Source: Clostridiales bacterium DTU086
GTDB taxonomy: Bacteria; Bacillota; DTU086
Assembly: GCA_001513335.1 (NCBI GenBank)
Contig: LFTO01000038.1
Location: 20,040-84,039, forward strand
Direction of reading: 5' to 3'
Length of the DNA stretch: 64,000 nt
Shown one piece after another: positions 1 through 64,000 of the stretch. The notes under the pieces are model-generated. The model worked only from the letters and a program-made list of their open reading frames with translations. It did no database searches and was not told where the DNA came from. Each line of letters starts with the position of its first letter. Position 1 is the first letter of the stretch. The translations under genes were made by a program, and so were the position numbers.

Positions 1-655
1 TGACCCATCACTTTGGAGCAATTTAATAATCCCTGGTATATGGGATTCTGTCTATATGATCGTTATTTCTGTGGTCTTCTCTCACATCTTTGGGGTTCCC
101 CTGGGAATTCTCCTGGTAATTACTGAACGGGGGAATATAATGGAAATGAAAGCTCTGAATAGAGTACTCGGTTTCATAACCAACCTGGGCAGGGCGTTCC
201 CTTTCATTATCCTTTTAGTAGTAATTGTCCCCTTTACAAAGTTTGTTGCAGGTACCACAATTGGACCTACAGGTGCAGCAGTCCCACTGACAGTTGCAGC
301 TATTCCATTTGTTGGGAGAATGGTTGAACAATCTTTACGAGAAGTACCATGGGGTGTGGTAGAATCAGCCCTTTCTATGGGTGCCAGCCCCTGGCAGATT
401 ATCACAAAAGTACTGCTTCCGGAATCATTCCCTTCTTTAGTGCTTGGTGTTACAATTACTACAATAACCCTTATAGGCTATCATGCTATGGCAGGTGTTG
501 TGGGAGGAGGTGGCTTAGGGGATATCGCAGTCAGGTACGGTTACTATCGAAAAGAAATTGTGGAAATGTGGATTTCCGTAATCCTAATTTTGCTTATGGT
601 TCAAATTTCTCAGACAGTTGGTAATTCACTGGCCAAAAAATTAGACAAAAGGTAA
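1..655 (+). CDS. metI: Methionine ABC transporter permease MetI (5'-partial; the gene starts upstream of the window)
   Basis: ORF in frame from the window edge. Multi-TM ABC permease with the EAA-like loop (…AASLGASPWQII-like 'ESALSMGASPWQIITKVLLPES'). It is followed by a MetQ/NlpA lipoprotein. Confidence 0.8.
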   Translation, partial: DPSLWSNLIIPGIWDSVYMIVISVVFSHIFGVPLGILLVITERGNIMEMKALNRVLGFITNLGRAFPFIILLVVIVPFTKFVAGTTIGPTGAAVPLTVAAIPFVGRMVEQSLREVPWGVVESALSMGASPWQIITKVLLPESFPSLVLGVTITTITLIGYHAMAGVVGGGGLGDIAVRYGYYRKEIVEMWISVILILLMVQISQTVGNSLAKKLDKR

Positions 656-678
656 TTATTAAAGGAGGCCTGAAACCT

Positions 679-1500
679 GTGAAAAAAATACTGGTAATAC
701 TTTTAATCTCGGCAGTTGCAGTTTTTGCTTTCGGCTGCGGTGGTGGGGAAGGAACCGCTGAAGAAGAAACGGTTAAATTAGTTGTTGGAGCAACCCCTGT
801 TCCTCATGCGAAAATTCTGGAGTTTATTAAGCCCATTCTTGAAGAACAAGGTATCGAACTACAAATTCAAGAGTTCACTGATTATGTTCAGCCCAATTTG
901 GCACTGAGCGACGGACAGCTGGACGCCAACTACTTCCAGCACCTACCTTACCTTGAACAGTTTAATAAGGACAACAATACCGATTTAACATATACAGTTT
1001 CTGTCCATTTTGAACCCCTAGGACTATATTCACAAACAATTTCTTCCCTTGACGAAATTGAAGATGGGGCCAAGATAGGTGTTCCCAATGACCCGACAAA
1101 TGAAGCCAGAGCACTTTTGCTCCTCCAAGACAATGGGCTTCTCACCTTAAAAGAGGGTGTAGAGCTTAAGGCTACCAAACTTGACGTTGTTGAAAATCCC
1201 AAAAACATTGAGATTATAGAAATGGAAGCAGCTCAGTTAGCTACATCACTTTCTGATATGACTGCTGCGGTCATAAACGGCAACTATGCCCTTGATGCCG
1301 GGCTCTCAATCTCTGAAGCCATCGTATCAGAGGGCAAAGAATCAATTGCTGCTCAGACTTTCGGAAACATTCTTGCTATCCGACCTGGAGATGAAGAACG
1401 TCCTGAAATTCAAGCTCTAAGCGATGTATTGAACTCAGATGAAGTAAGAAACTTCATTGAAGAACAGTATGCTGAAAGCGGTTTCGTTCCCACATTCTAA
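679..1500 (+). CDS. metQ: Methionine-binding lipoprotein MetQ/NlpA family
   Basis: GTG start preceded by an AAAGGAGG RBS. Lipoprotein signal 'LLISAVAVFAFGCGG'. NlpA-family length and motifs. It follows metI. Confidence 0.8.
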   Translation: MKKILVILLISAVAVFAFGCGGGEGTAEEETVKLVVGATPVPHAKILEFIKPILEEQGIELQIQEFTDYVQPNLALSDGQLDANYFQHLPYLEQFNKDNNTDLTYTVSVHFEPLGLYSQTISSLDEIEDGAKIGVPNDPTNEARALLLLQDNGLLTLKEGVELKATKLDVVENPKNIEIIEMEAAQLATSLSDMTAAVINGNYALDAGLSISEAIVSEGKESIAAQTFGNILAIRPGDEERPEIQALSDVLNSDEVRNFIEEQYAESGFVPTF

Positions 1501-1542
1501 GACTAATTTGAACCGTTTTCAAAAATCTTTCTAAATTCTTTT

Positions 1543-1583
1543 GAAGGCTTGGCTGATTTCTTGTCAAGCCTTCATTCTTTTTG
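1543..1583 (+). terminator. Rho-independent terminator after metQ
   Basis: GAAGGCTTG…CAAGCCTTC 9-bp stem followed by ATTCTTTTTG. Confidence 0.7.
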
Positions 1584-1684
1584 AATCACCCTAAAATCAC
1601 TGAATATTCTTTGTAATGTCTCCTGAATATGGTAACATATATTATAATGAAACTTTTTATTGGTTAAAATCGAAGGGGGATAAT

Positions 1685-1960
1685 ATGGCCAAGAAAAAAA
1701 AGTCAGCCCATAGAAAGGAATCTACAAAAAGTCAGGCACCCAAACCAGCTAATAAACCGCCTAAATGGGGGCTGCTTGTTGCTGCTGTTTTGGCTTTCCT
1801 TTTAGTTAACGTTGCCCTAACAGTCATGAACAAGCTGGGGGTAGACAACCGTACACTGCAGACTGTTGTAGTAATTGTAATAGCCATTCTTGCAGGTTTA
1901 GGAGCCCGTCCCTTAACTTTTGCACTGCAAAAAAGGTTTAGTTCCAATAATAATGATTAA
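1685..1960 (+). CDS. Small basic membrane protein (91 aa, two predicted TM helices), hypothetical
   Basis: ATG with a GAAGGGGGA RBS. Lys-rich N-terminus (MAKKKKSAHRKE) followed by two hydrophobic segments. Confidence 0.5.
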   Translation: MAKKKKSAHRKESTKSQAPKPANKPPKWGLLVAAVLAFLLVNVALTVMNKLGVDNRTLQTVVVIVIAILAGLGARPLTFALQKRFSSNNND

Positions 1961-1973
1961 CTTATAGTTAAAC

Positions 1974-2016
1974 AAAAAAGCCCAGGGCTGACCTGGGCAT
2001 TTATATCTGACTTTTT
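1974..2016. terminator. Bidirectional intrinsic terminator
   Basis: GCCCAGG-gctga-CCTGGGC hairpin flanked by an A-run upstream and a T-rich tract downstream. Confidence 0.65.
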
Positions 2017-2038
2017 GTATCTGTATCTAAAATTTTTT

Positions 2039-2158
2039 CTACTCTGAACCTTTTACTTGAAAGTCATCCGGGTTCTTGGCACTGCTTTGCTCCATTTGAT
2101 TTTGGGCTAACTGTTTAGCAAGCTTCTTTTTCATTTTCTGCTCTTTGCTTTTTGCCAC
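2039..2158 (-). CDS. Small Lys/Gln-rich hydrophilic protein (39 aa), hypothetical
   Basis: GTG start 6 nt after a strong GAAAGGAGGGG RBS. Read by hand (MAKSKEQKMKKKLAKQLAQNQMEQSSAKNPDDFQVKGSE), not in the ORF track. Ends at the bidirectional terminator. Confidence 0.35.
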   Translation of the reverse strand: MAKSKEQKMKKKLAKQLAQNQMEQSSAKNPDDFQVKGSE

Positions 2159-2317
2159 CGCAACCCCTCCTTTCTTTACCGTCCATCTTAATGTTTCCCC
2201 AATTAGGAAAAATTAAACACTTTTTCGCCATAAATTCCAAAATTTTAGCAACTTTGAAGGAAAATGTCGTCAGTAATCGAATTAATTGATGAACAATGTT
2301 TTTCAGGAGGTTTTATC

Positions 2318-2977
2318 ATGTCCTGTCTTTCAATTAAGGGCACGATGAAAGGTTTAATAATCTGCATTGAGGGAAACACCCTGTTTGAAAATATTAAATC
2401 CGAGTTAATAAGTAGGCTGGAAGCAAGCAAGGGATTTTTCAAAGAAGCTCCCTTCTGTCTCTATGGGGATCAAAACCTTCCCTCAGAACAAAGGCAGGCA
2501 CTTATCGACTTATGTGTCGATAACGGAATGGTACTTGATAACAGTATTGTTTCTGCTATGCCAAAGCAATACAGCCCTAATAACAAAAATACCGATAGTC
2601 AGCCAGTTACCGATGACAATCTGGTTATAAACAGGAACATTCGCTCGGGACAAAGGATTATTGCAAAAAAAGATCTGGTTATTGTAGGTAACGTTAACCC
2701 AGGAGCCGAGTTGATAGCCGGCGGGAATATAATTGTAATGGGCAGCCTCAGGGGCGTAGCCCATGCAGGCTCAACAGGGAATGAATTTGCCACAATTACA
2801 GCACAGGAAATGCAGCCCACTCAAATACGAATAGCCGGTATTGTTGCCTGCAAACCTGACCACGATACTGAAGCACCGGCCCAAACAGAAATAGCGTATA
2901 TAAAAGATAATAAAATTGTTATTGAGGCGTTCAATAACACCAATAACATATTCCGGGGGAGTTCCAGAATAGCTTGA
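2318..2977 (+). CDS. minC: Septum site-determining protein MinC (standalone, no adjacent minD/minE)
   Basis: MinC N-domain plus the C-terminal beta-helix motif 'LVIVGNVNPGAELIAGGNIIVMGSLRGVAHAG'. ATG at 2318 with a CAGGAGG RBS. Confidence 0.8.
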   Translation: MSCLSIKGTMKGLIICIEGNTLFENIKSELISRLEASKGFFKEAPFCLYGDQNLPSEQRQALIDLCVDNGMVLDNSIVSAMPKQYSPNNKNTDSQPVTDDNLVINRNIRSGQRIIAKKDLVIVGNVNPGAELIAGGNIIVMGSLRGVAHAGSTGNEFATITAQEMQPTQIRIAGIVACKPDHDTEAPAQTEIAYIKDNKIVIEAFNNTNNIFRGSSRIA

Positions 2978-2997
2978 ATTGATGAAGAATAAAAAGT

Positions 2998-3027
2998 ATG
3001 CCGTTATTAATAGCGGCATTTTTTTAT
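2998..3027. terminator. Bidirectional terminator between minC and pyk
   Basis: ATGCCG…CGGCAT hairpin with T-runs on both strands. Confidence 0.6.
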
Positions 3028-4439
3028 TTGACTACCACCACCTTTAGCAGGTTGGTTGTCCCTGAAACAGGCACACCGGCTGTAATAACAACCAGGTCTC
3101 CTTTACGGATCAATCCCTTGTCCTGGCATACTTCAATCCCTTTTTGAATCATTTCGTCAGTTACTTCCGCCTGTTGTACCTTTACAGGAATTACTCCCCA
3201 AGTGAGACACAGATGAGCCAAGGTATCTTCAAAGGCGCTGAGCCCTACTATAGGGGGCTTTGGTCTATACCTGGAAACCATCCTCGCAGTAAAACCCGAT
3301 ACTGTCAGTGTTAATATTGCATCAGCCTGTAAATCCATAGCAATAGTGCAAGATGCGTGGCTTATAGCATCTGTGATGGTCTTGGGGAATTCCATAAGTT
3401 TCATCTGAAGCATATCCTGGTAGTTTAAAGCTTCTTCCGTTCGCACTGCAATTCGGTCCATGGTTTTTACCGCTTCCACAGGGAATTTTCCTACTGCAGT
3501 TTCACCTGAGAGCATTATAGCATCTGTCCCATCAAATATGGCATTGGCAACATCACTGGCTTCCGCCCGTGTTGGACGGGGATTTCGGACCATGGAATCC
3601 AGCATATGAGTAGCTGTAATCACTGGTTTGCCTGCTTGATTGCACTGATTGATAAGTTTTTTTTGTACCAGGGGAACCTCCTCAGGCAAAATCTCCACAC
3701 CTAAGTCTCCCCTGGCTATCATTACGGCATCAACTACCTGTAAAATGTCGGCAAAATTCTTTACTGCCGCTTGTGTTTCCACCTTGGAAATTAATTGAAT
3801 GTTATTTGCTCCCTGATCCTCAATAAATTCCCTAATATCTAACACATCTTGCGCTTTTCTGACAAAGGATACAGCAATAAAGTGTACGCCCTCCTCAATG
3901 CCCATAATAATATCCTCATAATCTGATTCCGTTAAAGAGGGCAGACTCAAATCAAGTCCCGGAAGGTTAACTCCTTTATGGTCGCTTAGCACTCCCCCAT
4001 TTACAACTTTACAGATTACCTCATCAAACTCACTTTTTATCACTTCAAGGTTAATCAATCCATCGTCCAAAAGAACGGTATCGCCTTTTTTCAAATCATG
4101 GCTTAAAAATTCATAGTTTAGGGGGATGAGTCCTTCTGAACCGAGAACATTGTCTCTTGTTATTCGAACAATGCCGCCTTCCTGGAGTTTAACCTTTCCA
4201 TTTTTAAATTTTCCGACCCTCAGTTCTGGACCCTTCATATCCAGCATTATCCCCACTACTTTGTTCTCACGAAGGGCTGCCTCTTTGACTTTTCTAATCA
4301 AAGCCCGGTGACTGTCCCTGGTTCCGTGAGAAACATTTAATCGGGCCACATTCATTCCCACTCGTATCATTTTTCTTAGAACTTCCAAACTGTCACATGC
4401 CGGGCCTAATGTACAGACAATTTTAGTACGCCGCAACAT
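3024..4439 (-). CDS. pyk: Pyruvate kinase
   Basis: 'KIVCTLGPA', 'MVARGDLGVEI', 'TQMLDSM' motifs. ATG at 4439 with a GAGGAGG RBS. Immediately downstream of pfkA. Confidence 0.9.
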   Translation of the reverse strand: MLRRTKIVCTLGPACDSLEVLRKMIRVGMNVARLNVSHGTRDSHRALIRKVKEAALRENKVVGIMLDMKGPELRVGKFKNGKVKLQEGGIVRITRDNVLGSEGLIPLNYEFLSHDLKKGDTVLLDDGLINLEVIKSEFDEVICKVVNGGVLSDHKGVNLPGLDLSLPSLTESDYEDIIMGIEEGVHFIAVSFVRKAQDVLDIREFIEDQGANNIQLISKVETQAAVKNFADILQVVDAVMIARGDLGVEILPEEVPLVQKKLINQCNQAGKPVITATHMLDSMVRNPRPTRAEASDVANAIFDGTDAIMLSGETAVGKFPVEAVKTMDRIAVRTEEALNYQDMLQMKLMEFPKTITDAISHASCTIAMDLQADAILTLTVSGFTARMVSRYRPKPPIVGLSAFEDTLAHLCLTWGVIPVKVQQAEVTDEMIQKGIEVCQDKGLIRKGDLVVITAGVPVSGTTNLLKVVVVK

Positions 4440-4450
4440 CCATATCCTCC

Positions 4451-5488
<1,038 letters not shown>

Positions 5489-5569
5489 CTAAAAAATCAA
5501 CTACGAATACCAGATGGGCAATTACTTCTTCTGGCTCTAATTCGCTGCTTTTAATTATGTATTTAGTAC

Positions 5570-5803
5570 TTACTGCCCGGAATTTATTGCTCCGTGATGG
5601 GTTAATATTTCTGCTTTTCCGCGAATTTTCATTGCCGAAGTATGTTCCGTAAACTGGGCCACCATAACTTCTCCCTTATCAAGCTTTTCACTATGGTGAA
5701 ATTTTGTATCTGTACCTCTGGTGAGTCCGATAATTGTGACCCCGTTTTCCAGGGCTTTTACCACTATATATTCATTATTAAAATACCTGTCGTTCAAAGC
5801 CAT
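5570..5803 (-). CDS. Small conserved hypothetical protein (77 aa), translationally coupled to coaD
   Basis: ATG 3 nt after the coaD stop, with GAGGAGG overlapping the coaD 3' end. No confident family assignment. Confidence 0.5.
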
Positions 5804-5806
5804 TCC

Positions 5807-6298
5807 TCATGCCTCCTCATTGGTTAAAAATTTTTTCCTGAGGGATAATTCCACAATCTCAGGAACAAGTCCAGATACACATCCACCGAGAGCGGCCACC
5901 TGTTTTATTATGCTTGAACTCAAAAAAGAATACTCCGTTGAAGTGGTAAAAAATATAGTTTCACATTTTTCGGCCATTTTCTTATTCATTGCTGCCAGCT
6001 GCATTTCATATTCAAAATCCGAAACAGCGCGCAGTCCCCTAATTATTCCTGCAGCTCCTTTTCTTTCCGCATAGTCAATTAGCAAACCCGAAAAGACTTC
6101 TACCGTAACATTTGGATAAGATTGAGTAACATTTATCAGCATATCTTTGCGCTCATCAACGGTAAACAGTGTATCCTTGTTGTTATCCATGGCAATAGCA
6201 ACGATTATTTGGTCAAATATTGTTGATGCTCTGGAGATAATATCCAGGTGCCCGTTGGTAACAGGATCGAAGCTGCCTGGGTAAATTCCTAATGGCAT
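5807..6298 (-). CDS. coaD: Phosphopantetheine adenylyltransferase
   Basis: 'GIYPGSFDPVTNGHLDII' H/TxGH motif. ATG at 6298 with a GGTGGTG RBS. Confidence 0.9.
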   Translation of the reverse strand: MPLGIYPGSFDPVTNGHLDIISRASTIFDQIIVAIAMDNNKDTLFTVDERKDMLINVTQSYPNVTVEVFSGLLIDYAERKGAAGIIRGLRAVSDFEYEMQLAAMNKKMAEKCETIFFTTSTEYSFLSSSIIKQVAALGGCVSGLVPEIVELSLRKKFLTNEEA

Positions 6299-6347
6299 GT
6301 TCACCACCGCCGTAAATAGTATACTGGATAATTTTGCTCACCCTAAA

Positions 6348-6833
6348 TTAATCTTCATTTTCCACCGAGCCAACAGAAGAGTGAGCAATCCTTGCACACG
6401 CAGCTGCAGCAACTGCAGCAACCAAGTCATCTGCAAAGGTATTCACATACTCATACTTGCCATCATTAAGCTCCCCGATAATACCATGTTTTGTTTTATC
6501 CAGATATCCGAAACTTGTCAAACCGATAGATCCGTAAACATTGGTGATGGCAAGAGCAATTACTTCATCAATTCCGTATAGGGGTTCATCATTTTGAACT
6601 ATTCCCAGAAGGGGTTCTGGCAGAATTCCCTCTTCGGCAAGGGTATCCAAGGCTAAGCCTGTCAATAATGCATACTGCACCTCTCTCTTCTTCAAAACAA
6701 CGTGCACTGCCTCGCAGCAGGACTCGAAGGTTAAATTGGGAAAGTATTCTGATTGAAGTTCATATACTATTTCAGCAACCTTCTCTATCGAAACGCCTCT
6801 TTCTTTTAGTTTTTGAATCACAAGATCTTTCAA
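6348..6833 (-). CDS. YutG/PgpA-family protein (phosphatidylglycerophosphatase A-like)
   Basis: 'KREVQYALLTGLALD', 'NVYGSIGLTSFGYLDK', 'FADDLVAAVAAAA' resemble the YutG/PgpA family. TTG start with a GGAGGGG RBS inferred; the longer track ORF is probably a 5' overextension. Confidence 0.55.
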   Translation of the reverse strand: MKDLVIQKLKERGVSIEKVAEIVYELQSEYFPNLTFESCCEAVHVVLKKREVQYALLTGLALDTLAEEGILPEPLLGIVQNDEPLYGIDEVIALAITNVYGSIGLTSFGYLDKTKHGIIGELNDGKYEYVNTFADDLVAAVAAAACARIAHSSVGSVENED

Positions 6834-6921
6834 AGGTTTCCCCTCCAAGAATATTCCCCACACCTCATAGTCGCAGCTGCAAGTACCATTTCCTGTTCCT
6901 TCGAGAAACCACACATGATTG

Positions 6922-9900
6922 TCAGCTTACAACAACGTTTTCATTGCCACATAAGAGGGACACATCTGATATTAAGTCCCGGGAAATGCGCACCCAAAAC
7001 TGTCCGTCAATTCTCAGTATTTTCCCATACCCCAGATCCAGATAAACAGGACTGCCGCCGGGGTACCTGGAAAAAATCCCTTTAAGGGCCATTAAAGTTT
7101 TTTCCAATTCTTCACCTTTAGGTAGTTTTATTAACAGATTTCCCTCAATAGGCTGGTCTTCACTGTTTTCAAAAAGAGAATCATCAACTTTTCTGATGGA
7201 ATCACAAGACAGCTTCACCTCTTCTTCCTGCCGACGTAACGTAGCCTTAACAAGCAAGATGTTATCCGGGTCGAGCAGGGAAACATACTTATTGTATGCT
7301 TTTGGAAATACAATTACACCAATACTTCCTGTCGTATCCTCCAATGTTAAATAGGCCATCATCTCCTTTTTCTTGGTAATCGTAGGTTTTACACCTGTTA
7401 CTATCCCGGCAACGATTACGCTTTCTCCATCCAGAAGGTTATCCAGTTCAGCTATATGGTGGCTTATAAATCTATCTAATTTGGATCTGTAGCTTTCCAT
7501 CGGGTGACCGCTAATATAGAACCCAAGGATCTCTTTCTCCATGGAGAGTATTTCTGCAGGTGGATAGTCTTCCATGTCTTCGACAGTAATTGTGGGTTCA
7601 AAATCGTCAGTCATTATATCAAAAAGGGAAACCTGGCCTAAATCCCTGTCATACTGAAGTCTGTGCCCTGCATCCATACACTTGTCGATAATAGACATCA
7701 ACTGCTTTCTATTTAAACCCAAAGAGTCAAAGGCACCGCATTTTATCAGGCTTTCAACCATTCTCTTAGTAATTACATGTATGTCCACTCTCTCACAAAA
7801 GTCCTGCAGTGACCTGAAAGGACCGTCCTGTCTTGCTTCAATAATAGCATTGATGGCATTTCTTCCTACATTTTTCACGGCAGCCAGGCCGAACCGGATC
7901 TGGCCTTCACTTACAGTAAAGTCAACAAGGCTTTTATTGACATCAGGGGGAAGAATATTGATTCCCAGCGCTTTACACTCTTCCATATACAGAGGTACCT
8001 TGTCCGGGTTATCCATGATGCTGCTGAGGAGAGACGCCATATACTCTACGGGATAATTCGCTTTTAAATAAGCAGTCTCGTAAGCTATCATGGCGTATGC
8101 AGCACTATGGCTTTTATTAAAGCCGTAGCCGGCGAAATGTGCCATTAAGTCAAAAATCTTTCCGGCAGTTTCTGAATCAACACCATTCTTTTCTGCCCCG
8201 TCCATGAAGCTTTTTCTCTTATCGGCAATTATTTCGGGTTTTTTCTTACCCATTGCGCGCCGCAGGAGGTCTGCTTCCCCCAGGCTGAAACCGGCAAGTT
8301 CGCTGGATATACGCATCACCTGCTCCTGATACAGAATTACTCCGTATGTTTCCTCCAGCAGTGGCTCCAAACTGGGATGAGGATATTCCACTGGGATTTC
8401 TCCATGTTTGCGGGCAATAAAATCTTCAACCATTCCGCTCCCCAAGGGGCCCGGTCTGTAAAGAGCGTTAACAGCAATCAAGTCTTCAAGTCTCTCCGGG
8501 CGTAGATTTTTTAATATGGACCTCATTCCAGAACTCTCCAGTTGAAAAACACCGATACTGTCACCCCTGGCAAGCATCTCAAAGGTTTTCTTATCATTTA
8601 GGGGCAGGTCCTGTGACAAATTTAATTCTATTCCGTAGGACTCCTTGATTCTTTGAAGAGTGTCACCAATTACTGTTAGGGTGCGCAAACCCAGAACGTC
8701 CATTTTCAACAATCCCAGTTCCTCAACTGTCCGCATGGGAAACTGAGTCGTGACGCTGCCTTCACTTGTTTTTTGTAACGGAACAAAGGATGTTAACGGA
8801 TCATGACTAATCACCACTCCGGCGGCATGGGTCGATGCGTGTCTGGGAAGCCCTTCTATAGCCATGGCCATATCTATAATCTTTCTTACAGTATCATCTT
8901 CCCTATAATTGCGCTGCAGTTCGGGAGACATTTCCAAAGCCTTTTCAATGGTTATGCCTAGTTCATTAGGCACAAGCTTGGAAATTTTATCTACCTCCGG
9001 ATAAGGAACACCCATTACTCTCCCTACATCCCTAATTGCAGCTTTGGCAGCCATAGTCCCAAATGTCACAATTTGAGCCACATGATCATGCCCGTATTTT
9101 TGGGAAATATAATCGATTATCTCACCCCGACGTTCAAAACAAAAATCTGTATCAATATCCGGCATGTTGACACGCTGGGGATTGAGAAACCGCTCAAAAA
9201 GAAGGTCAAAATCCAGAGGGTTAAGATCCGTAATACCAAGCACATATGCTACCAAACTGCCCGCCGCCGACCCTCTACCGGGGCCAACAGGGATGCCTTT
9301 GTCTTTGGCATGCTGAATTACATCAGCTACAATCAGGAAGTACCCGGAAAACCCCATTGACTGGATAACATCGAGCTCATACCGTAAACGCTCCAAGACA
9401 ACCTCATCAGGCTTGGGAAATCTGTCTGGCAGCTTCTTGAAACACTGTTCTTCCAAATAGGAATCCAGTGTATATCCCTCAGGCACCTTATATTCAGGGA
9501 GATGTAACTTGCTAAAGTCAAATTCCACAGAACAGCGCCTGGCAATTTCCCGGGTATTCATAATACTCTCTTCAGAAAAGGGGAAAAGTCTGCGCATTTC
9601 CTCTTCAGTTTTCAGGTAAAACTCTTCCGTGGCAAATCGCAGCCTGTTTGTGTCCTGAAGGGTCTTACCCGTCTGGATACAAAGGAGAACATCGTGAGCG
9701 GCTGCATCCTCCTTGTTCACATAATGCACATCATTAGTAGCTACAACAGGAATCCCTGTCTCCCTGGATATTTTCAACAGGGCTTCATTTACCGGACCCT
9801 GTTCCTCTATCCCGTGATCCTGGAGTTCAAGGTAAAAGTTTCCCTGACCAAAAATTTCGTTATACTCCAGAGCTTTAGCTCTAGCTCTTTTATAATCTCC

Positions 9901-10347
9901 TTCTAAAATGTGGGACGGTATTTCCCCGGCGAGACATGCACTTAAAGCAATCAACCCTTCTGAGTACTTTCGGAGCAAATTAGCATCCACACGGGGTTTG
10001 TAGTAAAACCCCTCAATAAACGCCTCGGAAACCATGTGGACAAGGTTGCTGTAACCTTTTTGGTTTTCTGCAAGCAGAACAAGGTGATATTGGTTTTGAT
10101 CTTTACTGGGCTCACGGTCATGCATAGTCCGTGGAGCTACGTAGACCTCACACCCAATAATCGGCTTAATGCCTTTTTCTTTTGCTGCCTTATAGAAATC
10201 AATCACACCGAACATTACCCCGTGATCGGTAATGGCAATTTCCTCAAAGCCCTTCTCAGCAGCTGAGTCTATCAAGTTTTTTATTCTTGCAGAACCATCC
10301 AGCAAGCTAAACTCTGTATGAACATGTAAATGTGCAAAGTCTCCCAT
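6922..10347 (-). CDS. dnaE: DNA polymerase III alpha subunit
   Basis: PHP domain 'HLHVHTEFSLLDGS', the polIII alpha core and an OB-fold C-terminus. 1141 aa. Confidence 0.95.
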   Translation of the reverse strand: MGDFAHLHVHTEFSLLDGSARIKNLIDSAAEKGFEEIAITDHGVMFGVIDFYKAAKEKGIKPIIGCEVYVAPRTMHDREPSKDQNQYHLVLLAENQKGYSNLVHMVSEAFIEGFYYKPRVDANLLRKYSEGLIALSACLAGEIPSHILEGDYKRARAKALEYNEIFGQGNFYLELQDHGIEEQGPVNEALLKISRETGIPVVATNDVHYVNKEDAAAHDVLLCIQTGKTLQDTNRLRFATEEFYLKTEEEMRRLFPFSEESIMNTREIARRCSVEFDFSKLHLPEYKVPEGYTLDSYLEEQCFKKLPDRFPKPDEVVLERLRYELDVIQSMGFSGYFLIVADVIQHAKDKGIPVGPGRGSAAGSLVAYVLGITDLNPLDFDLLFERFLNPQRVNMPDIDTDFCFERRGEIIDYISQKYGHDHVAQIVTFGTMAAKAAIRDVGRVMGVPYPEVDKISKLVPNELGITIEKALEMSPELQRNYREDDTVRKIIDMAMAIEGLPRHASTHAAGVVISHDPLTSFVPLQKTSEGSVTTQFPMRTVEELGLLKMDVLGLRTLTVIGDTLQRIKESYGIELNLSQDLPLNDKKTFEMLARGDSIGVFQLESSGMRSILKNLRPERLEDLIAVNALYRPGPLGSGMVEDFIARKHGEIPVEYPHPSLEPLLEETYGVILYQEQVMRISSELAGFSLGEADLLRRAMGKKKPEIIADKRKSFMDGAEKNGVDSETAGKIFDLMAHFAGYGFNKSHSAAYAMIAYETAYLKANYPVEYMASLLSSIMDNPDKVPLYMEECKALGINILPPDVNKSLVDFTVSEGQIRFGLAAVKNVGRNAINAIIEARQDGPFRSLQDFCERVDIHVITKRMVESLIKCGAFDSLGLNRKQLMSIIDKCMDAGHRLQYDRDLGQVSLFDIMTDDFEPTITVEDMEDYPPAEILSMEKEILGFYISGHPMESYRSKLDRFISHHIAELDNLLDGESVIVAGIVTGVKPTITKKKEMMAYLTLEDTTGSIGVIVFPKAYNKYVSLLDPDNILLVKATLRRQEEEVKLSCDSIRKVDDSLFENSEDQPIEGNLLIKLPKGEELEKTLMALKGIFSRYPGGSPVYLDLGYGKILRIDGQFWVRISRDLISDVSLLCGNENVVVS

Positions 10348-10438
10348 TGCTGCATCTCCTAGTAAAAAAAACCTTTACTTTTGATATTCCACGGAAATAA
10401 GGGTAGTTCCTGTCCCCTGGCAGTTACTTTTTCCCACA

Positions 10439-10630
10439 TCATTGTGGAGGCCGTTTTCTTTGGAGATTGGTTTTGCCTTTTTCCTCATCCAAGACCTCTT
10501 GCTCAATGTAGGTCTTTTCACCGTCTGCATCAAAAAATGGCTGGCCCCTCAGGGATATCAGTGGAGCAGAGCCTAAAACATCGCTGGTTTCCTCCTCTAT
10601 CCGTTTTTTTCTTTTTTTCTGCTCTTTATC
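10439..10630 (-). CDS. Small Lys/Glu-rich hypothetical protein (63 aa) upstream of dnaE
   Basis: ATG 6 nt after a strong AGGAGGTG RBS. Hydrophilic and highly charged. Confidence 0.45.
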   Translation of the reverse strand, partial: DKEQKKRKKRIEEETSDVLGSAPLISLRGQPFFDADGEKTYIEQEVLDEEKGKTNLQRKRPPQ

Positions 10631-10747
10631 CATAAAGACCACCTCCTTTTTCCATATTTAATTATCCCCAACACTGCACCTGTTAATAAATATTTGAAAT
10701 TTCCGTGGCAATAATAGTGTTAGATACGCATACAGGAGGAAAACAAG

Positions 10748-11746
10748 ATGGGTCGTGAAAGGCGCCTTGAATTAATCCATCAAATTCAATTCTTACGCAA
10801 TTCCAAGGTAATTTGCTATATTACAGGGGACCGGGAAAACATTAATACCCGGATTGCACCTGATGTAATACGTGTTTTTTACAGACACCTTGAAACCCTT
10901 GGCGAAAATGAACGCATAGACCTTTTTCTTTATACCAGAGGAGGCGATGTACTTACTCCCTGGCGTTTAGTAAACCTTATCCGGGAATACACAGAAAATT
11001 TTTCACTTTTGGTGCCTTTTAGGGCCTATAGTGCAGGAACATTAATCGGACTGGGGGCCAGTGAAATCGTTATGGGTAAAATGGGTGAGTTGGGACCAAT
11101 CGATCCCAGCGTTGCCAATGCATTTAACCCACAAGACCCCAGCAATCCCGTTGCAAAAATACCTGTCAGTGTAGAAGATGTATCTTCATTTGTCACACTG
11201 GCAATGGAAATTTTCCAGTTAAAAGGGCAGGAACAATTAGAATCCGTATTTACACACCTGGCAAACAATGTACATCCTCTCGCCCTAGGAAATGTACAGA
11301 GAAACTATGCCCTTATACGGTCCATAGCCCGGAAACTGCTGCGAATGCATATGAGTGCCGAGGAAGAAGAACTGATAAAAGACATTGTAAACAATTTAAC
11401 AGAAAAATTGTACGCCCACAACCACATGATTTCCAGGAGGGAAGCCAAGAATGATATTAAGCTTGGAATTGTCCAACCCTCTTTCGAATTGGAAAAGATA
11501 ATGTGGACTCTATATGAGGAATATGAAAAAGAATTAAAGCTTTCCGAACCCTTTATCCCCTCAGACCTTCTGTCTGAGGCTCAATCACACGTAGAATTTG
11601 AAGTGCCGGGAGGAGTAGTGGAAAGCCTATCTGCTCTTGATTATTTTGTCTTTAAAGGTTCTGTATCCTCGGGAGACATCCCCGGAGATATGGTGCCTTC
11701 AATAAATGTGAACATGGACAGGCAGTATTGGAAAAGAATAATTTAG
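10748..11746 (+). CDS. ClpP/crotonase-fold serine peptidase, S49/SDH (serine dehydrogenase proteinase)-like
   Basis: 'LFLYTRGGDVLTPWRLVNLI' and 'AYSAGTLIGLGASEIVM' match the ClpP-clan oxyanion/Ser regions. No TM segments. Monocistronic, with ~600 bp of non-coding DNA downstream. Confidence 0.55.
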   Translation: MGRERRLELIHQIQFLRNSKVICYITGDRENINTRIAPDVIRVFYRHLETLGENERIDLFLYTRGGDVLTPWRLVNLIREYTENFSLLVPFRAYSAGTLIGLGASEIVMGKMGELGPIDPSVANAFNPQDPSNPVAKIPVSVEDVSSFVTLAMEIFQLKGQEQLESVFTHLANNVHPLALGNVQRNYALIRSIARKLLRMHMSAEEEELIKDIVNNLTEKLYAHNHMISRREAKNDIKLGIVQPSFELEKIMWTLYEEYEKELKLSEPFIPSDLLSEAQSHVEFEVPGGVVESLSALDYFVFKGSVSSGDIPGDMVPSINVNMDRQYWKRII

Positions 11747-12333
11747 AAAAGAAGGTGAACTGATGGCAGAACGAATCAGGCCTCAACGTACTTTTACAGT
11801 CTCCAATAACTCCAGGCACAAACCCCTTACTTCCAAAGGGGCGACCCGTGCTCGTGTGTTGACTGGAGACTCCGGGTATGCTGCTGCAGAATTTAATTTT
11901 TTGTCCACCCATTTCCCGCCGCCGCTGATTATTATAGAACCTGATGAGGACACCAGCAGTTGGCGATATTAACAGGAATAAAAAAGAGTCCTGCTTGATG
12001 AACAGAACTCTTCGAATTATTTAAAGCTTGGCTGAAAACAAACGATCTTTCAGTTATGGCTTCTATTTTTGTCAGTTTCCATTTGTAAAACTGCTTCCTC
12101 AATCCGCCTAAGCCTTCTGTGAAATTTCACAAATAAGGTAATAAGCCTATAGGAATAGCAAGCAAAATCACAAAGTTTATGATCGACTAAATAAAGGTAT
12201 TAAGATCAATTGACACCGTTTTCACCGTCCGAAAAAAACTCTATAACCCTTTCAACTCATGGCGGCCTTTTTCCTGCTAAAGATTTTTTAATTTGGAAGC
12301 TATATTCCAGTTTTTCATCTGTTCACTAAAGAC

Positions 12334-12747
12334 TTATTGAGCTGAATGGACAGGAATCCTTCGCCCGCTGAAAGTATTTCCGGTAGTTTTCGAGAAACGG
12401 AGTTCCAGCAGACCATTCTTCAATTCTGCCTTTACCCTTTCTAAATCTGCATCGGGAACAACTGAAACAACTCGCATCATCAACCCCTTAGATCTTTCCT
12501 GATACCTGTAAGAACATTCCTGTGGGTCAATTGTTAATATTGGTGCATTAATAACAATATTGCGCCCTTCGCTAGTAACCTCCAGTTGTTTATCGTTGAT
12601 GCCAGGCATTTCAAATATGTAAACAATTTCATCCCTGGTTTCGAAAATGTCCATTTTAGGTATGATAGGATTACCTGCCCCTTCGGGCAGCAGTTGGCAT
12701 TGAACAGCTGATGACTGATAAGGCCACGCAACCTGGGTATGATACAT
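12334..12747 (-). CDS. Hsp20/alpha-crystallin family small heat-shock protein
   Basis: Alpha-crystallin domain 'DIFETRDEIVYIFEMPGINDKQLEV…GLLELRF'. Confidence 0.85.
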   Translation of the reverse strand: MYHTQVAWPYQSSAVQCQLLPEGAGNPIIPKMDIFETRDEIVYIFEMPGINDKQLEVTSEGRNIVINAPILTIDPQECSYRYQERSKGLMMRVVSVVPDADLERVKAELKNGLLELRFSKTTGNTFSGRRIPVHSAQ

Positions 12748-12895
12748 TCAAAAGCCCCCTATTTATGAAGATTCCCGGGGTTAGTATGTTCATCTGATTA
12801 TGGTTTATTCAACTACCTTCCCTGCTGCAACACTCCGAACATGTTACTTAAAGCCCCATCTTATTCCTCAGGTAGTGCAAAAAACCCTGATTTCA

Positions 12896-12924
12896 TTGAC
12901 AAAACGGCAGCTCCGTACTATAAT
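12896..12924 (+). promoter_or_regulatory. Consensus sigma-A promoter for tRNA-Pro
   Basis: TTGACA, 17 nt spacer, TATAAT, ~28 nt upstream of the mature tRNA 5' end. Confidence 0.6.
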
Positions 12925-12951
12925 AATACTCGCTGTTGAATTAATGTTTGC

Positions 12952-13028
12952 CGGGATGTGGCTCAGTTTGGCAGAGCGCTGCGTTCGGGACGCAGAGGTC
13001 GCTGGTTCAAATCCAGTCATCCCGACCA
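12952..13028 (+). tRNA. tRNA-Pro (anticodon CGG), CCA encoded
   Basis: Cloverleaf read by hand: acceptor CGGGATG/CATCCCG, D-arm GCTCAGTTTGGCAGAGC, anticodon stem CTGCG/CGCAG with loop TTCGGGA, T-arm GGTTCAAATCC, 3' ACCA. Confidence 0.85.
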
Positions 13029-13038
13029 AATTATTGAG

Positions 13039-13082
13039 ACGCATTTTATCTTCTCCATGAAGAATAAAATGCGGTTTTTTTA
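13039..13082 (+). terminator. Intrinsic terminator after tRNA-Pro
   Basis: ~14-bp imperfect stem CGCATTTTATCTTC…GAAGAATAAAATGCG followed by TTTTTTT. Confidence 0.7.
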
Positions 13083-13181
13083 CTTTTACCAGGACTTATG
13101 CTTTTCAAATTATTGTGGATAACTACGACAGGTTTTCAATACCTGCAAGTGAAGGTTGAAGAAGGCTATCATGAAGCGGGA

Positions 13182-13646
13182 TTACCGGGATACTTGGCCC
13201 CTAAAACCCACCTGGCGCAGGGCTTCATATACTACAATCGCCACCGAGTTGGAAAGATTCAAAGACCTGACAGTGTCCAGGGTCGGAATCCTTACGGAAA
13301 AGTCCCAGTTTTCATGGAGCAATTCTTCAGGCAGGCCTTCTGTTTCCCTTCCAAAGACAAGAAAATCATCGGGTTTATACGTAATTTCCCAATATAACTT
13401 TTCCGCTTTCTTTGAAGTGTAGAAAAACCTGCTGCCAGGATACTGGTTTTTTAACTCTTCCAAAGTATCATAACGGTGTATATCCGCCAAATAAAAATAA
13501 TCCAGTCCTGCCCTCTTCAAATATTTGTCCCGCAGTGAAAAACCCAGCTGCCCCACCAGGTGCAAACTGCTCCCGGTAGCCACACAGGTACGAATAATAT
13601 TACCGGTATTTGAGGGTATCTCAGGCTCTACAAGTACAATGTGCAT
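13182..13646 (-). CDS. trmL: tRNA (cytidine/uridine-34 2'-O)-methyltransferase TrmL (SpoU/TrmH family)
   Basis: 'IVLVEPEIPSNTGNIIRTC' and the SPOUT knot motifs. 154 aa. Confidence 0.85.
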   Translation of the reverse strand: MHIVLVEPEIPSNTGNIIRTCVATGSSLHLVGQLGFSLRDKYLKRAGLDYFYLADIHRYDTLEELKNQYPGSRFFYTSKKAEKLYWEITYKPDDFLVFGRETEGLPEELLHENWDFSVRIPTLDTVRSLNLSNSVAIVVYEALRQVGFRGQVSR

Positions 13647-13780
13647 CCGCCGGAACTCCCTTCAACGGTTTAGCTTTTACTGTATTATCTTTATTTATGA
13701 GTGTCATTGAATCTCTCCCCTGCGCTCTCGCTGGCCTAAGGAAGGCTGTTTTGAAGAGGGAAAAATCTTGCCAAGGGTGG

Positions 13781-14062
13781 TTAAATTATTTCCAGTTTAA
13801 AGCTTACTACCTGGAAATAACCATTGTTGTCTAAAAAACCCTCAATGGCGCCAAAGGTCCGGTCAATAACATCCTTGTCTTTGCTTACACTGGCTAAACC
13901 AAGTGTAGCAGTCTTCCAAACATCATGGTTATCCAGTTCGCACACGGACACATTAAATTTGCTACGCAGGCGCTGTATAACCCCTTTTACAATCCCCCTC
14001 TTATCCTTGAGGGAATGAGATGTTGGAATATATATTTCTACAGTACATAACCCTACCACCAT
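13781..14062 (-). CDS. DUF503/YlxP-like protein
   Basis: 'VGLCTVEIYIPTSHSLKDKRGIVKGVIQRLRSKFNVSV' is typical of DUF503. Confidence 0.7.
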   Translation of the reverse strand: MVVGLCTVEIYIPTSHSLKDKRGIVKGVIQRLRSKFNVSVCELDNHDVWKTATLGLASVSKDKDVIDRTFGAIEGFLDNNGYFQVVSFKLEII

Positions 14063-14145
14063 AAGTCAAACACCTCTGGCTTGTCCTAATAACAACCACT
14101 GAATTTTATTATATCATGGAGATTATATCCTTGGGACTAGAGGGT

Positions 14146-14181
14146 TCATTGAACTTTAGACCTCTTTTTGGTATAGTATCT
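14146..14181 (+). promoter_or_regulatory. Sigma-A promoter for the aconitase gene
   Basis: TTGAAC, 17 nt spacer, TATAGT, then a GGGAGAGGAAG RBS. Confidence 0.5.
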
Positions 14182-14230
14182 CTAACCTGTTTTTCGTAAT
14201 AATCGGCTTCATGGGAGAGGAAGTGTAATA

Positions 14231-16156
14231 ATGGGAAAAAATTTGGCACAAAAAATAATTTCCAACCATCTTGTGGCGGGTACTATGTCCGTTGGCGAAG
14301 AAATCGCTCTGAAGATAGACCAAACACTGACCCAGGATGCCACCGGAACCATGGCCTACCTACAATTCGAGGCTATGGGGATTCCTAAAGTAAAAACCGA
14401 GCTCTCCGTCAGTTACGTAGATCACAACACCCTTCAGTCCGGTTTTGAAAATGCCGATGACCATAGGTTTTTGCGTACAATTGCTTCAAAATACGGCATT
14501 TATTTCTCCAGACCAGGTAATGGAATTTGTCACCAGGTGCACCTGGAAAGGTTCGGACAGCCAGGGAAAACCCTCCTTGGCTCGGACAGCCATACGCCTA
14601 CAGGCGGTGGTATCGCCATGCTGGCAATTGGTGCCGGGGGATTGGATGTTGCAGCAGCTATGGCAGGAATGCCTTTCTATTTGAATATGCCTGCAGTAGT
14701 AAATATCCGGCTGTCGGGCAAGAGACAGCCCTGGGTTTCGGCAAAAGACGTTATTTTGGAAGTTCTCCGCAGGCTAAGCGTCAAAGGCGGAGTAGGCAAA
14801 ATCATGGAATATTCGGGAGATGGAGTTGCCGATTTATCTGTACCTGAAAGAGCAACAATAACCAACATGGGTGCAGAACTTGGCGCTACTACCTCGATAT
14901 TCCCAAGTGATGAGCACACACGTCTTTTCATGAAATCCCAAGGCCGGGAAAAATACTGGATACCATTGGAAGCTGATGCAGATGCAGAATACGACAGTGT
15001 AATTGATATTGATTTATCCACCCTTGAACCTATGGCCGCCAAGCCACACAGCCCCGATGCCGTGGACACTATACGGAATATCGGTCCTATCAAGGTGGAT
15101 CAGGTTGCTATCGGAAGCTGCACCAATGCTTCATATACTGACCTCATGCGTGTAGCTGCCATATTAAAAGGGAAAAAAGTTCACTCCGGCACAGATTTGG
15201 TTATATCTCCTGGTTCCCGCCAGGTTTTGGAAATGCTGGCCAGAAATGGGGCACTGGCAGACATGGTCTCTGCCGGGGCAAGAATTTTGGAAACTACCTG
15301 CGGGCCGTGTATAGGTATGGGGCAAGCACCGTCATCCGGCTCCGTATCAGTCCGCACATTTAACCGGAATTTCAAAGGACGCAGCGGAACAGCCGATGCA
15401 GAGGTTTACTTGACAGGCCCAGAGACAGCAGCTGCAACGGCTATTTTCGGCGTATTGACGGATCCCAGAGATTTAGGTGGTTTTATAGAAATAGAATTAC
15501 CGGAGAACTTTATTACTGATGACGAAATGATTATAGCACCATCTAAAGAACCGGAGACTGTTGAAGTACTGCGAGGACCAAATATTAAGCCGTTACCGGT
15601 GAGAAAAGAACTGCCGGAAACCCTGTCAGGCAGTATACTCCTCAAATTAGGGGACAATATTACCACAGACGACATTATGCCGGCAGGGGCAAAAATTCTG
15701 CCTTTAAGGTCTAATATTCCAGCTATTTCAAAATTTGTTTTTTCCAACATCGACCCTTCATTCCCGGAAAGGGCCCTGCAAAGGGGTGGAGGTTTCATTG
15801 TCGGCGGACATAACTATGGTCAGGGCTCCAGCAGGGAGCATGCCGCATTGGCTCCAATGTACCTGGGCATAAAGGCAATTATCGCCAAGTCATTTGCCCG
15901 TATCCACAGGGCAAACTTGATTAATTTTGGGATACTACCCTTAACTTTTGTAGACGAAACTGACTGGGAACAAATTGATTCCGGCGATGAACTGGTTATA
16001 AAAAACGCACCGCTTAATCTTGCCGGTGATAAATTGGTAATTGAAAATGTGACCAAGAATAAAATGTTCCAGGTGAAACATGGCCTTTCAAAAAGGCAGA
16101 TAGACATAGTCCTATCGGGCGGGCTGCTGAATTATATTCGAACAAGTGTAAAATAA
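14231..16156 (+). CDS. Aconitase-family hydratase, 641 aa (Aquifex-type putative aconitate hydratase)
   Basis: Fe-S ligand motifs 'IGSCTNAS' and 'CGPCIGMG'. Swivel-domain 'GDNITTDDIMPAG' and 'FARIHRANLINFGILPL'. Large and small domains are fused in one polypeptide. Confidence 0.8.
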   Translation: MGKNLAQKIISNHLVAGTMSVGEEIALKIDQTLTQDATGTMAYLQFEAMGIPKVKTELSVSYVDHNTLQSGFENADDHRFLRTIASKYGIYFSRPGNGICHQVHLERFGQPGKTLLGSDSHTPTGGGIAMLAIGAGGLDVAAAMAGMPFYLNMPAVVNIRLSGKRQPWVSAKDVILEVLRRLSVKGGVGKIMEYSGDGVADLSVPERATITNMGAELGATTSIFPSDEHTRLFMKSQGREKYWIPLEADADAEYDSVIDIDLSTLEPMAAKPHSPDAVDTIRNIGPIKVDQVAIGSCTNASYTDLMRVAAILKGKKVHSGTDLVISPGSRQVLEMLARNGALADMVSAGARILETTCGPCIGMGQAPSSGSVSVRTFNRNFKGRSGTADAEVYLTGPETAAATAIFGVLTDPRDLGGFIEIELPENFITDDEMIIAPSKEPETVEVLRGPNIKPLPVRKELPETLSGSILLKLGDNITTDDIMPAGAKILPLRSNIPAISKFVFSNIDPSFPERALQRGGGFIVGGHNYGQGSSREHAALAPMYLGIKAIIAKSFARIHRANLINFGILPLTFVDETDWEQIDSGDELVIKNAPLNLAGDKLVIENVTKNKMFQVKHGLSKRQIDIVLSGGLLNYIRTSVK

Positions 16157-16175
16157 AAAAAAGACACAAAAAAAT

Positions 16176-16208
16176 CCCCATTTCCAGAAGGAATGGGGGT
16201 TTTTTTGC
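16176..16208 (+). terminator. Intrinsic terminator after the aconitase gene
   Basis: CCCCATTTCC-agaa-GGAATGGGG hairpin followed by TTTTTTT. Confidence 0.8.
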
Positions 16209-16310
16209 CTTGCATCCTGAATAGGTACTAAAGTTTTCACAAAAAATAAGCAAAATAATCATTATTGGCCGGAAAACTTTCGTTCATTTATGCACCTCAG
16301 GAGATCATTT

Positions 16311-16931
16311 ATGAATGAAAACAGTATTACTGATTTTGTTCAAAACCTGCGAGCTATTCTAAATAATACGGAAGAAAAATCAACTGAAAATTGTTCCAAC
16401 TACCTTGATTTAGGAGAGAACAACCAGTGCAGTCTGGAACAACTAGAGCTTTCCCAACAAAGTTTACCCAAAGACAACCCCATACACCTTGCTTTTTCAC
16501 AAATTTTCCAATCGCTTCGCAATAATCATTTTGACCGGGTAAAACTGGGTCTTAATGAAATAATTCAGTATTACCTCCTGAATTCCGGAGAAAATCATTT
16601 GGGTAGATTCAGTAAGGAAATTCTTGAGCACATTTACCTGATTGTACTGTATTTCACCCACGAGGCATTTCCATTTGACCGGTACTTTTTTAATTACTTA
16701 ACAAAATGTTATCAATCGGCCTGCAGTTTTTTGTTATCAGGGCACAAGAACGCAGAAATCCAACTGTTTACGGACCATATTGTAGCTGTAGGGAAAATTG
16801 TCTCTCAAAAGCAGATGGATACATGCGGTATCCATCTGCTGTTAAGAAATATTGAGACATTTGCAATGGAAAATCATTTAATGGATCTGGCTGATAAGGC
16901 AAGAAACAGCCGCCACACACTGGAAATATAA
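16311..16931 (+). CDS. Hypothetical protein, 206 aa, predicted all-alpha cytosolic; no recognisable domain
   Basis: ATG with a CAGGAG RBS. Strongly AT-rich coding sequence (~30% GC) unlike its neighbours. It forms a pair with the next ORF (22-bp spacer). Confidence 0.55.
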   Translation: MNENSITDFVQNLRAILNNTEEKSTENCSNYLDLGENNQCSLEQLELSQQSLPKDNPIHLAFSQIFQSLRNNHFDRVKLGLNEIIQYYLLNSGENHLGRFSKEILEHIYLIVLYFTHEAFPFDRYFFNYLTKCYQSACSFLLSGHKNAEIQLFTDHIVAVGKIVSQKQMDTCGIHLLLRNIETFAMENHLMDLADKARNSRHTLEI

Positions 16932-16953
16932 CCATGTTTGAAAGGAATCAAGT

Positions 16954-18033
16954 ATGCTGCAAAAAGAACAGTACCTATTTATTATTATCAGTATCGGTAC
17001 CGGCCTACTAAGCCTTCTAGGTTCTGTAGGTATTTTTATTTCATTGATCGTTCAGCGAAAAGTTGAACGTCTCCAAGCAATTCTTGAAGAGTTGATTGAC
17101 CTGGCATACATGGAGGAACAGAATCTGACAGGCACCATTTACCGAATTGTACAAAAGTATCAAATGCACTACCTGCTGCCCAATGAACCTGTAAATACAA
17201 TAATGTACTATATAGATGCCACTATTTCTTTGGTTGTCCTTATCTGGGTTTTACTCCACCTTTTTGTAATCTCCCGGTCAATAACATTGGAAACTATCCC
17301 TCTTTTGTTGCCATTGTTAGGCGCTATTATTATCTTAATTTTTTTCAGGAAACTCCTTAAATATGCAGTTAGCCCTTTAGACAACCCCCTGTTAAGCGGC
17401 ATTATTCCGCCCCCAACAAGGTTAAGAAGCATTTCCTTTTTATCCGGATATGTAAATGTTTCAGTAAAAGCCCTACTTAAGCAGGCCCGGTTTAATTTAT
17501 TTATCGAAAAAAAAGGCGACAATTTAGCGAGCATTATCCTTAAAGAAGAGCTTTCCTTTGATGATTTCTTTTACTTCATCACCGTTGGACCACAGGAAAA
17601 CCCTTTATTTTTGGGCTTTGGAAAAATATTGTTTTCTTTTGACCCAGATACAATAACCGGAAAACCGACTCCATTACAGCATAACATCAATGTCCCTCTG
17701 GGACTTAGCAAATGGGACAAGTTTAAGGACTCAGAGATTGAAGCACACTTTCTGTTATTTCCCTACAGCGAAAAAAACCCAATAAACAGCACCTTCCTTC
17801 TCACCAGACAAAACAGCTACTATTTTTCCTTGAATAGGCCGGAAACAACAATTCTTGATGGCGTTGTTTACAAATTTGAATGCGGAAAACTTGTAATTTT
17901 GGAAAATAAGGGCTTCCCACTGATGGAATCAGTAAAGCAATTTTTTGAAAACAAAAATGAACGTTATTATTACCCTGATCCATTAACCAGAAAAGCCGTC
18001 AGAACCTGTAGTGAAGCGGCTTATATAGATTGA
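16954..18033 (+). CDS. Hypothetical membrane protein, 359 aa (about three TM helices plus a ~220-aa C-terminal soluble domain); no recognisable domain
   Basis: Hydrophobic segments at roughly aa 7-32, 83-105 and 113-132. AT-rich. Apparently co-transcribed with the preceding ORF. Confidence 0.55.
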   Translation: MLQKEQYLFIIISIGTGLLSLLGSVGIFISLIVQRKVERLQAILEELIDLAYMEEQNLTGTIYRIVQKYQMHYLLPNEPVNTIMYYIDATISLVVLIWVLLHLFVISRSITLETIPLLLPLLGAIIILIFFRKLLKYAVSPLDNPLLSGIIPPPTRLRSISFLSGYVNVSVKALLKQARFNLFIEKKGDNLASIILKEELSFDDFFYFITVGPQENPLFLGFGKILFSFDPDTITGKPTPLQHNINVPLGLSKWDKFKDSEIEAHFLLFPYSEKNPINSTFLLTRQNSYYFSLNRPETTILDGVVYKFECGKLVILENKGFPLMESVKQFFENKNERYYYPDPLTRKAVRTCSEAAYID

Positions 18034-18196
18034 AGAGCGTTTCTATGTACCTACATATTATTTTGGACCCACCATTATAACGCTATATTTTCTGGACATA
18101 CTAAAAGATATGGAACCGGGGCAATTTCTAATCTTCCTCATCGCAATTACCCTTTTACCTTGAATAAACAATATAATTGGTAAAGGAGTTAAGAAT

Positions 18197-18790
18197 ATGT
18201 CCACTTTTCTTCTGGTGACCGGAATCATTGTTGCGGTCTCTACACTAACATTTGTCTACTTAAGAAAACAACAACGTCAAAAGCAGAACCTTAAACCGGA
18301 GGTTTCTGAAAAGGAGGGGATTGAAAACCTTGACTTCCCAATCAGTTACGGAAAAAATCAGGTTACCCTTCTGGTGCGGGATCCCGATTGGCTTTTTGCT
18401 TATTGGGAAATTACTGCTACCGCTCAATCCGAATTCTCAAAACAATTTGGCAATGCCTGGAGCATTTCGAAACCAACGCTTAGGGTTTATGACGTTACAA
18501 ATGGAACCCCTCAAATATATTACGATATACAAATTCAAGACTACGCTGAAAGCTGGTACATTCATGTGGGAAAACCTAATCACACTTTTTTTGTTGATCT
18601 GGGCAGAATCTTACCCGATGGACGATTTTATTGTATTGCAAGGTCTAATATAGTAACCACTCCCACTAACCGCGTTTCGGATATCATTGACCCCAACTGG
18701 CTGCCGAACGAAGCTGTTTGGAATGCTTTAAGAGCCCAGGAACTGGATGTCTTAAGTTCCTGGGGATTATTTGAAAGGGAGTGTGACTGA
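18197..18790 (+). CDS. DUF4912-domain protein with an N-terminal TM anchor
   Basis: 'RDPDWLFAYWEIT' signature. This family is typically adjacent to GH57 enzymes. AAAGGAG RBS. Confidence 0.7.
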   Translation: MSTFLLVTGIIVAVSTLTFVYLRKQQRQKQNLKPEVSEKEGIENLDFPISYGKNQVTLLVRDPDWLFAYWEITATAQSEFSKQFGNAWSISKPTLRVYDVTNGTPQIYYDIQIQDYAESWYIHVGKPNHTFFVDLGRILPDGRFYCIARSNIVTTPTNRVSDIIDPNWLPNEAVWNALRAQELDVLSSWGLFERECD

Positions 18791-20386
18791 TTGGAAAAAG
18801 GATACTTGAGCCTTGTACTTCACGCCCACTTACCCTTTGTGCGGCATCCCGAAGACGAAAATTTCCTTGAAGAAAAATGGCTTTACGAAGCAATCACTGA
18901 AACGTATATTCCCTTGATTTGGGTTTTTGAGAACTTATTAAATGATGGGGTTAAGTTCCGGTTAACGATTTCCTTAAGCCCACCCCTTATAGCTATGTTA
19001 ACGGATTCCCTGCTCCAGCAGAGATATTTGAAACACCTTAACAAACTCAGGGAACTTGCCGCAAGAGAAGTATCGCGGACAAAGAAGGAACAACATGAGG
19101 TTCACCAGTGCGCCCTGATGTACCAAAACATGTTTGAAAAAGCATACAAGACTTTCCATTACGACTACCAGGACAACCTTGTCCAAGCTTTCAAAAAGTT
19201 TCAGGATCACGGAGTTCTTGAGGTAATCACCTGCGCAGGAACTCATGGTTATCTCCCCCTGTTGGGAATCCACCGGGAGACAGTACGGGCACAAATCAAC
19301 CTGGCAGTAGACTATTACCGTGAGTACTTTGGAAAAAATCCTGAAGGAATGTGGCTGCCGGAGTGCGCTTATAACCCAGGAGATGATAAATTTCTTAAGG
19401 AAGCGGGTATAAAATACTTTTTCGTTGATACTCATGGGCTGCTTTTCTCCACACCCAGACCAAAATACGGCATCTATGCACCGGTAATATGCCCTTCCGG
19501 GACTGCAGCTTTTGGGAGAGATATGGAATCCTCGAAACAGGTGTGGAGTGCCAATGAAGGATATCCCGGAGACTTTGATTACCGGGAATTCTACAGGGAC
19601 ATTGGTTATGACCTTGATTATGATTATATTAAACCCTATATTCACCCAGATGGAATACGAACGGACACAGGGTTAAAGTATTACAGGATTACCGGGAAAA
19701 ATACCGATTACAAACAGCCATACATACCCCATCATGCAAGAGAGAAGGCTGCAATCCATGCGGGCAATTTCATGTTTAACCGGGAAAGACAGATAGAGTA
19801 TCTCTCAAGACACATGGACAGGCCGCCTATTGTTGTATCTCCTTACGATGCGGAATTATTTGGCCATTGGTGGTTTGAAGGTCCCATGTGGCTGGAATTT
19901 CTGATTAGAAAAATTACTTTTGACCAAAATATCATTGAACTAAAAACACCCGGTGATTACCTGGAAGAAATCCCGAATAATCAACCAAGCCAACCGCCCA
20001 TGACAAGTTGGGGATACAAAGGGTACAACGAAGTCTGGCTGGAAGGCAGCAACGACTGGATCTACAGGCACCTGCATAACTGCGCAGAAAGAATGATTGA
20101 ATTGGCAAATAACAACAGCGGTGGCGAACCGGAACTAATCAGACGCGCACTCAACCAAGCAGCAAGGGAAATCTTTCTTGCCCAAGCAAGTGACTGGGCT
20201 TTTATTATGAAAACGGGAACTATGGTAGACTACGCAAGGAAGCGGACAACAGACCACGTTTCCCGGTTCACCAAGTTATATAAGGAAATAAAAGAAAGAA
20301 CCGTTGATGAATCCTGGCTTAAAAAGTTGGAGGATACAGATAATATATTTCCAAAAATAAATTACGAAATCTACAAAACGGTTTGA
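18791..20386 (+). CDS. Glycoside hydrolase family 57 enzyme, likely 1,4-alpha-glucan branching enzyme
   Basis: 'LSLVLHAHLPFVRHPE', 'WLPECAY', 'ELFGHWWFEG' are GH57 catalytic-region motifs. 531 aa is typical of GH57 branching enzymes. TTG start overlapping the DUF4912 stop. Confidence 0.8.
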   Translation: MEKGYLSLVLHAHLPFVRHPEDENFLEEKWLYEAITETYIPLIWVFENLLNDGVKFRLTISLSPPLIAMLTDSLLQQRYLKHLNKLRELAAREVSRTKKEQHEVHQCALMYQNMFEKAYKTFHYDYQDNLVQAFKKFQDHGVLEVITCAGTHGYLPLLGIHRETVRAQINLAVDYYREYFGKNPEGMWLPECAYNPGDDKFLKEAGIKYFFVDTHGLLFSTPRPKYGIYAPVICPSGTAAFGRDMESSKQVWSANEGYPGDFDYREFYRDIGYDLDYDYIKPYIHPDGIRTDTGLKYYRITGKNTDYKQPYIPHHAREKAAIHAGNFMFNRERQIEYLSRHMDRPPIVVSPYDAELFGHWWFEGPMWLEFLIRKITFDQNIIELKTPGDYLEEIPNNQPSQPPMTSWGYKGYNEVWLEGSNDWIYRHLHNCAERMIELANNNSGGEPELIRRALNQAAREIFLAQASDWAFIMKTGTMVDYARKRTTDHVSRFTKLYKEIKERTVDESWLKKLEDTDNIFPKINYEIYKTV

Positions 20387-20445
20387 TTATTTCGGTCTCT
20401 GAGGGCTTTTCTGAAGGAACCGATACATGATTAGGTGTATTCGAA

Positions 20446-20482
20446 CCCTCCAGTTAATCTTTGCAGCCAATCAACTGGAGGG
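20446..20482. terminator. 10-bp perfect inverted repeat between convergent genes (putative terminator)
   Basis: CCCTCCAGTT…AACTGGAGGG. No strong U-tract on either side. Confidence 0.4.
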
Positions 20483-20507
20483 CAAATTGTTCTATGATTG
20501 GGAAGCG

Positions 20508-22985
20508 TTATTGTTTTTTATTTTGGGAAGCATTATTGTTTTTTACGATACAGTTGATTTTTTCCAGGTACATATCCGTTAAAGATTCAGCTATTTCCTG
20601 TGAATAACCCTCGCCATATATATTGTAAAGAGGTTCCTCCGCATCCGGCAGAACTAATGCTGACCCCTGGTCATGATACACTTTAATCCCATCCAGCAAC
20701 TCTACTTGATTATCCTGCCCTTCATCAATCAAAGTCCGCATTACCGTACCTTTTGTTGTCCACGGGCACTGGATCTCTTTTACACTGACATGAAACTTAG
20801 GAATTTTATCTATTAACTTTGATAGACAGACTGAATACCTTAACAGGCAGTCAATCAACTTTACAATGGTATATACTCTGTCAAATTCCAAAAAGAATTG
20901 CAGGCAGCTGGGGTTGTTTAACTTATTGTCCTCCTTCACCTTTGCTTCCAGTACAGACCTGGCTGCAGTTTTTGTTCGAATCACCTCACCCCCGAAAGTA
21001 TGAGCAATATCTTCCACTGCTTTTGGAACCGTGACTGGCGCCACATAACGCCCTGTTTTATTGTGCATAAAGTAAACCAGGGACAATAATACCGTTAAAA
21101 ATTCATTTTGTATCACTGTGCCCTTTACATCAACAACGGCTAGTTTTTCTCCGTGTCTGTCCAAGACGGCACCAAAAAGAGCATTGGTCTTGGCCACAGT
21201 TTCGGATACGGAACAAAAAATATTGTCAAGGTTTTCAGTACTTTCCTGGTACAATTCCTCCTTTACCTCGTGTACGGTAACTCCTAACTTTTCAAACAGT
21301 AGGTTTAAGGCAGCCTCAGCGGGATTACCACGGGTACAAAGAACAATTTCAGGGTTGTACTTCCAAAAATCTTCAACAATTCCCTGCTCCAAAAAACTTA
21401 AGTAAGCAGATACGAAGTCAGGAGTACTGAGGACATAATTGATATCCTGCCCGGAAGCTCTCCTAAAATCTTCCCGGTGGAAAAAGTTTTCTATTTTGCG
21501 TTCGGTATCTCGGCCAATATCTATACCCTTTTCATCAAAAAACTGTATCTTTAAGCGTTGGCCGTCCTCTGAAATAGTTTTAAAATACACTCCGCCGTCC
21601 GCTCCTAAAAAACCAACCCCAAACCGGTGTAGCGGAGTTGTTAAAGGCCCGGCCTCGTATACATTGACTCCCGTGGAAAGTAGGCCTGATACAAAAGCAT
21701 CTTTAATCATTTCCGCTCCAGGTTGTCCATCGGAACTAACCAAAACCCGTTGTGAGGGCGATAATGTTCCACCATAGGATCCTCCGAGCCTGGCAGCGCA
21801 CTCAGGTGTAAAATCCACATTTATCTTTCCAGGCACTCCTTCCTTCCCAAAAAGGATTTTTCCGCATTTACTGTTCCAAATAATGCTTGAATTTACCTGA
21901 GTATCTCTCTCCACAACTTTGTGAGGCCATATTTTGATTTCAGGCTTCACTACGGAGAAACTCCCCAATTTGCAGTAATCCCCTACTACCGCCCCTTCAA
22001 ATAGGGAAACATTGCTGCCCGTAGTCACATGCTGACACAATACAGCTCCCCTTAAAGCAGATTGTTTCCCCAGGAGACAACCTTCCCAGACAATGCTGCG
22101 TTTAATTGAGACTCCCTGTTCCACAATTGTATTTTGACCAATAACAGTGTATGGTTCAATTTTTACTCCGGGACCAATTCTGCAGCTATTGCCAATTACT
22201 GCAGGGCCAACAACTTCAGCGTCAGGATCAATGAATACGTCAGTCCCAACCCATACTCCTGGGGCAATCTCATTACCTGCGATTTCCTGATTGACTTTCC
22301 CTGACAGCATATCTATATGAGCCTGCCTGTACTGTTCAATATTGCCAATGTCACACCAATAACCTTCAGCAAGGCACCCATATAGAGGTTTTTGTTCTTC
22401 GAACAGTTTAGGAAAAAGGTTTTTGCTAAAATCGTACATGCCCTCGGAGGGGATTTCCTGAAGGACCTCCGGCTGCATAATATATATTCCGGTATTCACC
22501 TGATCGCTGAAGACTTCACCCCACCCGGGTTTTTCTAAAAACCTCCTTATACGACCGTCACTTTTTGTTATCACAACCCCATATTCCAGCGGAGCGTCTA
22601 CCCGGGTAAGTACCAAAGTTGCCAGAGATTCAGAGTCAAAATGAAAATCTACCGCTTTTGATAAATCAAAATCGGTAAGAGCATCACCGCTTATTACTAT
22701 GAATGTATCGTCCAGAAATTCTTCAGCATTTTTTACACTGCCTGCAGTTCCCAATGGAACCTCTTCTACAAAATAATGCAGGTTTACCCCCCACTGGCTG
22801 CCGCTGCCAAAGTAATCCTTAATATGACCGGGAAGATATTGAAGAGTAACGGCAATATCGGTTATGCCGTGATTTTTTAAGAGTTCAATTGCATACTCCA
22901 TTACCGGTTTGTTAATAAGAGGCGTCATAGGCTTTGGACGGCCACAGGTTAACGGCCTTAGTCTCGAACCTGAACCACCAGCCAT
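20508..22985 (-). CDS. Bifunctional NDP-hexose pyrophosphorylase (nucleotidyltransferase + LbH) / phosphohexomutase (PMM/PGM) fusion protein
   Basis: N-terminal '[19 protein letters not shown]' NTP-transferase, a central hexapeptide beta-helix, and a C-terminal alpha-D-phosphohexomutase with 'GGSYGG…'. ATG at 22985 with a GAAGGGAG RBS. Confidence 0.8.
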
Positions 22986-23001
22986 AATTACTCCCTTCAA
23001 G

Positions 23002-24366
23002 TCAATTTCCTCCTTCCCTATGGTTGTTAGTTAAAATTCGGCTACCCACCAAATCGTATTCACCTAATCTTGAATCCACTTCCCCTATTTTTGTTTCTGC
23101 CATTCTCTCAGGGGCTTCATATCTTGAGGTAACAAAAGACATAGCATAATCCCACACCCTCGGTTTCTTTCTTTCACGGGACCAAGGGCTTTTTTTGTAT
23201 TCTCGAAGAACCCTTTCATATAGTGCAATTGTATTGTTAGCTATTGCCCGCCAGTCATAAACCTTTGTAACAAGCTTCTTTGCTTTATCTTTTATTTGTG
23301 CAGCATATACCTCATCTGTCAGCAGACGGATAATATTATTAGCTAAAGAGTTGGCATTGCCGGGATACGCTTTCATTCCGTTTTCCCCATGAGTTACTAT
23401 TTCAGACAACCCACCGGTGTCAGATACTACTACCGGTGTCCCTGCAGCCATTCCTTCCAGTGCCACAATACCAAAAGGTTCATAGAGGCTGGGAAACACA
23501 GCTACCGAAGATACTGCATAGAGTTTGTTTCGAGTTTCATCGTCAATATAACCAGTAAACAATATCTTATCTCCCAATCCCGTCGTTTGGGCTCTATGCT
23601 TCAGTTCCCCTTCCATGGGGCCTTTTCCCGCAATAACAAATTTAGCATCAGGGAATGCTCTGATAATTGCAGGAGCACTTTCAATTAAAACCTGAACCCC
23701 TTTTTCCTGTACTAAGCGTCCTACAAATAGCACTATCTTTTCGTAGTCAAAAGCAAATCTATTTTTAAATCCTGGCTCTATTTGGAGGTTTTCAAAAACC
23801 CTGGCATTTACACCATTGGGAACGATGTCTATTTTATCCCCGGGCGCATTAAAAAGACCTATAATTTCCGATTTCATATGTTTGCTGCAGACGATTATCC
23901 GCCATGCTTCGTAAGCCAACCACCATTCTACGCTGCCAATATATCTCTGGTGCTCATTGTGCAGCCCATTATTTCGCCCGGCTTCCGTTGCGTGTATTGT
24001 TGCAATCAGGGGAATATGGTAACCATGTTTGATCGCTGCCCCAGCAAAAGCTGTAAGCCAATCATGAGCATGTACAATATCAAAAGTTCCCTGGGTACGG
24101 AACAATCCTGCCACAACTTCCTGCATTTTTACGTTAAGCTGCAAAACCCAGGTCACAAAATCCGGTGTATTAACTGGATAAGGCTCAAACCTATGTAGAT
24201 GAACCCCTCCGACTATCTCATATTCAGGAGTATCCTCCGAACCAACGGTTACCACATGAATCTCGTTGTTTGTCTCTGCTAGAGCTGAGGAAAGATCTTC
24301 AACATGCCGGGCAAGTCCCCCCACACTTCTTGGTGGATACTCCCAAGTCAGCACAAGAACTTTCAC
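23002..24366 (-). CDS. GT4-family glycosyltransferase (alpha-glucan/glycogen-synthase-like)
   Basis: '[17 protein letters not shown]', 'HAHDW', '[10 protein letters not shown]' and the 'E…FG…EGMAAG' GT-B motifs. GTG start with a GAAAGGGG RBS. Confidence 0.75.
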
Positions 24367-24521
24367 TATTAAACTGCCCCTTTCTATTTATTTTTTTCTG
24401 CCAATTATCTCCTTAATCTATTGTTTCAAAATTGACTTTTTTTATCCCACGGAACCCCAAGAATAAATCTGTTGGAAAAAGAACATCCTAAAAAAGACTT
24501 TTAACGATGGAGGTTGCCAAG

Positions 24522-25517
24522 ATGCCTGAATTAAGACAAGATCCTCTTACCGATACATGGGTAATTATTGCCAGTGAGAGAAGCAAAAGACCCTCCGATT
24601 TTGCATCCAAAAAGGAAGGGAAAAAGGATTCGGGCAGCTGCCCATTCTGCCTGGGAAACGAACACATGACCCCACCGGAAATCCTTGCTTATAGAGAAAG
24701 GGGACAATCAAATACGGACGGTTGGTCTCTTCGCGTAATTCCTAATAAGTTCCCAGTTCTTCAAAATGAAGGACAGGCTGACAAAGATACAATAGGATTA
24801 TATGAAAAGATGCACGGCGTAGGTGCCCATGAAGTTATTGTTGAAACACCTGACCACAATAGGCCTTTGGGCGAAGAATCAGAAGAACATATTTTTGGAA
24901 TTCTGAAGGCCTGGCAATCTCGCTATCTTGACTTAAAAAAAGACCCGAGAATTCAATACACACAGCTTTTTAAAAATCATGGGGCTGTAGCTGGGGCTTC
25001 TTTGTCTCACCCACACAGCCAGCTTATTGCCACACCTTTAGTTCCCAAAAATGTGATCGAAGAATTAGAAGGCATAGAGCGTTTCTATAAAAAGGAAGGC
25101 AAATGTTATTTTTGTGAAAGTGTAGAGTTTGAAAAGAAAGACCGTGCCAGAATTGTTGCCGAAAACAATGCCTTTATTGCTTTTTGCCCCTATGCGGCCC
25201 GCTTCCCCTTTGAAACCTGGATTGTACCTCACAAACATAGTGAGTATTTTGAAGAATCTTCAGATGAAGAGTTAAGGTCTCTGGCTTCAATTCTTAAGCG
25301 CACAATCTCCAGCTTATCTCAAGCCCTGGAAGACCCGCCTTATAATCTAGTTGTTCACAGTGCCCCTTATCGCATGAATGAAGGCCAGCGTTACCACTGG
25401 CATATAGAAATTCTGCCGAGACTAACTATTGTTGCAGGATTTGAGTGGGGAACCGGTTTCTACATCAACCCTACTCCACCAGAATCAGCTGCAGGATATT
25501 TGCGCCAAACTCATTAA
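24522..25517 (+). CDS. GalT-family (HIT superfamily) nucleotidyltransferase: hexose-1-phosphate uridylyltransferase / ADP-glucose phosphorylase-like
   Basis: Zn site 'CPFCLGNEH' and the HxHxQ motif 'SHPHSQLIA'. GGAGG RBS before ATG 24522; an in-frame ATG at 24507 is also possible. Confidence 0.75.
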   Translation: MPELRQDPLTDTWVIIASERSKRPSDFASKKEGKKDSGSCPFCLGNEHMTPPEILAYRERGQSNTDGWSLRVIPNKFPVLQNEGQADKDTIGLYEKMHGVGAHEVIVETPDHNRPLGEESEEHIFGILKAWQSRYLDLKKDPRIQYTQLFKNHGAVAGASLSHPHSQLIATPLVPKNVIEELEGIERFYKKEGKCYFCESVEFEKKDRARIVAENNAFIAFCPYAARFPFETWIVPHKHSEYFEESSDEELRSLASILKRTISSLSQALEDPPYNLVVHSAPYRMNEGQRYHWHIEILPRLTIVAGFEWGTGFYINPTPPESAAGYLRQTH

Positions 25518-25541
25518 GAGACGGAAAGAAGGAGGTTAATC

Positions 25542-27026
25542 ATGCAGGAAAGGCTCAAGATATTACTGGTATCCTCGGAAGTAGATCCATTTGCAAAAAC
25601 CGGCGGTTTAGCCGATGTGGCTGGGTCCCTGCCTAAAGCCCTTGCCAGGCTGGGACACGATATCCGAATTATTATGCCCCGCTACAAACAAATAAAAAAC
25701 ACAGAATACCTGAATGATATGCCTGTGGAAATGGACGGCCACCTAGAAACAGCAATTGTAAGGCAAGCAATGCTCCCCGTTAAAGGAGGAGAGGCAGATT
25801 TAAGAATTCCCGTATACTTTATTGACAACTACAAGTTTTTCTACAGAGAGGGTCTATATGGGCATATTGATGACGGCGCACGTTTCAACTTCTTTACAAA
25901 GGCTGTTCTTTCTGCTCTGCCAAAACTGGATTTCAAGCCAGACGTTATTCACTGTAATGACTGGCAAACTGCAATGCTCCCACTATTCTTAAAAGTAAAA
26001 TATGAGGACGAGCCCTTCTATAAAAATACTGCCACCGTATTTACCATTCACAATTTGCAGTACCAGGGACGATTCCCAAAAGATGTTCTGATTACATTAA
26101 ACCTGCCCGAAAAAAAATTCTTTACTCCGGACCAGTTGGAGTACTGGGGACAGGTAAACTATATGAAGGCAGGGATTCTTTATTCCGATTTAATAAACAC
26201 AGTGAGCGATAAATATTCCCTGGAAATCCAAACCTCCGAATTTGGTGAAGGATTAGACGGCCTGCTGCGCAAACGGGCCCAAGACCTTTATGGGATACTG
26301 AACGGAATTGACTATAATAATTTTAATCCCGAAACAGATGAGAGGATTTATAAAAACTTTAGTCTTGCCACTATTGAAGACAAAAGGGAAAACAAATACG
26401 CTCTCCAGGAAGAACTTGGACTTCCTAAAAAAGATGTCCCTATGATCAGCCTGATTTCGCGCCTTGCTTCCCAAAAAGGTCTTGACCTTTTAGCCAATGT
26501 GATCAACGACCTTTTGGAAACAAATGTACAATTTGTACTCCTCGGAAGCGGTGAAGACAGGTACCAGCATTTCTTCAGCGAGTTAAAGATTCGCTACCGG
26601 GATAAAGCTGCCATCCACATTGGTTTTGATGCAGACCTTGCCCAGAGAATCTATGCTGCTTCGGACATATTTCTAATGCCCTCCAGGTTCGAGCCATGTG
26701 GCCTGGGACAGATGATAAGCATGAGATACGGGACTATACCGGTAGTACATGCTACCGGCGGATTGGAAGATACGGTTATCGACTATCACCAGGATAATGA
26801 ACGGGGAAATGGTTTTTCATTCACCCATTATTCAGCCGTTGAACTTTGGAAAACTATCCAGCGAGCTGTAGGACTATACACCGACTATCCGGATCAATGG
26901 CGGCAGCTTGTAACCAATGCCATGAGGTCTGACTTCTCCTGGAAAAATTCTGCTGAAAAATACGTCTCTTACTACCTTAGAGCCATAACGAAAAGGCGGG
27001 AAAACGCTCTGGAAAGAACCGGTTAA
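25542..27026 (+). CDS. glgA: Glycogen synthase (GT5, ADP-glucose-type)
   Basis: 'KILLVSSEVDPFAKTGGLADVAGSLPKAL' and the GT5 C-terminal motifs. GAAGGAGG RBS. Confidence 0.9.
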   Translation: MQERLKILLVSSEVDPFAKTGGLADVAGSLPKALARLGHDIRIIMPRYKQIKNTEYLNDMPVEMDGHLETAIVRQAMLPVKGGEADLRIPVYFIDNYKFFYREGLYGHIDDGARFNFFTKAVLSALPKLDFKPDVIHCNDWQTAMLPLFLKVKYEDEPFYKNTATVFTIHNLQYQGRFPKDVLITLNLPEKKFFTPDQLEYWGQVNYMKAGILYSDLINTVSDKYSLEIQTSEFGEGLDGLLRKRAQDLYGILNGIDYNNFNPETDERIYKNFSLATIEDKRENKYALQEELGLPKKDVPMISLISRLASQKGLDLLANVINDLLETNVQFVLLGSGEDRYQHFFSELKIRYRDKAAIHIGFDADLAQRIYAASDIFLMPSRFEPCGLGQMISMRYGTIPVVHATGGLEDTVIDYHQDNERGNGFSFTHYSAVELWKTIQRAVGLYTDYPDQWRQLVTNAMRSDFSWKNSAEKYVSYYLRAITKRRENALERTG

Positions 27027-27034
27027 AAAGAGGT

Positions 27035-27060
27035 ACTCCCCGGGTTAGTTCCCGGGGAGT
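27035..27060. terminator. Bidirectional terminator
   Basis: Perfect 10-bp stem ACTCCCCGGG-ttagtt-CCCGGGGAGT with a U-tract on the minus strand. Confidence 0.75.
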
Positions 27061-27064
27061 ATAT

Positions 27065-27445
27065 TTATACCCTTGTACCATCGTGGATCTCAAAACTCCA
27101 ATTGATCCCGTTATTGTTATCCCAGTTATTGGCACTATCCTTAAAGCAGATGTTTAACCTTGAAGAATCATTTACAGTAAATTTCTTTACCCAACCCCTT
27201 TCGGTCTTATCCATCTTAATACTCTGTACATTATTCCAGGCGTTGGACGAACCATATCCGCAGTGCAGATAAACCTGGTCTGCGCCGGAACTGGAAAGCA
27301 AACCGTTATAAAGAATGGTGATTTCCTCTCCTGCGGTAATTGGCACAGGGTCAACCACTACCCCTCCTGGATACATAGCATCTCTCATGTTTGCCAGTCT
27401 TTCTTCGCGCCCCCCAAACCGGGAATGTTTTGTGTGATGTGACAA
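27065..27445 (-). CDS. Standalone CBM25-like starch/glycogen-binding module protein (126 aa)
   Basis: 'YLHCGYGSSNAWNNV…GWVKKF…NICFKDSANNWDNNNGINWSFEI' resembles the CBM25/26 starch-binding fold. TTG start with a GGAGGGAG RBS. Confidence 0.5.
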   Translation of the reverse strand: MSHHTKHSRFGGREERLANMRDAMYPGGVVVDPVPITAGEEITILYNGLLSSSGADQVYLHCGYGSSNAWNNVQSIKMDKTERGWVKKFTVNDSSRLNICFKDSANNWDNNNGINWSFEIHDGTRV

Positions 27446-27556
27446 TTATCTCCCTCCAATACTTGATTATTTAACAATCATAGTATTGGTTTGAGTCAGA
27501 CAGGTTATGCAATGTAAAAATGGCTAAACTAATTAGAACTGTCTCAGTTTGAATTT

Positions 27557-29002
27557 TTATTCGGAAAGCTTCTTAAGAAGAATATCATTGACCAATTGGG
27601 GATTAGCCTTGCCTTTTGTCTCTTTCATCACCTGACCAACCAGGAACTTCAAGGCCTGTTTTTTACCACTGCGATAATCTTCAACAGATTTAGGATTGTT
27701 CTCCATTACACTGGCGATTATGCCTTCCAATTCACCGCTGTCACTTATCTGTATCAAGTTTTTCTTCTTGATAATAGCATCAGGGGTTTCTCCTGTATTA
27801 AACATCTCCTCAAAAACCTGCTTGGCAATTTTCCCGCTGATTGTTCCTTCCTTTACAAGTTCGAGAATTCTTATCAAGCCCCCCGGTGTTACAGGGGAAT
27901 CATTAAGCTCCATATTGTTTGCATTTAACAACCTCATCAATTCTCCCATTATCCAGTTGCTAACTTCTTTTGGGTTGCCGAATTTCTCGACACAGGCTTC
28001 AAAAAAATCAGCCAACTTCTTGGAACTGGTGACTACTCCGGCATCGTATTCGGGCAGTCCGTATTCCTCTACGAAACGCTTTTTCCTTTCCAGTGGTAAT
28101 TCAGGAATTGTCTGGCGAATACGCTCAACCCATTCAACGTCAATTACCAAAGGAACCAGGTCCGGCTCAGGCAGGTAACGGTAATCATGAGCATCTTCCT
28201 TGCTTCTCATAGTTTCAGTTATTCCCCTGGCTTCATTCCAGGACCGGGTCTCCTGAACAACCTGCCCCCCTTCCTCCAGGACCTCGATTTGCCTTTCAAT
28301 CTCATACTCAAGAGCACGTTGCAGAGCACGGAAGGAATTCATGTTTTTGACTTCTGTCTTTGTTCCTAATTTCTGACTGCCTTTGGGGCGAACGGACACA
28401 TTGGCATCACATCTTAAAGATCCTTCCTGCATCTTGCAGTCTGACACATCCGTGTATTCCAGAATAGCCTTCAGTTGGTCCAAATATGCCCTGGCTTCCT
28501 CAGGTGAACTCATATCAGGTTCAGATACAATCTCGATCAAAGGAACCCCTGTGCGGTTATAGTCAACAAGGGAATAATCTGCCCCGGTAATGCTGTCACC
28601 TGAATGGACCAGTTTTCCTGCATCCTCTTCCATATGCAACCTGGTTATCCCAATTCGTTTCTGTCTGCCGTCAACATCTATGTTTAAATATCCTTCCCTG
28701 GCTATAGGCAGATCGTACTGGGATATTTGAAAGTTCTTGGGGAGGTCGGGATAGTAGTAATTCTTCCGGTCAAATTTACTGAATTCGGCTATTTCACAAT
28801 TTAAGGCCAAACCTGCCTTAATAGCTAAATCAACAACTTTTTCATTCAATACCGGGAGAGTCCCTGGCAGCCCTAAACAGATTGGACATACATGGGTATT
28901 GGGTTTCCCTCCGAATTCAGTAGTGCAGAAACAAAATATTTTTGAATTGGTTTTTAACTCTGCATGAACCTCCAAACCAATTACGGCTTCATATTCGGTC
29001 AC
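27557..29002 (-). CDS. gatB: Asp-tRNA(Asn)/Glu-tRNA(Gln) amidotransferase subunit B
   Basis: '[15 protein letters not shown]' and the GatB/YqeY C-terminal domain. Confidence 0.95.
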
Positions 29003-29004
29003 TT

Positions 29005-30474
29005 TTAGTTCACCTCCAGGTCGGGAAGTAAAACTTCCGTTCCCCTGCAGTTCTCATACGCATAAGCAATACGCAGGAGGGTTTCCTCTGCAAAGGGCTT
29101 GGCTATAATTTGTAAACCAACAGGCATTCCTTCAGCAAACCCACAGGGTACGGAGATGGCCGGTATCCCCGCCATGTTTGAAGGCACCGTAAATAAGTCA
29201 GATTTGTACATGGCAAGGGGATCCTCAACTTTATCCCCCGCCTTAAAAGCTATAGAAGGTGTAGTAGGTGTTATAAAGGCATCGAATTTTTCAAAGGCTT
29301 TGTCAAAATCCTGCTTGATTAAAGTTCTGACCTTCTGGGCTTTCAAATAGTAAGCATCGTAATACCCTGAACTGAGGGCATAGGTACCCAGCATTATCCT
29401 TCTTTTAACTTCAGGTCCTAAACCCTCACCTCGGGAATTCTTGTACATTGAAATTACATCTTCAGCATTTTCATCCCTGTACCCGTAGCTTACACCGTCA
29501 AATCTGGCAAGATTTGAACTGGCCTCTGCAGGTGCTATTACATAGTAAGCTGGAAGAGCATACTCAGTATGGGGAAGGGACATCTCCTCGCAAACAGCAC
29601 CCAAGTCTTCAAGGAGTTCAACAGCCTTCAGAACTTTTTCTGTTATTTCCTTACTGATGCCTATCTCAAAGTATTCTTTTGGAATTCCAATCCGCAGACC
29701 ATTTACTTCGCCCGTTAAAGCCTTTTCATAATCCGGAACCTCAATATCTACGGAAGTGCTGTCATAAGGATCAAAACCCGAAATAGCTTTGAGTACTATT
29801 GCACAATCCCTGACATTTTTTGTAATGGGCCCGATTTGGTCCAGGGAAGAAGCAAAAGCAATCAGCCCATACCTGGAAACCCTACCGTAGGTGGGCTTCA
29901 AGCCGACTACCCCGCAAAATGAGGCAGGCTGCCTGATAGACCCTCCCGTATCACTCCCCAGGGTATATATTGCTTCACCTGCAGCAACTGCAGCCGTGGG
30001 ACCGCCGCTGGATCCCCCGGGCACCCTCGATGTATCCCAGGGGTTTTTCGTTGTAAAAAACTTTGAGTTCTCTGTAGAAGATCCCATAGCAAACTCATCC
30101 ATATTCAACTTACCCAGCATAATGGCCCCGGCTTCCTGCAGTTTTTCCACCACAGTTGCACTGTAAGGAGATACCCAGTTTTCCAGCATTTTAGAGCAGC
30201 AGGTAGTCTTAACCCCAGCAGTGCACAGGTTGTCTTTCAACGCCATAGGCACTCCGGAAAGCAATCCAATCTTCTTTCCTTGAGCAATGGCCCTATCAAT
30301 CTCTTCAGCTTGAGCCAGTGCCGTATTTTCAGTTACGGTGATAAATGCTCGAATAGTAGGATCAATCCTATCAATATAATCTAGAAAAGCCTTTGTAAGC
30401 TCTACGGCACTTAACTCCTTATCAGTCAACAGCTTATGTATCTCAGTTATCGTTAAGTTTACAATGTTTTCCAA
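29005..30474 (-). CDS. gatA: Glu-tRNA(Gln) amidotransferase subunit A (amidase)
   Basis: Amidase signature '[14 protein letters not shown]', Ser-cisSer-Lys. Confidence 0.95.
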
Positions 30475-30491
30475 ACCCGCATACCTCCATG

Positions 30492-30776
30492 CTAGACAAT
30501 TTTCGGAACCTTGAACTGTCCCTCTTCTACATCCGGCGCACCACCAAGTGCATCTTCTCTCCCAATACCCTCTCTTACAATGTCACCTCGCATTACATTA
30601 CGTACGGGCAATATATGGGCTGTAGGTTCAACATTATCCGTATCAAGCTCTTTCAGCTTTTCTATGGATTTTAAGATGTCATCCAGCTGGCATGTATATG
30701 CTTTTAATTCGTTCTCCGGTATACTTAGCCTGGCCAGCTCGGCAACATGCTCCAGTTCCTTAAGAGAAATGGTCAC
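30492..30776 (-). CDS. gatC: Glu-tRNA(Gln) amidotransferase subunit C
   Basis: 94 aa, '[13 protein letters not shown]', placed before gatA. Confidence 0.9.
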
Positions 30777-30870
30777 AAAAAGTCCCCCCTTACTGCCAAA
30801 ATTAGAGATAATTAGGAAAAATCACTCTTGTATTATAACAAATTCGCCATTATTCCGGCAAACAATCCCA

Positions 30871-32919
<2,049 letters not shown>

Positions 32920-32948
32920 CTAATGTAGTCCGGATCCTATTCTATTAC

Positions 32949-35105
32949 TCAGAGTTTTTTCAGGGGCGCGTATTCGGGAAGAAGGTTTTTGATCCCTTTG
33001 TCAGGAAAAGCCACGGTAATGGTATCGCTTCCCCCGGTGCCTACCCCGACCACTGTCCCGGTTCCAAAGATAGTATGGAACACCTTGTCCCCTACGGCAA
33101 AATCTTTCTCCCGGACAATGTTCGCCCGGCTCTCCCTCTCCACCGAAGACACAGCTGAAGGCTCCATGTCACCCTTAAAGTCAACAAGTTCTTCGGGGAT
33201 CTCCCTGAGAAACCTTGAGGGCTCATTTATCAGAGTGTTCCCATATAGTATCCTCTGCCGCGTGTGAGTCATATAAAGCTTTTCCCTTGCCCTGGTCATA
33301 CCCACGTAGCAGAGCCTGCGCTCTTCTTCCGTCTCCGGTTCATTGGAAAGAGACCTGGAATGGGGAAACACTCCTTCTTCCATACCGGCCATAAACACTA
33401 CGGGGAACTCAAGCCCCTTTGCCGTATGCAGGGTCATCAGCACCACACTGCCCCCGCCGTTGGCATAAGTGTCGACTTCGGAAATCAAAGCGATGGTCTC
33501 TAGAAAATTCTCCAGGTTGTTGTTTTCATCCCTGCGGTCATATTCCTGAGTGACACTCAGGAATTCCTGGATGTTTTCTATCCTGGAAAGGGCTTCTTCC
33601 GTATTTTCCGCCTCCAATTCCTGAAGATAGCCTGTGAAGTTCAATATATCCATTACCATTTTGGTAACTGTAACTTTATCCTTCTGCTCCCTCAGCACTT
33701 CAAGGTTCCTGCCGAAACCCAGGATAGCCGCTTTTGTCCGGCCAATATTGGGGATATCTTCAGCTTCCAGAAGCGCCTGGGAAACGGTGATGCCCCGATC
33801 CCTGGCGTACCCCTGGAGGCGGGACCAGGTCACCTGACCGATGCCTCTTCTGGGTACATTGACTATCCGGGCCATGCTGAGGTTGTCCGCAGGGTTGACA
33901 ATTACCCGCAAATAGGCGATAAGGTCCTTGATCTCCCTGCGCTCATAAAATTTCAGGGTCCCCACAATAGTATACGAAATACCTTCCCGTATAAAACATT
34001 CTTCAATTACACGGGATTGGGCATTGGTCCTGTAGAAAACGGCAAATTCATTAAGTGACCGGTTTTCTTCATACTGAAGCCGTTTGATCTCCCCGGCAAT
34101 GAATTCCGCTTCCGCCCTCTCGGACGGGACCAGGCAGATGGTCACCTTGTCACCCTGGACATTTTCAGTCCAGAGGGCCTTGCCTTTCCTCCCCCGGTTG
34201 TTGCGTACCACTTCGTTAGCCGCAGCCAGGATGTTTTTCGTGGACCTGTAGTTCTGCTCTAGTTTAATGACCTTGGCTTCCGGAAAATCCTTTTCAAAGT
34301 CCAGGATATTGTTGATGTCGGCTCCCCGCCACCCGTAAATGGATTGATCGTCATCTCCCACAACGCAAAGGTTCCGGTGGACCTCCGTCAGGAGTTTGAC
34401 AAACATATACTGGGCATGGTTGGTGTCCTGGTACTCGTCCACCAGAACATATTTGAATTTTTCCTGGTAGTACCGGAGGATATCTGAGGATTGACCAAAA
34501 AGGATGACCGTCTGCATGATGAGATCGTCAAAGTCAAGGCAGTTGTTGGCCTTCAACCTTTCCTGGTAGCGGTAATAGATTTCCGCCACCTTGGAGTTAT
34601 AGTACCCGGAGGCTTCCCGGTCGAACATTTCAGGGGTATAGAGCTGGTTTTTTGCCCTAGATATGGTTTCCTGGATAGATCTTGCCGGGAATCTCTTGTC
34701 ATCCAGATTCATCTCTTTAATGATTTCCTGAAGCAGAGACCTCTGGTCTGCCGCATCATAAATGGTGAAGCTGCGTTTGTATCCAAGAAGGTCGATATCC
34801 CTCCGCAGGATTCTGACGCAAGCTGAATGGAAGGTGCTCACCCACATCTGGAAACCAAAATAGCCCACCATTTTCTCCAGCCGTTCTTTCATTTCCCCGG
34901 CAGCCTTATTGGTAAAAGTGATCGCCAGGATATTCTCCGGCGAAACACCTTTTTCCTTAATCAAATAAGCGATCCTGTGAGTCAGGACCCTGGTCTTCCC
35001 GCTTCCGGCTCCCGCAAGAATAAGGAGGGGGCCTTCGGTTGTGGTTACGGCCTCTACCTGCTCTTTGTTTAGTCCCGATAAAATATCTTTTGCTGCATCA
35101 GCCAC
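32949..35105 (-). CDS. pcrA: ATP-dependent DNA helicase PcrA (UvrD family)
   Basis: Walker A 'AGAGSGKT' and UvrD motifs. 718 aa. Conserved pcrA-ligA-gatCAB order. Confidence 0.9.
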   Translation of the reverse strand: MADAAKDILSGLNKEQVEAVTTTEGPLLILAGAGSGKTRVLTHRIAYLIKEKGVSPENILAITFTNKAAGEMKERLEKMVGYFGFQMWVSTFHSACVRILRRDIDLLGYKRSFTIYDAADQRSLLQEIIKEMNLDDKRFPARSIQETISRAKNQLYTPEMFDREASGYYNSKVAEIYYRYQERLKANNCLDFDDLIMQTVILFGQSSDILRYYQEKFKYVLVDEYQDTNHAQYMFVKLLTEVHRNLCVVGDDDQSIYGWRGADINNILDFEKDFPEAKVIKLEQNYRSTKNILAAANEVVRNNRGRKGKALWTENVQGDKVTICLVPSERAEAEFIAGEIKRLQYEENRSLNEFAVFYRTNAQSRVIEECFIREGISYTIVGTLKFYERREIKDLIAYLRVIVNPADNLSMARIVNVPRRGIGQVTWSRLQGYARDRGITVSQALLEAEDIPNIGRTKAAILGFGRNLEVLREQKDKVTVTKMVMDILNFTGYLQELEAENTEEALSRIENIQEFLSVTQEYDRRDENNNLENFLETIALISEVDTYANGGGSVVLMTLHTAKGLEFPVVFMAGMEEGVFPHSRSLSNEPETEEERRLCYVGMTRAREKLYMTHTRQRILYGNTLINEPSRFLREIPEELVDFKGDMEPSAVSSVERESRANIVREKDFAVGDKVFHTIFGTGTVVGVGTGGSDTITVAFPDKGIKNLLPEYAPLKKL

Positions 35106-35210
35106 AAACGTCGCTCCTTACCTGTAAGATACCATATAACTTCTTTCTTTAGTTTTTATTTCCTCCAATCCTTTTGGTTTATGCATTTGTCCCTTCCGAA
35201 AACCCACACG

Positions 35211-35240
35211 TTGAAAAAAAGAAAAAAGCCCTGAGGCTTT
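35211..35240 (-). terminator. Intrinsic terminator (minus strand)
   Basis: AAGCC-ctga-GGCTT hairpin followed by a U-run on the minus strand. Confidence 0.5.
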
Positions 35241-35324
35241 GATTTCAATTATTAAATCTTGTCTGCACTTTTTAACCGGTCCGGGTTAAGTTAATGTTGA
35301 ATTATCAAATATATGTTTTCAAAA

Positions 35325-35517
35325 TTATTCGTTAACACATTCTCCTTTTGATAAACGAGAAATCTCACTTGGAGTAAGTGGAAAAACATTTGTCCCTTTT
35401 CGAATATAATATCGTTCATCTTTTGTATATTGATATATAGTTTTTCGATCCCAAGGTTTTACTCGTATTACTATTACTGGAGTATTAAGAATAGATACAT
35501 ATAATGCTCCCATAAGT
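35325..35517 (-). pseudogene. C-terminal remnant of an AlbA_2/Schlafen-like (divergent AAA) domain gene, abutting the IS3 left end
   Basis: 'VIVIRVKPWDRK…YYIRKGTNVFPLTPSEISRL' resembles the C-terminal third of an AlbA_2 domain. No N-terminal portion is found on either side of the IS. The apparent GTG start lies inside the IS terminal repeat. Confidence 0.4.
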
Positions 35518-35556
35518 TGAGACACTTTTTCGGAACAAATAAGCTAAAATGGAGAC

Positions 35557-35850
35557 ATGGAAAAGAGAAACCGTTACACAGCAGAATTTAAAGCAAAAAT
35601 AGTTCTTGAGCTTTTGCAGGAGGAAGCTACCTTAAGTCAGGTTGCCTCCAAGTATCAGTTAAATCCTCAAATGCTCAGCCAGTGGAAGAGCGATTTTGTT
35701 AAAAATGCTTTCGTCGTCTTTGAGAGAAATAAAAATGAGGCCGGTAAACTCCGGAAGGAGATGGCAGAAAAAGAATCCCGGTATCAGCAGATCATTGGCC
35801 AGCAATCTTATGAGATTGAATGGCTCAAAAAAAAATCTGGCCTCAAATAA
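35557..35850 (+). CDS. IS3-family transposase OrfA (HTH)
   Basis: 'RYTAEFKAKIVLELL…LSQVASKYQLNPQMLSQWK' is an IS3/IS911 HTH. It ends just after the slippery AAAAAAAAA. Confidence 0.8.
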   Translation: MEKRNRYTAEFKAKIVLELLQEEATLSQVASKYQLNPQMLSQWKSDFVKNAFVVFERNKNEAGKLRKEMAEKESRYQQIIGQQSYEIEWLKKKSGLK

Positions 35851-36706
35851 GACTCTTGAAGCTCGTAGAGCAATGGCAGAGCGTCAAAACAAACGTATTA
35901 GTTCAACACGCCAGGCAGAACTGTTAAGCATAAACCGGACTAGTATCTACAGGGAACCGGTTACTAAAACATGGTCTGAGCTTGACCTTAAGGATATGCG
36001 GCTTATTGATGAGATATATACAGCGAACCCAACATACGGGTATCGCAGGATTACAGCAGCAATGAACCTGCGGGGCAGGCATATCAACCGGAAACGTGTC
36101 CGGAGGTTAATGAGAATTATGGGTCTTCATGGGATATGCCCCGGACCAAACTTGAGCAAGCGGCTGCATCCCAAGTATATACATCCTTACCTCTTAAGGG
36201 GACTAAAGATCACCCATCCTGATCAGGTGTGGGCAGTGGACATTACATATATCCGCATGCAGCAAGGCTTCATGTACTTATTTATTATCATTGATCTCTA
36301 CAGCCGTTACATTGTGGATTACCAGCTCAGCACCACCTTGGACAGGCACTTTGTGCTGGACTGCTTAAAACGGGCATTTACGAAAGGCAAGCCGGAAATC
36401 ATCAACAGCGATCAAGGTGGCCAATTTACAAATAAAGATTACGTTAAACTGCTTCAAAGTGAAAAGATCAGAATATCTATGGATGGAAAGGGACGTGCCC
36501 TGGACAACATTATTGCAGAGAGATTTTTCAGAACCCTAAAGTACGAAGACATTTATCTGAACGAGTATATCACCCCCAAGGCCTTGCGGAAAGGACTGAA
36601 AAGATTCATCAACTACTACAACCATGAACGCCTTCATCAATCTCTAGGTTACACTCCGCCGGCTGATCATTACCAAGCCGTGCTGGTGGACAAAAAAGCA
36701 TGTTAA
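35826..36706 (+). CDS. IS3-family transposase OrfB (DDE integrase core), expressed as an OrfAB fusion by -1 frameshift at ~35826-35834
   Basis: DDE triad context 'WAVDITYI', 'INSDQGGQFT', 'DNIIAERFFRTLKYE'. rve domain. Confidence 0.75.
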
Positions 36707-37113
36707 AAAAGGAGGACAGCATTAGCTTATTTTTCGAGTAAATCTGTCTTGACAATGGGGGGCACTATACAACGGAGTTAAAAATGTTTTTTCCCTCTTT
36801 CCGGCTTTCGGGTGTGAAAGACAAAACCAGTAGCAGTATTCTGTAACCATTTGCTTTTCTTTTTCATTGATTAAATTTCGTTTATTTTCTATCTATTTCA
36901 AACGAAAACTAAATATCTGATAAAGAAAAAAACAATATTGGAAAGATCATAAAAAAACTGGCAGGAACCTAAACATGAAATTATGGCAAGTAATTGCCCG
37001 GAACAAATGGGAGTAAAAAAAGGAGTGGCTCAAACTATTTAAAGCATAAAAAATACCCTGCCGGAAGGCACGGTATAAGTTGGAGCCTGTTTGTTGTTTA
37101 TATTTTGGTTAGG

Positions 37114-37272
37114 TCATAGTTTTTTTCGTTTTTCTTCTTTTGAAGAACGAGACCGGACATTATCGACTCTGCTGAGGACCCTGCTGTCTGCGCCGAAAAT
37201 TATTCCTGTATCTTTCTTTTCCTCATCTTCTCTTTCCACTTTAGCCCTGAAGGTATCACTAGTATCCGGCAT
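37114..37272 (-). CDS. Candidate small charged protein (52 aa), hypothetical
   Basis: Hand-read ORF MPDTSDTFRAKVEREDEEKKDTGIIFGADSRVLSRVDNVRSRSSKEEKRKKL. The antisense plus-strand ORF is S/L/F-rich low complexity. Weak RBS. Confidence 0.25.
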   Translation of the reverse strand: MPDTSDTFRAKVEREDEEKKDTGIIFGADSRVLSRVDNVRSRSSKEEKRKKL

Positions 37273-37493
37273 CACATGCTTGTCTTTTTCCAATGACTTT
37301 CACCTCCATACCTTTATTATGGAGTTTACAGCCATGTAATTATGCCGGAAGAAAAATATATTTCTCTCTTACAACTTGAAGATGGAATTGCCGCCCGCAA
37401 TAAATGGAGGGAAAACCCTGGAATCCAGAAAGCCTTGGGCTTTTCGAATTTTTCTTTTCGGAGGAAAAACGGCAATTCCACCTCCTAAAACGG

Positions 37494-38141
37494 TTATCTC
37501 CGTTTTGCTAGCTCTTCCAGTACATCCTCCGGCTTCATGCCGTGATGGACCAAAAGAACCATACAGTGATACATAAGATCAGCCATTTCATATCTAATCT
37601 CCTCGGGTGAATCGTTTTTCGAGCCAATGATCACTTCTGTTGCTTCCTCACCGACTTTTTTCAATATCTTATCCCGGCCCTCATTGAACAAATAGGTGGT
37701 GTAGCTTCCTTCGGGCCGCTGTTCATATCTCTCTCTGATAACCTGGTAGAGTTCGCTAACAATATTTTTTGCTTTTTGTTGGGGAAGCAATGCAGGGTCT
37801 GCGGCAGCCTGGTTGAAAAAACAGGAATGGGCCCCTGTATGGCATGCGTTTCCCTGCTGTATCACCTTGATCAACAGAGCATCAGCGTCACAGTCATAGT
37901 CGATACTCACAACTTCCTGAAAATCACCTGAAGTCTCCCCTTTGACCCACAACTGCTGCCGGCTGCGGCTGAAAAAGCAGGTCCTTCCCGTTTGCAGAGT
38001 CCTTTCCAGTGACTCCTTGTTCATGTACGCCAGCATTAGCACCTGGCCGGTTGCTTCCTCCTGGACGATCGCCGGAATCAAACCCTGGCTGTCATATTTG
38101 AGATCATCAGTAAAACCCGGCAGGGATTCCTGTAAAGGCAT
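37494..38141 (-). CDS. hisI: Bifunctional phosphoribosyl-AMP cyclohydrolase / phosphoribosyl-ATP pyrophosphatase
   Basis: HisI 'WVKGETSG…C…D' and a HisE C-terminal half. Confidence 0.9.
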
Positions 38142-38893
38142 TATCTGACCACCACCCCGTTATTCCTTAAGAATTCTTTGGCTTCCGCAATAGTATGTTT
38201 CTTGTAATGGAAAATGGAAGCTGCCAATACAGCATCGGCTTTCCCTATTGTCACCCCTTCCAGCAGGTGCTGCAGGTTTCCTGCTCCGCCGGAAGCGATC
38301 ACGGGGATATTCACTGCTTCGCTGACAGCAGCAGTGATCTCCAGATCATACCCGTCATTGGTACCGTCCCTGTCCATACTTGTCAGGAGAATCTCCCCCG
38401 CTCCCAGCTCTTCCACCTGTTTGACCCAGGCGATAGCTTCCAAGCCTGTTGGTGTCCTGCCACCATGGGTATACACTTCCCAGGTATCACCCGTTCTCTT
38501 GACATCCACCGCCACCACGATACACTGGGAACCAAAAACTCTTGCCGCCTCCCTGACCAGAGCCGGATCCTTGACGGCGGCCGTATTGAGGGAGATCTTG
38601 TCTGCTCCCGCTTTCAGCAATTCCCGGATATCCTGGATGCTTGAAATCCCGCCTCCCACCGTCAGGGGGATAAAGACTTCCTTGGCTGTTTTTCTCACAA
38701 CATCCACGATGGTTTTCCTCTGTTCATAAGAAGCGGTAATGTCCAGGAAAACCAGTTCATCTGCACCCTCACGGTCATAATAGGCCGCGAGCTCTACAGG
38801 GTCCCCCGCGTCTTTCAGGTTGATAAAATTTGTGCCCTTTACTACCCTGCCCTGGGCAACATCCAGGCAGGGAATTATCCTTTTCGCCACCAT
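38141..38893 (-). CDS. hisF: Imidazole glycerol phosphate synthase cyclase subunit
   Basis: 'RIIPCLDV', (beta/alpha)8 motifs. 250 aa. Confidence 0.95.
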
Positions 38894-38894
38894 C

Positions 38895-39629
38895 TCAATG
38901 ACCCCCGATCTCCAGAGCTTCCTCCAATTCGATGCTTTTACTGTACAGCGACTTTCCGATGATTACTCCTTCCATATTGGGATAGTACAGAGCCAGCAGC
39001 GCCAACTCTCTGATGTCATCTATACTGGAAATACCCCCTGAAACGATTATTTTCAAATCAGAGGCGGCCTCCAAAAACCAGGCAATGTCATCCAGGTCAG
39101 GCCCGGTCAAAGTCCCGTCTCTGGAAGTATCGGTGTAGATCACTCTCCTTACACCTTTCTCAGTAATGTTTTCGACAAAATCCAGGACCCTGCTGGAAGC
39201 CATATCTTTCCACCCGTCAACGGCCACCTTGCCCTGTTTGTTGTCTACTCCTACCGCAATTCTTTCTCCGAACCGGGCAACGGCACTCTCAAGTAGTTGA
39301 GGGTCGGACACTGCGGCGGTCCCCAGGATGACCCGGTCGATGCCCATATCCAAATAGTCTTCTATAGCCTTCAGGGTACGGATGCCTCCCCCTACCTCCA
39401 GGGGAACTGATACCCTTTCCCTTATTGCCCGGATGACCGGCAGGTTTTTTGGTTCTCCGGCAAAAGCCCCGTCCAGATCCACCAGGTGAAGCATCGGGGC
39501 ACCCTTTTCCTCCCAAAGCTGTGCAATTTCCGCCGGGTTATCCGAATACACTGTCTCTTCTTCGAGCCGTCCCTTTACCAGGCGGACACATTTACCTCCC
39601 CGGATATCGATTGCAGGAATTATCAGCAC
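38895..39629 (-). CDS. hisA: ProFAR isomerase
   Basis: 'MLIIPAIDI…GG' HisA motifs. Confidence 0.9.
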
Positions 39630-39847
39630 CTACCACCATCTCCCCAAAATTTTTCAGTATTATCAGCCCTCTTGCTTTTTTCCAGGTAAAACTGGACAAC
39701 GTGAACGTTTCCTTTATTCACCATAGAGGTAAAGCTACAACCATAGCTTGTAGTTGCAGTTCCTATTTCCTTGTCCTCCGGGTCCACGTAATGTGAATGG
39801 ACAAAGTAAAAAAGGCTTTGTCGCCTACTCCCCGCGGCAGGGGACAA
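39623..39847 (-). pseudogene. hisH: hisH remnant: only the C-terminal ~70 codons of the glutamine amidotransferase subunit; the 5' ~380 bp are deleted
   Basis: 'FYFVHSHYV…SYGCSF…VVQFYLEKS' aligns to the HisH C-terminus (YFVHSYY…DYG.SF…G.QFHPEKS). Only 237 bp separate hisB and hisA, whereas an intact hisH needs ~600 bp. The catalytic His-Pro-Glu is replaced by Tyr-Leu-Glu. Confidence 0.7.
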
Positions 39848-39866
39848 CTGTTATTAAATATACCTG

Positions 39867-40445
39867 TTAGATCAATCCCTTAGTGGAAGGAATACCCGTG
39901 CCGGTTAAGGCAGCAGCCTCCTTTAGGGCACGTCCGAAAGCCTTAAAAACCGCCTCTATGATATGGTGAGAATTTTTTCCCTGGAGCAACCGGATATGAA
40001 GAGTAAGCCCACCGTGGATGGAAACAGCCCGGAAAAATTCCTCGGCTAGTTCAACATCAAAGGTGCCAACTTTTTCATTTGTAACGGGAACGTCATAACT
40101 CAAAAAGGGGCGGCCGCTGATATCCAATACTGCCATAGCCAAAGCCTCATCCATGGGAATCCAGGCTGCCCCGTACCTGTTTATCCCCTCCCTGGTGCCC
40201 AAAGCCTCATCGATGCACTTACCCAGGCAGATGCCCACATCCTCAACAGTATGGTGGCTGTCTACTTCCAAGTCCCCCTGGGCATCAACGAAAAGATTAA
40301 AAGCACCGTGATATGTAAAAAGCTGCAGCATGTGGTCCATAAAAGGGATACCTGTCCCCCCCCTGAACTTTCCGCTCCCATCAAGATTTAACTCCATCAA
40401 TACTCTCGTTTCCGTCGTGCTCCGTTCAATCTTGGCCATTCTCAT
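39867..40445 (-). CDS. hisB: Imidazoleglycerol-phosphate dehydratase
   Basis: 'TTETRV…LNLDG', 'DTGIGFLDHML', 'DxHH' motifs. Confidence 0.9.
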   Translation of the reverse strand: MRMAKIERSTTETRVLMELNLDGSGKFRGGTGIPFMDHMLQLFTYHGAFNLFVDAQGDLEVDSHHTVEDVGICLGKCIDEALGTREGINRYGAAWIPMDEALAMAVLDISGRPFLSYDVPVTNEKVGTFDVELAEEFFRAVSIHGGLTLHIRLLQGKNSHHIIEAVFKAFGRALKEAAALTGTGIPSTKGLI

Positions 40446-40451
40446 ACCCTT

Positions 40452-41738
40452 CTATCCCCTCTCTCGCCGAACCCTTACAGCGTTAGCATGAGCCTCCAGC
40501 CCCTCAATTTCCGCAAGCAGTTCAATATCCCGGGCACTTTGGAGGAGCCTTTCCCGGGAATATGATATTAGACTTGTGCTCTTGATAAAATCTTCCACAC
40601 CTAAGGGAGAAGCATAAACAGCCGTTCCCCCTGTGGGAAGGATGTGGTTAGTCCCACCAAAATAATCCCCCACCGGCTCCGGTGTATAAGGTCCGAGAAA
40701 AACAGAACCTGCAGCTTGGATTCTGGATACTATGGACGTGGGGTCTTCAACAATAACTTCCAGGTGCTCCGGAGCATATTCGTTGGCAGCTTCAATGGCT
40801 TGTTGGATTGTATCAGTAATTAGAATAAGTCCATTATTCATTAAACTTTTCCGGGCAATTTCTTCTCTTGGCAGCCCCTTTAACTGTACAGCCAATTCAG
40901 CTTTAACTGCTGCGGCAAGTTCTGCATCAGGAGTAGCCAGAATTGAAGCTGAGTTTACGTCATGTTCCGCTTGAGACAGCATATCAGCAGCAATATACCT
41001 TGCATATTCTACGCCGGAAGCAACAATGAATATCTCGCTGGGACCTGCCAGCATATCAATATCCACTTCACCGTAAAGGAGCTTTTTAGCTGCAGTAACA
41101 TATATGTTCCCCGGACCGGTAATTTTGACTACAGGCTTGATACTCTCTGACCCAACAGCCAGCGCTGCAATTGCCTGGGCACCTCCTAACTTGTAAATTT
41201 CAGTAATTCCCAGCTCGCCGGCGGCTGCCAGGGAATACGGGGACAGTTTGCCTGATTTATCCGGGGGAGAAACCATTACTATTTCCTTTACACCGGCAAC
41301 CTGGGCGGGGATCGCGTTCATCAATACAGATGACGGATAGGCGGCAGTCCCGCCCGGCACATAAATTCCTACCCTGGATAAAGGACGAACCAACCTGCCC
41401 CACACCAGTCCTTCAACATCACAGTCGATCCAGGAAAAAGTCTTTTGACGCTCATGGTACCTGCGGATGTTCTCCGCCGCCCGGTGGAGGGAACTGATAA
41501 ATTCAGGTTCCACTGACTTCCGGGCTGCCGTAATTTCTTCTAGAGAAACCTTCAAGCCTGTTTTCCTTAAATCTGCCCCGTCATATTTTTGGGTAAATTC
41601 ATAGAGGGCTTCATCGCCGCGGCAGCAGACATTTTCAATGATATCTCCTACCTGTTCAGATACATTTTTAAGTATTGAATTTACAGACTTTCTTAACATT
41701 CTCAGGTTTATATCGCTATATTTTTTAGTCTTAATCAT
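40452..41738 (-). CDS. hisD: Histidinol dehydrogenase
   Basis: Zn/NAD-binding HisD motifs. 428 aa. Confidence 0.9.
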   Translation of the reverse strand: MIKTKKYSDINLRMLRKSVNSILKNVSEQVGDIIENVCCRGDEALYEFTQKYDGADLRKTGLKVSLEEITAARKSVEPEFISSLHRAAENIRRYHERQKTFSWIDCDVEGLVWGRLVRPLSRVGIYVPGGTAAYPSSVLMNAIPAQVAGVKEIVMVSPPDKSGKLSPYSLAAAGELGITEIYKLGGAQAIAALAVGSESIKPVVKITGPGNIYVTAAKKLLYGEVDIDMLAGPSEIFIVASGVEYARYIAADMLSQAEHDVNSASILATPDAELAAAVKAELAVQLKGLPREEIARKSLMNNGLILITDTIQQAIEAANEYAPEHLEVIVEDPTSIVSRIQAAGSVFLGPYTPEPVGDYFGGTNHILPTGGTAVYASPLGVEDFIKSTSLISYSRERLLQSARDIELLAEIEGLEAHANAVRVRRERG

Positions 41739-42414
41739 TTTTGTCCTCCGCTAATATTTTTCTTATGTCCCCAATAAGCTCTTGAATACGGTGATACTTT
41801 AGTTTATAACTAACCCTGTTAGCAATTACCCTTGCGGTGGCTTCAAAAATTTCATCTACAGCAACCAGATCGTTCTCCCTGAGAGTTTTCCCCGTTGAAA
41901 CAATATCTACAATTCCTTCCGAAAGCCCAACAAGGGGTGCCAGCTCTATATTCCCATGGAGGGGAATAATCTCCGCCTGAACCCCAAGACTCTGCAAGTA
42001 TTTTGAAGCCACTTTCGGAAACTTCGTTGCTATTCTAAGATGAGGGAAATGGGACAGGATCTTTTCTACTCTTTTTCCCTCGTACCCCATGGAATTTAAG
42101 GCAGAACGTGGAAGAGCCAGGACAAAGGTACACTTTCCGAAGCCTAAATCCAATAATTCAAAAAGGTTCTTTTCAGCCTCTTCAATGGTATCCTTTCCCA
42201 CAATGCCAATATCCGCTGCACCGTATTCCACATATGTAGGGATATCAGTTGGCCGGCAAATTATGTATTTTACCTGCTCCTTCTCACATTCTATAAGAAG
42301 TTTTCTGGATTCATCCGATACTCCATCTGTAGGAAGCCCCGCTTTCGCCAATAAATCAAGAGCTTCCAACCCCAGTTTGCCCTTCGGCAGTGCAATAGTC
42401 AGCATGCTGCTCAT
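41731..42414 (-). CDS. hisG: ATP phosphoribosyltransferase, short form (HisGs)
   Basis: 'LTIALPKGKL' with no C-terminal regulatory domain. 227 aa. Confidence 0.9.
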   Translation of the reverse strand: MSSMLTIALPKGKLGLEALDLLAKAGLPTDGVSDESRKLLIECEKEQVKYIICRPTDIPTYVEYGAADIGIVGKDTIEEAEKNLFELLDLGFGKCTFVLALPRSALNSMGYEGKRVEKILSHFPHLRIATKFPKVASKYLQSLGVQAEIIPLHGNIELAPLVGLSEGIVDIVSTGKTLRENDLVAVDEIFEATARVIANRVSYKLKYHRIQELIGDIRKILAEDKND

Positions 42415-42417
42415 ATT

Positions 42418-43611
42418 TTATTCCTCCTCTGCCGGTACTTCCAGAAGTTCCATTCCGGCAGCCCGAGCATATTTCTCTAATTCCTCCCTTGACTTGCCAT
42501 CTAGGTCAATTTCCACTGCAAACCCCTGGGAACGCAAACCTGCTGCAGCACTCAACAGTTTTTTGAAATCCTTTCCGTATACCAGTAGTTGTTTTGAATT
42601 TGAAGAAGGGAGTTTGCCTACCCGTTTCAGGACCAACAGAATTCTCTCAATTCCCAGAGCAAATCCCGTTGCCGGACATGGGAAACCAAATCGGCCAAAA
42701 AGATTATTATACCTACCGCCTCCGCAAATGGGAAATCCCAGTGCCGGAGAATATACCTCAAATACAATACCTGTATAATATTCAAAATCCCTCGTTATCC
42801 CCAGGTCAATAAAAACATTATCCATTAGACCCGCAGCAGCTAACGAGTCATAAACATCTCGAAGGCGTTCCAGGTGAATTGTTATCGGACCGGGTAGAGA
42901 TTTGCCCGCAAGCCGTTCAAAAAATTCCTCACCGGATTGGACTAAAGAAAGGCCGTTTAGCAAGTCCTTCTCTTCCTCTACAAGAGAAGCGCCTTCGATT
43001 ATTGAATTTACTGTTACGTAATCCTTATCTGCTATGGATTGCTTTAAGAGATTTTTCGTTTTTTCAGGTAAACAGGTTATCTCCAAAAATGAATCAAGGA
43101 GCTGTACCTGGCCAACACCAATTTTAAAATCTTCAACCCCCAGAGTGCGCAGGGCTTCACTTGCCAAAATTATCACTTCGGCATCTGCTCTCCCTGTGTC
43201 AGTGCCTATCAACTCTATGCCTGCTTGAAAGAATTCCCGATACCGGCCCGCTTGAGGTTTTTCATGGCGAAAAACATTACCAGTATAAAAAAGACGTAAC
43301 GGCAAGGGTACTCCGGTCAGCTGAGAAGCAACAAAACGAGCAATTGGTGTTGTCATATCAGGCCTTAATGTAAAGGCCTCCCCTTCCCTCCCAAAAAACC
43401 TGTATAGTTGGCTCTTTTCCTCTTCGTTTAATCCCCTACCAATAACATCCTCATATTCTATAGTCCCGGTAATAACCTCTTCATACCCCCAACTAGAAAA
43501 CAAATTAGCTAATTTATTCTCCACAACCCTTTTCGTACTAGCCGCCTCTGAATGCCAGTCTCTAATACCGGTTGGTGTAGACAGGTTCAACTCAGGGTCC
43601 ATGTTTTTCAC
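42418..43611 (-). CDS. hisZ: ATP phosphoribosyltransferase regulatory subunit (HisRS paralogue)
   Basis: Class II aaRS-like core lacking the anticodon-binding domain. Adjacent to the short hisG. Confidence 0.9.
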   Translation of the reverse strand: MKNMDPELNLSTPTGIRDWHSEAASTKRVVENKLANLFSSWGYEEVITGTIEYEDVIGRGLNEEEKSQLYRFFGREGEAFTLRPDMTTPIARFVASQLTGVPLPLRLFYTGNVFRHEKPQAGRYREFFQAGIELIGTDTGRADAEVIILASEALRTLGVEDFKIGVGQVQLLDSFLEITCLPEKTKNLLKQSIADKDYVTVNSIIEGASLVEEEKDLLNGLSLVQSGEEFFERLAGKSLPGPITIHLERLRDVYDSLAAAGLMDNVFIDLGITRDFEYYTGIVFEVYSPALGFPICGGGRYNNLFGRFGFPCPATGFALGIERILLVLKRVGKLPSSNSKQLLVYGKDFKKLLSAAAGLRSQGFAVEIDLDGKSREELEKYARAAGMELLEVPAEEE

Positions 43612-43659
43612 TCCCCACCCTACTATACTTTATCGTGGTAACATGTTAATGTGATGATA

Positions 43660-43692
43660 TCACCGGCACCTGGTGTTGTCAACGAGAATTTT
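43660..43692 (-). promoter_or_regulatory. Sigma-A promoter of the his operon
   Basis: On the minus strand: TTGACA, 17 nt, TATCAT, ~60 nt before the hisZ ATG. No T-box elements are seen in the leader. Confidence 0.5.
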
Positions 43693-43701
43693 ATTTTGAA
43701 A

Positions 43702-43726
43702 GAAAAAAAGTGCCTATAAAGGCACA
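43702..43726 (-). terminator. Weak intrinsic terminator after the ClC gene
   Basis: GTGCC-tataaa-GGCAC hairpin followed by a U-run on the minus strand. Confidence 0.45.
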
Positions 43727-43787
43727 GACAGATTTCGGTATATATGCTTCAGGGTCTTCAAAAGGACTGTTGATAATAATATTTTTG

Positions 43788-45140
43788 CTATTGAGACATT
43801 TTTTGATAATTATAAGGTGACCTTGACCTGGGAACCCAGAAATCAGTCTCAACCTCACGGATACCTTCCTGGATAAGGCGGATATTATATATAGAACACC
43901 CTCTCAATAAGGCCCAGCCAACGAGTGTGGCACATACAGAAGCTATCATAACAGGCAGGACAATAGCGTAGTTGTTTGTAATCTCCATTACCATAATAAT
44001 GGCAGTTATAGGTGATTTGAAGGCACTGCCTAATATTGTTGCCACACCAACAGCAATATATGTCTCAGGCGAGCCAACTATACCGGGAAGAAACGAGCTT
44101 GCCAGCCAAAAGACCCCCCCTCCAAACATTGAACCTATTACCAGGCTGGGGGCAAAAACGCCACCAGACCCTCCAAAGCTAAGAGTAACAACTGTAGCAA
44201 AGATTTTTAATAATACTATTAAGAAAAACATGCCCATAGTAAACCTTAGGCCCATAGCCATATTGATGTATTCGTACCCCTCGCCTAAAACTACAGGGAA
44301 ATACAAAGCAAAAAGGCCTAGAATAATCCCACCGCAAATCGGCTTAACATATCCCGGAACAGAATTTATGGAGGAAACGAAAGAACCGGCTTTATTTAGT
44401 AACAAAACAAAACTGACTCCGACAATTCCACCGATGATTCCCATAAGTGCGAAAATAATTAATTCAGGCCATTGCCCCCAAACGGCGCCTTGCATTTCCA
44501 ATAACACCTTGTTGCCTAAAATGCTCTTGGTAATCTGAGTAGCGACAACGGAAGAGAGTACCAGATAGCAAAAACCTTTGGTATTGAACTCTTCGAGAAC
44601 TGCTTCCATTGCAAATATTACCCCGGCAATAGGAGCATTAAAAATAGCACCTAATCCCCCAGCCGCTCCTGCTGCAGTAATTAAAACCAACTTTCGCTGT
44701 TCAAGGTTAAAAACCTGCCCGATAAAAGACCCAACGCCGGAGCCAATTTGGATCATCGGCCCCTCGGGACCAACAGACCCCCCAAATCCCATACAAAAAG
44801 AAGAGGCGATGCATTCAATAGGTGTAATCTTTCCCGATATACGTCCATCATTTAAAGAAATAGAACGCATAACCTCCTCAACACCGTGCCCTTCCCCCTT
44901 ACGTAAAGTTGCTCCCAAAAACAGCCATACGACAAACATCCCTATAATCGGTATAAATATAATTGCCCACTGGGAAAACCCGGACAGAAAACCGGCAAGG
45001 TGAACCCACATTACCTCATGGAAAAATTCTATAGAGTAACGAAAAATGACAGCACCCAGCCCGGCTCCAATTCCTACTAAAACACATAAAAGAGCAAGCT
45101 TTATTTCAATGCATGAATTTTCCCTGGTATTATTAAGCAT
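43788..45140 (-). CDS. ClC-family anion channel/transporter (no CBS domains, 450 aa)
   Basis: 'GGSVGPEGPMIQIG' (GxEGP-type) and 'GVFAPSL' (GxFxP). The first filter motif reads 'GHGVEEV' instead of GSGIP. Confidence 0.8.
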   Translation of the reverse strand: MLNNTRENSCIEIKLALLCVLVGIGAGLGAVIFRYSIEFFHEVMWVHLAGFLSGFSQWAIIFIPIIGMFVVWLFLGATLRKGEGHGVEEVMRSISLNDGRISGKITPIECIASSFCMGFGGSVGPEGPMIQIGSGVGSFIGQVFNLEQRKLVLITAAGAAGGLGAIFNAPIAGVIFAMEAVLEEFNTKGFCYLVLSSVVATQITKSILGNKVLLEMQGAVWGQWPELIIFALMGIIGGIVGVSFVLLLNKAGSFVSSINSVPGYVKPICGGIILGLFALYFPVVLGEGYEYINMAMGLRFTMGMFFLIVLLKIFATVVTLSFGGSGGVFAPSLVIGSMFGGGVFWLASSFLPGIVGSPETYIAVGVATILGSAFKSPITAIIMVMEITNNYAIVLPVMIASVCATLVGWALLRGCSIYNIRLIQEGIREVETDFWVPRSRSPYNYQKMSQ

Positions 45141-45204
45141 CTTTCCGGTAAATCCCCCTCAAAAACCAATAATAAATTTCATTAGAAACGAAGCAACAAT
45201 TTTA

Positions 45205-45236
45205 ATTATATCATAAAGACTTTTTTTTGAACTGCC
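45205..45236 (-). promoter_or_regulatory. Extended -10 promoter for the ClC gene
   Basis: On the minus strand: TTCAAA …15-17 nt… TGaTATAAT. Confidence 0.45.
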
Positions 45237-45480
45237 ATACTGTTCAAAGGAACACCTTCAAATCCTTACCAAATCCTGGCCCTTGCCTTCTCCTCTTAGC
45301 ATATCCTTCGTTACTAATTAATCAGACAAAAAGATTGGTTTGCCTTGGGGCACAGTATTTTCTTAAGAATTAATTCAAGATTTGACCTTGGGGGTAGACG
45401 CTCTTGCCTTAGACGAATCTTATGGACACATACCCGCCCATAACAAGACATATACTGTCCAGTATCCACTACAGTTGTCA

Positions 45481-45516
45481 CAATTAAAAATCCCTGGGTC
45501 GTTAGACCCAGGGATT
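45481..45516 (-). terminator. Intrinsic terminator after the oxidoreductase beta subunit
   Basis: 13-bp stem AAATCCCTGGGTC-gtta-GACCCAGGGATTT followed by a U-run on the minus strand. Confidence 0.8.
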
Positions 45517-45536
45517 TATTTACCTTTAAGCTGAAA

Positions 45537-46523
<987 letters not shown>

Positions 46524-46532
46524 TCACTCAAA

Positions 46533-47729
46533 TTAGTCTAGTTCGTCCAGATGGAAGGGTGCGATGAAGGCTTCGTCAGCAGCAGGCTGCTTACCAATAA
46601 AGCTCTGACCCTTCTTGAACAGGCAGTAGAACTCTTCGCGGGTACATACTTCGCCGCCGAGACCACCAACACACTGTACAACAGGAGCATCGCTTACACC
46701 GTACAGAGCAGCCTTAACTTCAGCTGCAACGGGGCCGGTTCTACCTGTCATACCGAAGGAGAAGGAGTTGTCAAATACAACGATAGCTTTTGCATTTGCC
46801 AAAGTTTCACGAACAGCCTTGGTCGGGAACGGACGCATTAGTCTCAGTCTTGCTACACCGACTTTTTCGCCTAAACCACGAAGTTTCTTGGCAACAGTCT
46901 TAGCGGTTTCAATGTGGCCACCCTGACCAATCAGGATAACTTCGGCATCGTCGCAGAATGTCTTTTCGATGAAGGGATCATACTTACGGCCGAAAATTTC
47001 ACCGAATTGTGCCCAAACTTCTTCTACTACAGGTTCAACGCCATTCCACAGCTGCCATCTCTGGAACTGCAGCGGGGGACCCATTTCAGGTTCAATCTGA
47101 GGTCCAATGATCATGGGATCTCTTGGATCCAGAATGTGATGGTTCTTGTACGGTGGCAGGAACTCATCAGCTTGAGCCTGTTCAGGAATATCAACAGCAC
47201 CTAAAATGTGAGTTACATAGTATCCGTCCTGGGCAGCAATCTGGGGCAACAGAACTCTCGGGTCTTCACCAATACGATAATATGCCAGAGTGTTGTCCAG
47301 AATTTCCTGCGGTGTGGAAGCCCAACCAATAATGAAGCCTTGGTCACGAATGGACAGAGCATCCATGTGTTCAGAACCAAAGTCACCCGGCGGGTCTAAA
47401 GTTCTGTTACCAATTACCATTTGCAACGGCAGTCTTTCACCAGAGATTGGGGAATAAACTTCCATTGCGTAGGTAACACCAACACCGGAGCTACCGGTAT
47501 AGGCCCTTGCGCCAGCAGCAGAAGCACCGTATACAACACTCAGCTGAGCGTGTTCGCCTTCGCCGTGAATGAATTCTGCATCCAAGTCACCATTAGCTAC
47601 CATACGAGCAAGCTCGGACATAATACCGGTGTAAGGACGAATCGGATAGGAACAAATAACGTCAACGTCTGCTAGACGTGCACCGTGAGCTGCAGCAACA
47701 CAACCAGAAATATACTCTATTCTACCCAT
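46533..47729 (-). CDS. 2-oxoacid:ferredoxin oxidoreductase alpha subunit
   Basis: POR/VOR/KOR alpha-domain homology. 398 aa. Confidence 0.85.
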   Translation of the reverse strand: MGRIEYISGCVAAAHGARLADVDVICSYPIRPYTGIMSELARMVANGDLDAEFIHGEGEHAQLSVVYGASAAGARAYTGSSGVGVTYAMEVYSPISGERLPLQMVIGNRTLDPPGDFGSEHMDALSIRDQGFIIGWASTPQEILDNTLAYYRIGEDPRVLLPQIAAQDGYYVTHILGAVDIPEQAQADEFLPPYKNHHILDPRDPMIIGPQIEPEMGPPLQFQRWQLWNGVEPVVEEVWAQFGEIFGRKYDPFIEKTFCDDAEVILIGQGGHIETAKTVAKKLRGLGEKVGVARLRLMRPFPTKAVRETLANAKAIVVFDNSFSFGMTGRTGPVAAEVKAALYGVSDAPVVQCVGGLGGEVCTREEFYCLFKKGQSFIGKQPAADEAFIAPFHLDELD

Positions 47730-47753
47730 TAAATCTTCACCTCCTCAAAGGAT

Positions 47754-48053
47754 TTAGTCTTCAAAGTCTAGCTCAGGAACCATGGTGATTGCGCCGGTGG
47801 GACATTCGTTTGCACATACACCACAGCCCTTGCAGTACTTGTAATTGAATTCTGGAACTTCGCCACGGGTAATGCATGCATCAGCGCAGTAAATCCAGCA
47901 CTGCCAGCACTGAGTGCATTTTTCAGCTTCAATAACAGGACGCTGTACACGCCAATGACCGGTAACCATCTTATCGTTTTCAACTTGTGGAGACGGAACA
48001 GTACCGGCAAAAGGCAGTTCAGCTAATTTTCTTTCAGCTAGGCTTCTACTCAT
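47754..48053 (-). CDS. 2-oxoacid:ferredoxin oxidoreductase delta subunit (2x[4Fe-4S] ferredoxin)
   Basis: Two CxxCxxCxxxCP motifs. 99 aa. Confidence 0.85.
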   Translation of the reverse strand: MSRSLAERKLAELPFAGTVPSPQVENDKMVTGHWRVQRPVIEAEKCTQCWQCWIYCADACITRGEVPEFNYKYCKGCGVCANECPTGAITMVPELDFED

Positions 48054-48084
48054 TCAATACACCTCCTCGTGGTAATTAAATAAA

Positions 48085-48738
48085 CTATGCAACTGATGCT
48101 GCGTCAGCAATCTGGCATTTCTCATAGCCTTGCTTGAAGGCTTCTTTGTTGGAAATCTGAGCAATAGCTGCATCATAGCTAACGAACTCAGTAGCTTTAA
48201 CAACTGCGCCAACTAATGCAGCGGAAATACCTATACCAATACCGGACTTGTCGTATACACCTTCAGCACCGTCCAGGGTGACAATTGCTTCAGCCATTCC
48301 GAAAGCGTCAACTGTAACGATCTTGTCGAACTTAGCCAGCTGATCGGCAGGGATGAACTTAGCAATTTCTTTCGGTGAACGCTTGGTGTTAACTACCAGA
48401 GTCTTACCAGCGCTGGGACCTTCAGCAATATAGTTGCCCTTTACCAAAGTTTCCTCGGTCAGAACAACGATTTCGGGGTCTTCGTTTTCATAAACGAATT
48501 TACTTTCAATGGGCTCATCGGAAACCCTAGCATATGCACGTACAGGAACGTAAATACGGTCCGGCAGGTCTACATAGTTTTCGAAAGCCTGAACATACTT
48601 GCCGTCAGCTTTCCATGCAGCATTGGTCAAAATAACAACCACGTCACGAGCTTCTTTGTTCTGAAGAACACCTCTTGCCCAACAAGTAACCTGTCTTAGA
48701 GTTGGTTCTTCAAAAAGTTTTTTGATGTCAACACTCAC
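48085..48738 (-). CDS. 2-oxoacid:ferredoxin oxidoreductase gamma subunit
   Basis: POR-gamma family. 217 aa. Confidence 0.8.
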   Translation of the reverse strand: MSVDIKKLFEEPTLRQVTCWARGVLQNKEARDVVVILTNAAWKADGKYVQAFENYVDLPDRIYVPVRAYARVSDEPIESKFVYENEDPEIVVLTEETLVKGNYIAEGPSAGKTLVVNTKRSPKEIAKFIPADQLAKFDKIVTVDAFGMAEAIVTLDGAEGVYDKSGIGIGISAALVGAVVKATEFVSYDAAIAQISNKEAFKQGYEKCQIADAASVA

Positions 48739-48874
48739 TTGTAAATCCTCCTTCCTTGTGTTGAAGATTTGGCTGTTAGCCTAACAAAAACCACCTAACC
48801 CCCTAATCACCTCCTTAAAGTAGTAAGGATTATCATCTTATTCCCGGTGCTTTGCCGGGAAAATTACAACCCAT

Positions 48875-51040
48875 TTACATATTGGTAGCTATCCTGGCAA
48901 GGTTATTCTCACCTTCACCCAGGATTGCATCCAAAGCTTCGTTAAAATGACGCATTTCAATCTTGAGTGCTGCTTTTTGTTCTTCGGAAGCCTTGGATAC
49001 GTCTTTAACCTCAGCAATAAACTCTCTTAAGGCGATTAAGGATGCTTGTTGACATATACCTTCTATGTGGGAACCCGCAAATCCTTCTGTTTTTTCAACA
49101 ATTTGGTCAAAATCCACATCCGCGCCAAGGGGCTTGCCCTTAGTATGGATTTGAAGAATTTCACGTCTCATAACGGCATCCGGCATGGGGAATTCAAGAA
49201 TATAGTCGAACCGTCCAGGACGGAGAAGCGCTTTATCAAGGCTTTCGAGCCTGTTGGTAGCAGCAAGAACAATAACTCCCTTTAGTTCTTCAAGGCCGTC
49301 AAGCTCACTCAAAAGGATACTTACCATCCTTTCAGATGTCTTAGTGTGGCCTCCGCTTCCGCGCTCAGGGGCCAAGGCGTCAATCTCATCAAAGAACAGG
49401 ATGCAGGGCGACGCCTGTCTAGCCTTCTGGAAAACTTCAATCAACATCTTTTCTGACTGGCCGGTCCAATGTGAGAAAAGCATTGGGCTGGGTACCGAAA
49501 TAAAGTTTATTTCTGTCTCTGTTGCAATTGCCTTGGCCATCAATGTCTTACCAGTACCCGACGGACCTGAAAGGAGAATACCCTTGGGGGTTTCCATTTT
49601 GATTTGCTTGAACAGATCACCATATCTAAGAGGCCAATCAACCAGAGCAATAAGTGTTTGTTTGATTTCCTCCAATCCACCTACATCATTCCAACTTACG
49701 TTAGGCACTTCAGAGAAGAACTCACGGGTAGCAGATGGACGAACCTGCTTTAGTGCTTCCTGGAAGTCAGCCATGGACACAACCATTTTAACATCCTGGT
49801 TGCTGACCTTTTCTCCCAAATCAATCTGAGGGAGCAAACGTCTCAAGGCACTCATGCCGGCCTCTTTACAGAGGAAAGCAAGGTCCGCACCGACAAATCC
49901 ATGAGTAACTGCGGCAAGTTGCCTTATATCTACATCATCTGCTAAAGTCATGCCACGGGTATGAATTTGAAGAATATCTTCGCGGCCGTACCTGTCAGGC
50001 GCATTAATCACAATTTCCCTGTCAAAACGGCCTGGCCTTCTCAAAGCGGGATCAAGGAGGTCGGGCATGTTTGTAGCACCGATTACTACAATGTCACCCC
50101 TGGCGTCCATGCCGTCGAGGAGGGCAAGGAGCTGGGCAACAACCCTTTTTTCTACATCACCATGGACATCTCCACGCTTCGGAGCCAGGGCATCTATTTC
50201 GTCCAGGAACAAAATACTGGGAGCACGCCGTCTTGCTTCAGCAAACACTTCCCGGAGCTTGGCTTCGCTTTCGCCGTAATATTTGTTCATAACTTCCGGA
50301 CCGTTTACATGGATAAAGTGAACATCTGTTTCTGAGGCAACAGCCTTTGCAATCAAAGTTTTTCCTGTGCCAGGAGGGCCATAGAGAAGAACCCCTTTGG
50401 GAGACTCGATACCTAAGGTTCTGAATACCTCGGGGAACTTCATGGGAAGCTCAATTATTTCACGGACTCTCTGGACCTCTTGTTCCAGACCCCCGATATC
50501 TTCATAAGAAACCCTCTTCCTAGTCATGTAGTCTTCAGGTTCCTTGATTTTCAGCTTTGTATCCTTTGTTATTACCGCAGGGCCCTTGGGATTCAATCCG
50601 GCAACAGTGAAGCTCTCATCTGTTCCCACAAGCATAACAACGATTCTATCCCCGGCAACAATAGGGATACCAACCATCATTCTAAGAAGGTTATATAATA
50701 AGTTTTCGTCCTCATATTTTTTTGTGGCATCTTCAGGGGTAAGAATAACAATATTGGCTGGTTCTACTTTTGCCTTTCGAATTTGGACCTTCTCGTCCAA
50801 ACTCACGCCGGCATTATATCTAATAGTAGAGGTCATCATTACAGATTCATTACGGCAGTAGGCGCCAAAAGAAGGTACAACCTTAGCGACGGTTTTTCTT
50901 TTTCCAAGGATTTCAACGTATTCATTAAGCTGAACACCAATATCTTTCATATCCTCGGGGTCCATACGAATAAGTCCCCTGTTGGTGTCCTCCAACATTC
51001 CTTCGATAACCCTTAACCTAACGCTTTCACGTTTAGCCAC
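48875..51040 (-). CDS. CDC48/VCP-like double-AAA+ ATPase (CDC48 N-domain + D1 + D2)
   Basis: N-terminal double-psi-barrel region 'RLRVIEGMLEDTNRGLIRMDP…'. Two Walker A motifs 'GPPGTGKT' and 'GPSGTGKT'. Second-region-of-homology arginine motifs. GTG start at 51040 with a GGAGGGG RBS. Confidence 0.85.
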   Translation of the reverse strand: MAKRESVRLRVIEGMLEDTNRGLIRMDPEDMKDIGVQLNEYVEILGKRKTVAKVVPSFGAYCRNESVMMTSTIRYNAGVSLDEKVQIRKAKVEPANIVILTPEDATKKYEDENLLYNLLRMMVGIPIVAGDRIVVMLVGTDESFTVAGLNPKGPAVITKDTKLKIKEPEDYMTRKRVSYEDIGGLEQEVQRVREIIELPMKFPEVFRTLGIESPKGVLLYGPPGTGKTLIAKAVASETDVHFIHVNGPEVMNKYYGESEAKLREVFAEARRRAPSILFLDEIDALAPKRGDVHGDVEKRVVAQLLALLDGMDARGDIVVIGATNMPDLLDPALRRPGRFDREIVINAPDRYGREDILQIHTRGMTLADDVDIRQLAAVTHGFVGADLAFLCKEAGMSALRRLLPQIDLGEKVSNQDVKMVVSMADFQEALKQVRPSATREFFSEVPNVSWNDVGGLEEIKQTLIALVDWPLRYGDLFKQIKMETPKGILLSGPSGTGKTLMAKAIATETEINFISVPSPMLFSHWTGQSEKMLIEVFQKARQASPCILFFDEIDALAPERGSGGHTKTSERMVSILLSELDGLEELKGVIVLAATNRLESLDKALLRPGRFDYILEFPMPDAVMRREILQIHTKGKPLGADVDFDQIVEKTEGFAGSHIEGICQQASLIALREFIAEVKDVSKASEEQKAALKIEMRHFNEALDAILGEGENNLARIATNM

Positions 51041-51074
51041 CGAATTACACCCCTCCCCTAGTAGCCGCTCAGGC

Positions 51075-51106
51075 ACACATTAAATATATACGCTTGCTTG
51101 TCGAAA
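51075..51106 (-). promoter_or_regulatory. Putative sigma-A promoter of the CDC48-like gene
   Basis: On the minus strand: TTGATT, 17 nt, TATATT. Confidence 0.4.
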
Positions 51107-51172
51107 ATCAACAGGACAAACTTTCCACCGAAACAACAAGGGTTGTCTCATTGCACCCATCTTCATATCTAT

Positions 51173-51215
51173 TCTTTTCAACAGCAAAGTATTCCTTTCA
51201 ACAGCAAAGTATTCC
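51173..51215. repeat. Perfect tandem direct repeat, 2 x 20 bp (TTTCAACAGCAAAGTATTCC)
   Basis: Read directly in the sequence. It lies ~70-110 nt upstream of the putative CDC48 promoter. Confidence 0.8.
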
Positions 51216-51635
51216 TTAGAATAACTAAATATTTAGGATAAACACAACAAAACTAAGTCACTACACAGACTTTTTGTAAATCTACGACTAAAACCGGTTT
51301 TTTGATATGGATTGAAGGTGAGAATGTGCAAAAAATATTGCTGAACCATTTATTTTAAGGTTCTATAATTTGGTTCGCTTTCTCTATTCGATATATACCT
51401 CGTGAATCCTTCTAAAATAAAAAACTTTTTTCGCCAAAAAAACTGGAATCAACATACTATATTTTAGGCTTATATTAACACTCTTTGGAGACAAAATATT
51501 AAGTAGGGTACTGACTTCCAAGACTTGACTGCCTGAATAATTCCAAGTGTCTTTCCTATTGTCGTGTCAACAGCACAAATGTCACGGTACCCAACCATTC
51601 GACAATCTTAAATAAGAGTAACGGGAGGGACGATT

Positions 51636-51848
51636 TTGCGTCGGCTTGATCATCAAGAACAAGTATCAAGAAACAGAAGAAAATTTTTCATGAAATACGG
51701 CTTTGATGTTATCCAATACACAAACATGATGGTAAACGCAAGCACCGACGATGATATTATCTCCGAATTGGGAATTACACCTCAGCAGCTTGAACATTTC
51801 AGGAAAAATCTTCTCCTGAAAAACCTGAAATCCAAAGTTATGATTTAG
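51636..51848 (+). CDS. Small hypothetical protein (70 aa), possible regulatory/HTH-like
   Basis: TTG start 7 nt after a GGGAGGG RBS. Followed by an 11-bp-stem hairpin. Confidence 0.4.
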   Translation: MRRLDHQEQVSRNRRKFFMKYGFDVIQYTNMMVNASTDDDIISELGITPQQLEHFRKNLLLKNLKSKVMI

Positions 51849-51858
51849 CCTGAAAAAA

Positions 51859-51888
51859 GGAAACAAGGGACAAAGCACCCTTGTTTCC
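51859..51888 (+). terminator. Stem-loop after the small ORF
   Basis: GGAAACAAGGG…CCCTTGTTTCC 11-bp stem with a weak U-tract. Confidence 0.4.
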
Positions 51889-52269
51889 CAAATAATTAAT
51901 TTAGAATGTTTCCGCCGCTAACCCCTTTAATTCTGATTGTTTTCTCTCCAAAGGATTTAAGTATCACCTGTAAAAAATAATTTTTTTCCCGCATTAAGAA
52001 ACCTCTTTAGTTTACATGGTATCCTTAAACATAAGCCCGGCATCTCCCCCCTTTTAGGCATTTCGGTTACCCATGCCCAGGCATTATCTCACCAAACAAC
52101 CGGACTCTCATATATTTTAATGAAATTTACATTACAATACTGCTGGCTGCTCCAAATTCTGAAAAAAGATCAAATAAAATATATGTGATGCTTATCCAAG
52201 GCACCCTTGACAGTGTTTCTTAAGTCACAGAAAATTAAATTAGGAGAACAGAATGAGGAGGATTAACAC

Positions 52270-53199
52270 ATGAACATTCTTGTAACCGGAGGCTGCGGGA
52301 ATATCGGTGTCCATGTAGTTGAGGTTTTTGCCAACAAAGGGCACAGTGTCAGAGTCATTGATAAAGATGCCGAAGGATTAAAAAGATTTAATCACAGCAA
52401 CATAGAAACACTAGAAGGTGATATTTCTGACAAAGATTTTATCGTTAAAGCTTTAGAAGGCATAGATGCCGTAATCCACCTTGCATGGAGTTTTTCTAAA
52501 GATCCCTTGGTACTTTTTGACACAGACGTAAAAGGTTACACTTACCTGTTGAATGCAGCAGTCGAATATAACGTCGAGCACGTTATCAATGCCAGTACAG
52601 CTGTTGCCTATGGCAAACCCCAGTACAGTCCAGTAGATGAGGATCACCCCCGGGTTGTGGAAAAGGCACGTAAACCAATGTACGCCCTTGCAAAGTTCGT
52701 AACCGAAAAGCTAGGTTTGATCTATGCACAAGAACATAACTTAGCCGTAAACACAGCGATGATCTGGTGGGCATATGGTGATGAAATTGGAGGCAAGCAT
52801 ATACGTGCCATGATCAAAGATGTCATCGAAAAAGGGGAAATAGTGGTACCTAAAGATTGCGGGGGAAGTTTCCTGCAGCTGGATGACTTTGTAACAGGGT
52901 TGGAAGGAATACTAGAGAAGAAACCCATTGGTCAAACATATAATTTCGGCACCATTTACCTTACCTGGGAGGAATTGGCGGAAATAATAGTTTCCCGGGC
53001 AAACCCCCAGGCAAAAATTGTTGCAGTACCTAAAGAAGAATGGAAAGGCAGTACCTTCTTAACAGATGACTGGAAGTTTAGTACAGCTAAAGCGGAAAAA
53101 GAATTGGGTTATCGGAGCCATTTCTCAAGGGAAGAAGCTGTTGCTCACCTGGGCAAGGCTCTTGAGGCCTGTATTGCGGAGGTAAGGGAAAGCTTGTAA
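52270..53199 (+). CDS. NAD-dependent epimerase/dehydratase family (extended SDR) protein
   Basis: 'ILVTGGCGNIGVHVV' Rossmann motif and the YxxxK region. GAGGAGG RBS. Confidence 0.8.
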   Translation: MNILVTGGCGNIGVHVVEVFANKGHSVRVIDKDAEGLKRFNHSNIETLEGDISDKDFIVKALEGIDAVIHLAWSFSKDPLVLFDTDVKGYTYLLNAAVEYNVEHVINASTAVAYGKPQYSPVDEDHPRVVEKARKPMYALAKFVTEKLGLIYAQEHNLAVNTAMIWWAYGDEIGGKHIRAMIKDVIEKGEIVVPKDCGGSFLQLDDFVTGLEGILEKKPIGQTYNFGTIYLTWEELAEIIVSRANPQAKIVAVPKEEWKGSTFLTDDWKFSTAKAEKELGYRSHFSREEAVAHLGKALEACIAEVRESL

Positions 53200-53255
53200 T
53201 CTTTTTCCGGCTGGAATAAGCAAAAGCATTGGAAGCAATTTCTTCACTTCATAAG

Positions 53256-53276
53256 CAGAGGGCCTGTTAGGCCCTC
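53256..53276. terminator. Inverted repeat between convergent genes
   Basis: AGAGGGCC-tgtta-GGCCCTCT. Confidence 0.35.
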
Positions 53277-53899
53277 TATGTATCTTCCTCTGTTAAAATT
53301 GCCTTTAATTCAGCAGCAGCCTGCTTAGGGTCTTCAGCTGTCAACAGGGCTGACATTACAGCGGCATTTGTTACTCCACACCGGGTTATTTCTGGCAGTG
53401 TGTTCTTATTTATTCCTCCCAGGGGAATAACGGGAATATTTACCTTTCTATAAATTTCTTCTAAAGACTTAACTCCTTTGGGTTCCGCTCCCGGTTTGCA
53501 AGTTGTAGGAAAAATCGGACTGAAAAGGACATAATCTGCACCTTCGTCTTCTGCCTGCAGGACTTCTTCCAGGCTGTGAGTAGAAACACCAATTAGCATA
53601 GCATGCCCCACCATGCGCCGTACCGTTCCCACCGGTAGCCCATCCTGAGCAAGATGCACTCCATCTGCACCAACGGCCAGGGCAATATCTACCCGATCAT
53701 TAATAAGAAGTCGTGAAGCCGAACATTTCAAAGCCTCTTTCAGCTCTACGGCCAATTCATAAACTCTCCGGGCAGGAAGACACTTTTCCCGGAGCTGAAT
53801 CATATCTACTCCTCCGGCAACAGCCTCTTTTACCACCTGGGAAAGGGGCTTGTTCCTCATAAAATCCGACGAAACAATAAAATAAAGGCTGTGTTTCAA
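53276..53899 (-). CDS. thiE: Thiamine-phosphate synthase
   Basis: 'LYFIVSSDF…', the 'GADGVHLGQ'-like motif 'GADGVHLAQ', and a 'GGI' tail. Confidence 0.85.
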   Translation of the reverse strand: MKHSLYFIVSSDFMRNKPLSQVVKEAVAGGVDMIQLREKCLPARRVYELAVELKEALKCSASRLLINDRVDIALAVGADGVHLAQDGLPVGTVRRMVGHAMLIGVSTHSLEEVLQAEDEGADYVLFSPIFPTTCKPGAEPKGVKSLEEIYRKVNIPVIPLGGINKNTLPEITRCGVTNAAVMSALLTAEDPKQAAAELKAILTEEDT

Positions 53900-53908
53900 A
53901 TTTGTTCA

Positions 53909-54217
53909 CTACCCTTCAGGTGTCCTCTTACTGAGTCGTTTAAGGACTAACTTATACCCGCCGGCACCATAGTCCAATGACCGTTTCACACGGCTGACTG
54001 TTGCCGTGCTGGCACCGGTTTCCCTGGAAATAGAAGTGTAAGTTTTATTCTGAGTAAGCATTTTTGCAACTTCCAATCTTTGAGCCAGGGATTTTATTTC
54101 GCTTACCGTACAGATATCCTCAAAAAACCGATAGCATTCTTCTTCATTTTCCAGAAGGAGAATGGCTTCAAATAATTTGTCAACGAGTTCATCCTTCAAC
54201 TTGCTGTTAAAGGTCAA
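53909..54217 (-). CDS. YerC/YecD-family TrpR-like DNA-binding protein
   Basis: '…RLEVAKMLTQNKTYTSISRETGASTATVSRVKRSL' matches the family. 102 aa. Confidence 0.7.
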   Translation of the reverse strand: MTFNSKLKDELVDKLFEAILLLENEEECYRFFEDICTVSEIKSLAQRLEVAKMLTQNKTYTSISRETGASTATVSRVKRSLDYGAGGYKLVLKRLSKRTPEG

Positions 54218-54246
54218 TCAAAACCACCTCCCCGGGAGCCGCAGGG

Positions 54247-55515
54247 TCATCGCAGCAGTGCCCTGAAACCAATATCCCGACGGTAATACATATTATCAAA
54301 ATGTATTGTGTTTATACATTGATAAGCTTTATCTAGCGCCGTCCGAAGGTTTGGGCCCTTTGCGGTAACGCCCAGCACTCTTCCTCCTGAAGTCACTACC
54401 CGACCATTGTCCAATTTTGTCCCAGCATGAAAAACCATAATATCTTCATCACGAAGCTGTTCCAGTCCATGGATAGTCTTTCCTTTTTCATAATAACCCG
54501 GATAGCCGCCCGAAGCAACTACTATACAAACACTGGGTTCCTTGGACCATGATATCTTCATTTCATGGAGCCTTTCATTCACTACTTTCTGAATTATTTC
54601 GAAAAGATCAGTTTCAAGACGGAACAGAACAGGCTGAGTTTCAGGATCTCCAAAGCGAACATTGAACTCCAATACTTGCGGCCCCTTTTCAGTAACCATT
54701 AGCCCGGCGTATAAGACTCCCTTATAGCGGATACCTTCAGCGTTCATCCCTTCCACAACCGGCTCCAAAATTTTACGAACAACAACGGCATGTAATTCTC
54801 CGGTATAGACCGGAGCAGGGGAATAGGCACCCATACCACCGGTATTGGGTCCCTGGTCACCATCAAAAGCCCGCTTGTGATCCTGAGAGGACACCATAGG
54901 AATAATTGTTTTTCCGTCAGAAAAAGCAAGAATACTGACCTCTTCACCCTTTAACAGCTCTTCTACAACGATCTTGTCCCCTGCACTGCCAAAAACCTTT
55001 TCTACCATTATCTTCTCAACAGCGGCAAGGGCTTCTTCTTTCGAACTTGCCACAAACACTCCCTTACCGGCAGCCAGACCGTCAGCTTTCACTACACAAG
55101 CATCAAGATTATTCTCAATATAATCTCTGGCTTTTTCGGCACAATCAAAAACCTGGAAGGGGGCGGTAGGAATGTTATACTTGGCCATAAATTTCTTGGC
55201 ATAACTTTTGCTCCCTTCAAGGAGGGCAGCTTTCCTGCAGGGACCGAAAACCCTGCGTCCCGCATTTTCAAAAACATCAACCAGTCCTGCAACAAGCGGC
55301 GCTTCGGGACCGACAACTGTCAGGTCTATCTTTTTCTCTTCTGCCACTTTCAGCAGCCCGTCAATATCTGTTGGATCTATAGGAATGCATTCTGCAATTT
55401 CAGCGATACCTGCATTTCCCGGTGCACAAAAGACCTTTTTTACACGGGGGCTCTGTGATATTTTCCAGACAATGGCGTGCTCCCTGCCCCCGCCCCCAAC
55501 GACTAAAACTTTCAT
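54247..55515 (-). CDS. purD: Phosphoribosylamine--glycine ligase
   Basis: ATP-grasp PurD motifs 'MKVLVVGGGGREHA'. Confidence 0.95.
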   Translation of the reverse strand: MKVLVVGGGGREHAIVWKISQSPRVKKVFCAPGNAGIAEIAECIPIDPTDIDGLLKVAEEKKIDLTVVGPEAPLVAGLVDVFENAGRRVFGPCRKAALLEGSKSYAKKFMAKYNIPTAPFQVFDCAEKARDYIENNLDACVVKADGLAAGKGVFVASSKEEALAAVEKIMVEKVFGSAGDKIVVEELLKGEEVSILAFSDGKTIIPMVSSQDHKRAFDGDQGPNTGGMGAYSPAPVYTGELHAVVVRKILEPVVEGMNAEGIRYKGVLYAGLMVTEKGPQVLEFNVRFGDPETQPVLFRLETDLFEIIQKVVNERLHEMKISWSKEPSVCIVVASGGYPGYYEKGKTIHGLEQLRDEDIMVFHAGTKLDNGRVVTSGGRVLGVTAKGPNLRTALDKAYQCINTIHFDNMYYRRDIGFRALLR

Positions 55516-55540
55516 GTTCAGAACACTCCTGATAGGAAAT

Positions 55541-57085
55541 TTAATGTTTGAAATGACGCATTCCAGTAAAGATCATGATAATCCCGTTCGCATTAGCAGC
55601 AGCAATAGACTCTTCATCTCTGATTGACCCTCCCGGCTGAATTATAGCCTTGATTCCGGCTTTAGCAGCCGCCTCAACGGTGTCTCCGAAGGGAAAGAAT
55701 GCATCTGATGCCAAATAAGCTCCGGCCGCACCGGCACCGGCTTGTTTTAAAGCAATCCCGGCAGAACCGACACGGTTCATCTGACCTGCCCCAACACCAA
55801 GTGTAGCCTTATCCTTCGTAACTACGATTGCATTTGACTTAACGTGCTTTACCACCTTCCAGGCAAAAAGGAGTTCCTCAATATCCTGCTGGGATGGCTG
55901 GGCATTGGTAACTACCTTCCATTCCTCAGGAGTTACGTTTCCCGTATCGATATCCTGGACCAGGAAGCCACCACTGACCTTTTTAAGGTCATAAGCCTTT
56001 TGTCCTAATTCCTCAAGTTCACCGCACTCCAGCACTCTGAGTTTGGGTTTAGCAGAAAGTACTTCCAGGGCATCCGGGTCAACAGAAGGTGCAATAACAG
56101 CTTCAAGGAATATTCCTGTCAGTTCCTCTGCCGTTACCCTGTCAATTCCCCGGTTTAAAGCTACAATGCCCCCGTATGCTGAAAGCCTGTCCGCCTCCAA
56201 GGCACGAATATATGCTTCTTTTATATTTTTGCCCATTGCAGTTCCACAGGGGTTTGTGTGCTTAATTATCGCAGCTGCCGGGTCTTGAAACTCCCGGACC
56301 AGGGAAAGGGCGGCCTCGATATCAACAATATTATTGAAGGAGAGTTCTTTCCCCTGGAGCTGCCTTGCACCCCCCAAAGTCCCCGAAACAGCAGCATCAT
56401 CCTTATAGAAGGCAGCTTTTTGGTGGGGGTTTTCACCGTACCGGAGAGTCTGAATCCTTTTCCCTGTGATTGAGAAGGTCTCACCAAAATCCTCTTTTCT
56501 GCAAATACCCGCTAAATAATCGGCTATACAGCGATCATACTCGGCAGTATGGTTGAATGCTTCCTGAGCCAGAGCAAGACGCATACTGTCTGAAACCCCG
56601 CCATTTTCCTTGATCTCCCGGATTATTTCCTTGTACCTTAAAGGATTTACAACAACTACAACGTCATGGTGGTTTTTGGCTGCAGCCCGTACCATGGCAG
56701 GCCCGCCGATATCAATATTTTCCACAGCTTCTTCCAGAGTCACATCTGCCTTGCTTATTGTCTGTCTGAATGGATAAAGGTTTACCGCCACAATATCAAT
56801 AGGAGTAATACCGTTTTCCTCCAGCTGCCCAAGATGCTCCGGAGTTCTCCGGGCAAGAATACCCCCGTGAACCTTGGGATGCAGCGTTTTGACTCTGCCG
56901 TCCAGTATTTCAGGGAATCCGGTAACGTCACTAACATATGTAACTTCAACACCGGCCTCCCTGAGAGTTTTTGCCGTCCCCCCTGTTGATACAACCTCAT
57001 AACCCAGAACAGTTAGCTCCTTTGCGAACTCGACAACACCTGACTTATCAGAAACACTTACAAGCGCTCTTTTCTTTGCCGGCAC
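55541..57085 (-). CDS. purH: Bifunctional AICAR transformylase / IMP cyclohydrolase
   Basis: MGS-like N-terminus 'RALVSVSDK' plus AICARFT. 514 aa. Confidence 0.95.
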
Positions 57086-57714
57086 CAGACATTACCTCCT
57101 TCATGAATAATAACTTTTCGTCCGACAATACGTACATTACCCAAAACCAGCTGTCTAACAACCAGCGGATAAAGCTGATGTTCCTGTTCCAGTATCCGGG
57201 CAGAAAGGGTTTCCACCGTATCATTTTCAATAATAGGTACAACTCGCTGCCCAATGATAGGACCAGTATCCATACCTTCATCAACAAAATGTACAGTACA
57301 TCCCGAGTATTTCACCCCATAGTCTAAAGCCTGCTGCTGTGCGTTCAGGCCAGGAAAAGCAGGGAGCAGGGAAGGGTGAATGTTAACAATCCGGTTAGGG
57401 AAAGCCTGGACAAACCCAGGACCCAAGATTCGCATAAACCCGGCCAGACAAATTAGATCAATGTTCTTCTCTTTAAGAAACCCAACTAACGCCTCATCAA
57501 AGGTTTTCCTGTCCTTAAAATCACTGCCAATAAACACCGCCGTCTCAATTCCATGTTCAATGGCACGCTGAAGCGCCTGGGCATCTGGTTTATCACTAAC
57601 CACAACTCCAATTTCCGCCGGAATATACCTGTTTTCCACCGCCTCAATCAGGGCTTGAAGATTGGACCCCCTCCCGGAGGCTAACACTGCAATACGCACC
57701 TTGAATCCCCCCAT
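57058..57714 (-). CDS. purN: Phosphoribosylglycinamide formyltransferase
   Basis: '[16 protein letters not shown]'. The start may be the internal GTG (VRIAV…) with a GGGGGGA RBS. Confidence 0.9.
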
Positions 57715-57717
57715 TTA

Positions 57718-58767
57718 CTACACAATTTTCACTTCTCTCTGTCCGGGAGTTACTTCCCCAACATGAAATACCTCTTCCCCTTCCGCAGAACAAAGCTGGA
57801 AAACTGCTCCTACATCTGATTCCCTGACGGCAAAAACAAGCCCCAGACCGTTGTTAAAAGTACGGTACATCTCATCTTGATCTAATTTTCCCAGCTGCCC
57901 CAGCCATTGAAATACAGGAAGTTGATTCCAGGACCCTTTCCTGATAATAGCCCTGCAACCTTCGGGAAGAATACGAGCCACATTTTCGGTAATCCCTCCT
58001 CCGGTAATATGGGCCATACCCAAAATATCCACAGCACTTAAGAGCCTGCGGGTAATCGCTGCATATATCCGTGTAGGCTTCAGGAGTTCTTCTGCCAGTG
58101 TACTTCCCAACTCGGGAATATAATCACTGACCTGGAATTTGTTCAATTCAAAAACAATTTTTCTTACCAGGGAAAACCCGTTGCTGTGTAGCCCTGATGA
58201 ACCAAGAGCAAGCAATTGGTCTCCCGGTTTTATCCTTGATCCGTCTACAATTTTATCCCTTTCAACTATCCCGACGGCAAATCCTGCAATATCATATTCA
58301 TTCTCTGAGTACATGCCAGGCATTTCTGCAGTTTCCCCGCCAATCAGGGCACAACCTGCCTCCCTGCATCCGGTGCTTATCCCTTTAACAATTTCAGCCA
58401 CTTTTTCAGGGACAAGCTTCCCTACCGCTATATAGTCAAGAAAGAATAAGGGGTGAGCACCTTGAACAGCAATATCATTTACGCACATGGCTACGGCATC
58501 TATACCAACGGTGTCATGTTTATCTGCCAGAAACGCCACCTTTAACTTTGTGCCAACTCCGTCCGTCCCGGCAACCAGGACAGGGTTTGAATACCCCGCT
58601 ACGTCCAAAGCAAAAAGCCCTCCAAAACCACCAAGATCTGCCAAGACCTCCCTGCCCCAGGTACTCTTTACATAACCCCGCATAAGGTCAACAGCTTTAT
58701 TTCCGGCGTCAATATCCACTCCCGAGGAAGCATAGTCAACTCTTTCACCAGTCAAAAGAATCACCAA
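57718..58767 (-). CDS. purM: Phosphoribosylformylglycinamidine cyclo-ligase
   Basis: AIR synthase motifs 'DGVGTKL' and 'HITGGG'. Confidence 0.95.
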
Positions 58768-60185
58768 CCTTCCTCAAACATGTTTTTATCCTCATCTTCT
58801 TTCTCCGGAATACCCGCAGGGTAATCACCGGTAAAACAACCAGTGCACATCTTCTTTTCCGGCAGTCCAACAGCCTGTATCAGCCCCGGAACACTTAAAT
58901 AGTGTAAGCTGTCCGCCCCGATATGGCGACAGATATCATCTACTCCAATCCTCCCCGCAATCAATTCTTCCCTCTTCCCTGTATCAATACCATAATAACA
59001 GGAGTTTTGAATTGGTGGAGAGCTGACCATCATATGAACTTCCCTTGCCCCTGCATCCCTGACCAACTGGACAATTTTTTTGCTGGTAGTACCTCTTACA
59101 ATAGAATCATCAACTAAAATAACCCGCTGTCCCTGAAGGATTTCACGGACGGGGTGAAGTTTTAATTTTACTCCCAGGTCGCGCATTTTCTGACTGGGCT
59201 GAATAAAAGTCCGGCCAACATAGCGATTTTTTATAAGTCCACTCATAAAAGGAATACCCTTGGCCTGGGAGTAACCAAGAGCAGCGGAATTACCGGAATC
59301 AGGAACAGGGATTACCATATCCGCTTCAACATCCGTCTCCCGCGCCAATTGACGGCCGCATTCCATCCTGATTTGAGCTACATTACCGGCATCAAGAGTA
59401 CTGTCGGGACGGGCCAAGTAGACGTACTCAAAAATACACATCCCCTGGCGTTCCTCTTGTCCAATCTTAAAGGACTCCAAACCGCTGCTGTTGATAACAA
59501 CCATTTCCCCGGGCTCAATAAATCGCACAAATTTCGCACCTACTATTCCCAGTGCACAGGTTTCTGATGCCAGTACATATGCTTCATTAAGCCTGCCAAG
59601 ACATAAGGGACGTACTCCGTAGGGGTCCCTTATGCCAATTAATTTGTTCTGGGTCATCATCACTATGGAATAGGCACCCCGAATATGCGACACTGCTTTT
59701 GTCACAGCATCTACAATACCCTCTTCTCCGTACCTGGCCACTAAATTAGCAAAAATTTCAGTATCACTTGTGGATTGAAACAAAACACCCATTTCCGCCA
59801 GTTGCTCTTCCATCTGAGCAGCATTAACAAGGTTCCCGTTGTGGGCAAAAGCTGCACTACCCCGCCTGCATCTAAACACCAGGGGTTGGGCGTTAATTAA
59901 TGAATTTGAGCCGGTGGGAGAATACCGGACATGCCCCACGGCGGCAGAACCATTAAGATTGTTGAGGATGGTATCGTTGAATACCTCCATCACCAAGCCC
60001 ATTCCTTTATGGACATTTATTTGTTTTCCGTCAGTGACGGCAATTCCGGCACTTTCCTGCCCCCTGTGCTGGAGAGCATGGAGTCCAAAATAAGTTAAGC
60101 GGGAGACATTTTCACCTGGGCCCCAAATGCCAAAAACGCCGCACTCGTCTTTCGGTTTATCGGCTATCACTATGTCATGAGACAT
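58761..60185 (-). CDS. purF: Amidophosphoribosyltransferase
   Basis: Propeptide then 'CGVFGIW'. Ntn-GATase plus PRT domain. Confidence 0.95.
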
Positions 60186-62380
60186 TCTATAGCCCCCCTG
60201 TATTCCTCTTCGATTCTATTAACGGACAGCTCTACCAAATTAGATTTTTCTCCTGCGAAGCAGATAGTTAGTGTTTCTCCTCCAACAACCCCAATGCGGG
60301 CAGAAGGAATACCGAAAGCTTCAGCAATTTTAAAAAGAGCATCAACATATGATTTTTCACAAGTAACAATTATTCTGGACTGAGATTCACTAAACAAGGC
60401 TTCCAGGGGAGACATATTCCTTTTTTCAAGGGTAATAGCCGCACCAATACCGCCTGAAATACAGCATTCCGCCAGTGCAACGGCAATCCCCCCGTCGGAG
60501 CAGTCATGAGCGCTCTTGATCAACCCTTTACGGATACCTTCCAAACAGGTTTCCTGAACAGCTTTCTCCAACCGCAGGTCTAATTGCGGAACTCTGCCGC
60601 CTTCTAAATCTTCGACTACCTCCAAATAAGAACTGGCCCCCAGTTCAGGCAGCGTTTCACCAAGAAGAAGCACCACATCACCAGAATCCTTGAAACCTTG
60701 TGTCCTTATATGATTCAAGTCCTCGACCAGACCAACCATCCCTACAACGGGTGTTGGGAATATTGCACCGCTCTCGGTTTCATTGTAAAAGCTTACGTTT
60801 CCGCTGACCACAGGAGTACCCAGGACTTTTGCTGCCTCGCTCATTCCCCTGACTACCTTTTCAAACTGCCAGTAAATTTCCGGCTTGTCCGGGGTACCGA
60901 AATTTAAACAATCCGTAAGTGCCAGTGGGCGTGCTCCTGAGCATACCAGGTTGCGTGCTGACTCTGCAACAGCAATAGCTCCCCCGGTAAAAGGATCAAG
61001 GTAGCAGTAGCGCCCGTTCCCATCGGTGGCAGCAGCAATAGCCTTGTTGGCTCCTTTTATTCGGATTACGGCGGCATCGGAACCAGGGCAGACAACAGTG
61101 CTGGTCCGAACCATATGGTCATACTGCCGGTAAACCCACTCCTTGCTGGCAATTGAAGGGGAAGACAACAGTTTAAGAAGAATTTCCGACATGTCTGTCT
61201 CTGCGGACAAATCCAGACATTCCGCAGCCTTTGCTGCAGAGGCCAAATATTCAGGCTCGCTTCTGTCAGGATGATAAACCGGACACATATCCGTAAGGGC
61301 TTTTGCCGGTACCTCAGCTACCGTTTCTCCTTCATTCTTTACCCGCAAGATTCCGTCGCCAGTGACATAACCAATTACAGTGGCCTCCAATCCCCACTTT
61401 TCAAAAATAGCCTGTACTTCTTCTTCCCTGCCCTTGCGGGGAACTACAAGCATCCGTTCCTGGCTCTCAGACAGCATTATTTCATATGGGGTCATCCCTT
61501 GTTCCCGCAGGGGGACTTTTGATAATTCAATTTCCATCCCGTTATTGCCCCGGGCAGCCATTTCACTTGTGGAACCGGTAATCCCGGCAGCACCCAAGTC
61601 CTGCATTCCCACGATACAGCCGGTACGGACCATTTCCAGACAGGCTTCCATGAGAAGCTTTTCCATAAAAGGGTCGCCAACCTGGACGGAGGAACGTTGG
61701 CTGGCCGATTCCTCACTTAATTCCACTGAAGCAAAAGTTGCCCCGTGAATTCCGTCCCTTCCTGTTTTTGCCCCCACAAGCATCACCGGATTGCCTACGC
61801 CTGCGGCGGTGCCCGTGGAGAGGTCTTCGTGATCAATTATTCCAATGCACATGGCGTTTACCAAGGGATTTCCCTCGTAAGAATCATTGAAATAGACTTC
61901 ACCGCCGACAGTAGGGATACCCATGCAGTTGCCGTAGAAAGCTATTCCTTCCACAACTCGCCCAAACAAATACTTCGTCCGCCCGGTATTCAACCGGCCA
62001 AAACGCAAGGAATTCAACAAAGCAATAGGTCTTGCCCCCATACAAAGGATATCCCTAATAATTCCTCCTACACCGGTAGCGGCACCCTGAAAAGGTTCTA
62101 ATGCAGAAGGGTGATTATGGCTTTCGATCTTAAAAACTAATGCCTTGCCGTCCCCAATATCTACCACACCGGCATTTTCTCCGGGACCATGCATTACACA
62201 ATCACCCGTAGTAGGAAAAAGCTTCAAAACAGCCCTCGAGTTTTTATAGCTACAGTGTTCCGACCACATTACGGCAAACATTCCAAGTTCTACGAAATTG
62301 GGTTCCCGACCCAATATTTTTTTTATCAAATTATACTCATTTTCCCGTAGGCCCATCTCCCGCCACGCAGGTTTACTCAA
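60170..62380 (-). CDS. purL: Phosphoribosylformylglycinamidine synthase II (large PurL)
   Basis: Duplicated PurM-like domains. 736 aa. Confidence 0.95.
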
Positions 62381-63080
62381 GTCCTCCGCCTCCTTCCAGG
62401 AAATTAATCATGGAGATAAATATTTTTACTCCGTCGGTACCTGACATTATCTCTTCCATGCACCTTTCCGGGTGAGGCATCATTCCCAAAACATTCCCCC
62501 CATGGTTGCAAATCCCGGCAATATTATTAACAGAGCCATTGGGATTAGACTCCGGCGTCGGTTCACCGGAAGGATTGCAATACCTGAATACAACCCGTCC
62601 CGAATCTTCCAATTCTTTCAGTGTTTCGGCATCGGCGTAATAGTTTCCATCGGAATGGGCTATAGGTATTTGAAGTATCTCTCCTTTCCTGCAGGCATTG
62701 GTAAAGGGAGTTTTTGAATTTACTACCCGCAGGTGTGTATTTTGGCACCGGAACTGCAGGTTGTCATTCTTACGCATAGCTCCTGGCAAAAGTCCTGCTT
62801 CAAGGAGAATTTGGAAACCATTACATATCCCTAATACCAGGCCACCGCCCAGGGCATATTCAGAAACTGCCTCCATAACAGGAGAAAAACGGGCTATTGC
62901 ACCTCCCCGCAGGTAATCCCCGTAAGAAAAGCCTCCAGGGAGCACAATACAGTCATATTTGCCCACGTCTTTATTCCGGTGCCAAATATATTCCGCCTCA
63001 TGTCCCATTACATCCTGGACAGCATATTTTACATCAAGATCGCAATTTGACCCCGGGAATACTACTATCCCAACTTTCAT
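62373..63080 (-). CDS. purQ: Phosphoribosylformylglycinamidine synthase I (glutaminase)
   Basis: Class I GATase 'GICNGFQ'. 235 aa. Confidence 0.9.
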
Positions 63081-63331
63081 TTTTCTACCTCCTGCAAGTT
63101 AAAGGTGTATTCTTCTATTACAGGATTAGCCAGCAGGCTGTCGCACATTTCTTTAACCTGTTGATTAGCTGCCTCTAAACTGTCCGCACTAAGAACAACC
63201 TGCATAAACTTTCCAATCCTAACCTCCTGAACACCCCTAAAATTCATGGAATGCAGTGCTTTTTCTACTGCAGACCCCTGGGGATCCAGAACTCCCTCTT
63301 TTAAAGTAATGTAAATTTCCGCTTTATACAT
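63077..63331 (-). CDS. purS: FGAM synthase PurS component
   Basis: 84-aa PurS fold, directly preceding purQ. Confidence 0.85.
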
Positions 63332-63610
63332 ATTGATCTCACCTCCTTGAGGTCTACTCCATATTTCCGGTAAGCCTCTCTGTTCTTGCCAAAATCACCT
63401 TCTAAATCTATCCTTTTATCCCGCTGCCGCCCCGTTTCCCAATTTCAGAAGCGACTGCAGGGTGCTCAAATTTTTTGCCAGTCGCCAGGAGTGGAAATTT
63501 CTTGTTGTTTGGCGCACAATGAGAAAACAATACCCCATTAAAATTTTATTGCCTGGTTGCCCGGTAAAAACTGCAATACCCAGGCAAGAATAAATCCGCC
63601 TGGGCCGTTC

Positions 63611-64000
63611 TCATTTTTTTCTGGTTTCAAAAAGATAACCGTCTATCCCCAACTGCTGCAGTTGTTTGTTCTTTTCCTCAACCTTTTCGGCAAGCTGCCG
63701 TTTAAATTCAATCAATCTATCATTTATATCCCTATTTTCCAGGGCAAGAATCTGGGCAGCAAAGATTCCCGCATTCCTCGCCCCGTTTACTGCCATAGTC
63801 GCAACAGGTATTCCTCTGGGCATCTGGACAATTGAGTACAAAGCATCTGTCCCGTTAAGAGGAGGCGCCGAAATGGGCACACCAATTACCGGCAGGGTGG
63901 TATGGGCTGCAATTATTCCCGGAAGATGGGCAGCACCTCCTGCACCGGCAATAATTACCCGAATCCCCCTTGATGCAGCATTGGCAGCTAACTGCTGAAC
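63611..64000 (-). CDS. purE: N5-carboxyaminoimidazole ribonucleotide mutase (5' end lies beyond the window)
   Basis: 'SIVQMPRGIPVATMAVNGARNAGIFAAQIL' is the PurE C-terminus. The ORF remains open to the window edge. Confidence 0.85.
   Translation of the reverse strand, partial: VQQLAANAASRGIRVIIAGAGGAAHLPGIIAAHTTLPVIGVPISAPPLNGTDALYSIVQMPRGIPVATMAVNGARNAGIFAAQILALENRDINDRLIEFKRQLAEKVEEKNKQLQQLGIDGYLFETRKK

What the first reader, a model, noticed from the sequence alone, without database searches (positions are those of the whole stretch)
18197..27445. Non-canonical alpha-glucan (glycogen) cluster lacking glgC
Three transcription units sit together. DUF4912-GH57 (probable branching enzyme) is on the plus strand. 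A GT4 transferase and a fused NDP-hexose pyrophosphorylase/phosphohexomutase are on the minus strand. A GalT-like (HIT) nucleotidyltransferase and GT5 GlgA are on the plus strand. A standalone CBM25-like glucan-binding protein flanks the cluster. No GlgC (ADP-glucose pyrophosphorylase) and no GH13 GlgB are present. The fusion enzyme could turn G6P into NDP-glucose in one polypeptide. The GalT-like enzyme could interconvert NDP-glucose species (ADP-glucose phosphorylase or uridylyltransferase chemistry) to feed GlgA. The role of the GT4 enzyme (a second synthase, or a maltose-1-P/glucosyl-osmolyte type transferase) is unclear.
Basis: partly seen in the sequence, partly recalled or inferred. Interest (0 to 1): 0.55.

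Follow-up and report, generated by a model that had tools for sequence, protein, structure and literature searches.

The report
Non-canonical glycogen synthesis gene cluster
This is a real, conserved glycogen-type (alpha-glucan) synthesis gene cluster of an uncultured Bacillota bacterium, built from unusual parts; its supposed two-step "fusion enzyme" carries a mutase half that lacks all its catalytic motifs, so it probably does only one step.

Summary
No glgC, GH13 glgB, glgP or functional pgm lies in the 64-kb window; the rest of the genome could not be checked.

Three revisions:
1. The PGM/PMM-like half of the 830-aa fusion has lost all four phosphohexomutase signature motifs. The same is true in 85 homologues from five named phyla. 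"G6P to NDP-glucose in one polypeptide" is therefore not supported. The N-terminal pyrophosphorylase half is intact and is closest to a solved UTP-glucose-1-P uridylyltransferase.
2. The closest characterised relative of the GT4 is M. tuberculosis Rv3032, an alpha-1,4-glucosyltransferase that also sits beside a GH57 gene. It is not GlgM.
3. The GalT-like protein matches Arabidopsis ADP-glucose phosphorylase far better than it matches true GalTs.

Synteny shows an ancestral Bacillota module: CBM53, GT4 followed by the fusion, and DUF4912-GH57 nearby. In this lineage a galT-like/glgA pair was inserted into that module.

Verdict: an uncharacterised variant of glycogen synthesis, moderately interesting. 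Nucleotide specificity and the true absence of glgC remain untested.

The parts
18197..18790 (+). DUF4912 protein (197 aa): N-terminal hydrophobic helix followed by an FN3/Ig-like beta-sandwich. Likely accessory partner of the GH57 enzyme.
   Evidence: PF16258 at 124 bits. AlphaFold2 model with mean pLDDT 81.6: helix at residues 2-29 and seven strands at residues 55-149. Best Foldseek PDB matches are FN3 domains, E about 1e-4. Found next to GH57 in 12 of 47 Bacillota loci. Its stop codon abuts the GH57 start.
18791..20386 (+). GH57 glycogen branching enzyme of the AmyC / TTHA1902 type (531 aa).
   Evidence: Glyco_hydro_57 plus BE_C. PDB 2b5d at 550 bits and E 7e-164; also matches 3n8t, 5wu7 and 3p0b. 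The catalytic-region motifs WLPECAY and PYDAELFGHWW align with the template.
20508..21860 (-). C-terminal phosphohexomutase-like domain of the fusion (residues 381-830). It is catalytically degenerate (a pseudo-mutase) and is proposed to be a regulatory or scaffold domain.
   Evidence: It aligns end to end with archaeal PGM/PMM structures 9du5 and 1wqa (E 7e-40). However, TASHNP becomes KTISED (residues 474-479), DGDADR becomes DRHGEK (614-619), GEENGG is absent, and RASGTEP becomes LPDAEEP (784-790). The same loss is seen in all 85 homologues. Mean identity across homologues is 33%, against 62% for the N-domain.
21861..23000 (-). N-terminal NDP-sugar pyrophosphorylase (NTP_transferase plus left-handed beta-helix, residues 1-380) of the fusion. 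Proposed supplier of NDP-glucose.
   Evidence: PF00483 at 190 bits. Best PDB match is 8x7s, 'UTP--glucose-1-phosphate uridylyltransferase', at 232 bits; GMPPB scores 166 bits. GlgC models score 117-123 bits against cut-offs of 425-470. Of 123 positions conserved in at least 90% of homologues, 77 lie in this domain, including the G-rich loop G8-G9-x-G11-x-R13..K23, E156-K157-P158 and D217.
23002..24366 (-). GT4 retaining glycosyltransferase (454 aa), Rv3032-like. Proposed alpha-1,4-glucan synthase. Lies upstream of the fusion gene and is probably translationally coupled to it.
   Evidence: Rv3032 (P0241): 35% identity over 399 aa, 208 bits, E 4e-67. PDB: SPS 6kih 118 bits, P. abyssi GlgA 107 bits, GlgM 6tvp 96 bits. 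TIGR02149 scores 168 bits against a cut-off of 302. PF08323 starch-synthase domain hit at 76 bits. EX7E motif at E296/E304. GT4 lies directly upstream of the fusion in 23 of 42 Bacillota loci.
24367..24506 (.). 140-bp AT-rich divergent intergenic region between the GT4 gene and the galT-like gene. Presumed promoter region for both units.
   Evidence: Sequence read. No Rfam family matches it. The promoter scan found nothing in this region and overall no more sites than in shuffled sequence.
24507..25517 (+). Class I GalT-family HIT nucleotidyltransferase (336 aa) of the ADP-glucose phosphorylase subfamily.
   Evidence: 1z84/2h39 (At5g18200) at 262 bits and E 6e-77. P. aerophilum GalT 145 bits; E. 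coli GalT 111 bits. CPFC motif (C45, C48) and H168-P-H170-S-Q172 are conserved. The identity of 1z84 as ADP-glucose phosphorylase comes from bioRxiv 10.64898/2026.09.13.751320.
25542..27026 (+). GT5 glycogen synthase GlgA (494 aa), ADP-glucose type.
   Evidence: NF001898 at 623.5 bits (cut-off 603) and TIGR02095 at 581 bits. Matches PDB starch and glycogen synthases at 284-314 bits.
27034..27061 (.). GC-rich hairpin (11 base pairs) between the convergent glgA and CBM53 genes. Looks like a terminator.
27065..27445 (-). Stand-alone CBM53/CBM25 starch-binding-module protein (126 aa). No signal peptide is evident, so it is presumably cytoplasmic and binds glucan.
   Evidence: PF16760 at 42.6 bits and PF03423 at 35 bits. 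Sequence read. Lies directly upstream of GT4 in D. reducens and other Bacillota.

Best explanation
The locus encodes intracellular alpha-glucan (glycogen-type) synthesis and has two arms.

Arm 1 is ancestral in Peptococcaceae / Moorellales-type Bacillota. The N-terminal pyrophosphorylase of the 830-aa protein makes an NDP-glucose from glucose-1-phosphate. UDP-glucose is the most likely product, but ADP-glucose is not excluded. The co-transcribed Rv3032-like GT4 uses that donor to extend alpha-1,4 chains. The AmyC-type GH57 enzyme, together with its DUF4912 partner, introduces alpha-1,6 branches. The small CBM53 protein binds the polymer.

The mutase-like C-terminal half of the 830-aa protein is not a mutase. 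I infer that it is a ligand-sensing or oligomerisation domain that regulates the pyrophosphorylase. That would be the functional counterpart of allosteric control in GlgC.

Arm 2 is an insertion specific to this lineage. It consists of a canonical ADP-glucose-type GlgA preceded by an ADP-glucose phosphorylase-family enzyme. That enzyme interconverts ADP-glucose plus phosphate with ADP plus glucose-1-phosphate, and so sets the ADP-glucose level seen by GlgA.

Shown: gene content, motif loss, homology ranking and synteny. Inferred: the substrates, the product, the regulatory role of the pseudo-mutase, and the direction of the GalT-like reaction.
For: - Domain calls and GlgA membership.
- GH57 matches T. 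maritima AmyC (2b5d) at 550 bits, with the catalytic-region motifs aligned.
- GT4 is closest to Rv3032: 208 bits and 35% identity over its full length. The identity of that sequence was confirmed by exact look-up. Its M. tuberculosis context is methyltransferase, GH57, GT4. GlgM scores 96 bits and SPS 118 bits.
- The fusion N-domain scores a mean of 231 bits against the solved UGPase 8x7s and 162 bits against GMPPB, across 86 family members.
- All four phosphohexomutase motifs are lost in the window protein and in 85 homologues. The N-domain is far more conserved than the C-domain.
- In a census of fusion loci from 80 species, the only recurrent neighbour families that are not housekeeping genes are GT4 (25 loci), GH57 (17), DUF4912 (8) and CBM53 (4).
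- GT4 sits directly upstream of the fusion in 23 of 42 Bacillota loci. A GH57 branching-enzyme-like gene lies near the fusion in 4 of 6 Armatimonadota loci.
- In D. reducens the order is CBM53, GT4, fusion on one strand. In the window and in L007 the galT-like/glgA pair lies between CBM53 and GT4 on the opposite strand.
- The GalT-like protein matches ADP-glucose phosphorylase at E 6e-77 and keeps the nucleophile His and the CPFC motif.
- The same galT-like then glgA pair occurs in an unrelated context in L089.
Against: - No enzyme here has been assayed.
- 35% identity to Rv3032 does not prove orthology. In mycobacteria Rv3032 serves methylglucose lipopolysaccharide, not bulk glycogen.
- Orthologues of the fusion also occur alone in cyanobacteria, Chloroflexota and many Bacillota. 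Cyanobacteria (from my own knowledge) already have GlgC and a CugP-type UGPase. The family may therefore make another sugar nucleotide, or serve several pathways.
- The solved UGPase is only 40% identical to the window's N-domain (38% on average across the family), so nucleotide and sugar specificity are open.
- A canonical glgC, pgm, glgP or GH13 glgB may lie elsewhere in the genome.
- The published equilibrium of ADP-glucose phosphorylase favours ADP-glucose breakdown (Keq 5-40; McCoy et al. 2006, recalled from memory). This argues against a supplying role for the GalT-like enzyme.
- In 4 of 5 genomes from other phyla that I examined, the GalT-like gene is not next to glycogen genes.
Confidence: 0.6

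Rival explanations
1. Bulk glycogen is made classically by GlgA using ADP-glucose from a GlgC encoded elsewhere in the genome. The GT4, fusion and GH57 genes make a different, smaller alpha-glucan product. Examples would be an Rv3032/Rv3031-like oligoglucan comparable to the glucan backbone of mycobacterial methylglucose lipopolysaccharide, or a primer.
For: The closest characterised relative of the GT4 is Rv3032, and in M. tuberculosis that gene sits beside a GH57 gene. GlgA here is a fully canonical ADP-glucose-type enzyme. The window covers only 64 kb of the genome. The GalT-like/GlgA pair is a separate, later insertion.
Against: No methyltransferase, acyltransferase or glucosylglycerate gene lies near the cluster in the window or in the Bacillota relatives. 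The GH57 is an AmyC-type enzyme and is only 28% identical to the mycobacterial Rv3031-type protein. A starch-binding CBM53 protein precedes the GT4 in several relatives, which points to a polymer rather than an oligosaccharide. In the 47 Bacillota loci no GT5 GlgA lies within 10 kb of the GT4-fusion pair.
Confidence: 0.2
2. The GT4-fusion operon is unrelated to alpha-glucan. The pyrophosphorylase makes GDP-mannose or another nucleotide sugar, and the GT4 builds a compatible solute or a cell-envelope glycoconjugate. Its position beside glycogen genes is coincidental.
For: NCBIfam's best hit for the fusion is a mycobacterial mannose-1-P guanylyltransferase model, at 240 bits against a cut-off of 440. 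GMPPB-type enzymes are the next-best PDB hits. The best PDB hit of the GT4 by phmmer is a sucrose-phosphate synthase. The fusion occurs without glycogen-gene neighbours in many phyla.
Against: Across loci from 80 species, the only enriched neighbours of the fusion are GT4, GH57 branching-enzyme genes, DUF4912 and CBM53. No mannosyl- or glucosyl-glycerate genes, phosphatase genes or envelope genes recur. The solved UGPase outscores GMPPB for every family member. Rv3032 outscores SPS by 90 bits and aligns over the full length.
Confidence: 0.1
3. The GalT-like gene is an ordinary Leloir-pathway galactose-1-phosphate uridylyltransferase, as database annotation says, and it merely happens to lie next to glgA.
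For: It passes the TIGR00209 galT_1 cut-off (149.6 bits against 102.1). Its homologues are named GalT by their sources. The HxHxQ motif and the CPFC motif are shared by all class I GalTs.
Against: It scores 262 bits against ADP-glucose phosphorylase At5g18200, but 145 and 111 bits against the two true GalTs with solved structures. At5g18200 (from memory of McCoy et al. 2006) has no GalT activity. It fails the stricter GalT equivalog NF008724 (166 bits against 448). The window has no galK, galE or galM. The pairing with glgA recurs in L007, L008 and L089.
Confidence: 0.1

Closest known systems
Mycobacterium tuberculosis Rv3030-Rv3031-Rv3032 cluster (GH57 branching-enzyme-like protein plus GT4 alpha-1,4-glucosyltransferase; methylglucose lipopolysaccharide pathway)
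   Same: A GT4 of the same subfamily: 35% identity over the full length, shared N-terminal WEYPP..GG(L)xRHV and HATEAGR motifs, and both carry a PF08323 hit. Both are genetically linked to a GH57+BE_C gene.
   Different: There is no adjacent methyltransferase. The GH57 is AmyC-type, only 28% identical to the mycobacterial one. The GT4 is coupled to its own nucleotide-sugar pyrophosphorylase and to a CBM53 protein. The likely product is glycogen-like polymer rather than a methylated, acylated oligoglucan.
Classical bacterial GlgC-GlgA-GlgB glycogen pathway
   Same: A canonical GT5 GlgA is present. The overall logic is the same: sugar-1-phosphate activation by an NTP_transferase+LbH enzyme, chain elongation, then branching.
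   Different: No GlgC-family member and no GH13 GlgB lie in the window. Activation is by a CugP/GMPP-like enzyme fused to a dead mutase domain. Branching is by GH57. There is a second, GT4 synthase.
Arabidopsis At5g18200 ADP-glucose phosphorylase (PDB 1z84 / 2h39)
   Same: Best characterised homologue of the GalT-like protein (E 6e-77, aligned over residues 5-334). The nucleophile His and the CPFC motif are conserved.
   Different: The window protein is bacterial and forms a two-gene unit with glgA. Its activity is untested, and the physiological role of the plant enzyme is itself unknown.
PDB 8x7s UTP-glucose-1-phosphate uridylyltransferase (I recognise the sequence as the cyanobacterial CugP type; that attribution is from memory)
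   Same: Same NTP_transferase+LbH architecture and the best-scoring solved relative (232 bits, 40% identity).
   Different: The window protein carries an extra 450-residue degenerate phosphohexomutase domain. Specificity is unknown. Cyanobacteria hold both types, so the two are not simple orthologues.
Thermotoga maritima AmyC (PDB 2b5d) and Thermus thermophilus TTHA1902 (PDB 3p0b) GH57 branching enzymes
   Same: 550 and 247 bits respectively, with the same length and domain order.
   Different: Here the gene is translationally coupled to a DUF4912 gene. No role for that partner has been described (one search found no relevant literature).

Membership tests
GlgC (glucose-1-phosphate adenylyltransferase) | Score above the curated cut-off of the GlgC equivalog models (TIGR02091, NF003670) | tested here: not met
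   The fusion N-domain scores 117.5 bits against a cut-off of 424.9, and 122.7 against 470. No other candidate exists in the window. The rest of the genome was not searched.
GlgA, GT5 ADP-glucose-type glycogen synthase | Score above the NCBIfam GlgA cut-offs, with a full-length Glyco_transf_5 catalytic domain | tested here: met
   NF001898 at 623.5 bits against 603. TIGR02095 at 581 bits against 328. PF08323 covers positions 1-239 of 239.
GH57 glycogen branching enzyme | GH57 catalytic domain plus BE_C C-terminal domain | tested here: met
   PF03065 at 140 bits and PF09210 at 136 bits.
GH57 glycogen branching enzyme | Conserved catalytic-region motifs carrying the nucleophile Glu and the acid/base Asp | tested here: met
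   WLPECAY and PYDAELFGHWW align with WLAECGY and PFDAELFGHWW of AmyC 2b5d. The assignment of the catalytic residues comes from my knowledge of GH57.
GH57 glycogen branching enzyme | Branching (alpha-1,4 to alpha-1,6 transfer) activity rather than amylase activity | not testable with these tools
   The narrow NCBIfam equivalogs for the Thermococcales and Thermus enzymes fall below their cut-offs (349 against 1000; 324 against 920).
Rv3032-type GT4 alpha-1,4-glucosyltransferase | Full-length similarity exceeding that to other characterised GT4/GT5 enzymes | tested here: met
   208 bits and 35% identity over 399 aa, against 118 (SPS), 107 (P. abyssi GlgA) and 96 (GlgM) bits. Orthology is not proven.
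Rv3032-type GT4 alpha-1,4-glucosyltransferase | Genetic linkage to a GH57 branching-enzyme-like gene | tested here: met
   M. tuberculosis: GH57 lies directly upstream. Window: GH57 lies 2.6 kb away. Bacillota relatives: GH57 lies within 10 kb in 13 of 47 loci.
Rv3032-type GT4 alpha-1,4-glucosyltransferase | Association with methylglucose lipopolysaccharide genes (an Rv3030-type methyltransferase) | tested here: not met
   No methyltransferase lies at or near the cluster.
GlgM (maltose-1-phosphate synthase) / GlgE pathway | TIGR02149 score above cut-off and presence of GlgE | tested here: not met
   167.6 bits against a cut-off of 302.4. 6tvp scores only 96 bits. No GH13 or GlgE gene lies in the window.
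alpha-D-phosphohexomutase (PGM/PMM/GlmM) | Phosphoserine loop T/S-A-S-H-N-P | tested here: not met
   Replaced by KTISED (residues 474-479). None of 85 homologues has the motif.
alpha-D-phosphohexomutase (PGM/PMM/GlmM) | Metal-binding loop D-x-D-x-D-R | tested here: not met
   Replaced by DRHGEK (residues 614-619). The sequence varies among homologues.
alpha-D-phosphohexomutase (PGM/PMM/GlmM) | Sugar-binding loop G-E-x-x-G and phosphate-binding loop R-x-S-G-T-E-P | tested here: not met
   The sugar loop is deleted or unrelated. The phosphate loop is LPDAEEP, with L/M/I-P-D-x-x-x-P conserved family-wide.
alpha-D-phosphohexomutase (PGM/PMM/GlmM) | Four-domain fold alignable end to end | tested here: met
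   Residues 383-810 align with residues 4-445 of 9du5 at E 7e-40. The fold is retained and the chemistry is lost.
Nucleotide-sugar pyrophosphorylase (NTP_transferase + LbH; CugP/GMPPB-like) | G-rich loop GGxGxRLxPLT...PKP, EKP motif and the metal-binding Asp | tested here: met
   G8-G9-S-G11-S-R13-L-R-P-L-T18..P22-K23-P24, E156-K157-P158 and D217 are all at least 90% conserved in the family.
Nucleotide-sugar pyrophosphorylase (NTP_transferase + LbH; CugP/GMPPB-like) | Nucleotide and sugar specificity | not testable with these tools
   The UGPase 8x7s scores 232 bits and GMPPB 166 bits. This is suggestive only.
Class I GalT family, ADP-glucose phosphorylase subfamily | HxHxQ motif with the nucleophilic second His, plus the CxxC motif (a zinc site in class I GalTs) | tested here: met
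   H168-P-H170-S-Q172 and C45-P-F-C48 align with the At5g18200 motifs.
Class I GalT family, ADP-glucose phosphorylase subfamily | Closer to At5g18200 than to Leloir GalTs | tested here: met
   262 bits against 145 (P. aerophilum) and 111 (E. coli).
Class I GalT family, ADP-glucose phosphorylase subfamily | Phosphate-dependent ADP-glucose cleavage and no GalT activity | not testable with these tools
   Needs an enzyme assay.
CBM53/CBM25 starch-binding module | Pfam score above the gathering threshold | tested here: met
   PF16760 at 42.6 bits against 27.6, and PF03423 at 35 bits against 27.3.

The most novel reading that the evidence does not exclude
Many Bacillota make glycogen without GlgC. 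A CugP-like pyrophosphorylase that keeps a dead phosphohexomutase domain as a built-in sugar-phosphate sensor would supply NDP-glucose directly to an Rv3032-type GT4 glucan synthase, with DUF4912-GH57 doing the branching. In this lineage, ADP-glucose for the additional GlgA would be formed phosphorolytically from ADP plus glucose-1-phosphate by the GalT-like enzyme. That would be an ATP-saving route suited to energy-limited anaerobes.
Probability: 0.15. Interest if true: 0.7.

Novelty: new variant of a known kind. Interest (0 to 1): 0.45.

Why it matters
Surveys of bacterial glycogen metabolism count GlgC/GlgA/GlgB and the GlgE route, and they treat GT4 "glycogen synthases" and GH57 enzymes as open questions. 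The 2024 Chemical Reviews survey (PMC11046441) marks GT4 roles in Archaea with question marks.

This locus and its relatives define a conserved, testable module: CBM53, an Rv3032-like GT4, a pyrophosphorylase with a pseudo-mutase domain, and DUF4912-GH57. The module is common in Peptococcaceae / Moorellales-type Bacillota (23 of 42 loci). If it is a self-sufficient glycogen route, genome-based calls of "no glycogen pathway" or "incomplete pathway" in these anaerobes would be wrong.

The pseudo-mutase finding also corrects a tempting annotation ("bifunctional pyrophosphorylase/phosphomutase") for a protein family found here in six named phyla, including cyanobacteria.

The recurring galT-like/glgA pair gives a bacterial setting in which to ask what ADP-glucose phosphorylase is for.

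Tried and rejected
1. Mannosylglycerate or other compatible-solute pathway for GT4 plus the fusion. Rejected as the main reading because the neighbour census found only alpha-glucan genes enriched.

2. GlgM/GlgE route. Rejected: TIGR02149 falls below its cut-off, the GlgM structure is a weak match, and there is no GlgE gene.

3. The fusion as a true bifunctional mutase/pyrophosphorylase. Rejected on motif loss.

4. Literature on this module. Searches for GH57/GT4 clusters, DUF4912, ADP-glucose phosphorylase/GalT/glycogen, PDB code 8X7S, sll1496, and GH57 with nucleotidyl transferase found no description of it.

6. The promoter and terminator scans were no better than shuffled sequence, apart from the 27034-27061 hairpin. 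No Rfam element lies in 16-29 kb.

7. Whether glgC exists elsewhere in this genome or in complete relatives (D. reducens, T. toyohensis, Ca. Formimonas warabiya) could not be tested.

8. The attribution of 8x7s to the cyanobacterial CugP type rests on my memory of the sequence and of Maeda et al. 2014. It was not verified.

Full report
**Observation**

Pfam and NCBIfam confirm every domain call:
- DUF4912 (18197-18790, +)
- GH57 + BE_C (18791-20386, +)
- an 830-aa NTP_transferase + LbH + PGM/PMM-like protein (20508-23000, -)
- a GT4 (23002-24366, -)
- a class I GalT-like HIT protein (24507-25517, +)
- a GT5 GlgA above NCBIfam's equivalog cut-off (25542-27026, +)
- a 126-aa CBM53/CBM25 protein (27065-27445, -)

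Gene starts are backed by end-to-end alignments with characterised relatives. The gene pairs are tightly packed. An 11-bp GC-rich hairpin separates the convergent glgA and CBM53 genes.

The remaining large ORFs of the window are housekeeping genes plus one IS transposase. None is glgC, GH13 glgB, glgP, glgE or a phosphoglucomutase.

The organism is an uncultured Bacillota bacterium. Database proteins named 'MAG: Bacillota bacterium' are 98% identical. The next relatives are Moorella, Thermanaeromonas and the Desulfotomaculum group.

**The cluster is conserved, but it is composite**

An independent metagenome contig (L007) carries all seven genes in the same order and orientation, at 51-76% protein identity.

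In Desulforamulus reducens MI-1 the order is CBM53, GT4, fusion on one strand, with DUF4912-GH57 about 5 kb downstream of the fusion gene. In Thermanaeromonas toyohensis GT4 then fusion and DUF4912-GH57 are likewise linked. Neither genome has a GalT-like or GT5 gene nearby.

I scanned one genome per species with an alignment of fusion proteins. This gave more than 595 matches, of which 80 loci were kept. Results:
- Of the 47 Bacillota loci, 42 have enough upstream sequence to judge. In 23 of those 42 a GT4 of at least 40% identity lies directly upstream of the fusion gene, in the same direction.
- Thirteen of the 47 have a GH57 within the flank, 12 have a DUF4912, and 6 have a CBM53.
- One has a GalT-like gene, and none has a GT5 GlgA.

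An unbiased clustering of all ORFs within 6 kb of the fusion gene found only GT4 (25 loci), GH57 (17), DUF4912 (8) and CBM53 (4) as recurrent families that are not housekeeping genes. The GH57 count includes branching-enzyme-like genes next to the fusion in 4 of 6 Armatimonadota loci.

The ancestral unit is therefore CBM53 / GT4-fusion / DUF4912-GH57. The galT-like/glgA pair has been inserted between CBM53 and GT4, on the opposite strand, in the window's lineage.

**The fusion protein**

The N-terminal 235 residues are a well-conserved nucleotide-sugar pyrophosphorylase.
- Mean identity is 62% across 83 full-length homologues.
- Of 123 positions conserved in at least 90% of homologues, 77 lie here. 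They include the G-rich loop, the EKP motif and D217.
- The best solved relative is PDB 8x7s, deposited as UTP--glucose-1-phosphate uridylyltransferase (232 bits). Next come GMPPB-type GDP-mannose pyrophosphorylases (about 160 bits).
- This ranking holds for all 86 family members.
- GlgC models are far below their cut-offs.

The C-terminal 450 residues align end to end with archaeal PGM/PMM structures (E 7e-40), but every signature loop of the alpha-D-phosphohexomutases is gone:
- TASHNP (phosphoserine loop) is KTISED.
- DGDADR (metal loop) is DRHGEK.
- The GEENGG sugar loop is missing.
- RASGTEP (phosphate loop) is LPDAEEP.

The same is true of all 85 homologues examined, from Bacillota, Cyanobacteriota, Chloroflexota, Armatimonadota, Eremiobacterota and Actinomycetota. 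This domain is only 33% conserved, and its invariant positions are mostly Gly, Pro and Trp.

It is therefore an ancient, retained pseudo-enzyme domain. I infer a regulatory or scaffolding role. That inference is untested.

**The GT4**

The best PDB matches are weak: sucrose-phosphate synthase 118 bits, P. abyssi GlgA 107 bits, GlgM 96 bits. The GlgM-type model TIGR02149 is below its cut-off.

I recalled the M. tuberculosis Rv3032 sequence from memory and checked it two ways.
- An exact look-up found it as the 414-aa 'glycogen synthase [Mycobacterium tuberculosis]'.
- Its genomic context is methyltransferase, GH57+BE_C, GT4, which matches the published Rv3030-Rv3032 cluster (PMC2674218 and PMC6629080 for the cluster).

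The window GT4 aligns with Rv3032 over 399 residues at 35% identity and 208 bits. The two share N-terminal motifs and the EX7E motif. Both proteins also hit the starch-synthase catalytic domain model PF08323.

Rv3032 is thus the closest characterised enzyme. However:
- 35% identity does not prove orthology.
- No methyltransferase accompanies the gene here.
- The GH57 is of the T. maritima AmyC type (550 bits to 2b5d) and is only 28% identical to the mycobacterial GH57.

Together with the cytoplasmic CBM53 protein, which has no signal peptide, this points to a glycogen-like polymer rather than a methylglucose lipopolysaccharide.

**The GalT-like protein**

It matches Arabidopsis At5g18200 (1z84/2h39), the ADP-glucose phosphorylase, at E 6e-77 over residues 5-334. 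P. aerophilum GalT scores 145 bits and E. coli GalT 111 bits. The CPFC motif and the H-P-H-S-Q motif are conserved. The identity of these PDB entries was confirmed.

It passes the broad galT_1 model and fails the strict GalT equivalog. The window has no Leloir-pathway genes.

The galT-like then glgA pair recurs in L007, L008 and, in an unrelated context, in L089. In four other genomes from other phyla the gene stands alone.

From memory of McCoy et al. 2006, the equilibrium favours ADP + G1P (Keq 5-40). Coupling this enzyme to GlgA would amount to a reversed phosphorylase reaction. I therefore consider a buffering or draining role at least as likely as a supplying role.

**DUF4912**

An AlphaFold2 model (mean pLDDT 81.6) shows an N-terminal hydrophobic helix and a seven-stranded beta-sandwich. 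Foldseek matches only FN3/Ig-like domains. Its constant position directly upstream of GH57 suggests an accessory subunit. Nothing more specific can be said.

**Verdict**

This is a genuine alpha-glucan synthesis locus of non-canonical composition.

The most useful corrections are:
- the dead mutase domain;
- the Rv3032-type affinity of the GT4;
- the composite origin of the cluster.

What remains unknown is decisive for novelty: whether glgC exists elsewhere in the genome, which nucleotide sugar the fusion makes, and which direction the GalT-like enzyme runs.

I found no description of this module in the searchable literature. I rate it a new variant of a known kind, of moderate interest.

Noticed in passing
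window 18197-18790: The DUF4912 protein is predicted to have an N-terminal hydrophobic (membrane-anchor-like) helix at residues 2-29, followed by an FN3/Ig-like beta-sandwich. Homologues have variable N-termini, and one carries a Rho_N domain. A membrane tether for a glycogen branching enzyme would be unexpected.
   Followed up: partly
L009-L088 (fusion homologues); window 20508-21860: The roughly 830-aa 'pyrophosphorylase-phosphomutase' family is widespread: more than 595 genome hits, in Bacillota, Cyanobacteriota, Chloroflexota, Armatimonadota, Eremiobacterota and Actinomycetota. All 85 members examined lack the mutase catalytic motifs. A conserved replacement motif, L-P-D-x-x-x-P, sits where the phosphate-binding loop should be.
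   Followed up: yes
L058 8150-9895, and L060, L067, L068: In Armatimonadota a GH57+BE_C gene (31% identical to the window's) lies within the 10-kb flank of the fusion gene (directly upstream in L058) with no GT4 present. This is a second, independent link between this pyrophosphorylase family and GH57 branching enzymes.
   Followed up: partly
L089 6001-8513: A galT-like gene followed 9 bp later by a GT5 glgA (40% identical to the window's) sits among GT2, GT4 and polysaccharide-deacetylase genes in an unrelated MAG. The two-gene unit may move as a cassette.
   Followed up: partly
L026 about 19783-21700: In 'Clostridia bacterium DTU022' a GalT-like gene (42% identity) lies divergently next to DUF4912-GH57. 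This is another association of this HIT enzyme with glycogen genes.
   Followed up: no
window 27034-27061: An 11-bp, GC-rich hairpin lies between the convergent glgA and CBM53 genes. It looks like a bidirectional terminator.
   Followed up: no
window 16290-16931 and 16954-18033: Two plus-strand ORFs (213 and 359 aa) immediately upstream of the cluster have no significant Pfam or NCBIfam match. They are not found next to the cluster in L007.
   Followed up: partly
window 35696-36706: An IS-type transposase ORF (rve integrase core plus HTH_21).
   Followed up: no
window 48875-51076: A CDC48/p97-like double-AAA ATPase with a CDC48_N domain, in a bacterial genome.
   Followed up: no
(protein collection): The 90% cluster that holds Rv3032 mixes 414-aa GT4 proteins with 526-aa GH57 proteins. 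This is probably a clustering artefact caused by read-through gene calls across the adjacent Rv3031 and Rv3032 genes.
   Followed up: no
L091 7223-9266: A contig whose GT4 protein is named by NCBI as from a Solirubrobacterales (Actinomycetota) MAG has the Bacillota-type context gatCAB, HMGL, two CBM53 genes, GT4, and no fusion gene after the GT4. It is either mis-binned or a variant of the module without the pyrophosphorylase.
   Followed up: no

Follow-up and report, generated by a model that had tools for sequence, protein, structure and literature searches.

The 237-bp spacer between hisB and hisA in the window, by which we mean the whole 64-kb stretch of DNA analysed here, is very probably a fixed, non-functional relic of hisH that decays neutrally, while the rest of the his operon is maintained by selection. 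This reading comes from comparison of the spacer and its neighbouring genes with assemblies that carry the same stub and with relatives in which an intact hisH occupies the same site.

The his operon and its hisH remnant

All seven other his genes of the window (Table 1) gave full-length NCBIfam matches, in agreement with the initial annotation, which had described hisZ, G, D, B, A, F and IE as intact. A sigma-70-like promoter (43682-43654) and a terminator-like hairpin were found upstream of hisZ. No leader, T-box or other RNA was found near the operon with Rfam; the sole match was a tRNA at 12952-13025. On the minus strand, the stop codon of hisB (TAA, 39869-39867) and the start codon of hisA (GTG, 39629-39627) are separated by exactly 237 bp, the same distance as had been given earlier.

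For comparison, 80 GTDB relatives were examined. Where hisA lies close downstream of hisB in these genomes, the two genes are mostly ~0.6 kb or more apart, and the DNA between them holds a ~200-aa hisH; the short spacing singled out in the initial annotation is thus borne out. A scan of GTDB species representatives with HisB gave nothing closer than 61% identity, and a scan of JGI metagenomes with HisZ gave nothing above 43%. Closer relatives were found in clade C, which consists of L087 (a 348-kb JGI contig), L089 and L090 (HiFi data from anaerobic digesters; sample metadata give a digester origin for ERR10905741 and ERR10905743). Clade C has an intact 213-aa hisH between hisB and hisA, and its identity to the window is 88.5% over the upstream POR genes and 89.5% from hisA to hisIE. 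Three more distant contigs, L086, L125 and L126 (~70% identity), show the same synteny as the window (ClC gene, hisZGDBHAFIE, pcrA, ligA) and carry an intact 208-aa hisH at the same site.

The spacer retains only the 3′ portion of hisH, corresponding to residues ~126-213 of the 213-aa protein. Of the two profile comparisons proposed in the initial annotation, the one with TIGR01855 gave an alignment: a 74-aa ORF (39623-39847, with a TTG start at 39847 and the stop at 39623) matched positions 134-187 of 198 with an E value of 2.8e-12, and its score of 46.8 bits, under the 105.4-bit cut-off, leaves it outside the family. The other, with the Pfam GATase profile PF00117, gave no match either to the stub or to a frame-repaired 86-aa sequence. 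In tblastn searches with the HisH proteins of 12 relatives, residues ~133-185 were located at 39832-39674 (E down to 2.6e-14) and residues ~189-199 (GLIILKNFGEM) at 39669-39637, in a different frame. DNA and protein alignments with the hisB-hisA-flanked hisH genes of L086, L087 and L125 indicate orthologous descent. The profile, the tblastn searches and the alignments all agree with the earlier view of the fragment as a HisH truncated at its 5′ end.

Relative to the intact genes of L086, L087 and L125, the 5′ deletion took the ribosome-binding site, the start codon and codons 1 to ~125, including the cysteine of GICLG. The stretch left between the hisB stop and the first HisH-like codons showed no similarity to the hisB-hisH spacers of relatives in the alignments, and no Shine-Dalgarno sequence. 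With neither ribosome-binding site nor start codon, and with its frame interrupted, the remnant is not a translatable gene. Its Cys-His-Glu triad is likewise broken: the catalytic cysteine (C79, L087 numbering) is deleted, His181 is replaced by Tyr and Pro182 by Leu, and Glu183 is kept. The codons at 39688-39683 and the alignment confirm what had been read from the sequence before, namely that His-Pro-Glu has become Tyr-Leu-Glu and that the Cys region is absent. The TAC CTG codons reflect two C-to-T changes that are found only in the clade of the window.

Because 5 bp are missing near the end of the stub, the genuine HisH C-terminus lies in another frame (39669-39592), and the last 16 residues of the 74-aa ORF are out of frame. 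The second frame overlaps hisA by 38 nt, as it does in clade C, and contains the hisA Shine-Dalgarno sequence GGGGAG (39645-39640). This stretch is kept in all three deletion alleles, including that of contig L128 described below. Loss of the hisH stop codon had been considered as a further lesion from comparison with L086, and was rejected: the original stop (39594-39592, 38 nt into hisA) is the same one that clade C uses.

Table 1. Features of the his locus and related elements in the window
Feature	Position	Strand	Evidence or remark
hisZ	42418-43611	minus	Intact; full-length NCBIfam TIGR00443 match, above cut-off
hisG	41731-42414	minus	Intact; full-length NCBIfam TIGR00070 match, above cut-off
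hisD	40452-41738	minus	Intact; full-length NCBIfam TIGR00069 match, above cut-off
hisB (imidazoleglycerol-phosphate dehydratase)	39867-40445	minus	Intact; NF002111, 263.7 bits (cut-off 231)
hisB-hisA spacer, hisH pseudogene remnant (very probable)	39630-39866 (237 bp)	minus	TIGR01855; DNA alignment to intact same-site hisH (L086, L087, L125); neutral rate
5′ side of the deletion junction	39852-39866	minus	15 nt after the hisB stop, CAGGTATATTTAATA; same junction in clade B L121-L124
First reading frame, HisH residues ~126-185	39674-39851	minus	…FYFVHSHYVDPEDKEIGTATTSYGCSFTSMVNKGNVHVVQFYLEKS; translation; tblastn; alignment to L087 HisH
Tyr-Leu codons TAC CTG in place of the catalytic His and the next Pro	39683-39688	minus	Clade B retains CAC CCG
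5-bp frameshifting deletion after EKS	Between 39673 and 39672	minus	Comparison with intact hisH of L086, L087, L125
Second reading frame, HisH residues ~187-213	39592-39671	minus	Translation; 85% identity to the C-terminus of L087 HisH (P0139)
hisA	38895-39629 (GTG start)	minus	Intact; TIGR00007, 266.7 bits
hisF (cyclase subunit of IGP synthase, normal HisH partner)	38141-38893	minus	Intact; TIGR00735, 384 bits
hisIE	37494-38141	minus	Intact; NF002747, 281 bits
Mosaic block (ClC channel gene, hisZGDB, most of the hisH remnant)	39665-45486	minus	blastn, protein identities, sliding-window identity, GC
purQ, only other class-I amidotransferase in the window	62373-63080		Head of purQLFMNHD operon

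Distribution, surroundings and age of the remnant

The stub was found in independent assemblies, in ~9 further samples overall, and these fall into two clades, one with near-identical stubs (clade A) and one with a diverged version (clade B). Clade A comprises the window together with L001 (JGI 3300065959; 99.95% identical, a visibly mosaic contig), L082/L083 (ENA ERZ2647879; 99.5% identical; coverage is low, and L082 is full of 1-nt deletions outside the stub), L084 (Logan SRR2016817; 99.9% identical) and L085 (ENA ERZ18327520; 98.7% identical). Clade B consists of L121-L124 and the NCBI MAG contig L088, that is three JGI samples, one Logan run and one MAG. From hisZ to hisIE it is ~91-92% identical to the window at the nucleotide level, and its HisB protein is 94% identical. 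Directly after hisB, the junction is identical in L121-L124 (TAA/TGA-CAG[G/T]TAT[A/T]TTTAA[T/G]AACAGTTGTCCCC); L088 carries the clade-B stub and begins inside it, downstream of the junction itself. As secondary lesions, clade B has a small deletion of its own near EKS and several indels of 1 nt; the 5-bp deletion of the window is absent, and the His-Pro codons CAC CCG are retained. As the same junction occurs in clades A and B, the large deletion predates their split, and the frameshifts and the Tyr-Leu replacement arose later.

A further loss was observed in L128, one 1348-bp short-read contig (ENA ERZ18327520) whose HisB is the closest to that of the window outside clades A and B (84%). Here hisA follows 37 nt after hisB, and a hisH-type Shine-Dalgarno region upstream and the last ~19 nt of hisH, with the hisA Shine-Dalgarno sequence, are kept. 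Since the junctions on this single short contig differ from those of the A/B deletion, the loss looks like an independent event, and a second deletion of this kind points to the dispensability of the operon copy of hisH in the group. In the GTDB loci L005, L039 and L080, hisB is followed directly by hisA, and no hisH is present within 6 kb.

The remnant lies at the edge of a recombination mosaic. The block that holds the ClC channel gene, hisZGDB and most of the stub is ~69-72% identical to clade C, whereas both flanks are 88-95% identical. The same pattern was seen with the proteins: HisA, HisF and HisIE share 93-96% identity with clade C and two POR subunits 94-95%, while ClC, HisZ, HisG, HisD and HisB share only 69-78%. 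The left edge of the block lies near 45486 by blastn, and a sliding-window comparison places the other identity switch at 39675-39650, within the last codons of the stub. The GC content of the block is 0.43-0.46 vs. 0.48-0.51 in its flanks; clade C is uniform at 0.48-0.52, and the ~70%-identity relatives have 0.43-0.47. As the GC content of the block resembles that of the latter, the ClC-hisZGDB-hisH′ block of clades A and B was, by its composition, probably imported from a lower-GC relative. We also considered the 5′ deletion as a scar of the recombination junction, and rejected this because the identity switch is located ~180 nt downstream. Signs of a further exchange between the window and L085 are visible at hisA and hisF, which differ with a dS of 0.21-0.23 vs. 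0.00-0.016 in neighbouring genes. Apart from its account of the truncation, the initial annotation had not recorded the internal frameshift, the presence of a fixed and old lesion in two lineages, the separate deletion in a related lineage, or the mosaic that ends inside the stub.

To compare decay of the stub with selection on the other genes, the window was aligned with L123 of clade B. Over 231 aligned nucleotides of the stub we counted 49 substitutions (~21%; Jukes-Cantor distance 0.249) and five indel events. The seven other his genes (1940 codons) differ at 279 synonymous and 134 non-synonymous positions, giving a dS of 0.238, a dN of 0.031 and a dN/dS of 0.129, with not a single indel or stop codon in ~5.8 kb; the remaining indels between the two sequences are confined to intergenic DNA. 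The stub thus behaves as a unitary pseudogene, having diverged at the synonymous rate (0.249 vs. 0.238) and taken five indels in 237 nt vs. none in ~5.8 kb of coding DNA. HisH-like peptides of clade B are scattered over three frames, and no ORF is conserved between the clades. Because the divergence of the stub equals dS, the deletion appears to be as old as the A/B split, and the other genes appear to have been kept by selection in its absence. By gene, dN/dS against clade B is 0.12-0.17 for hisZGDB (0.13 for hisB), 0.14 for hisA and 0.055 for hisF. As recombination is active at the locus, some of the low values in hisA, hisF and hisIE could reflect hisH-bearing donors; the hisZGDB values matter most, as no hisH-bearing donor closer than 80% (HisB) is known.

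The observations are best explained by a single deletion of ~375-390 bp in an ancestor that clades A and B share, by which the ribosome-binding site, the start and codons 1 to ~125 were lost. The stub would then have drifted neutrally, with clade A gaining the 5-bp frameshift and the His-to-Tyr and Pro-to-Leu changes, and clade B gaining other indels, mostly of single bases. Only the last ~40 nt are conserved, because the Shine-Dalgarno sequence and start codon of hisA are located there.

Against such a history, one could suppose that the truncation is an artefact, in which mis-assembly or a sequencing error collapsed a full hisH; the window does come from a metagenome-assembled genome, and among the related contigs L001 and L082 have the faults mentioned above. 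We regard this as next to inconceivable, given that the 237-bp stub recurs with 0-3 differences in contigs from five other samples or assemblers, that the diverged stub is found with the same junction in at least four more samples and also in an NCBI MAG, and that several independent lesions cannot result from one error. The truncation holds on both points on which the initial annotation had considered it open to refutation: none of the independent assemblies has a full-length GATase ORF in the spacer, and an alignment of the fragment with HisH was obtained. It is also very improbable that the stub has acquired a new function, either as a 74-aa HisF-binding peptide or as a regulatory or attenuator RNA. 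Consistent with such a role, the end of the clade A ORF and the hisA start overlap in GTGCTGA, an arrangement typical of translational coupling, and a small hairpin is present at 39828-39844. Yet clade B destroys the ORF by different frameshifts, the substitution rate of the stub equals dS, and L128 has lost nearly all of it. An attenuator role for the hairpin was rejected as well, as it folds no more stably than shuffled sequence (z -0.18) and neither a terminator-like site nor an Rfam match was found in the stub.

Nitrogen source of the IGP synthase step

[quoted passage not shown] Within the 64-kb window, tblastn revealed no HisH-like gene besides purQ. Aligned to T. maritima HisF (2wjz), HisF of the window keeps the equivalents of R5, D11, E46, D98, K99, D130, E167 and R249. 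It matches TIGR00735 and retains the ammonia gate together with catalytic Asp11 and Asp130, and so has the features expected of an intact cyclase in a stand-alone, ammonia-dependent HisF such as that proposed for C. glutamicum.

Relaxation of the HisH-docking face of HisF was sought as a means of discriminating between nitrogen sources. The test set was taken from the 1GPW interface (PMC9032424, S1 Table), which has 37 HisF residues; 34 of them are present in the window, and their codons were compared with those of L123. One non-synonymous change was found, vs. 17 expected under neutrality, and omega was 0.05 at the docking codons vs. 0.056 elsewhere in HisF; the same residues make up the barrel bottom and the ammonia gate, and hisF alleles recombine. 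No relaxation was detected, save two changes in the single contig L124. The unrelaxed face mildly favours a HisH partner that still exists, although its conservation may be structural rather than the sign of a partner.

A HisH encoded elsewhere in the genome, docking on the unchanged interface of HisF, has close to an even chance of being the explanation, and we consider it at least as likely as an ammonia-dependent HisF. The latter, in which no glutaminase is present anywhere and HisF alone takes free NH3 from ammonia-rich digester liquor of ~pH 8 and 54 °C, so that hisH became dispensable and was lost, is a serious possibility that we rate somewhat short of even. Such digester liquors generally contain tens of millimolar free NH3. 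An origin of this kind is likely, since a HisA identical to that of the window is recorded on a 101,354-bp contig of WGS project LFRM01, whose MAGs were obtained from biogas reactors run on cattle manure under thermophilic conditions (54 °C; PMC4736482). There are precedents in vivo: a hisH deletion mutant of C. glutamicum has no growth defect in ammonium minimal medium, and C. glutamicum hisF complements an E. coli hisH mutant (PMC3896937), while a K. pneumoniae hisH mutant was rescued by high NH4+ (Rieder et al. 1994, as cited in PMC5919458). Two or more independent losses of hisH among related digester lineages (clades A/B and L128) and the lack of any HisH-like gene other than purQ in the window are in line with HisF acting alone. 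The same applies to the other Clostridia L005 and L039, with hisB-hisA-hisF and no hisH within 6 kb; HisF of L039 is without docking residues (D98C, R249E). At the same time, the HisH-contact face is not relaxed in the window, where D98, K99 and R249 are unchanged, and hisH mutants of E. coli and Salmonella are auxotrophs despite ammonium in the medium (PMC3896937). Clade C, with its intact hisH, also comes from anaerobic digesters, so habitat alone does not explain the loss.

As to a pathway that is dead or dying, the cell would be a histidine auxotroph fed by its community, and its other his genes would not have decayed yet. Auxotrophy commonly arises when a single gene drops out of an amino-acid operon that is otherwise intact, and amino acids are plentiful in digester communities. 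Neither E. coli nor Salmonella can do without the glutaminase subunit (PMC3896937). Auxotrophy had been one of the options listed in the initial annotation, and the present results disfavour it: all seven genes are intact in both clades, and ~5.8 kb of his coding DNA kept a dN/dS of 0.13 without an indel or stop while the stub took ~0.25 substitutions per site and five indels, a rate that would predict ~120 indels in the coding DNA. We therefore consider a dead pathway unlikely, and retain the view of an operon in use. Within it, we put forward only tentatively that clades A and B, and independently L128, may represent a natural IGP synthase that has long (dS ~0.24) been without its glutaminase, with HisF working on free ammonia.

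Significance and comparison with known systems

Taken alone, the remnant would be an ordinary pseudogene, and its value comes from the population picture, in which the relic has become fixed in two diverged lineages and decays neutrally, a separate loss is seen in L128, and hisF and six other his genes are under strong purifying selection. If these genomes hold no other hisH, they would be, to our knowledge, the first natural cases of glutaminase-independent histidine synthesis, and natural counterparts of the laboratory hisH mutants of C. glutamicum and K. pneumoniae. They would correspond also to the proposed ancestral state of the pathway that needed no glutaminase subunit, would tie the architecture of an amino-acid pathway to ammonia levels in digesters, and would bear on models in which ammonia-using enzymes acquired their amidotransferase subunits late. 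Such MAGs would be classed as histidine auxotrophs by automated pathway reconstruction, a call that may be wrong.

Compared with the canonical hisH (TIGR01855) of the Bacillota hisZGDBHAFIE operons (L086, L087, L125), the remnant occupies the same position between hisB and hisA, is homologous over residues ~126-213, and overlaps hisA at its 3′ end as in clade C. It differs in being ~60% deleted and frameshifted, in having no start, no Cys and Tyr-Leu, and in scoring below the family cut-off. The locus resembles the laboratory hisH-null strains of C. glutamicum (PMC3896937) and K. pneumoniae (at high NH4+; Rieder et al. 1994, as cited in PMC5919458), in which the other his genes are intact and the glutaminase is missing in an ammonium-rich setting. 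Unlike in these mutants, the loss in the window is both natural and fixed, it is old (dS ~0.24 between its two carrier lineages), and prototrophy is deduced from purifying selection. Decay of single genes in amino-acid operons is also seen in bacteria of nutrient-rich niches; lesions in the his operon of dairy Lactococcus lactis, for instance, were reportedly described by Delorme et al. in 1993. There too, one gene of an otherwise complete operon is inactivated by deletion or frameshift; yet the L. lactis pathway is non-functional and more of its genes decay, whereas the remaining genes of the window are under strong purifying selection. In the GTDB MAGs L005 (Clostridia bacterium AS22ysBPME_114) and L039 (Caldicoprobacterales), hisB-hisA-hisF are contiguous as in the window, and a glutaminase gene is lacking within 6 kb. 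Their loci contain no hisH relic and their HisF is more divergent (58% identity; D98C and R249E in L039), whereas in the window the relic is still present and HisF is unchanged.

Recombination around hisZGDB and hisA–hisF

The block comprising the ClC channel gene, hisZGDB and the hisH remnant was only ~69–72% identical in nucleotide sequence to clade C, a group of relatives with intact hisH (L087, L089, L090); in both flanks, covering the 2-oxoacid:ferredoxin oxidoreductase (POR) genes and hisA to hisIE, identity to the same loci was 88–95%. GC content was lower in the block than in the flanks (0.43–0.46 vs. 0.48–0.51). The block is a recombination mosaic and is probably an allele imported from a relative like L125, an intact-hisH locus of ~70% identity, or L128, a short related contig. 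Clade C also carries an extra 473-AA ORF between ClC and hisZ (L087 4593–6014), for which Pfam gave no match, and a 160-nt hisB–hisH spacer (L087 9840–10000) that is missing from the window, L125 and L086, another ~70% relative.

For hisA and hisF, comparison with the clade A locus L085 (window 38141–39629 vs. L085 5077–6565) gave a dS of 0.21–0.23 and protein identities of 94.7% and 96.0%, respectively, while outside these genes the strain pair is 99.5–100% identical. The sequences indicate a recent recombination tract between the two, limited to hisA–hisF.

Other loci lacking hisH and contig ends at the his locus

In L128 (ENA ERZ18327520 k141_1441466, 1–1348), hisB, 84% identical to that of the window, is followed by 37 nt and then hisA, with nearly all of hisH deleted. 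Since the deletion junctions are unlike those of the window, this single short contig suggests an independent loss of hisH. Two GTDB MAGs, L039 (Caldicoprobacterales; 7358–8170) and L005 (Clostridia AS22ysBPME_114; 7351–8106), contain hisB-hisA-hisF with no hisH within 6 kb. HisF carries D98C and R249E, at HisH docking and hinge positions, in L039, and R5K and R249K in L005 (T. maritima numbering).

Window positions 42952–39183 are present at 99.95% identity in L001 (JGI 3300065959 Ga0617768_205), where the segment runs abruptly, within hisZ, into 3′-terminal sequence of an acetate kinase gene and, within hisA, into xseA-folD. Either the L001 assembly is chimeric or part of the his segment has been duplicated. 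The contig of the clade B MAG L088 (NCBI GCA_050951445.1, JBMNJB010000007.1) begins inside the hisH remnant (L088 1–190), ~35 nt 3′ of the deletion junction, indicating that the assembly broke at this locus.

The hisIE–pcrA interval and other window genes

An IS3-family element sits in the interval from hisIE to pcrA and occupies the corresponding site in L085. In its place, clade B has NYN, YjcQ and UPF0236 genes and clade C has an AAA_13 ATPase; the gene content of L086/L125 is different again. These differences mark the interval as a variable hotspot.

Coordinates of features in the window and in L001
Feature	Position	Strand	Details
IS3-family insertion sequence	window 35557–36706	+	orfA 35557–35850, orfB 35696–36706
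Mosaic block	window 39665–45486		ClC (43788–45140), hisZGDB, hisH remnant
Four-subunit 2-oxoacid:ferredoxin oxidoreductase cluster	window 45537–48738
CDC48-family double-AAA ATPase	window 48875–51076	-	TIGR01243, 849 bits
purQ-purL-purF-purM-purN-purH-purD operon	window 54247–63080	-	complete
L001 non-his ends	L001 1–493 and 4264–6104		abrupt junctions to window-like his segment

The sole further class-I amidotransferase within the 64-kb window is purQ (62373–63080). The POR cluster adjoins a CDC48-family ATPase gene; archaea and eukaryotes are the more typical hosts of CDC48-type ATPases.

Follow-up and report, generated by a model that had tools for sequence, protein, structure and literature searches.

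The locus described here is probably where an oxalate oxidoreductase (OOR) gene cluster begins: it opens with the gene for a Cdc48-type AAA+ ATPase (CDC48) of an OOR-linked subfamily, and upstream of this gene lie predicted promoters, a divergent HTH-like gene and a spacer. It is situated in a window of 64,000 nucleotides from Clostridiales bacterium DTU086 (contig LFTO01000038.1), which is the whole stretch of DNA that was analysed. The genes of the locus and their immediate translation and spacer elements are as follows.

45537-48738, minus strand: OOR genes oorG, oorD, oorA and oorB, assigned by NCBIfam, PDB 5c4i and the active-site loop
48085-48738 and 47754-48053, minus strand: OOR delta, split in two open reading frames (ORFs; NF045790)
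46533-47729, minus strand: OOR alpha (NF045791, PDB 5c4i_A)
45537-46502, minus strand: OOR beta (NF045792)
48739-48874, minus strand: 136-bp spacer between CDC48 and oorG, with a hairpin and a Shine-Dalgarno (SD)-like element
48875-51040, minus strand: CDC48/VAT-family AAA+ ATPase gene, 721 aa, with N-domain, D1 and D2
51050-51059, minus strand: ribosome-binding site (RBS) of CDC48, AGGGGAGGGG, 9 nt 5' of the GTG and kept in orthologues
51636-51848, plus strand: gene for a 70-aa protein, divergent from CDC48, with a TTG start and the RBS GGGAGGG at 51623-51629
52270-53199, plus strand: SDR/NAD-dependent epimerase-family gene

Domain architecture and relatives of CDC48

Judged by its domains and motifs, the product of 48875-51040 is a genuine bacterial Cdc48/VAT-type double-ring AAA+ unfoldase. 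Pfam identifies CDC48_N (PF02359, residues 8-91, E 4.5e-17), CDC48_2 (PF02933, residues 112-167, E 1.7e-7), two AAA and two AAA_lid_3 domains, and the protein scores 848.7 bits against the NCBIfam model TIGR01243 ("CDC48 family AAA ATPase"), whose cut-off is 802.65. CDC48_N and CDC48_2 together represent the N-terminal double-psi barrel plus beta-clam domain. Walker A and Walker B are intact in both rings: D1 carries GPPGTGKT, ILFLDEIDA and the pore loop KYYG, and D2 carries GPSGTGKT, ILFFDEIDA and the pore loop HWTG. Both AAA modules show what membership of the family calls for: Walker A/B, arginine fingers and aromatic pore loops. The architecture N-D1-D2 is complete, with rings predicted to be catalytically competent, and a hexameric double ring with ATP-driven unfolding is predicted from the family. 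The CDC48-type N-domain and two AAA cassettes recognized in a sequence-only reading of this DNA are borne out by Pfam, TIGR01243 and these motifs; the gene proposed there stands as well, with a length of 721 aa instead of 722, counted from the likely start codon, a GTG at 51040, within an enclosing minus-strand ORF of 48875-51076.

The nearest solved structure is Thermoplasma VAT (5g4f, E 6e-197), and the closest archaeal matches are 47-52% identical. With archaeal VAT/Cdc48, the protein shares TIGR01243, the N-D1-D2 order, the tandem-aromatic D1 loop KYYG and two rings predicted to be catalytic; unlike them, it falls in a bacterial clade of its own, lies within a metabolic operon and has HW(T/W)G in place of KWVG as its D2 pore loop. 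Eukaryotic p97/VCP/Cdc48 is homologous over residues 8-687 (E ~1e-171) in the same domain order; in p97 the D1 pore loop is non-aromatic, and there is a ubiquitin-adaptor network, to which nothing comparable is seen with CDC48 here. Archaeal Cdc48 ends in a penultimate-Tyr HbYX tail that docks on the 20S proteasome, and PMC3493965 deals with how CDC48 activates the archaeal 20S in an HbYX-dependent way. This tail is absent here: the C-terminus (...ARIATNM) has no HbYX motif, and a penultimate Tyr occurs in 0 of 41 OOR-linked CDC48 sequences. Actinobacterial Cpa, too, is related to Cdc48 and lacks a classical HbYX; Cpa proteins form a tight cluster of their own, and Cpa is an interaction partner of the bacterial 20S proteasome (PMC6017811). 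Unlike Cpa, CDC48 here would by the published grouping be of the "archaeal-like" type, termed sporadic in other bacteria (PMC6017811), and it has no proteasome context in the window. No proteasome subunit was found with Pfam or NCBIfam among the scanned window ORFs of at least 150 aa, as the sequence-only reading had stated, this set being complete apart from purH (55541-57085), a purN-like ORF (57058-57714) and the ORF at 62373-63080; the syntenic purH and purN genes of the related loci L001 and L016 have Pfam MGS/AICARFT_IMPCHas and Formyl_trans_N on record.

Oxalate oxidoreductase genes and the linked CDC48 subfamily

The genes downstream of CDC48, earlier called a por operon, are those of an oxalate oxidoreductase according to NCBIfam equivalogs, PDB 5c4i and the signature loop, and CoA-independent oxalate oxidation is predicted. 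The alpha subunit scores 646.7 against NF045791 (cut-off 500) and the beta subunit 596.6 against NF045792 (cut-off 590), and the delta model NF045790 is spread over two ORFs, the N-part reaching 287.3 (cut-off 230) and the C-part 157.6. OOR alpha is 67% identical to the Moorella enzyme (5c4i_A, E 1e-178), the best PFOR matching at 1e-68, and SYPIRPY and NRTLDPPGDFG are kept in the alignment. Arg31, Arg109 and the switch loop D112-F117 belong to the active site of OOR; R31, R109 and the loop RTLDPPGDFG are present in this alpha subunit, and all 80 related loci have them too, with SYPIRPY and NRTLDPPGDFG likewise kept. The Moorella thermoacetica locus resembles this one in its subunits (oorA 67%, oorB 75%, oorG/D 58/64% identity) and in having CDC48 immediately upstream; it has a GntR/FCD regulator, an MFS permease and a fused delta subunit, whereas in the window's lineage delta is split, the 70-aa HTH-like gene is present and GntR, MFS and LctP homologues are absent. 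A neighbouring AAA ATPase was reportedly listed in a paper on OOR from 2010.

Gene order across genomes gives CDC48 a conserved place at the head of a CDC48-oorGDAB cluster, and the earlier proposal of a single gene wedged between por and SDR genes is not supported. The order small gene, CDC48, oorGDAB, CLC recurs in nine loci of the window's lineage. GntR, CDC48, OOR, permease and SDR genes are common to Thermanaeromonas, Moorella and two Bacillota metagenome-assembled genomes, with CLC additionally in the first two, and an SDR gene also accompanies many metagenomic CDC48-OOR clusters. Where metagenomic OOR loci extend 3.2 kb or more upstream, 35 of 36 have a full same-strand CDC48 there; the exception, L066, has ample upstream DNA and no CDC48, and in fifteen shorter loci a partial CDC48 reaches the contig edge. 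This linkage spans OorA identities of 52-78% and two gene orders (GntR before or after), and since it outlasts rearrangement, selection on the co-occurrence is suggested. In the spacer between CDC48 and oorG, the hairpin at 48860-48842 covaries and lacks a T-run, and about 60 nt 5' of the real oorG RBS the SD-like element AAGGAGGTGAT (48816-48806) is perfect and invariant. This layout is compatible with read-through or processing.

In neighbour-joining trees of the top-scoring matches only, a set free of actinobacterial Cpa/ARC, no Cpa sequence having come up among the matches, the OOR-linked and Bacillota CDC48s form one clade (bootstrap 48/50 and 50/50; just 60/100 for the Bacillota clade in a first tree), which leaves out all labelled archaeal sequences. 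Alphaproteobacterial plasmid copies, found in other gene contexts, fall outside it. By this placement and its neighbourhood, CDC48 is a member of a distinct bacterial, OOR-linked CDC48/VAT subfamily.

Two other accounts of the gene deserve consideration. The sequence-only reading held that the locus looks acquired, and a recent archaeal-type island, perhaps working for a proteasome-like protease whose genes lie elsewhere, would fit the archaeal best matches given above and the published view that non-actinobacterial bacterial Cdc48 is sporadic and groups with archaeal sequences, implying horizontal transfer (PMC6017811). However, the composition of the gene is native, its GC (0.46) and GC3 (0.435) being the same as in housekeeping genes, and the order purH-purD-trpR-thiE-SDR-...-CDC48-OOR-CLC-hisS is kept among relatives down to 76% identity. 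The CDC48-OOR cluster is, moreover, common to Moorella and Thermanaeromonas, an HbYX tail is absent, and no proteasome gene was found among the scanned ORFs of the window. Set against archaeal and Bacillota homologues, the protein lies in the bacterial clade with other Bacillota, and this position, together with conserved synteny, is the very outcome that the sequence-only reading had named as counting against its own proposal. Recent acquisition is already contradicted by these data, CDC48 being no newcomer as far as composition, synteny and tree can tell, and we consider the island extremely improbable; an ancient transfer of the whole subfamily from archaea to bacteria, the view taken in PMC6017811, is possible. 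A second account makes CDC48 a general stress unfoldase or disaggregase that happens to be encoded near OOR, or on its transcript, and plays no part specific to that enzyme. As unfoldases, CDC48/VAT enzymes are generalists, other copies in bacteria have unrelated surroundings (a gas-vesicle cluster in Methylocella; another copy in Rhizobium) and one OOR locus does without the gene, but the near-constant presence of CDC48 at OOR loci over such divergence and in both gene orders, and the clade that the OOR-linked copies form for themselves, render this account unlikely.

The region upstream of CDC48

The 1193 bp from 51077 to 52269 are the window's largest stretch without ORFs of at least 120 aa and have a GC content of 0.36 (0.444 in the whole window). 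The sequence-only reading had described 1.2 kb of AT-rich non-coding DNA, the largest such stretch in the window; size and composition are as described, but the region is not wholly non-coding, because the 213-bp small gene lies inside it. It is a composite of three parts, namely a 595-bp divergent promoter region, the 70-aa gene and a 421-bp spacer, and the notion that it is specially organized or regulated gains from its conserved promoter-like elements and the divergent HTH-like gene. The elements outside the small gene are the following.

51083-51111, minus strand: SigA-type promoter-like TTGATT-17-TATATT, in closer relatives only
51130-51149, minus strand: inverted repeat GAGACAAC-CCTT-GTTGTTTC, between the proximal SigH-like and the SigA-like sites
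51170-51217, minus strand: tandem 20-bp repeat, 2.4 copies (TRF)
51317-51324, minus strand: conserved TTCTCACC block, pairing with the CDC48 RBS in the minimum-free-energy (MFE) fold
51343-51376, minus strand: leader hairpin GAACC-N24-GGTTC, just 3' of the distal promoter, from the alignment
51386-51413, minus strand: distal SigH-type match AGAAGGA-N17-GAAT, oriented toward CDC48 and some 345-370 nt 5' of the start of that gene
51858-51889, no strand assigned: strong hairpin after the small gene, 12-bp stem with 6 GC pairs
51890-52269, no strand assigned: species-specific spacer, at the position of the relatives' thi genes
52207-52235: SDR promoter-like site within the spacer

The 595-bp part would act as a divergent control region, with a SigA-like promoter next to CDC48 and two conserved SigH-type promoters. 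SigH promoters have AGGA at -35 and GAAT at -10 with a 17-18 nt spacer, and such motifs occur before pfor and in M. thermoacetica and Thermacetogenium (PMC12456013). The AGGA-N17-18-GAAT sites upstream of CDC48, which resemble the SigH (Spo0H) promoters of Sporomusa, B. subtilis and C. difficile (PMC12456013) in boxes and spacing, are predicted to be promoters of this type. Three of the window's 9 core matches, at 51410-51386, 51216-51191 and 51196-51171, fall in the 595-bp region on the minus strand, the strand of CDC48. Across nine orthologous intergenic regions, the distal site keeps 10 of its 11 core positions unchanged, compared with 38 of 584 positions elsewhere (Fisher p 5e-11); it is exact in eight of the nine, the ninth reading GAAC, and lies at a conserved distance from the start codon. 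The proximal site is found in 5/9 orthologues, at -130 to -159, and is degenerate (GCGA instead of AGGA) in L014, L018 and L004, the group in which the SigA-type site is deleted. Moorella has no exact SigH-consensus match, and a SigH-type match is seen in just 3 of 37 wider loci. The inverted repeat, kept in L001 and L017 and not in L013 and L016, is a possible operator or 5'-UTR hairpin.

A perfect 2 x 20-bp repeat had been noted at 51173-51215; it is real, with coordinates a few bases off, the exact 20-mers lying at 51176-51195 and 51196-51215 (TRF: 51170-51217, period 20, 2.4 copies, 96% matches). It is also unique, as no further copy exists in the window at up to three mismatches (0 expected in shuffles). 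TRF reports an equal-scoring tandem repeat of its own at 20498-20545. The repeat consists of two overlapping SigH-type matches, AGGAATAC-N-GAAT, where orthologues have a single AGGAATA-N17-GAAT at equal distance, and three independent assemblies, all of one species, carry the duplication, which every other relative lacks. Most likely, it duplicates the -35 box and spacer of the proximal SigH-type promoter, and this species-specific, fixed event would provide two overlapping promoter copies 20 bp apart. Compared with the described SigH promoters, one of the predicted sites here is tandemly duplicated.

The conserved GAATA boxes could equally well be protein-binding sites, as the sequence-only reading had it for the repeat: the 20-mers (GGAATA), a third GAATA and the distal box would then be direct repeats for a transcription factor every two helical turns. 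That factor could be a response regulator or the product of the divergent 70-aa HTH-like gene, and the duplication would add one site. Boxes of the GAATA type, 20-21 bp apart, are indeed kept where AGGA is degenerate (L014, L018, L004: GCGAATAAT...GTGAATAC), and the HTH-like gene always lies divergently beside the region. The invariant positions, however, are AGGA and GAAT, 17-18 nt apart and in one orientation, i.e. the SigH consensus, and orthologues share no palindromic or clearly repeated operator, which leaves binding sites a possible but distinctly less favoured explanation; the two are compatible, and not exclusive. Transcription from the distal promoter would also produce a leader of about 335-338 nt, in which riboswitch-like control of CDC48 translation could operate, the TTCTCACC block masking the RBS. 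The length of this leader is conserved, its hairpin, whose loop varies, is kept in L001, L013, L016 and L017 (GAACCC/GGGTTC in L017), and the CU-rich block is kept about 60 nt into it. Yet the 338-nt leader folds no better than shuffled sequences (z -1.03; 13 of 100 shuffles fold equally well or better), has no Rfam match even at E<=10 and aligns poorly across orthologues in its middle, and a regulatory leader therefore appears quite improbable. The predicted SigH-type promoters remain our preferred interpretation of the region.

The small RBS-bearing ORF proposed earlier is a real, conserved gene. Its family is tiny, restricted to the lineage and marked by the invariant motifs RNRRKFFMKYGFD and QLEHF: 25 homologues were found, every one in this lineage and divergent from CDC48, and the more distant L029 has a 44%-identical homologue at the same position. 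An AF2 model shows four helices (pLDDT 86.5), and remote profile matches are to HTH_23/Xre-type HTH modules. Because Foldseek returned no significant structural neighbour for the protein (best E 3.1), its designation as an HTH regulator is a weak call, and it may tentatively be regarded as a candidate local regulator, encoded in the neighbourhood that in other lineages contains a GntR/FCD regulator.

Beyond the gene, the third part would comprise its hairpin terminator and the 421-bp spacer where relatives keep a thiamine-biosynthesis cassette. The strong hairpin reported earlier has a counterpart at this position in every orthologue, but its T-run is on the strand opposite to the ORF: the Rho-independent pattern of a stem followed by TTTTTT is found on the minus strand, with only an A/U-rich tail on the plus strand of the small gene, and in relatives the hairpin also ends the convergent thi operon. 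At 51890-52269, relatives have thiG-thiH-thiS(-thiC) behind a TPP riboswitch (RF00059; 47.3 bits, E 2.5e-8 in L001). No remnant of the thi genes was detected in the spacer, and RF00059 has no Rfam match in 50900-52400 even at E<=10.

Proposed role of CDC48 at the OOR locus

Gene neighbourhood suggests a functional coupling between CDC48 and OOR, in which the CDC48 hexamer would use ATP to thread or remodel OOR itself or another cluster product. OOR reportedly undergoes "suicide inactivation by pyruvate", in the words of the title of a 2017 study by Pierce et al., which provides a rationale for CDC48 as a reactivator. Its logic would be like that of Rubisco activase or the dehydratase reactivases and unlike that of a proteasome cap. 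As with Rubisco activase/CbbX and MoxR-CoxD, an ATPase gene stands beside that of a complex metallo- or cofactor enzyme prone to dead-end inhibition; those ATPases belong to other AAA+ clades than CDC48, and the likeness, drawn from general knowledge, is a functional analogy only. CDC48 may aid the assembly of OOR with its TPP and [4Fe-4S] cofactors, or strip and reactivate OOR that has become dead-end inhibited.

An unfoldase gene linked to oxalate oxidoreductase genes

The minus-strand AAA+ gene considered here (CDC48) is followed downstream by genes for oxalate oxidoreductase (OOR; oorG, oorD, oorA and oorB), and a small gene diverges from it on the other side.

Genes of the locus
48875-51076, minus strand: CDC48 open reading frame; likeliest start GTG at 51040, 9 nt after AGGGGAGGGG, giving 721 aa
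47754-48738, minus strand: split OOR delta subunit (217-aa POR-gamma-like part and 99-aa ferredoxin part)
46533-47729, minus strand: OOR alpha subunit (PDB 5c4i match, NCBIfam)
51636-51848, plus strand: small gene (70 aa), called by gene callers in every relative

The CDC48 product belongs to a known family, and its homologues already carry that annotation. Pfam detects CDC48_N, CDC48_2, two AAA cassettes and two lids, and the protein scores 848.7 bits with the NCBIfam model TIGR01243 ('CDC48 family AAA ATPase'), whose cut-off is 802.65. The closest solved structure is that of Thermoplasma VAT (5g4f, E 6e-197), with p97 next. Walker A/B motifs and arginine fingers are retained in both rings, and the pore loops read KYYG in D1 (archaeal-type) and HWTG in D2. 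The C-terminus (...ARIATNM) lacks the penultimate tyrosine, and a HbYX tail is present in none of the OOR-linked CDC48 proteins. Judged by its motifs, the product is a VAT-type unfoldase that is catalytically complete and has no tail for docking on a proteasome. The sequence-only reading of this locus was partly right, on the family and on special regulation, and the features it had observed (CDC48 gene, upstream gap, repeat, small ORF and hairpin) are all confirmed; its terms 'isolated', 'acquired', 'por' and 'non-coding' proved wrong.

The genes it called a por operon encode OOR. For the alpha subunit, the match to OOR alpha of Moorella thermoacetica (PDB 5c4i) has an E-value of 1e-178, while the best pyruvate:ferredoxin oxidoreductase reaches 1e-68; identity with the Moorella gene is 67% by tblastn. 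Arg31, Arg109 and the loop RTLDPPGDFG line up with their OOR counterparts, and the NCBIfam equivalog models for alpha and beta are passed. The single delta model is spanned by two adjacent ORFs, covering its positions 2-206 and 222-316, whereas in Thermanaeromonas the delta subunit is one 319-aa protein. The 136-bp spacer between CDC48 and oorG (48739-48874) contains a covarying hairpin that lacks a T-run and is kept through compensatory changes among relatives (TTTCCCGG/CCGGGA, ACCATGG/CCATGGT, CCGTG/CACGG). The same spacer carries a perfect, invariant Shine-Dalgarno-like AAGGAGGTGAT about 60 nt ahead of the true RBS, which recalls SD elements that stabilise mRNA. A 19-aa uORF before oorG (48794-48735) was rejected, as neither its frame nor its peptide is conserved in orthologues.

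The gene is likewise not isolated. In relatives with a CDC48 that is 76-100% identical, the entire neighbourhood is conserved, in the order purH-purD-trpR-thiE-SDR-[thi cassette, variable]-small gene-CDC48-oorGDAB-CLC-hisS. Thermanaeromonas toyohensis, M. thermoacetica and two other Bacillota MAGs carry a CDC48 that is 54-58% identical, in the order GntR/FCD, CDC48, OOR, MFS or LctP permease, SDR, with CLC in the two named species. No GntR, MFS or LctP homologue is found in the window, and its lineage is without an MFS or LctP carboxylate permease that would import oxalate. A genome-contig scan with CDC48 as query returned only one true relative. The reverse query, window OorA against metagenome contigs, yielded 80 loci (52-78% identity), and every one keeps the OOR signature residues. 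Upstream sequence extends for at least 3.2 kb in 36 of these loci, and 35 of the 36 carry a full-length CDC48 homologue there on the same strand (46-58% identical, N-domain included); 15 shorter contigs break off within a CDC48 gene. The sole exception, L066, has 4.9 kb upstream of OOR and no CDC48 homologue there. The gene order varies: CDC48-GntR-oor (n=18), GntR-CDC48-oor (n=11) or without GntR (n=6). The CDC48-OOR linkage thus persists across wide divergence and changes of gene order.

The CLC chloride-channel gene (43788-45140) and the SDR/epimerase gene (52270-53199) also accompany CDC48-OOR in the Bacillota genomes, the SDR gene being present at many metagenomic loci as well.

Origin of the CDC48 gene

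Sporadic, archaeal-like Cdc48 proteins in bacteria other than Actinobacteria have been taken to imply horizontal transfer (PMC6017811), and an acquired CDC48 had been proposed for this locus. Its composition is native: GC (0.46) and GC3 (0.435) are the same as those of dnaE, pyk and the his and pur genes. In neighbour-joining trees with labelled archaeal sequences, the 41 OOR-linked CDC48s group with 13 Bacillota representatives in one clade (bootstrap 48/50 and 50/50) that includes no labelled archaeal sequence; a tree built earlier from the 118 best matches supported the Bacillota clade at 60/100. CDC48-family genes from alphaproteobacterial plasmids served as a control, and both fall outside the OOR-linked clade. 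The copy on Methylocella tundrae plasmid p1 (6971-9166 of locus L103) lies within a gas-vesicle cluster (gvpA/N/F/G/J, Hsp20), and that on Rhizobium pR132502 (7001-9244 of L104) lies amid hypothetical genes in an unrelated context. Together with the conserved neighbourhood, these data are compatible with an ancient transfer and not with a recent transfer into the window's genome.

The divergent control region and the small gene

The 1193-bp gap upstream of CDC48 is the largest in the window without ORFs of at least 120 aa. It was described as non-coding, and it holds a real gene: the 1.2-kb stretch upstream of the CDC48 start consists of a control region (51041-51635), the small gene (51636-51848) and a spacer (51849-52269). 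Nine orthologous CDC48-small gene regions were aligned, showing a mean column identity of 45% and few sharply conserved blocks.

Sites in the control region
51413-51386, facing CDC48: distal SigH-type match AGAAGGA-N17-GAAT, from the alignment of nine regions
51130-51149, nearer CDC48: inverted repeat, kept only in closer relatives
51111-51083, nearer CDC48: SigA-like TTGATT-17-TATATT, kept only in closer relatives

The SigH consensus comprises a -35 AGGA and a -10 GAAT with a 17-18 nt spacer in Sporomusa, B. subtilis and C. difficile, and SigH motifs are also reported ahead of pfor as well as for M. thermoacetica and T. phaeum (PMC12456013). The distal site matches this consensus. In the alignment, 10 of the 11 positions of its core are invariant, whereas elsewhere this holds for 38 of 584 positions (p 5e-11), and it lies 345-371 nt from the CDC48 start codon in seven loci. 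A second SigH-type match (AGGAATA-N17-GAAT) is found 130-159 nt upstream in five closer relatives. The window as a whole holds nine SigH core matches (6.2 +/- 2.5 expected), three of them in the 595-bp region on the CDC48 strand. A SigF reading of the GAATA boxes (-35 GYATA / -10 GGnnAnAHTR) was rejected because the -10 is mismatched.

The 20-bp tandem repeat (51170-51217) is real, as the sequence-only reading had it, and unique within the window. Its unit consists of the -35 box and spacer of the second SigH-type site. Since the -10 core (GAAT) lies within the SigH -35 (AGGAAT), two overlapping full matches result from the duplication (51216-51191 and 51196-51171). It is seen in three independent same-species assemblies and in no other relative; this restricted distribution marks it as an apparently recent, fixed slippage event and rules out a widespread intergenic element. 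From these motifs, CDC48 expression is probably driven by SigH-type and SigA-type promoters, and the repeat would be either a by-product of the CDC48 promoter or a change that tunes it. The region illustrates how an intergenic tandem repeat can be born from duplicated promoter boxes.

A hairpin is conserved in the putative 338-nt leader, whose MFE structure pairs a CU-rich block with the RBS; this structure does no better than shuffles (z -1.0). Rfam at the gathering threshold finds only a tRNA elsewhere in the window, and nothing in 50900-52400 at E<=10.

The small gene is real, and it is divergent from CDC48 in all relatives. At the 90% level its family numbers about 25 members, which all come from the window's own uncultured Clostridia lineage, and its product has only 11 matches among 1.84 billion representatives. 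RNRRKFFMKYGFD and QLEHF are near-invariant. The AlphaFold model is confident (four helices, pLDDT 86.5) and has no significant PDB neighbour, while remote profile matches are to HTH_23/Xre-type helix-turn-helix modules. As these matches are joined by a 44%-identical homologue in the same divergent position in the more distant locus L029, the product is a low-certainty candidate for a local DNA-binding regulator. It may modulate CDC48 expression, and this new family of tiny HTH-like proteins is a candidate regulator of the CDC48-OOR cluster. Two other 70-aa ORFs were rejected: a minus-strand ORF overlapping the small gene (51666-51878), which has no family match while the relatives' calls are all on the strand of 51636-51848, and one between GntR and CDC48 in locus L022, unrelated in sequence. 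L029 carries a GntR/FCD gene as well as the 70-aa homologue, and its GGTATACnGTATACC palindromes (GGTATAC-type; GntR-type operators) at 2315-2400 and 2800-2818 stand before the small gene and immediately before CDC48.

The hairpin at 51858-51889 has a counterpart in all relatives; it lies after the small ORF as claimed, but its T-run is on the minus strand, opposite to that ORF. In several relatives thiG-thiH-thiS(-thiC) lies between the hairpin and SDR, behind a TPP riboswitch (3765-3897 in L001, also in L014, L017 and L018) that scores 47.3 bits against an Rfam gathering score of 54.3. The cassette occurs as thiGHS, thiGHS with thiC, or thiC alone, and is absent from the window and two other lineages; thiE is kept in the window lineage. 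The window's 421-bp spacer, which also contains an SDR promoter-like site, matches only the same species. No remnant of thiG/H/S/C was found in 51041-52269 by tblastn, by short-word blastn against the relatives' spacers or by local alignment of thiS 3' ends against shuffles, nor any riboswitch remnant in the 421-bp spacer; with all these searches negative, a 32-aa ORF that had suggestively been read as 'GVSGG' was dropped.

Several features elsewhere in the window were recorded. A second tandem repeat (20498-20545; period 25, 1.9 copies, 95% matches) has the same TRF score as the 20-bp repeat and is intergenic, adjoining glycogen/sugar-nucleotide genes. An IS-type transposase ORF (35696-36706; rve integrase core and HTH_21 domains) separates a PcrA/UvrD-like helicase gene from the his operon and is flanked by ORF-free gaps of 590 and 787 bp. 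Two ORFs in 16290-18790 (213 and 359 aa) have no Pfam (E<=1e-8) or NCBIfam (E<=1e-5) match and are followed by a DUF4912 protein directly upstream of the glycogen branching-enzyme gene. The sole protease-family gene noticed in the window encodes a ClpP-like SDH-type serine proteinase (10748-11746), 37 kb from CDC48.

A proposed role in oxalate oxidoreductase function

Cdc48, p97 and VAT are segregases of the proteasome or ubiquitin pathway, and OOR is an oxygen-sensitive TPP/[4Fe-4S] enzyme relevant to anaerobic oxalate degradation and CO2 chemistry. OOR is reported to undergo suicide inactivation by pyruvate. Given such an enzyme with reported suicide inactivation, an assembly or reactivation role for CDC48 would be the most economical hypothesis; other AAA+ activases provide the analogy. 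The ATPase would act on OOR or another product of the cluster. That the OOR-linked Cdc48 clade is a dedicated, proteasome-independent OOR partner, serving as an ATP-driven assembly factor or 'reactivase', is a serious though still doubtful possibility. Such a reactivase would remodel the TPP/[4Fe-4S] enzyme, for example by ejecting dead-end thiamine adducts from OOR that has undergone suicide inactivation.

Two things appear to be new: the CDC48-OOR association, which is near-obligate, and the distinct clade that this association defines. No paper linking Cdc48 to OOR was found in the literature searched, a set outside which the original OOR paper falls, and searches on Cdc48 with Moorella, or on oxalate with AAA and GntR, returned nothing relevant. 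The conserved gene linkage suggests an unrecognised accessory factor for OOR, which could matter for heterologous OOR production. An entire bacterial Cdc48 clade that is linked, with hardly an exception, to a single enzyme's genes gains a concrete, testable job; if the proposal is true, the 'sporadic' occurrence of bacterial Cdc48 would be explained by genes travelling with the OOR cluster.
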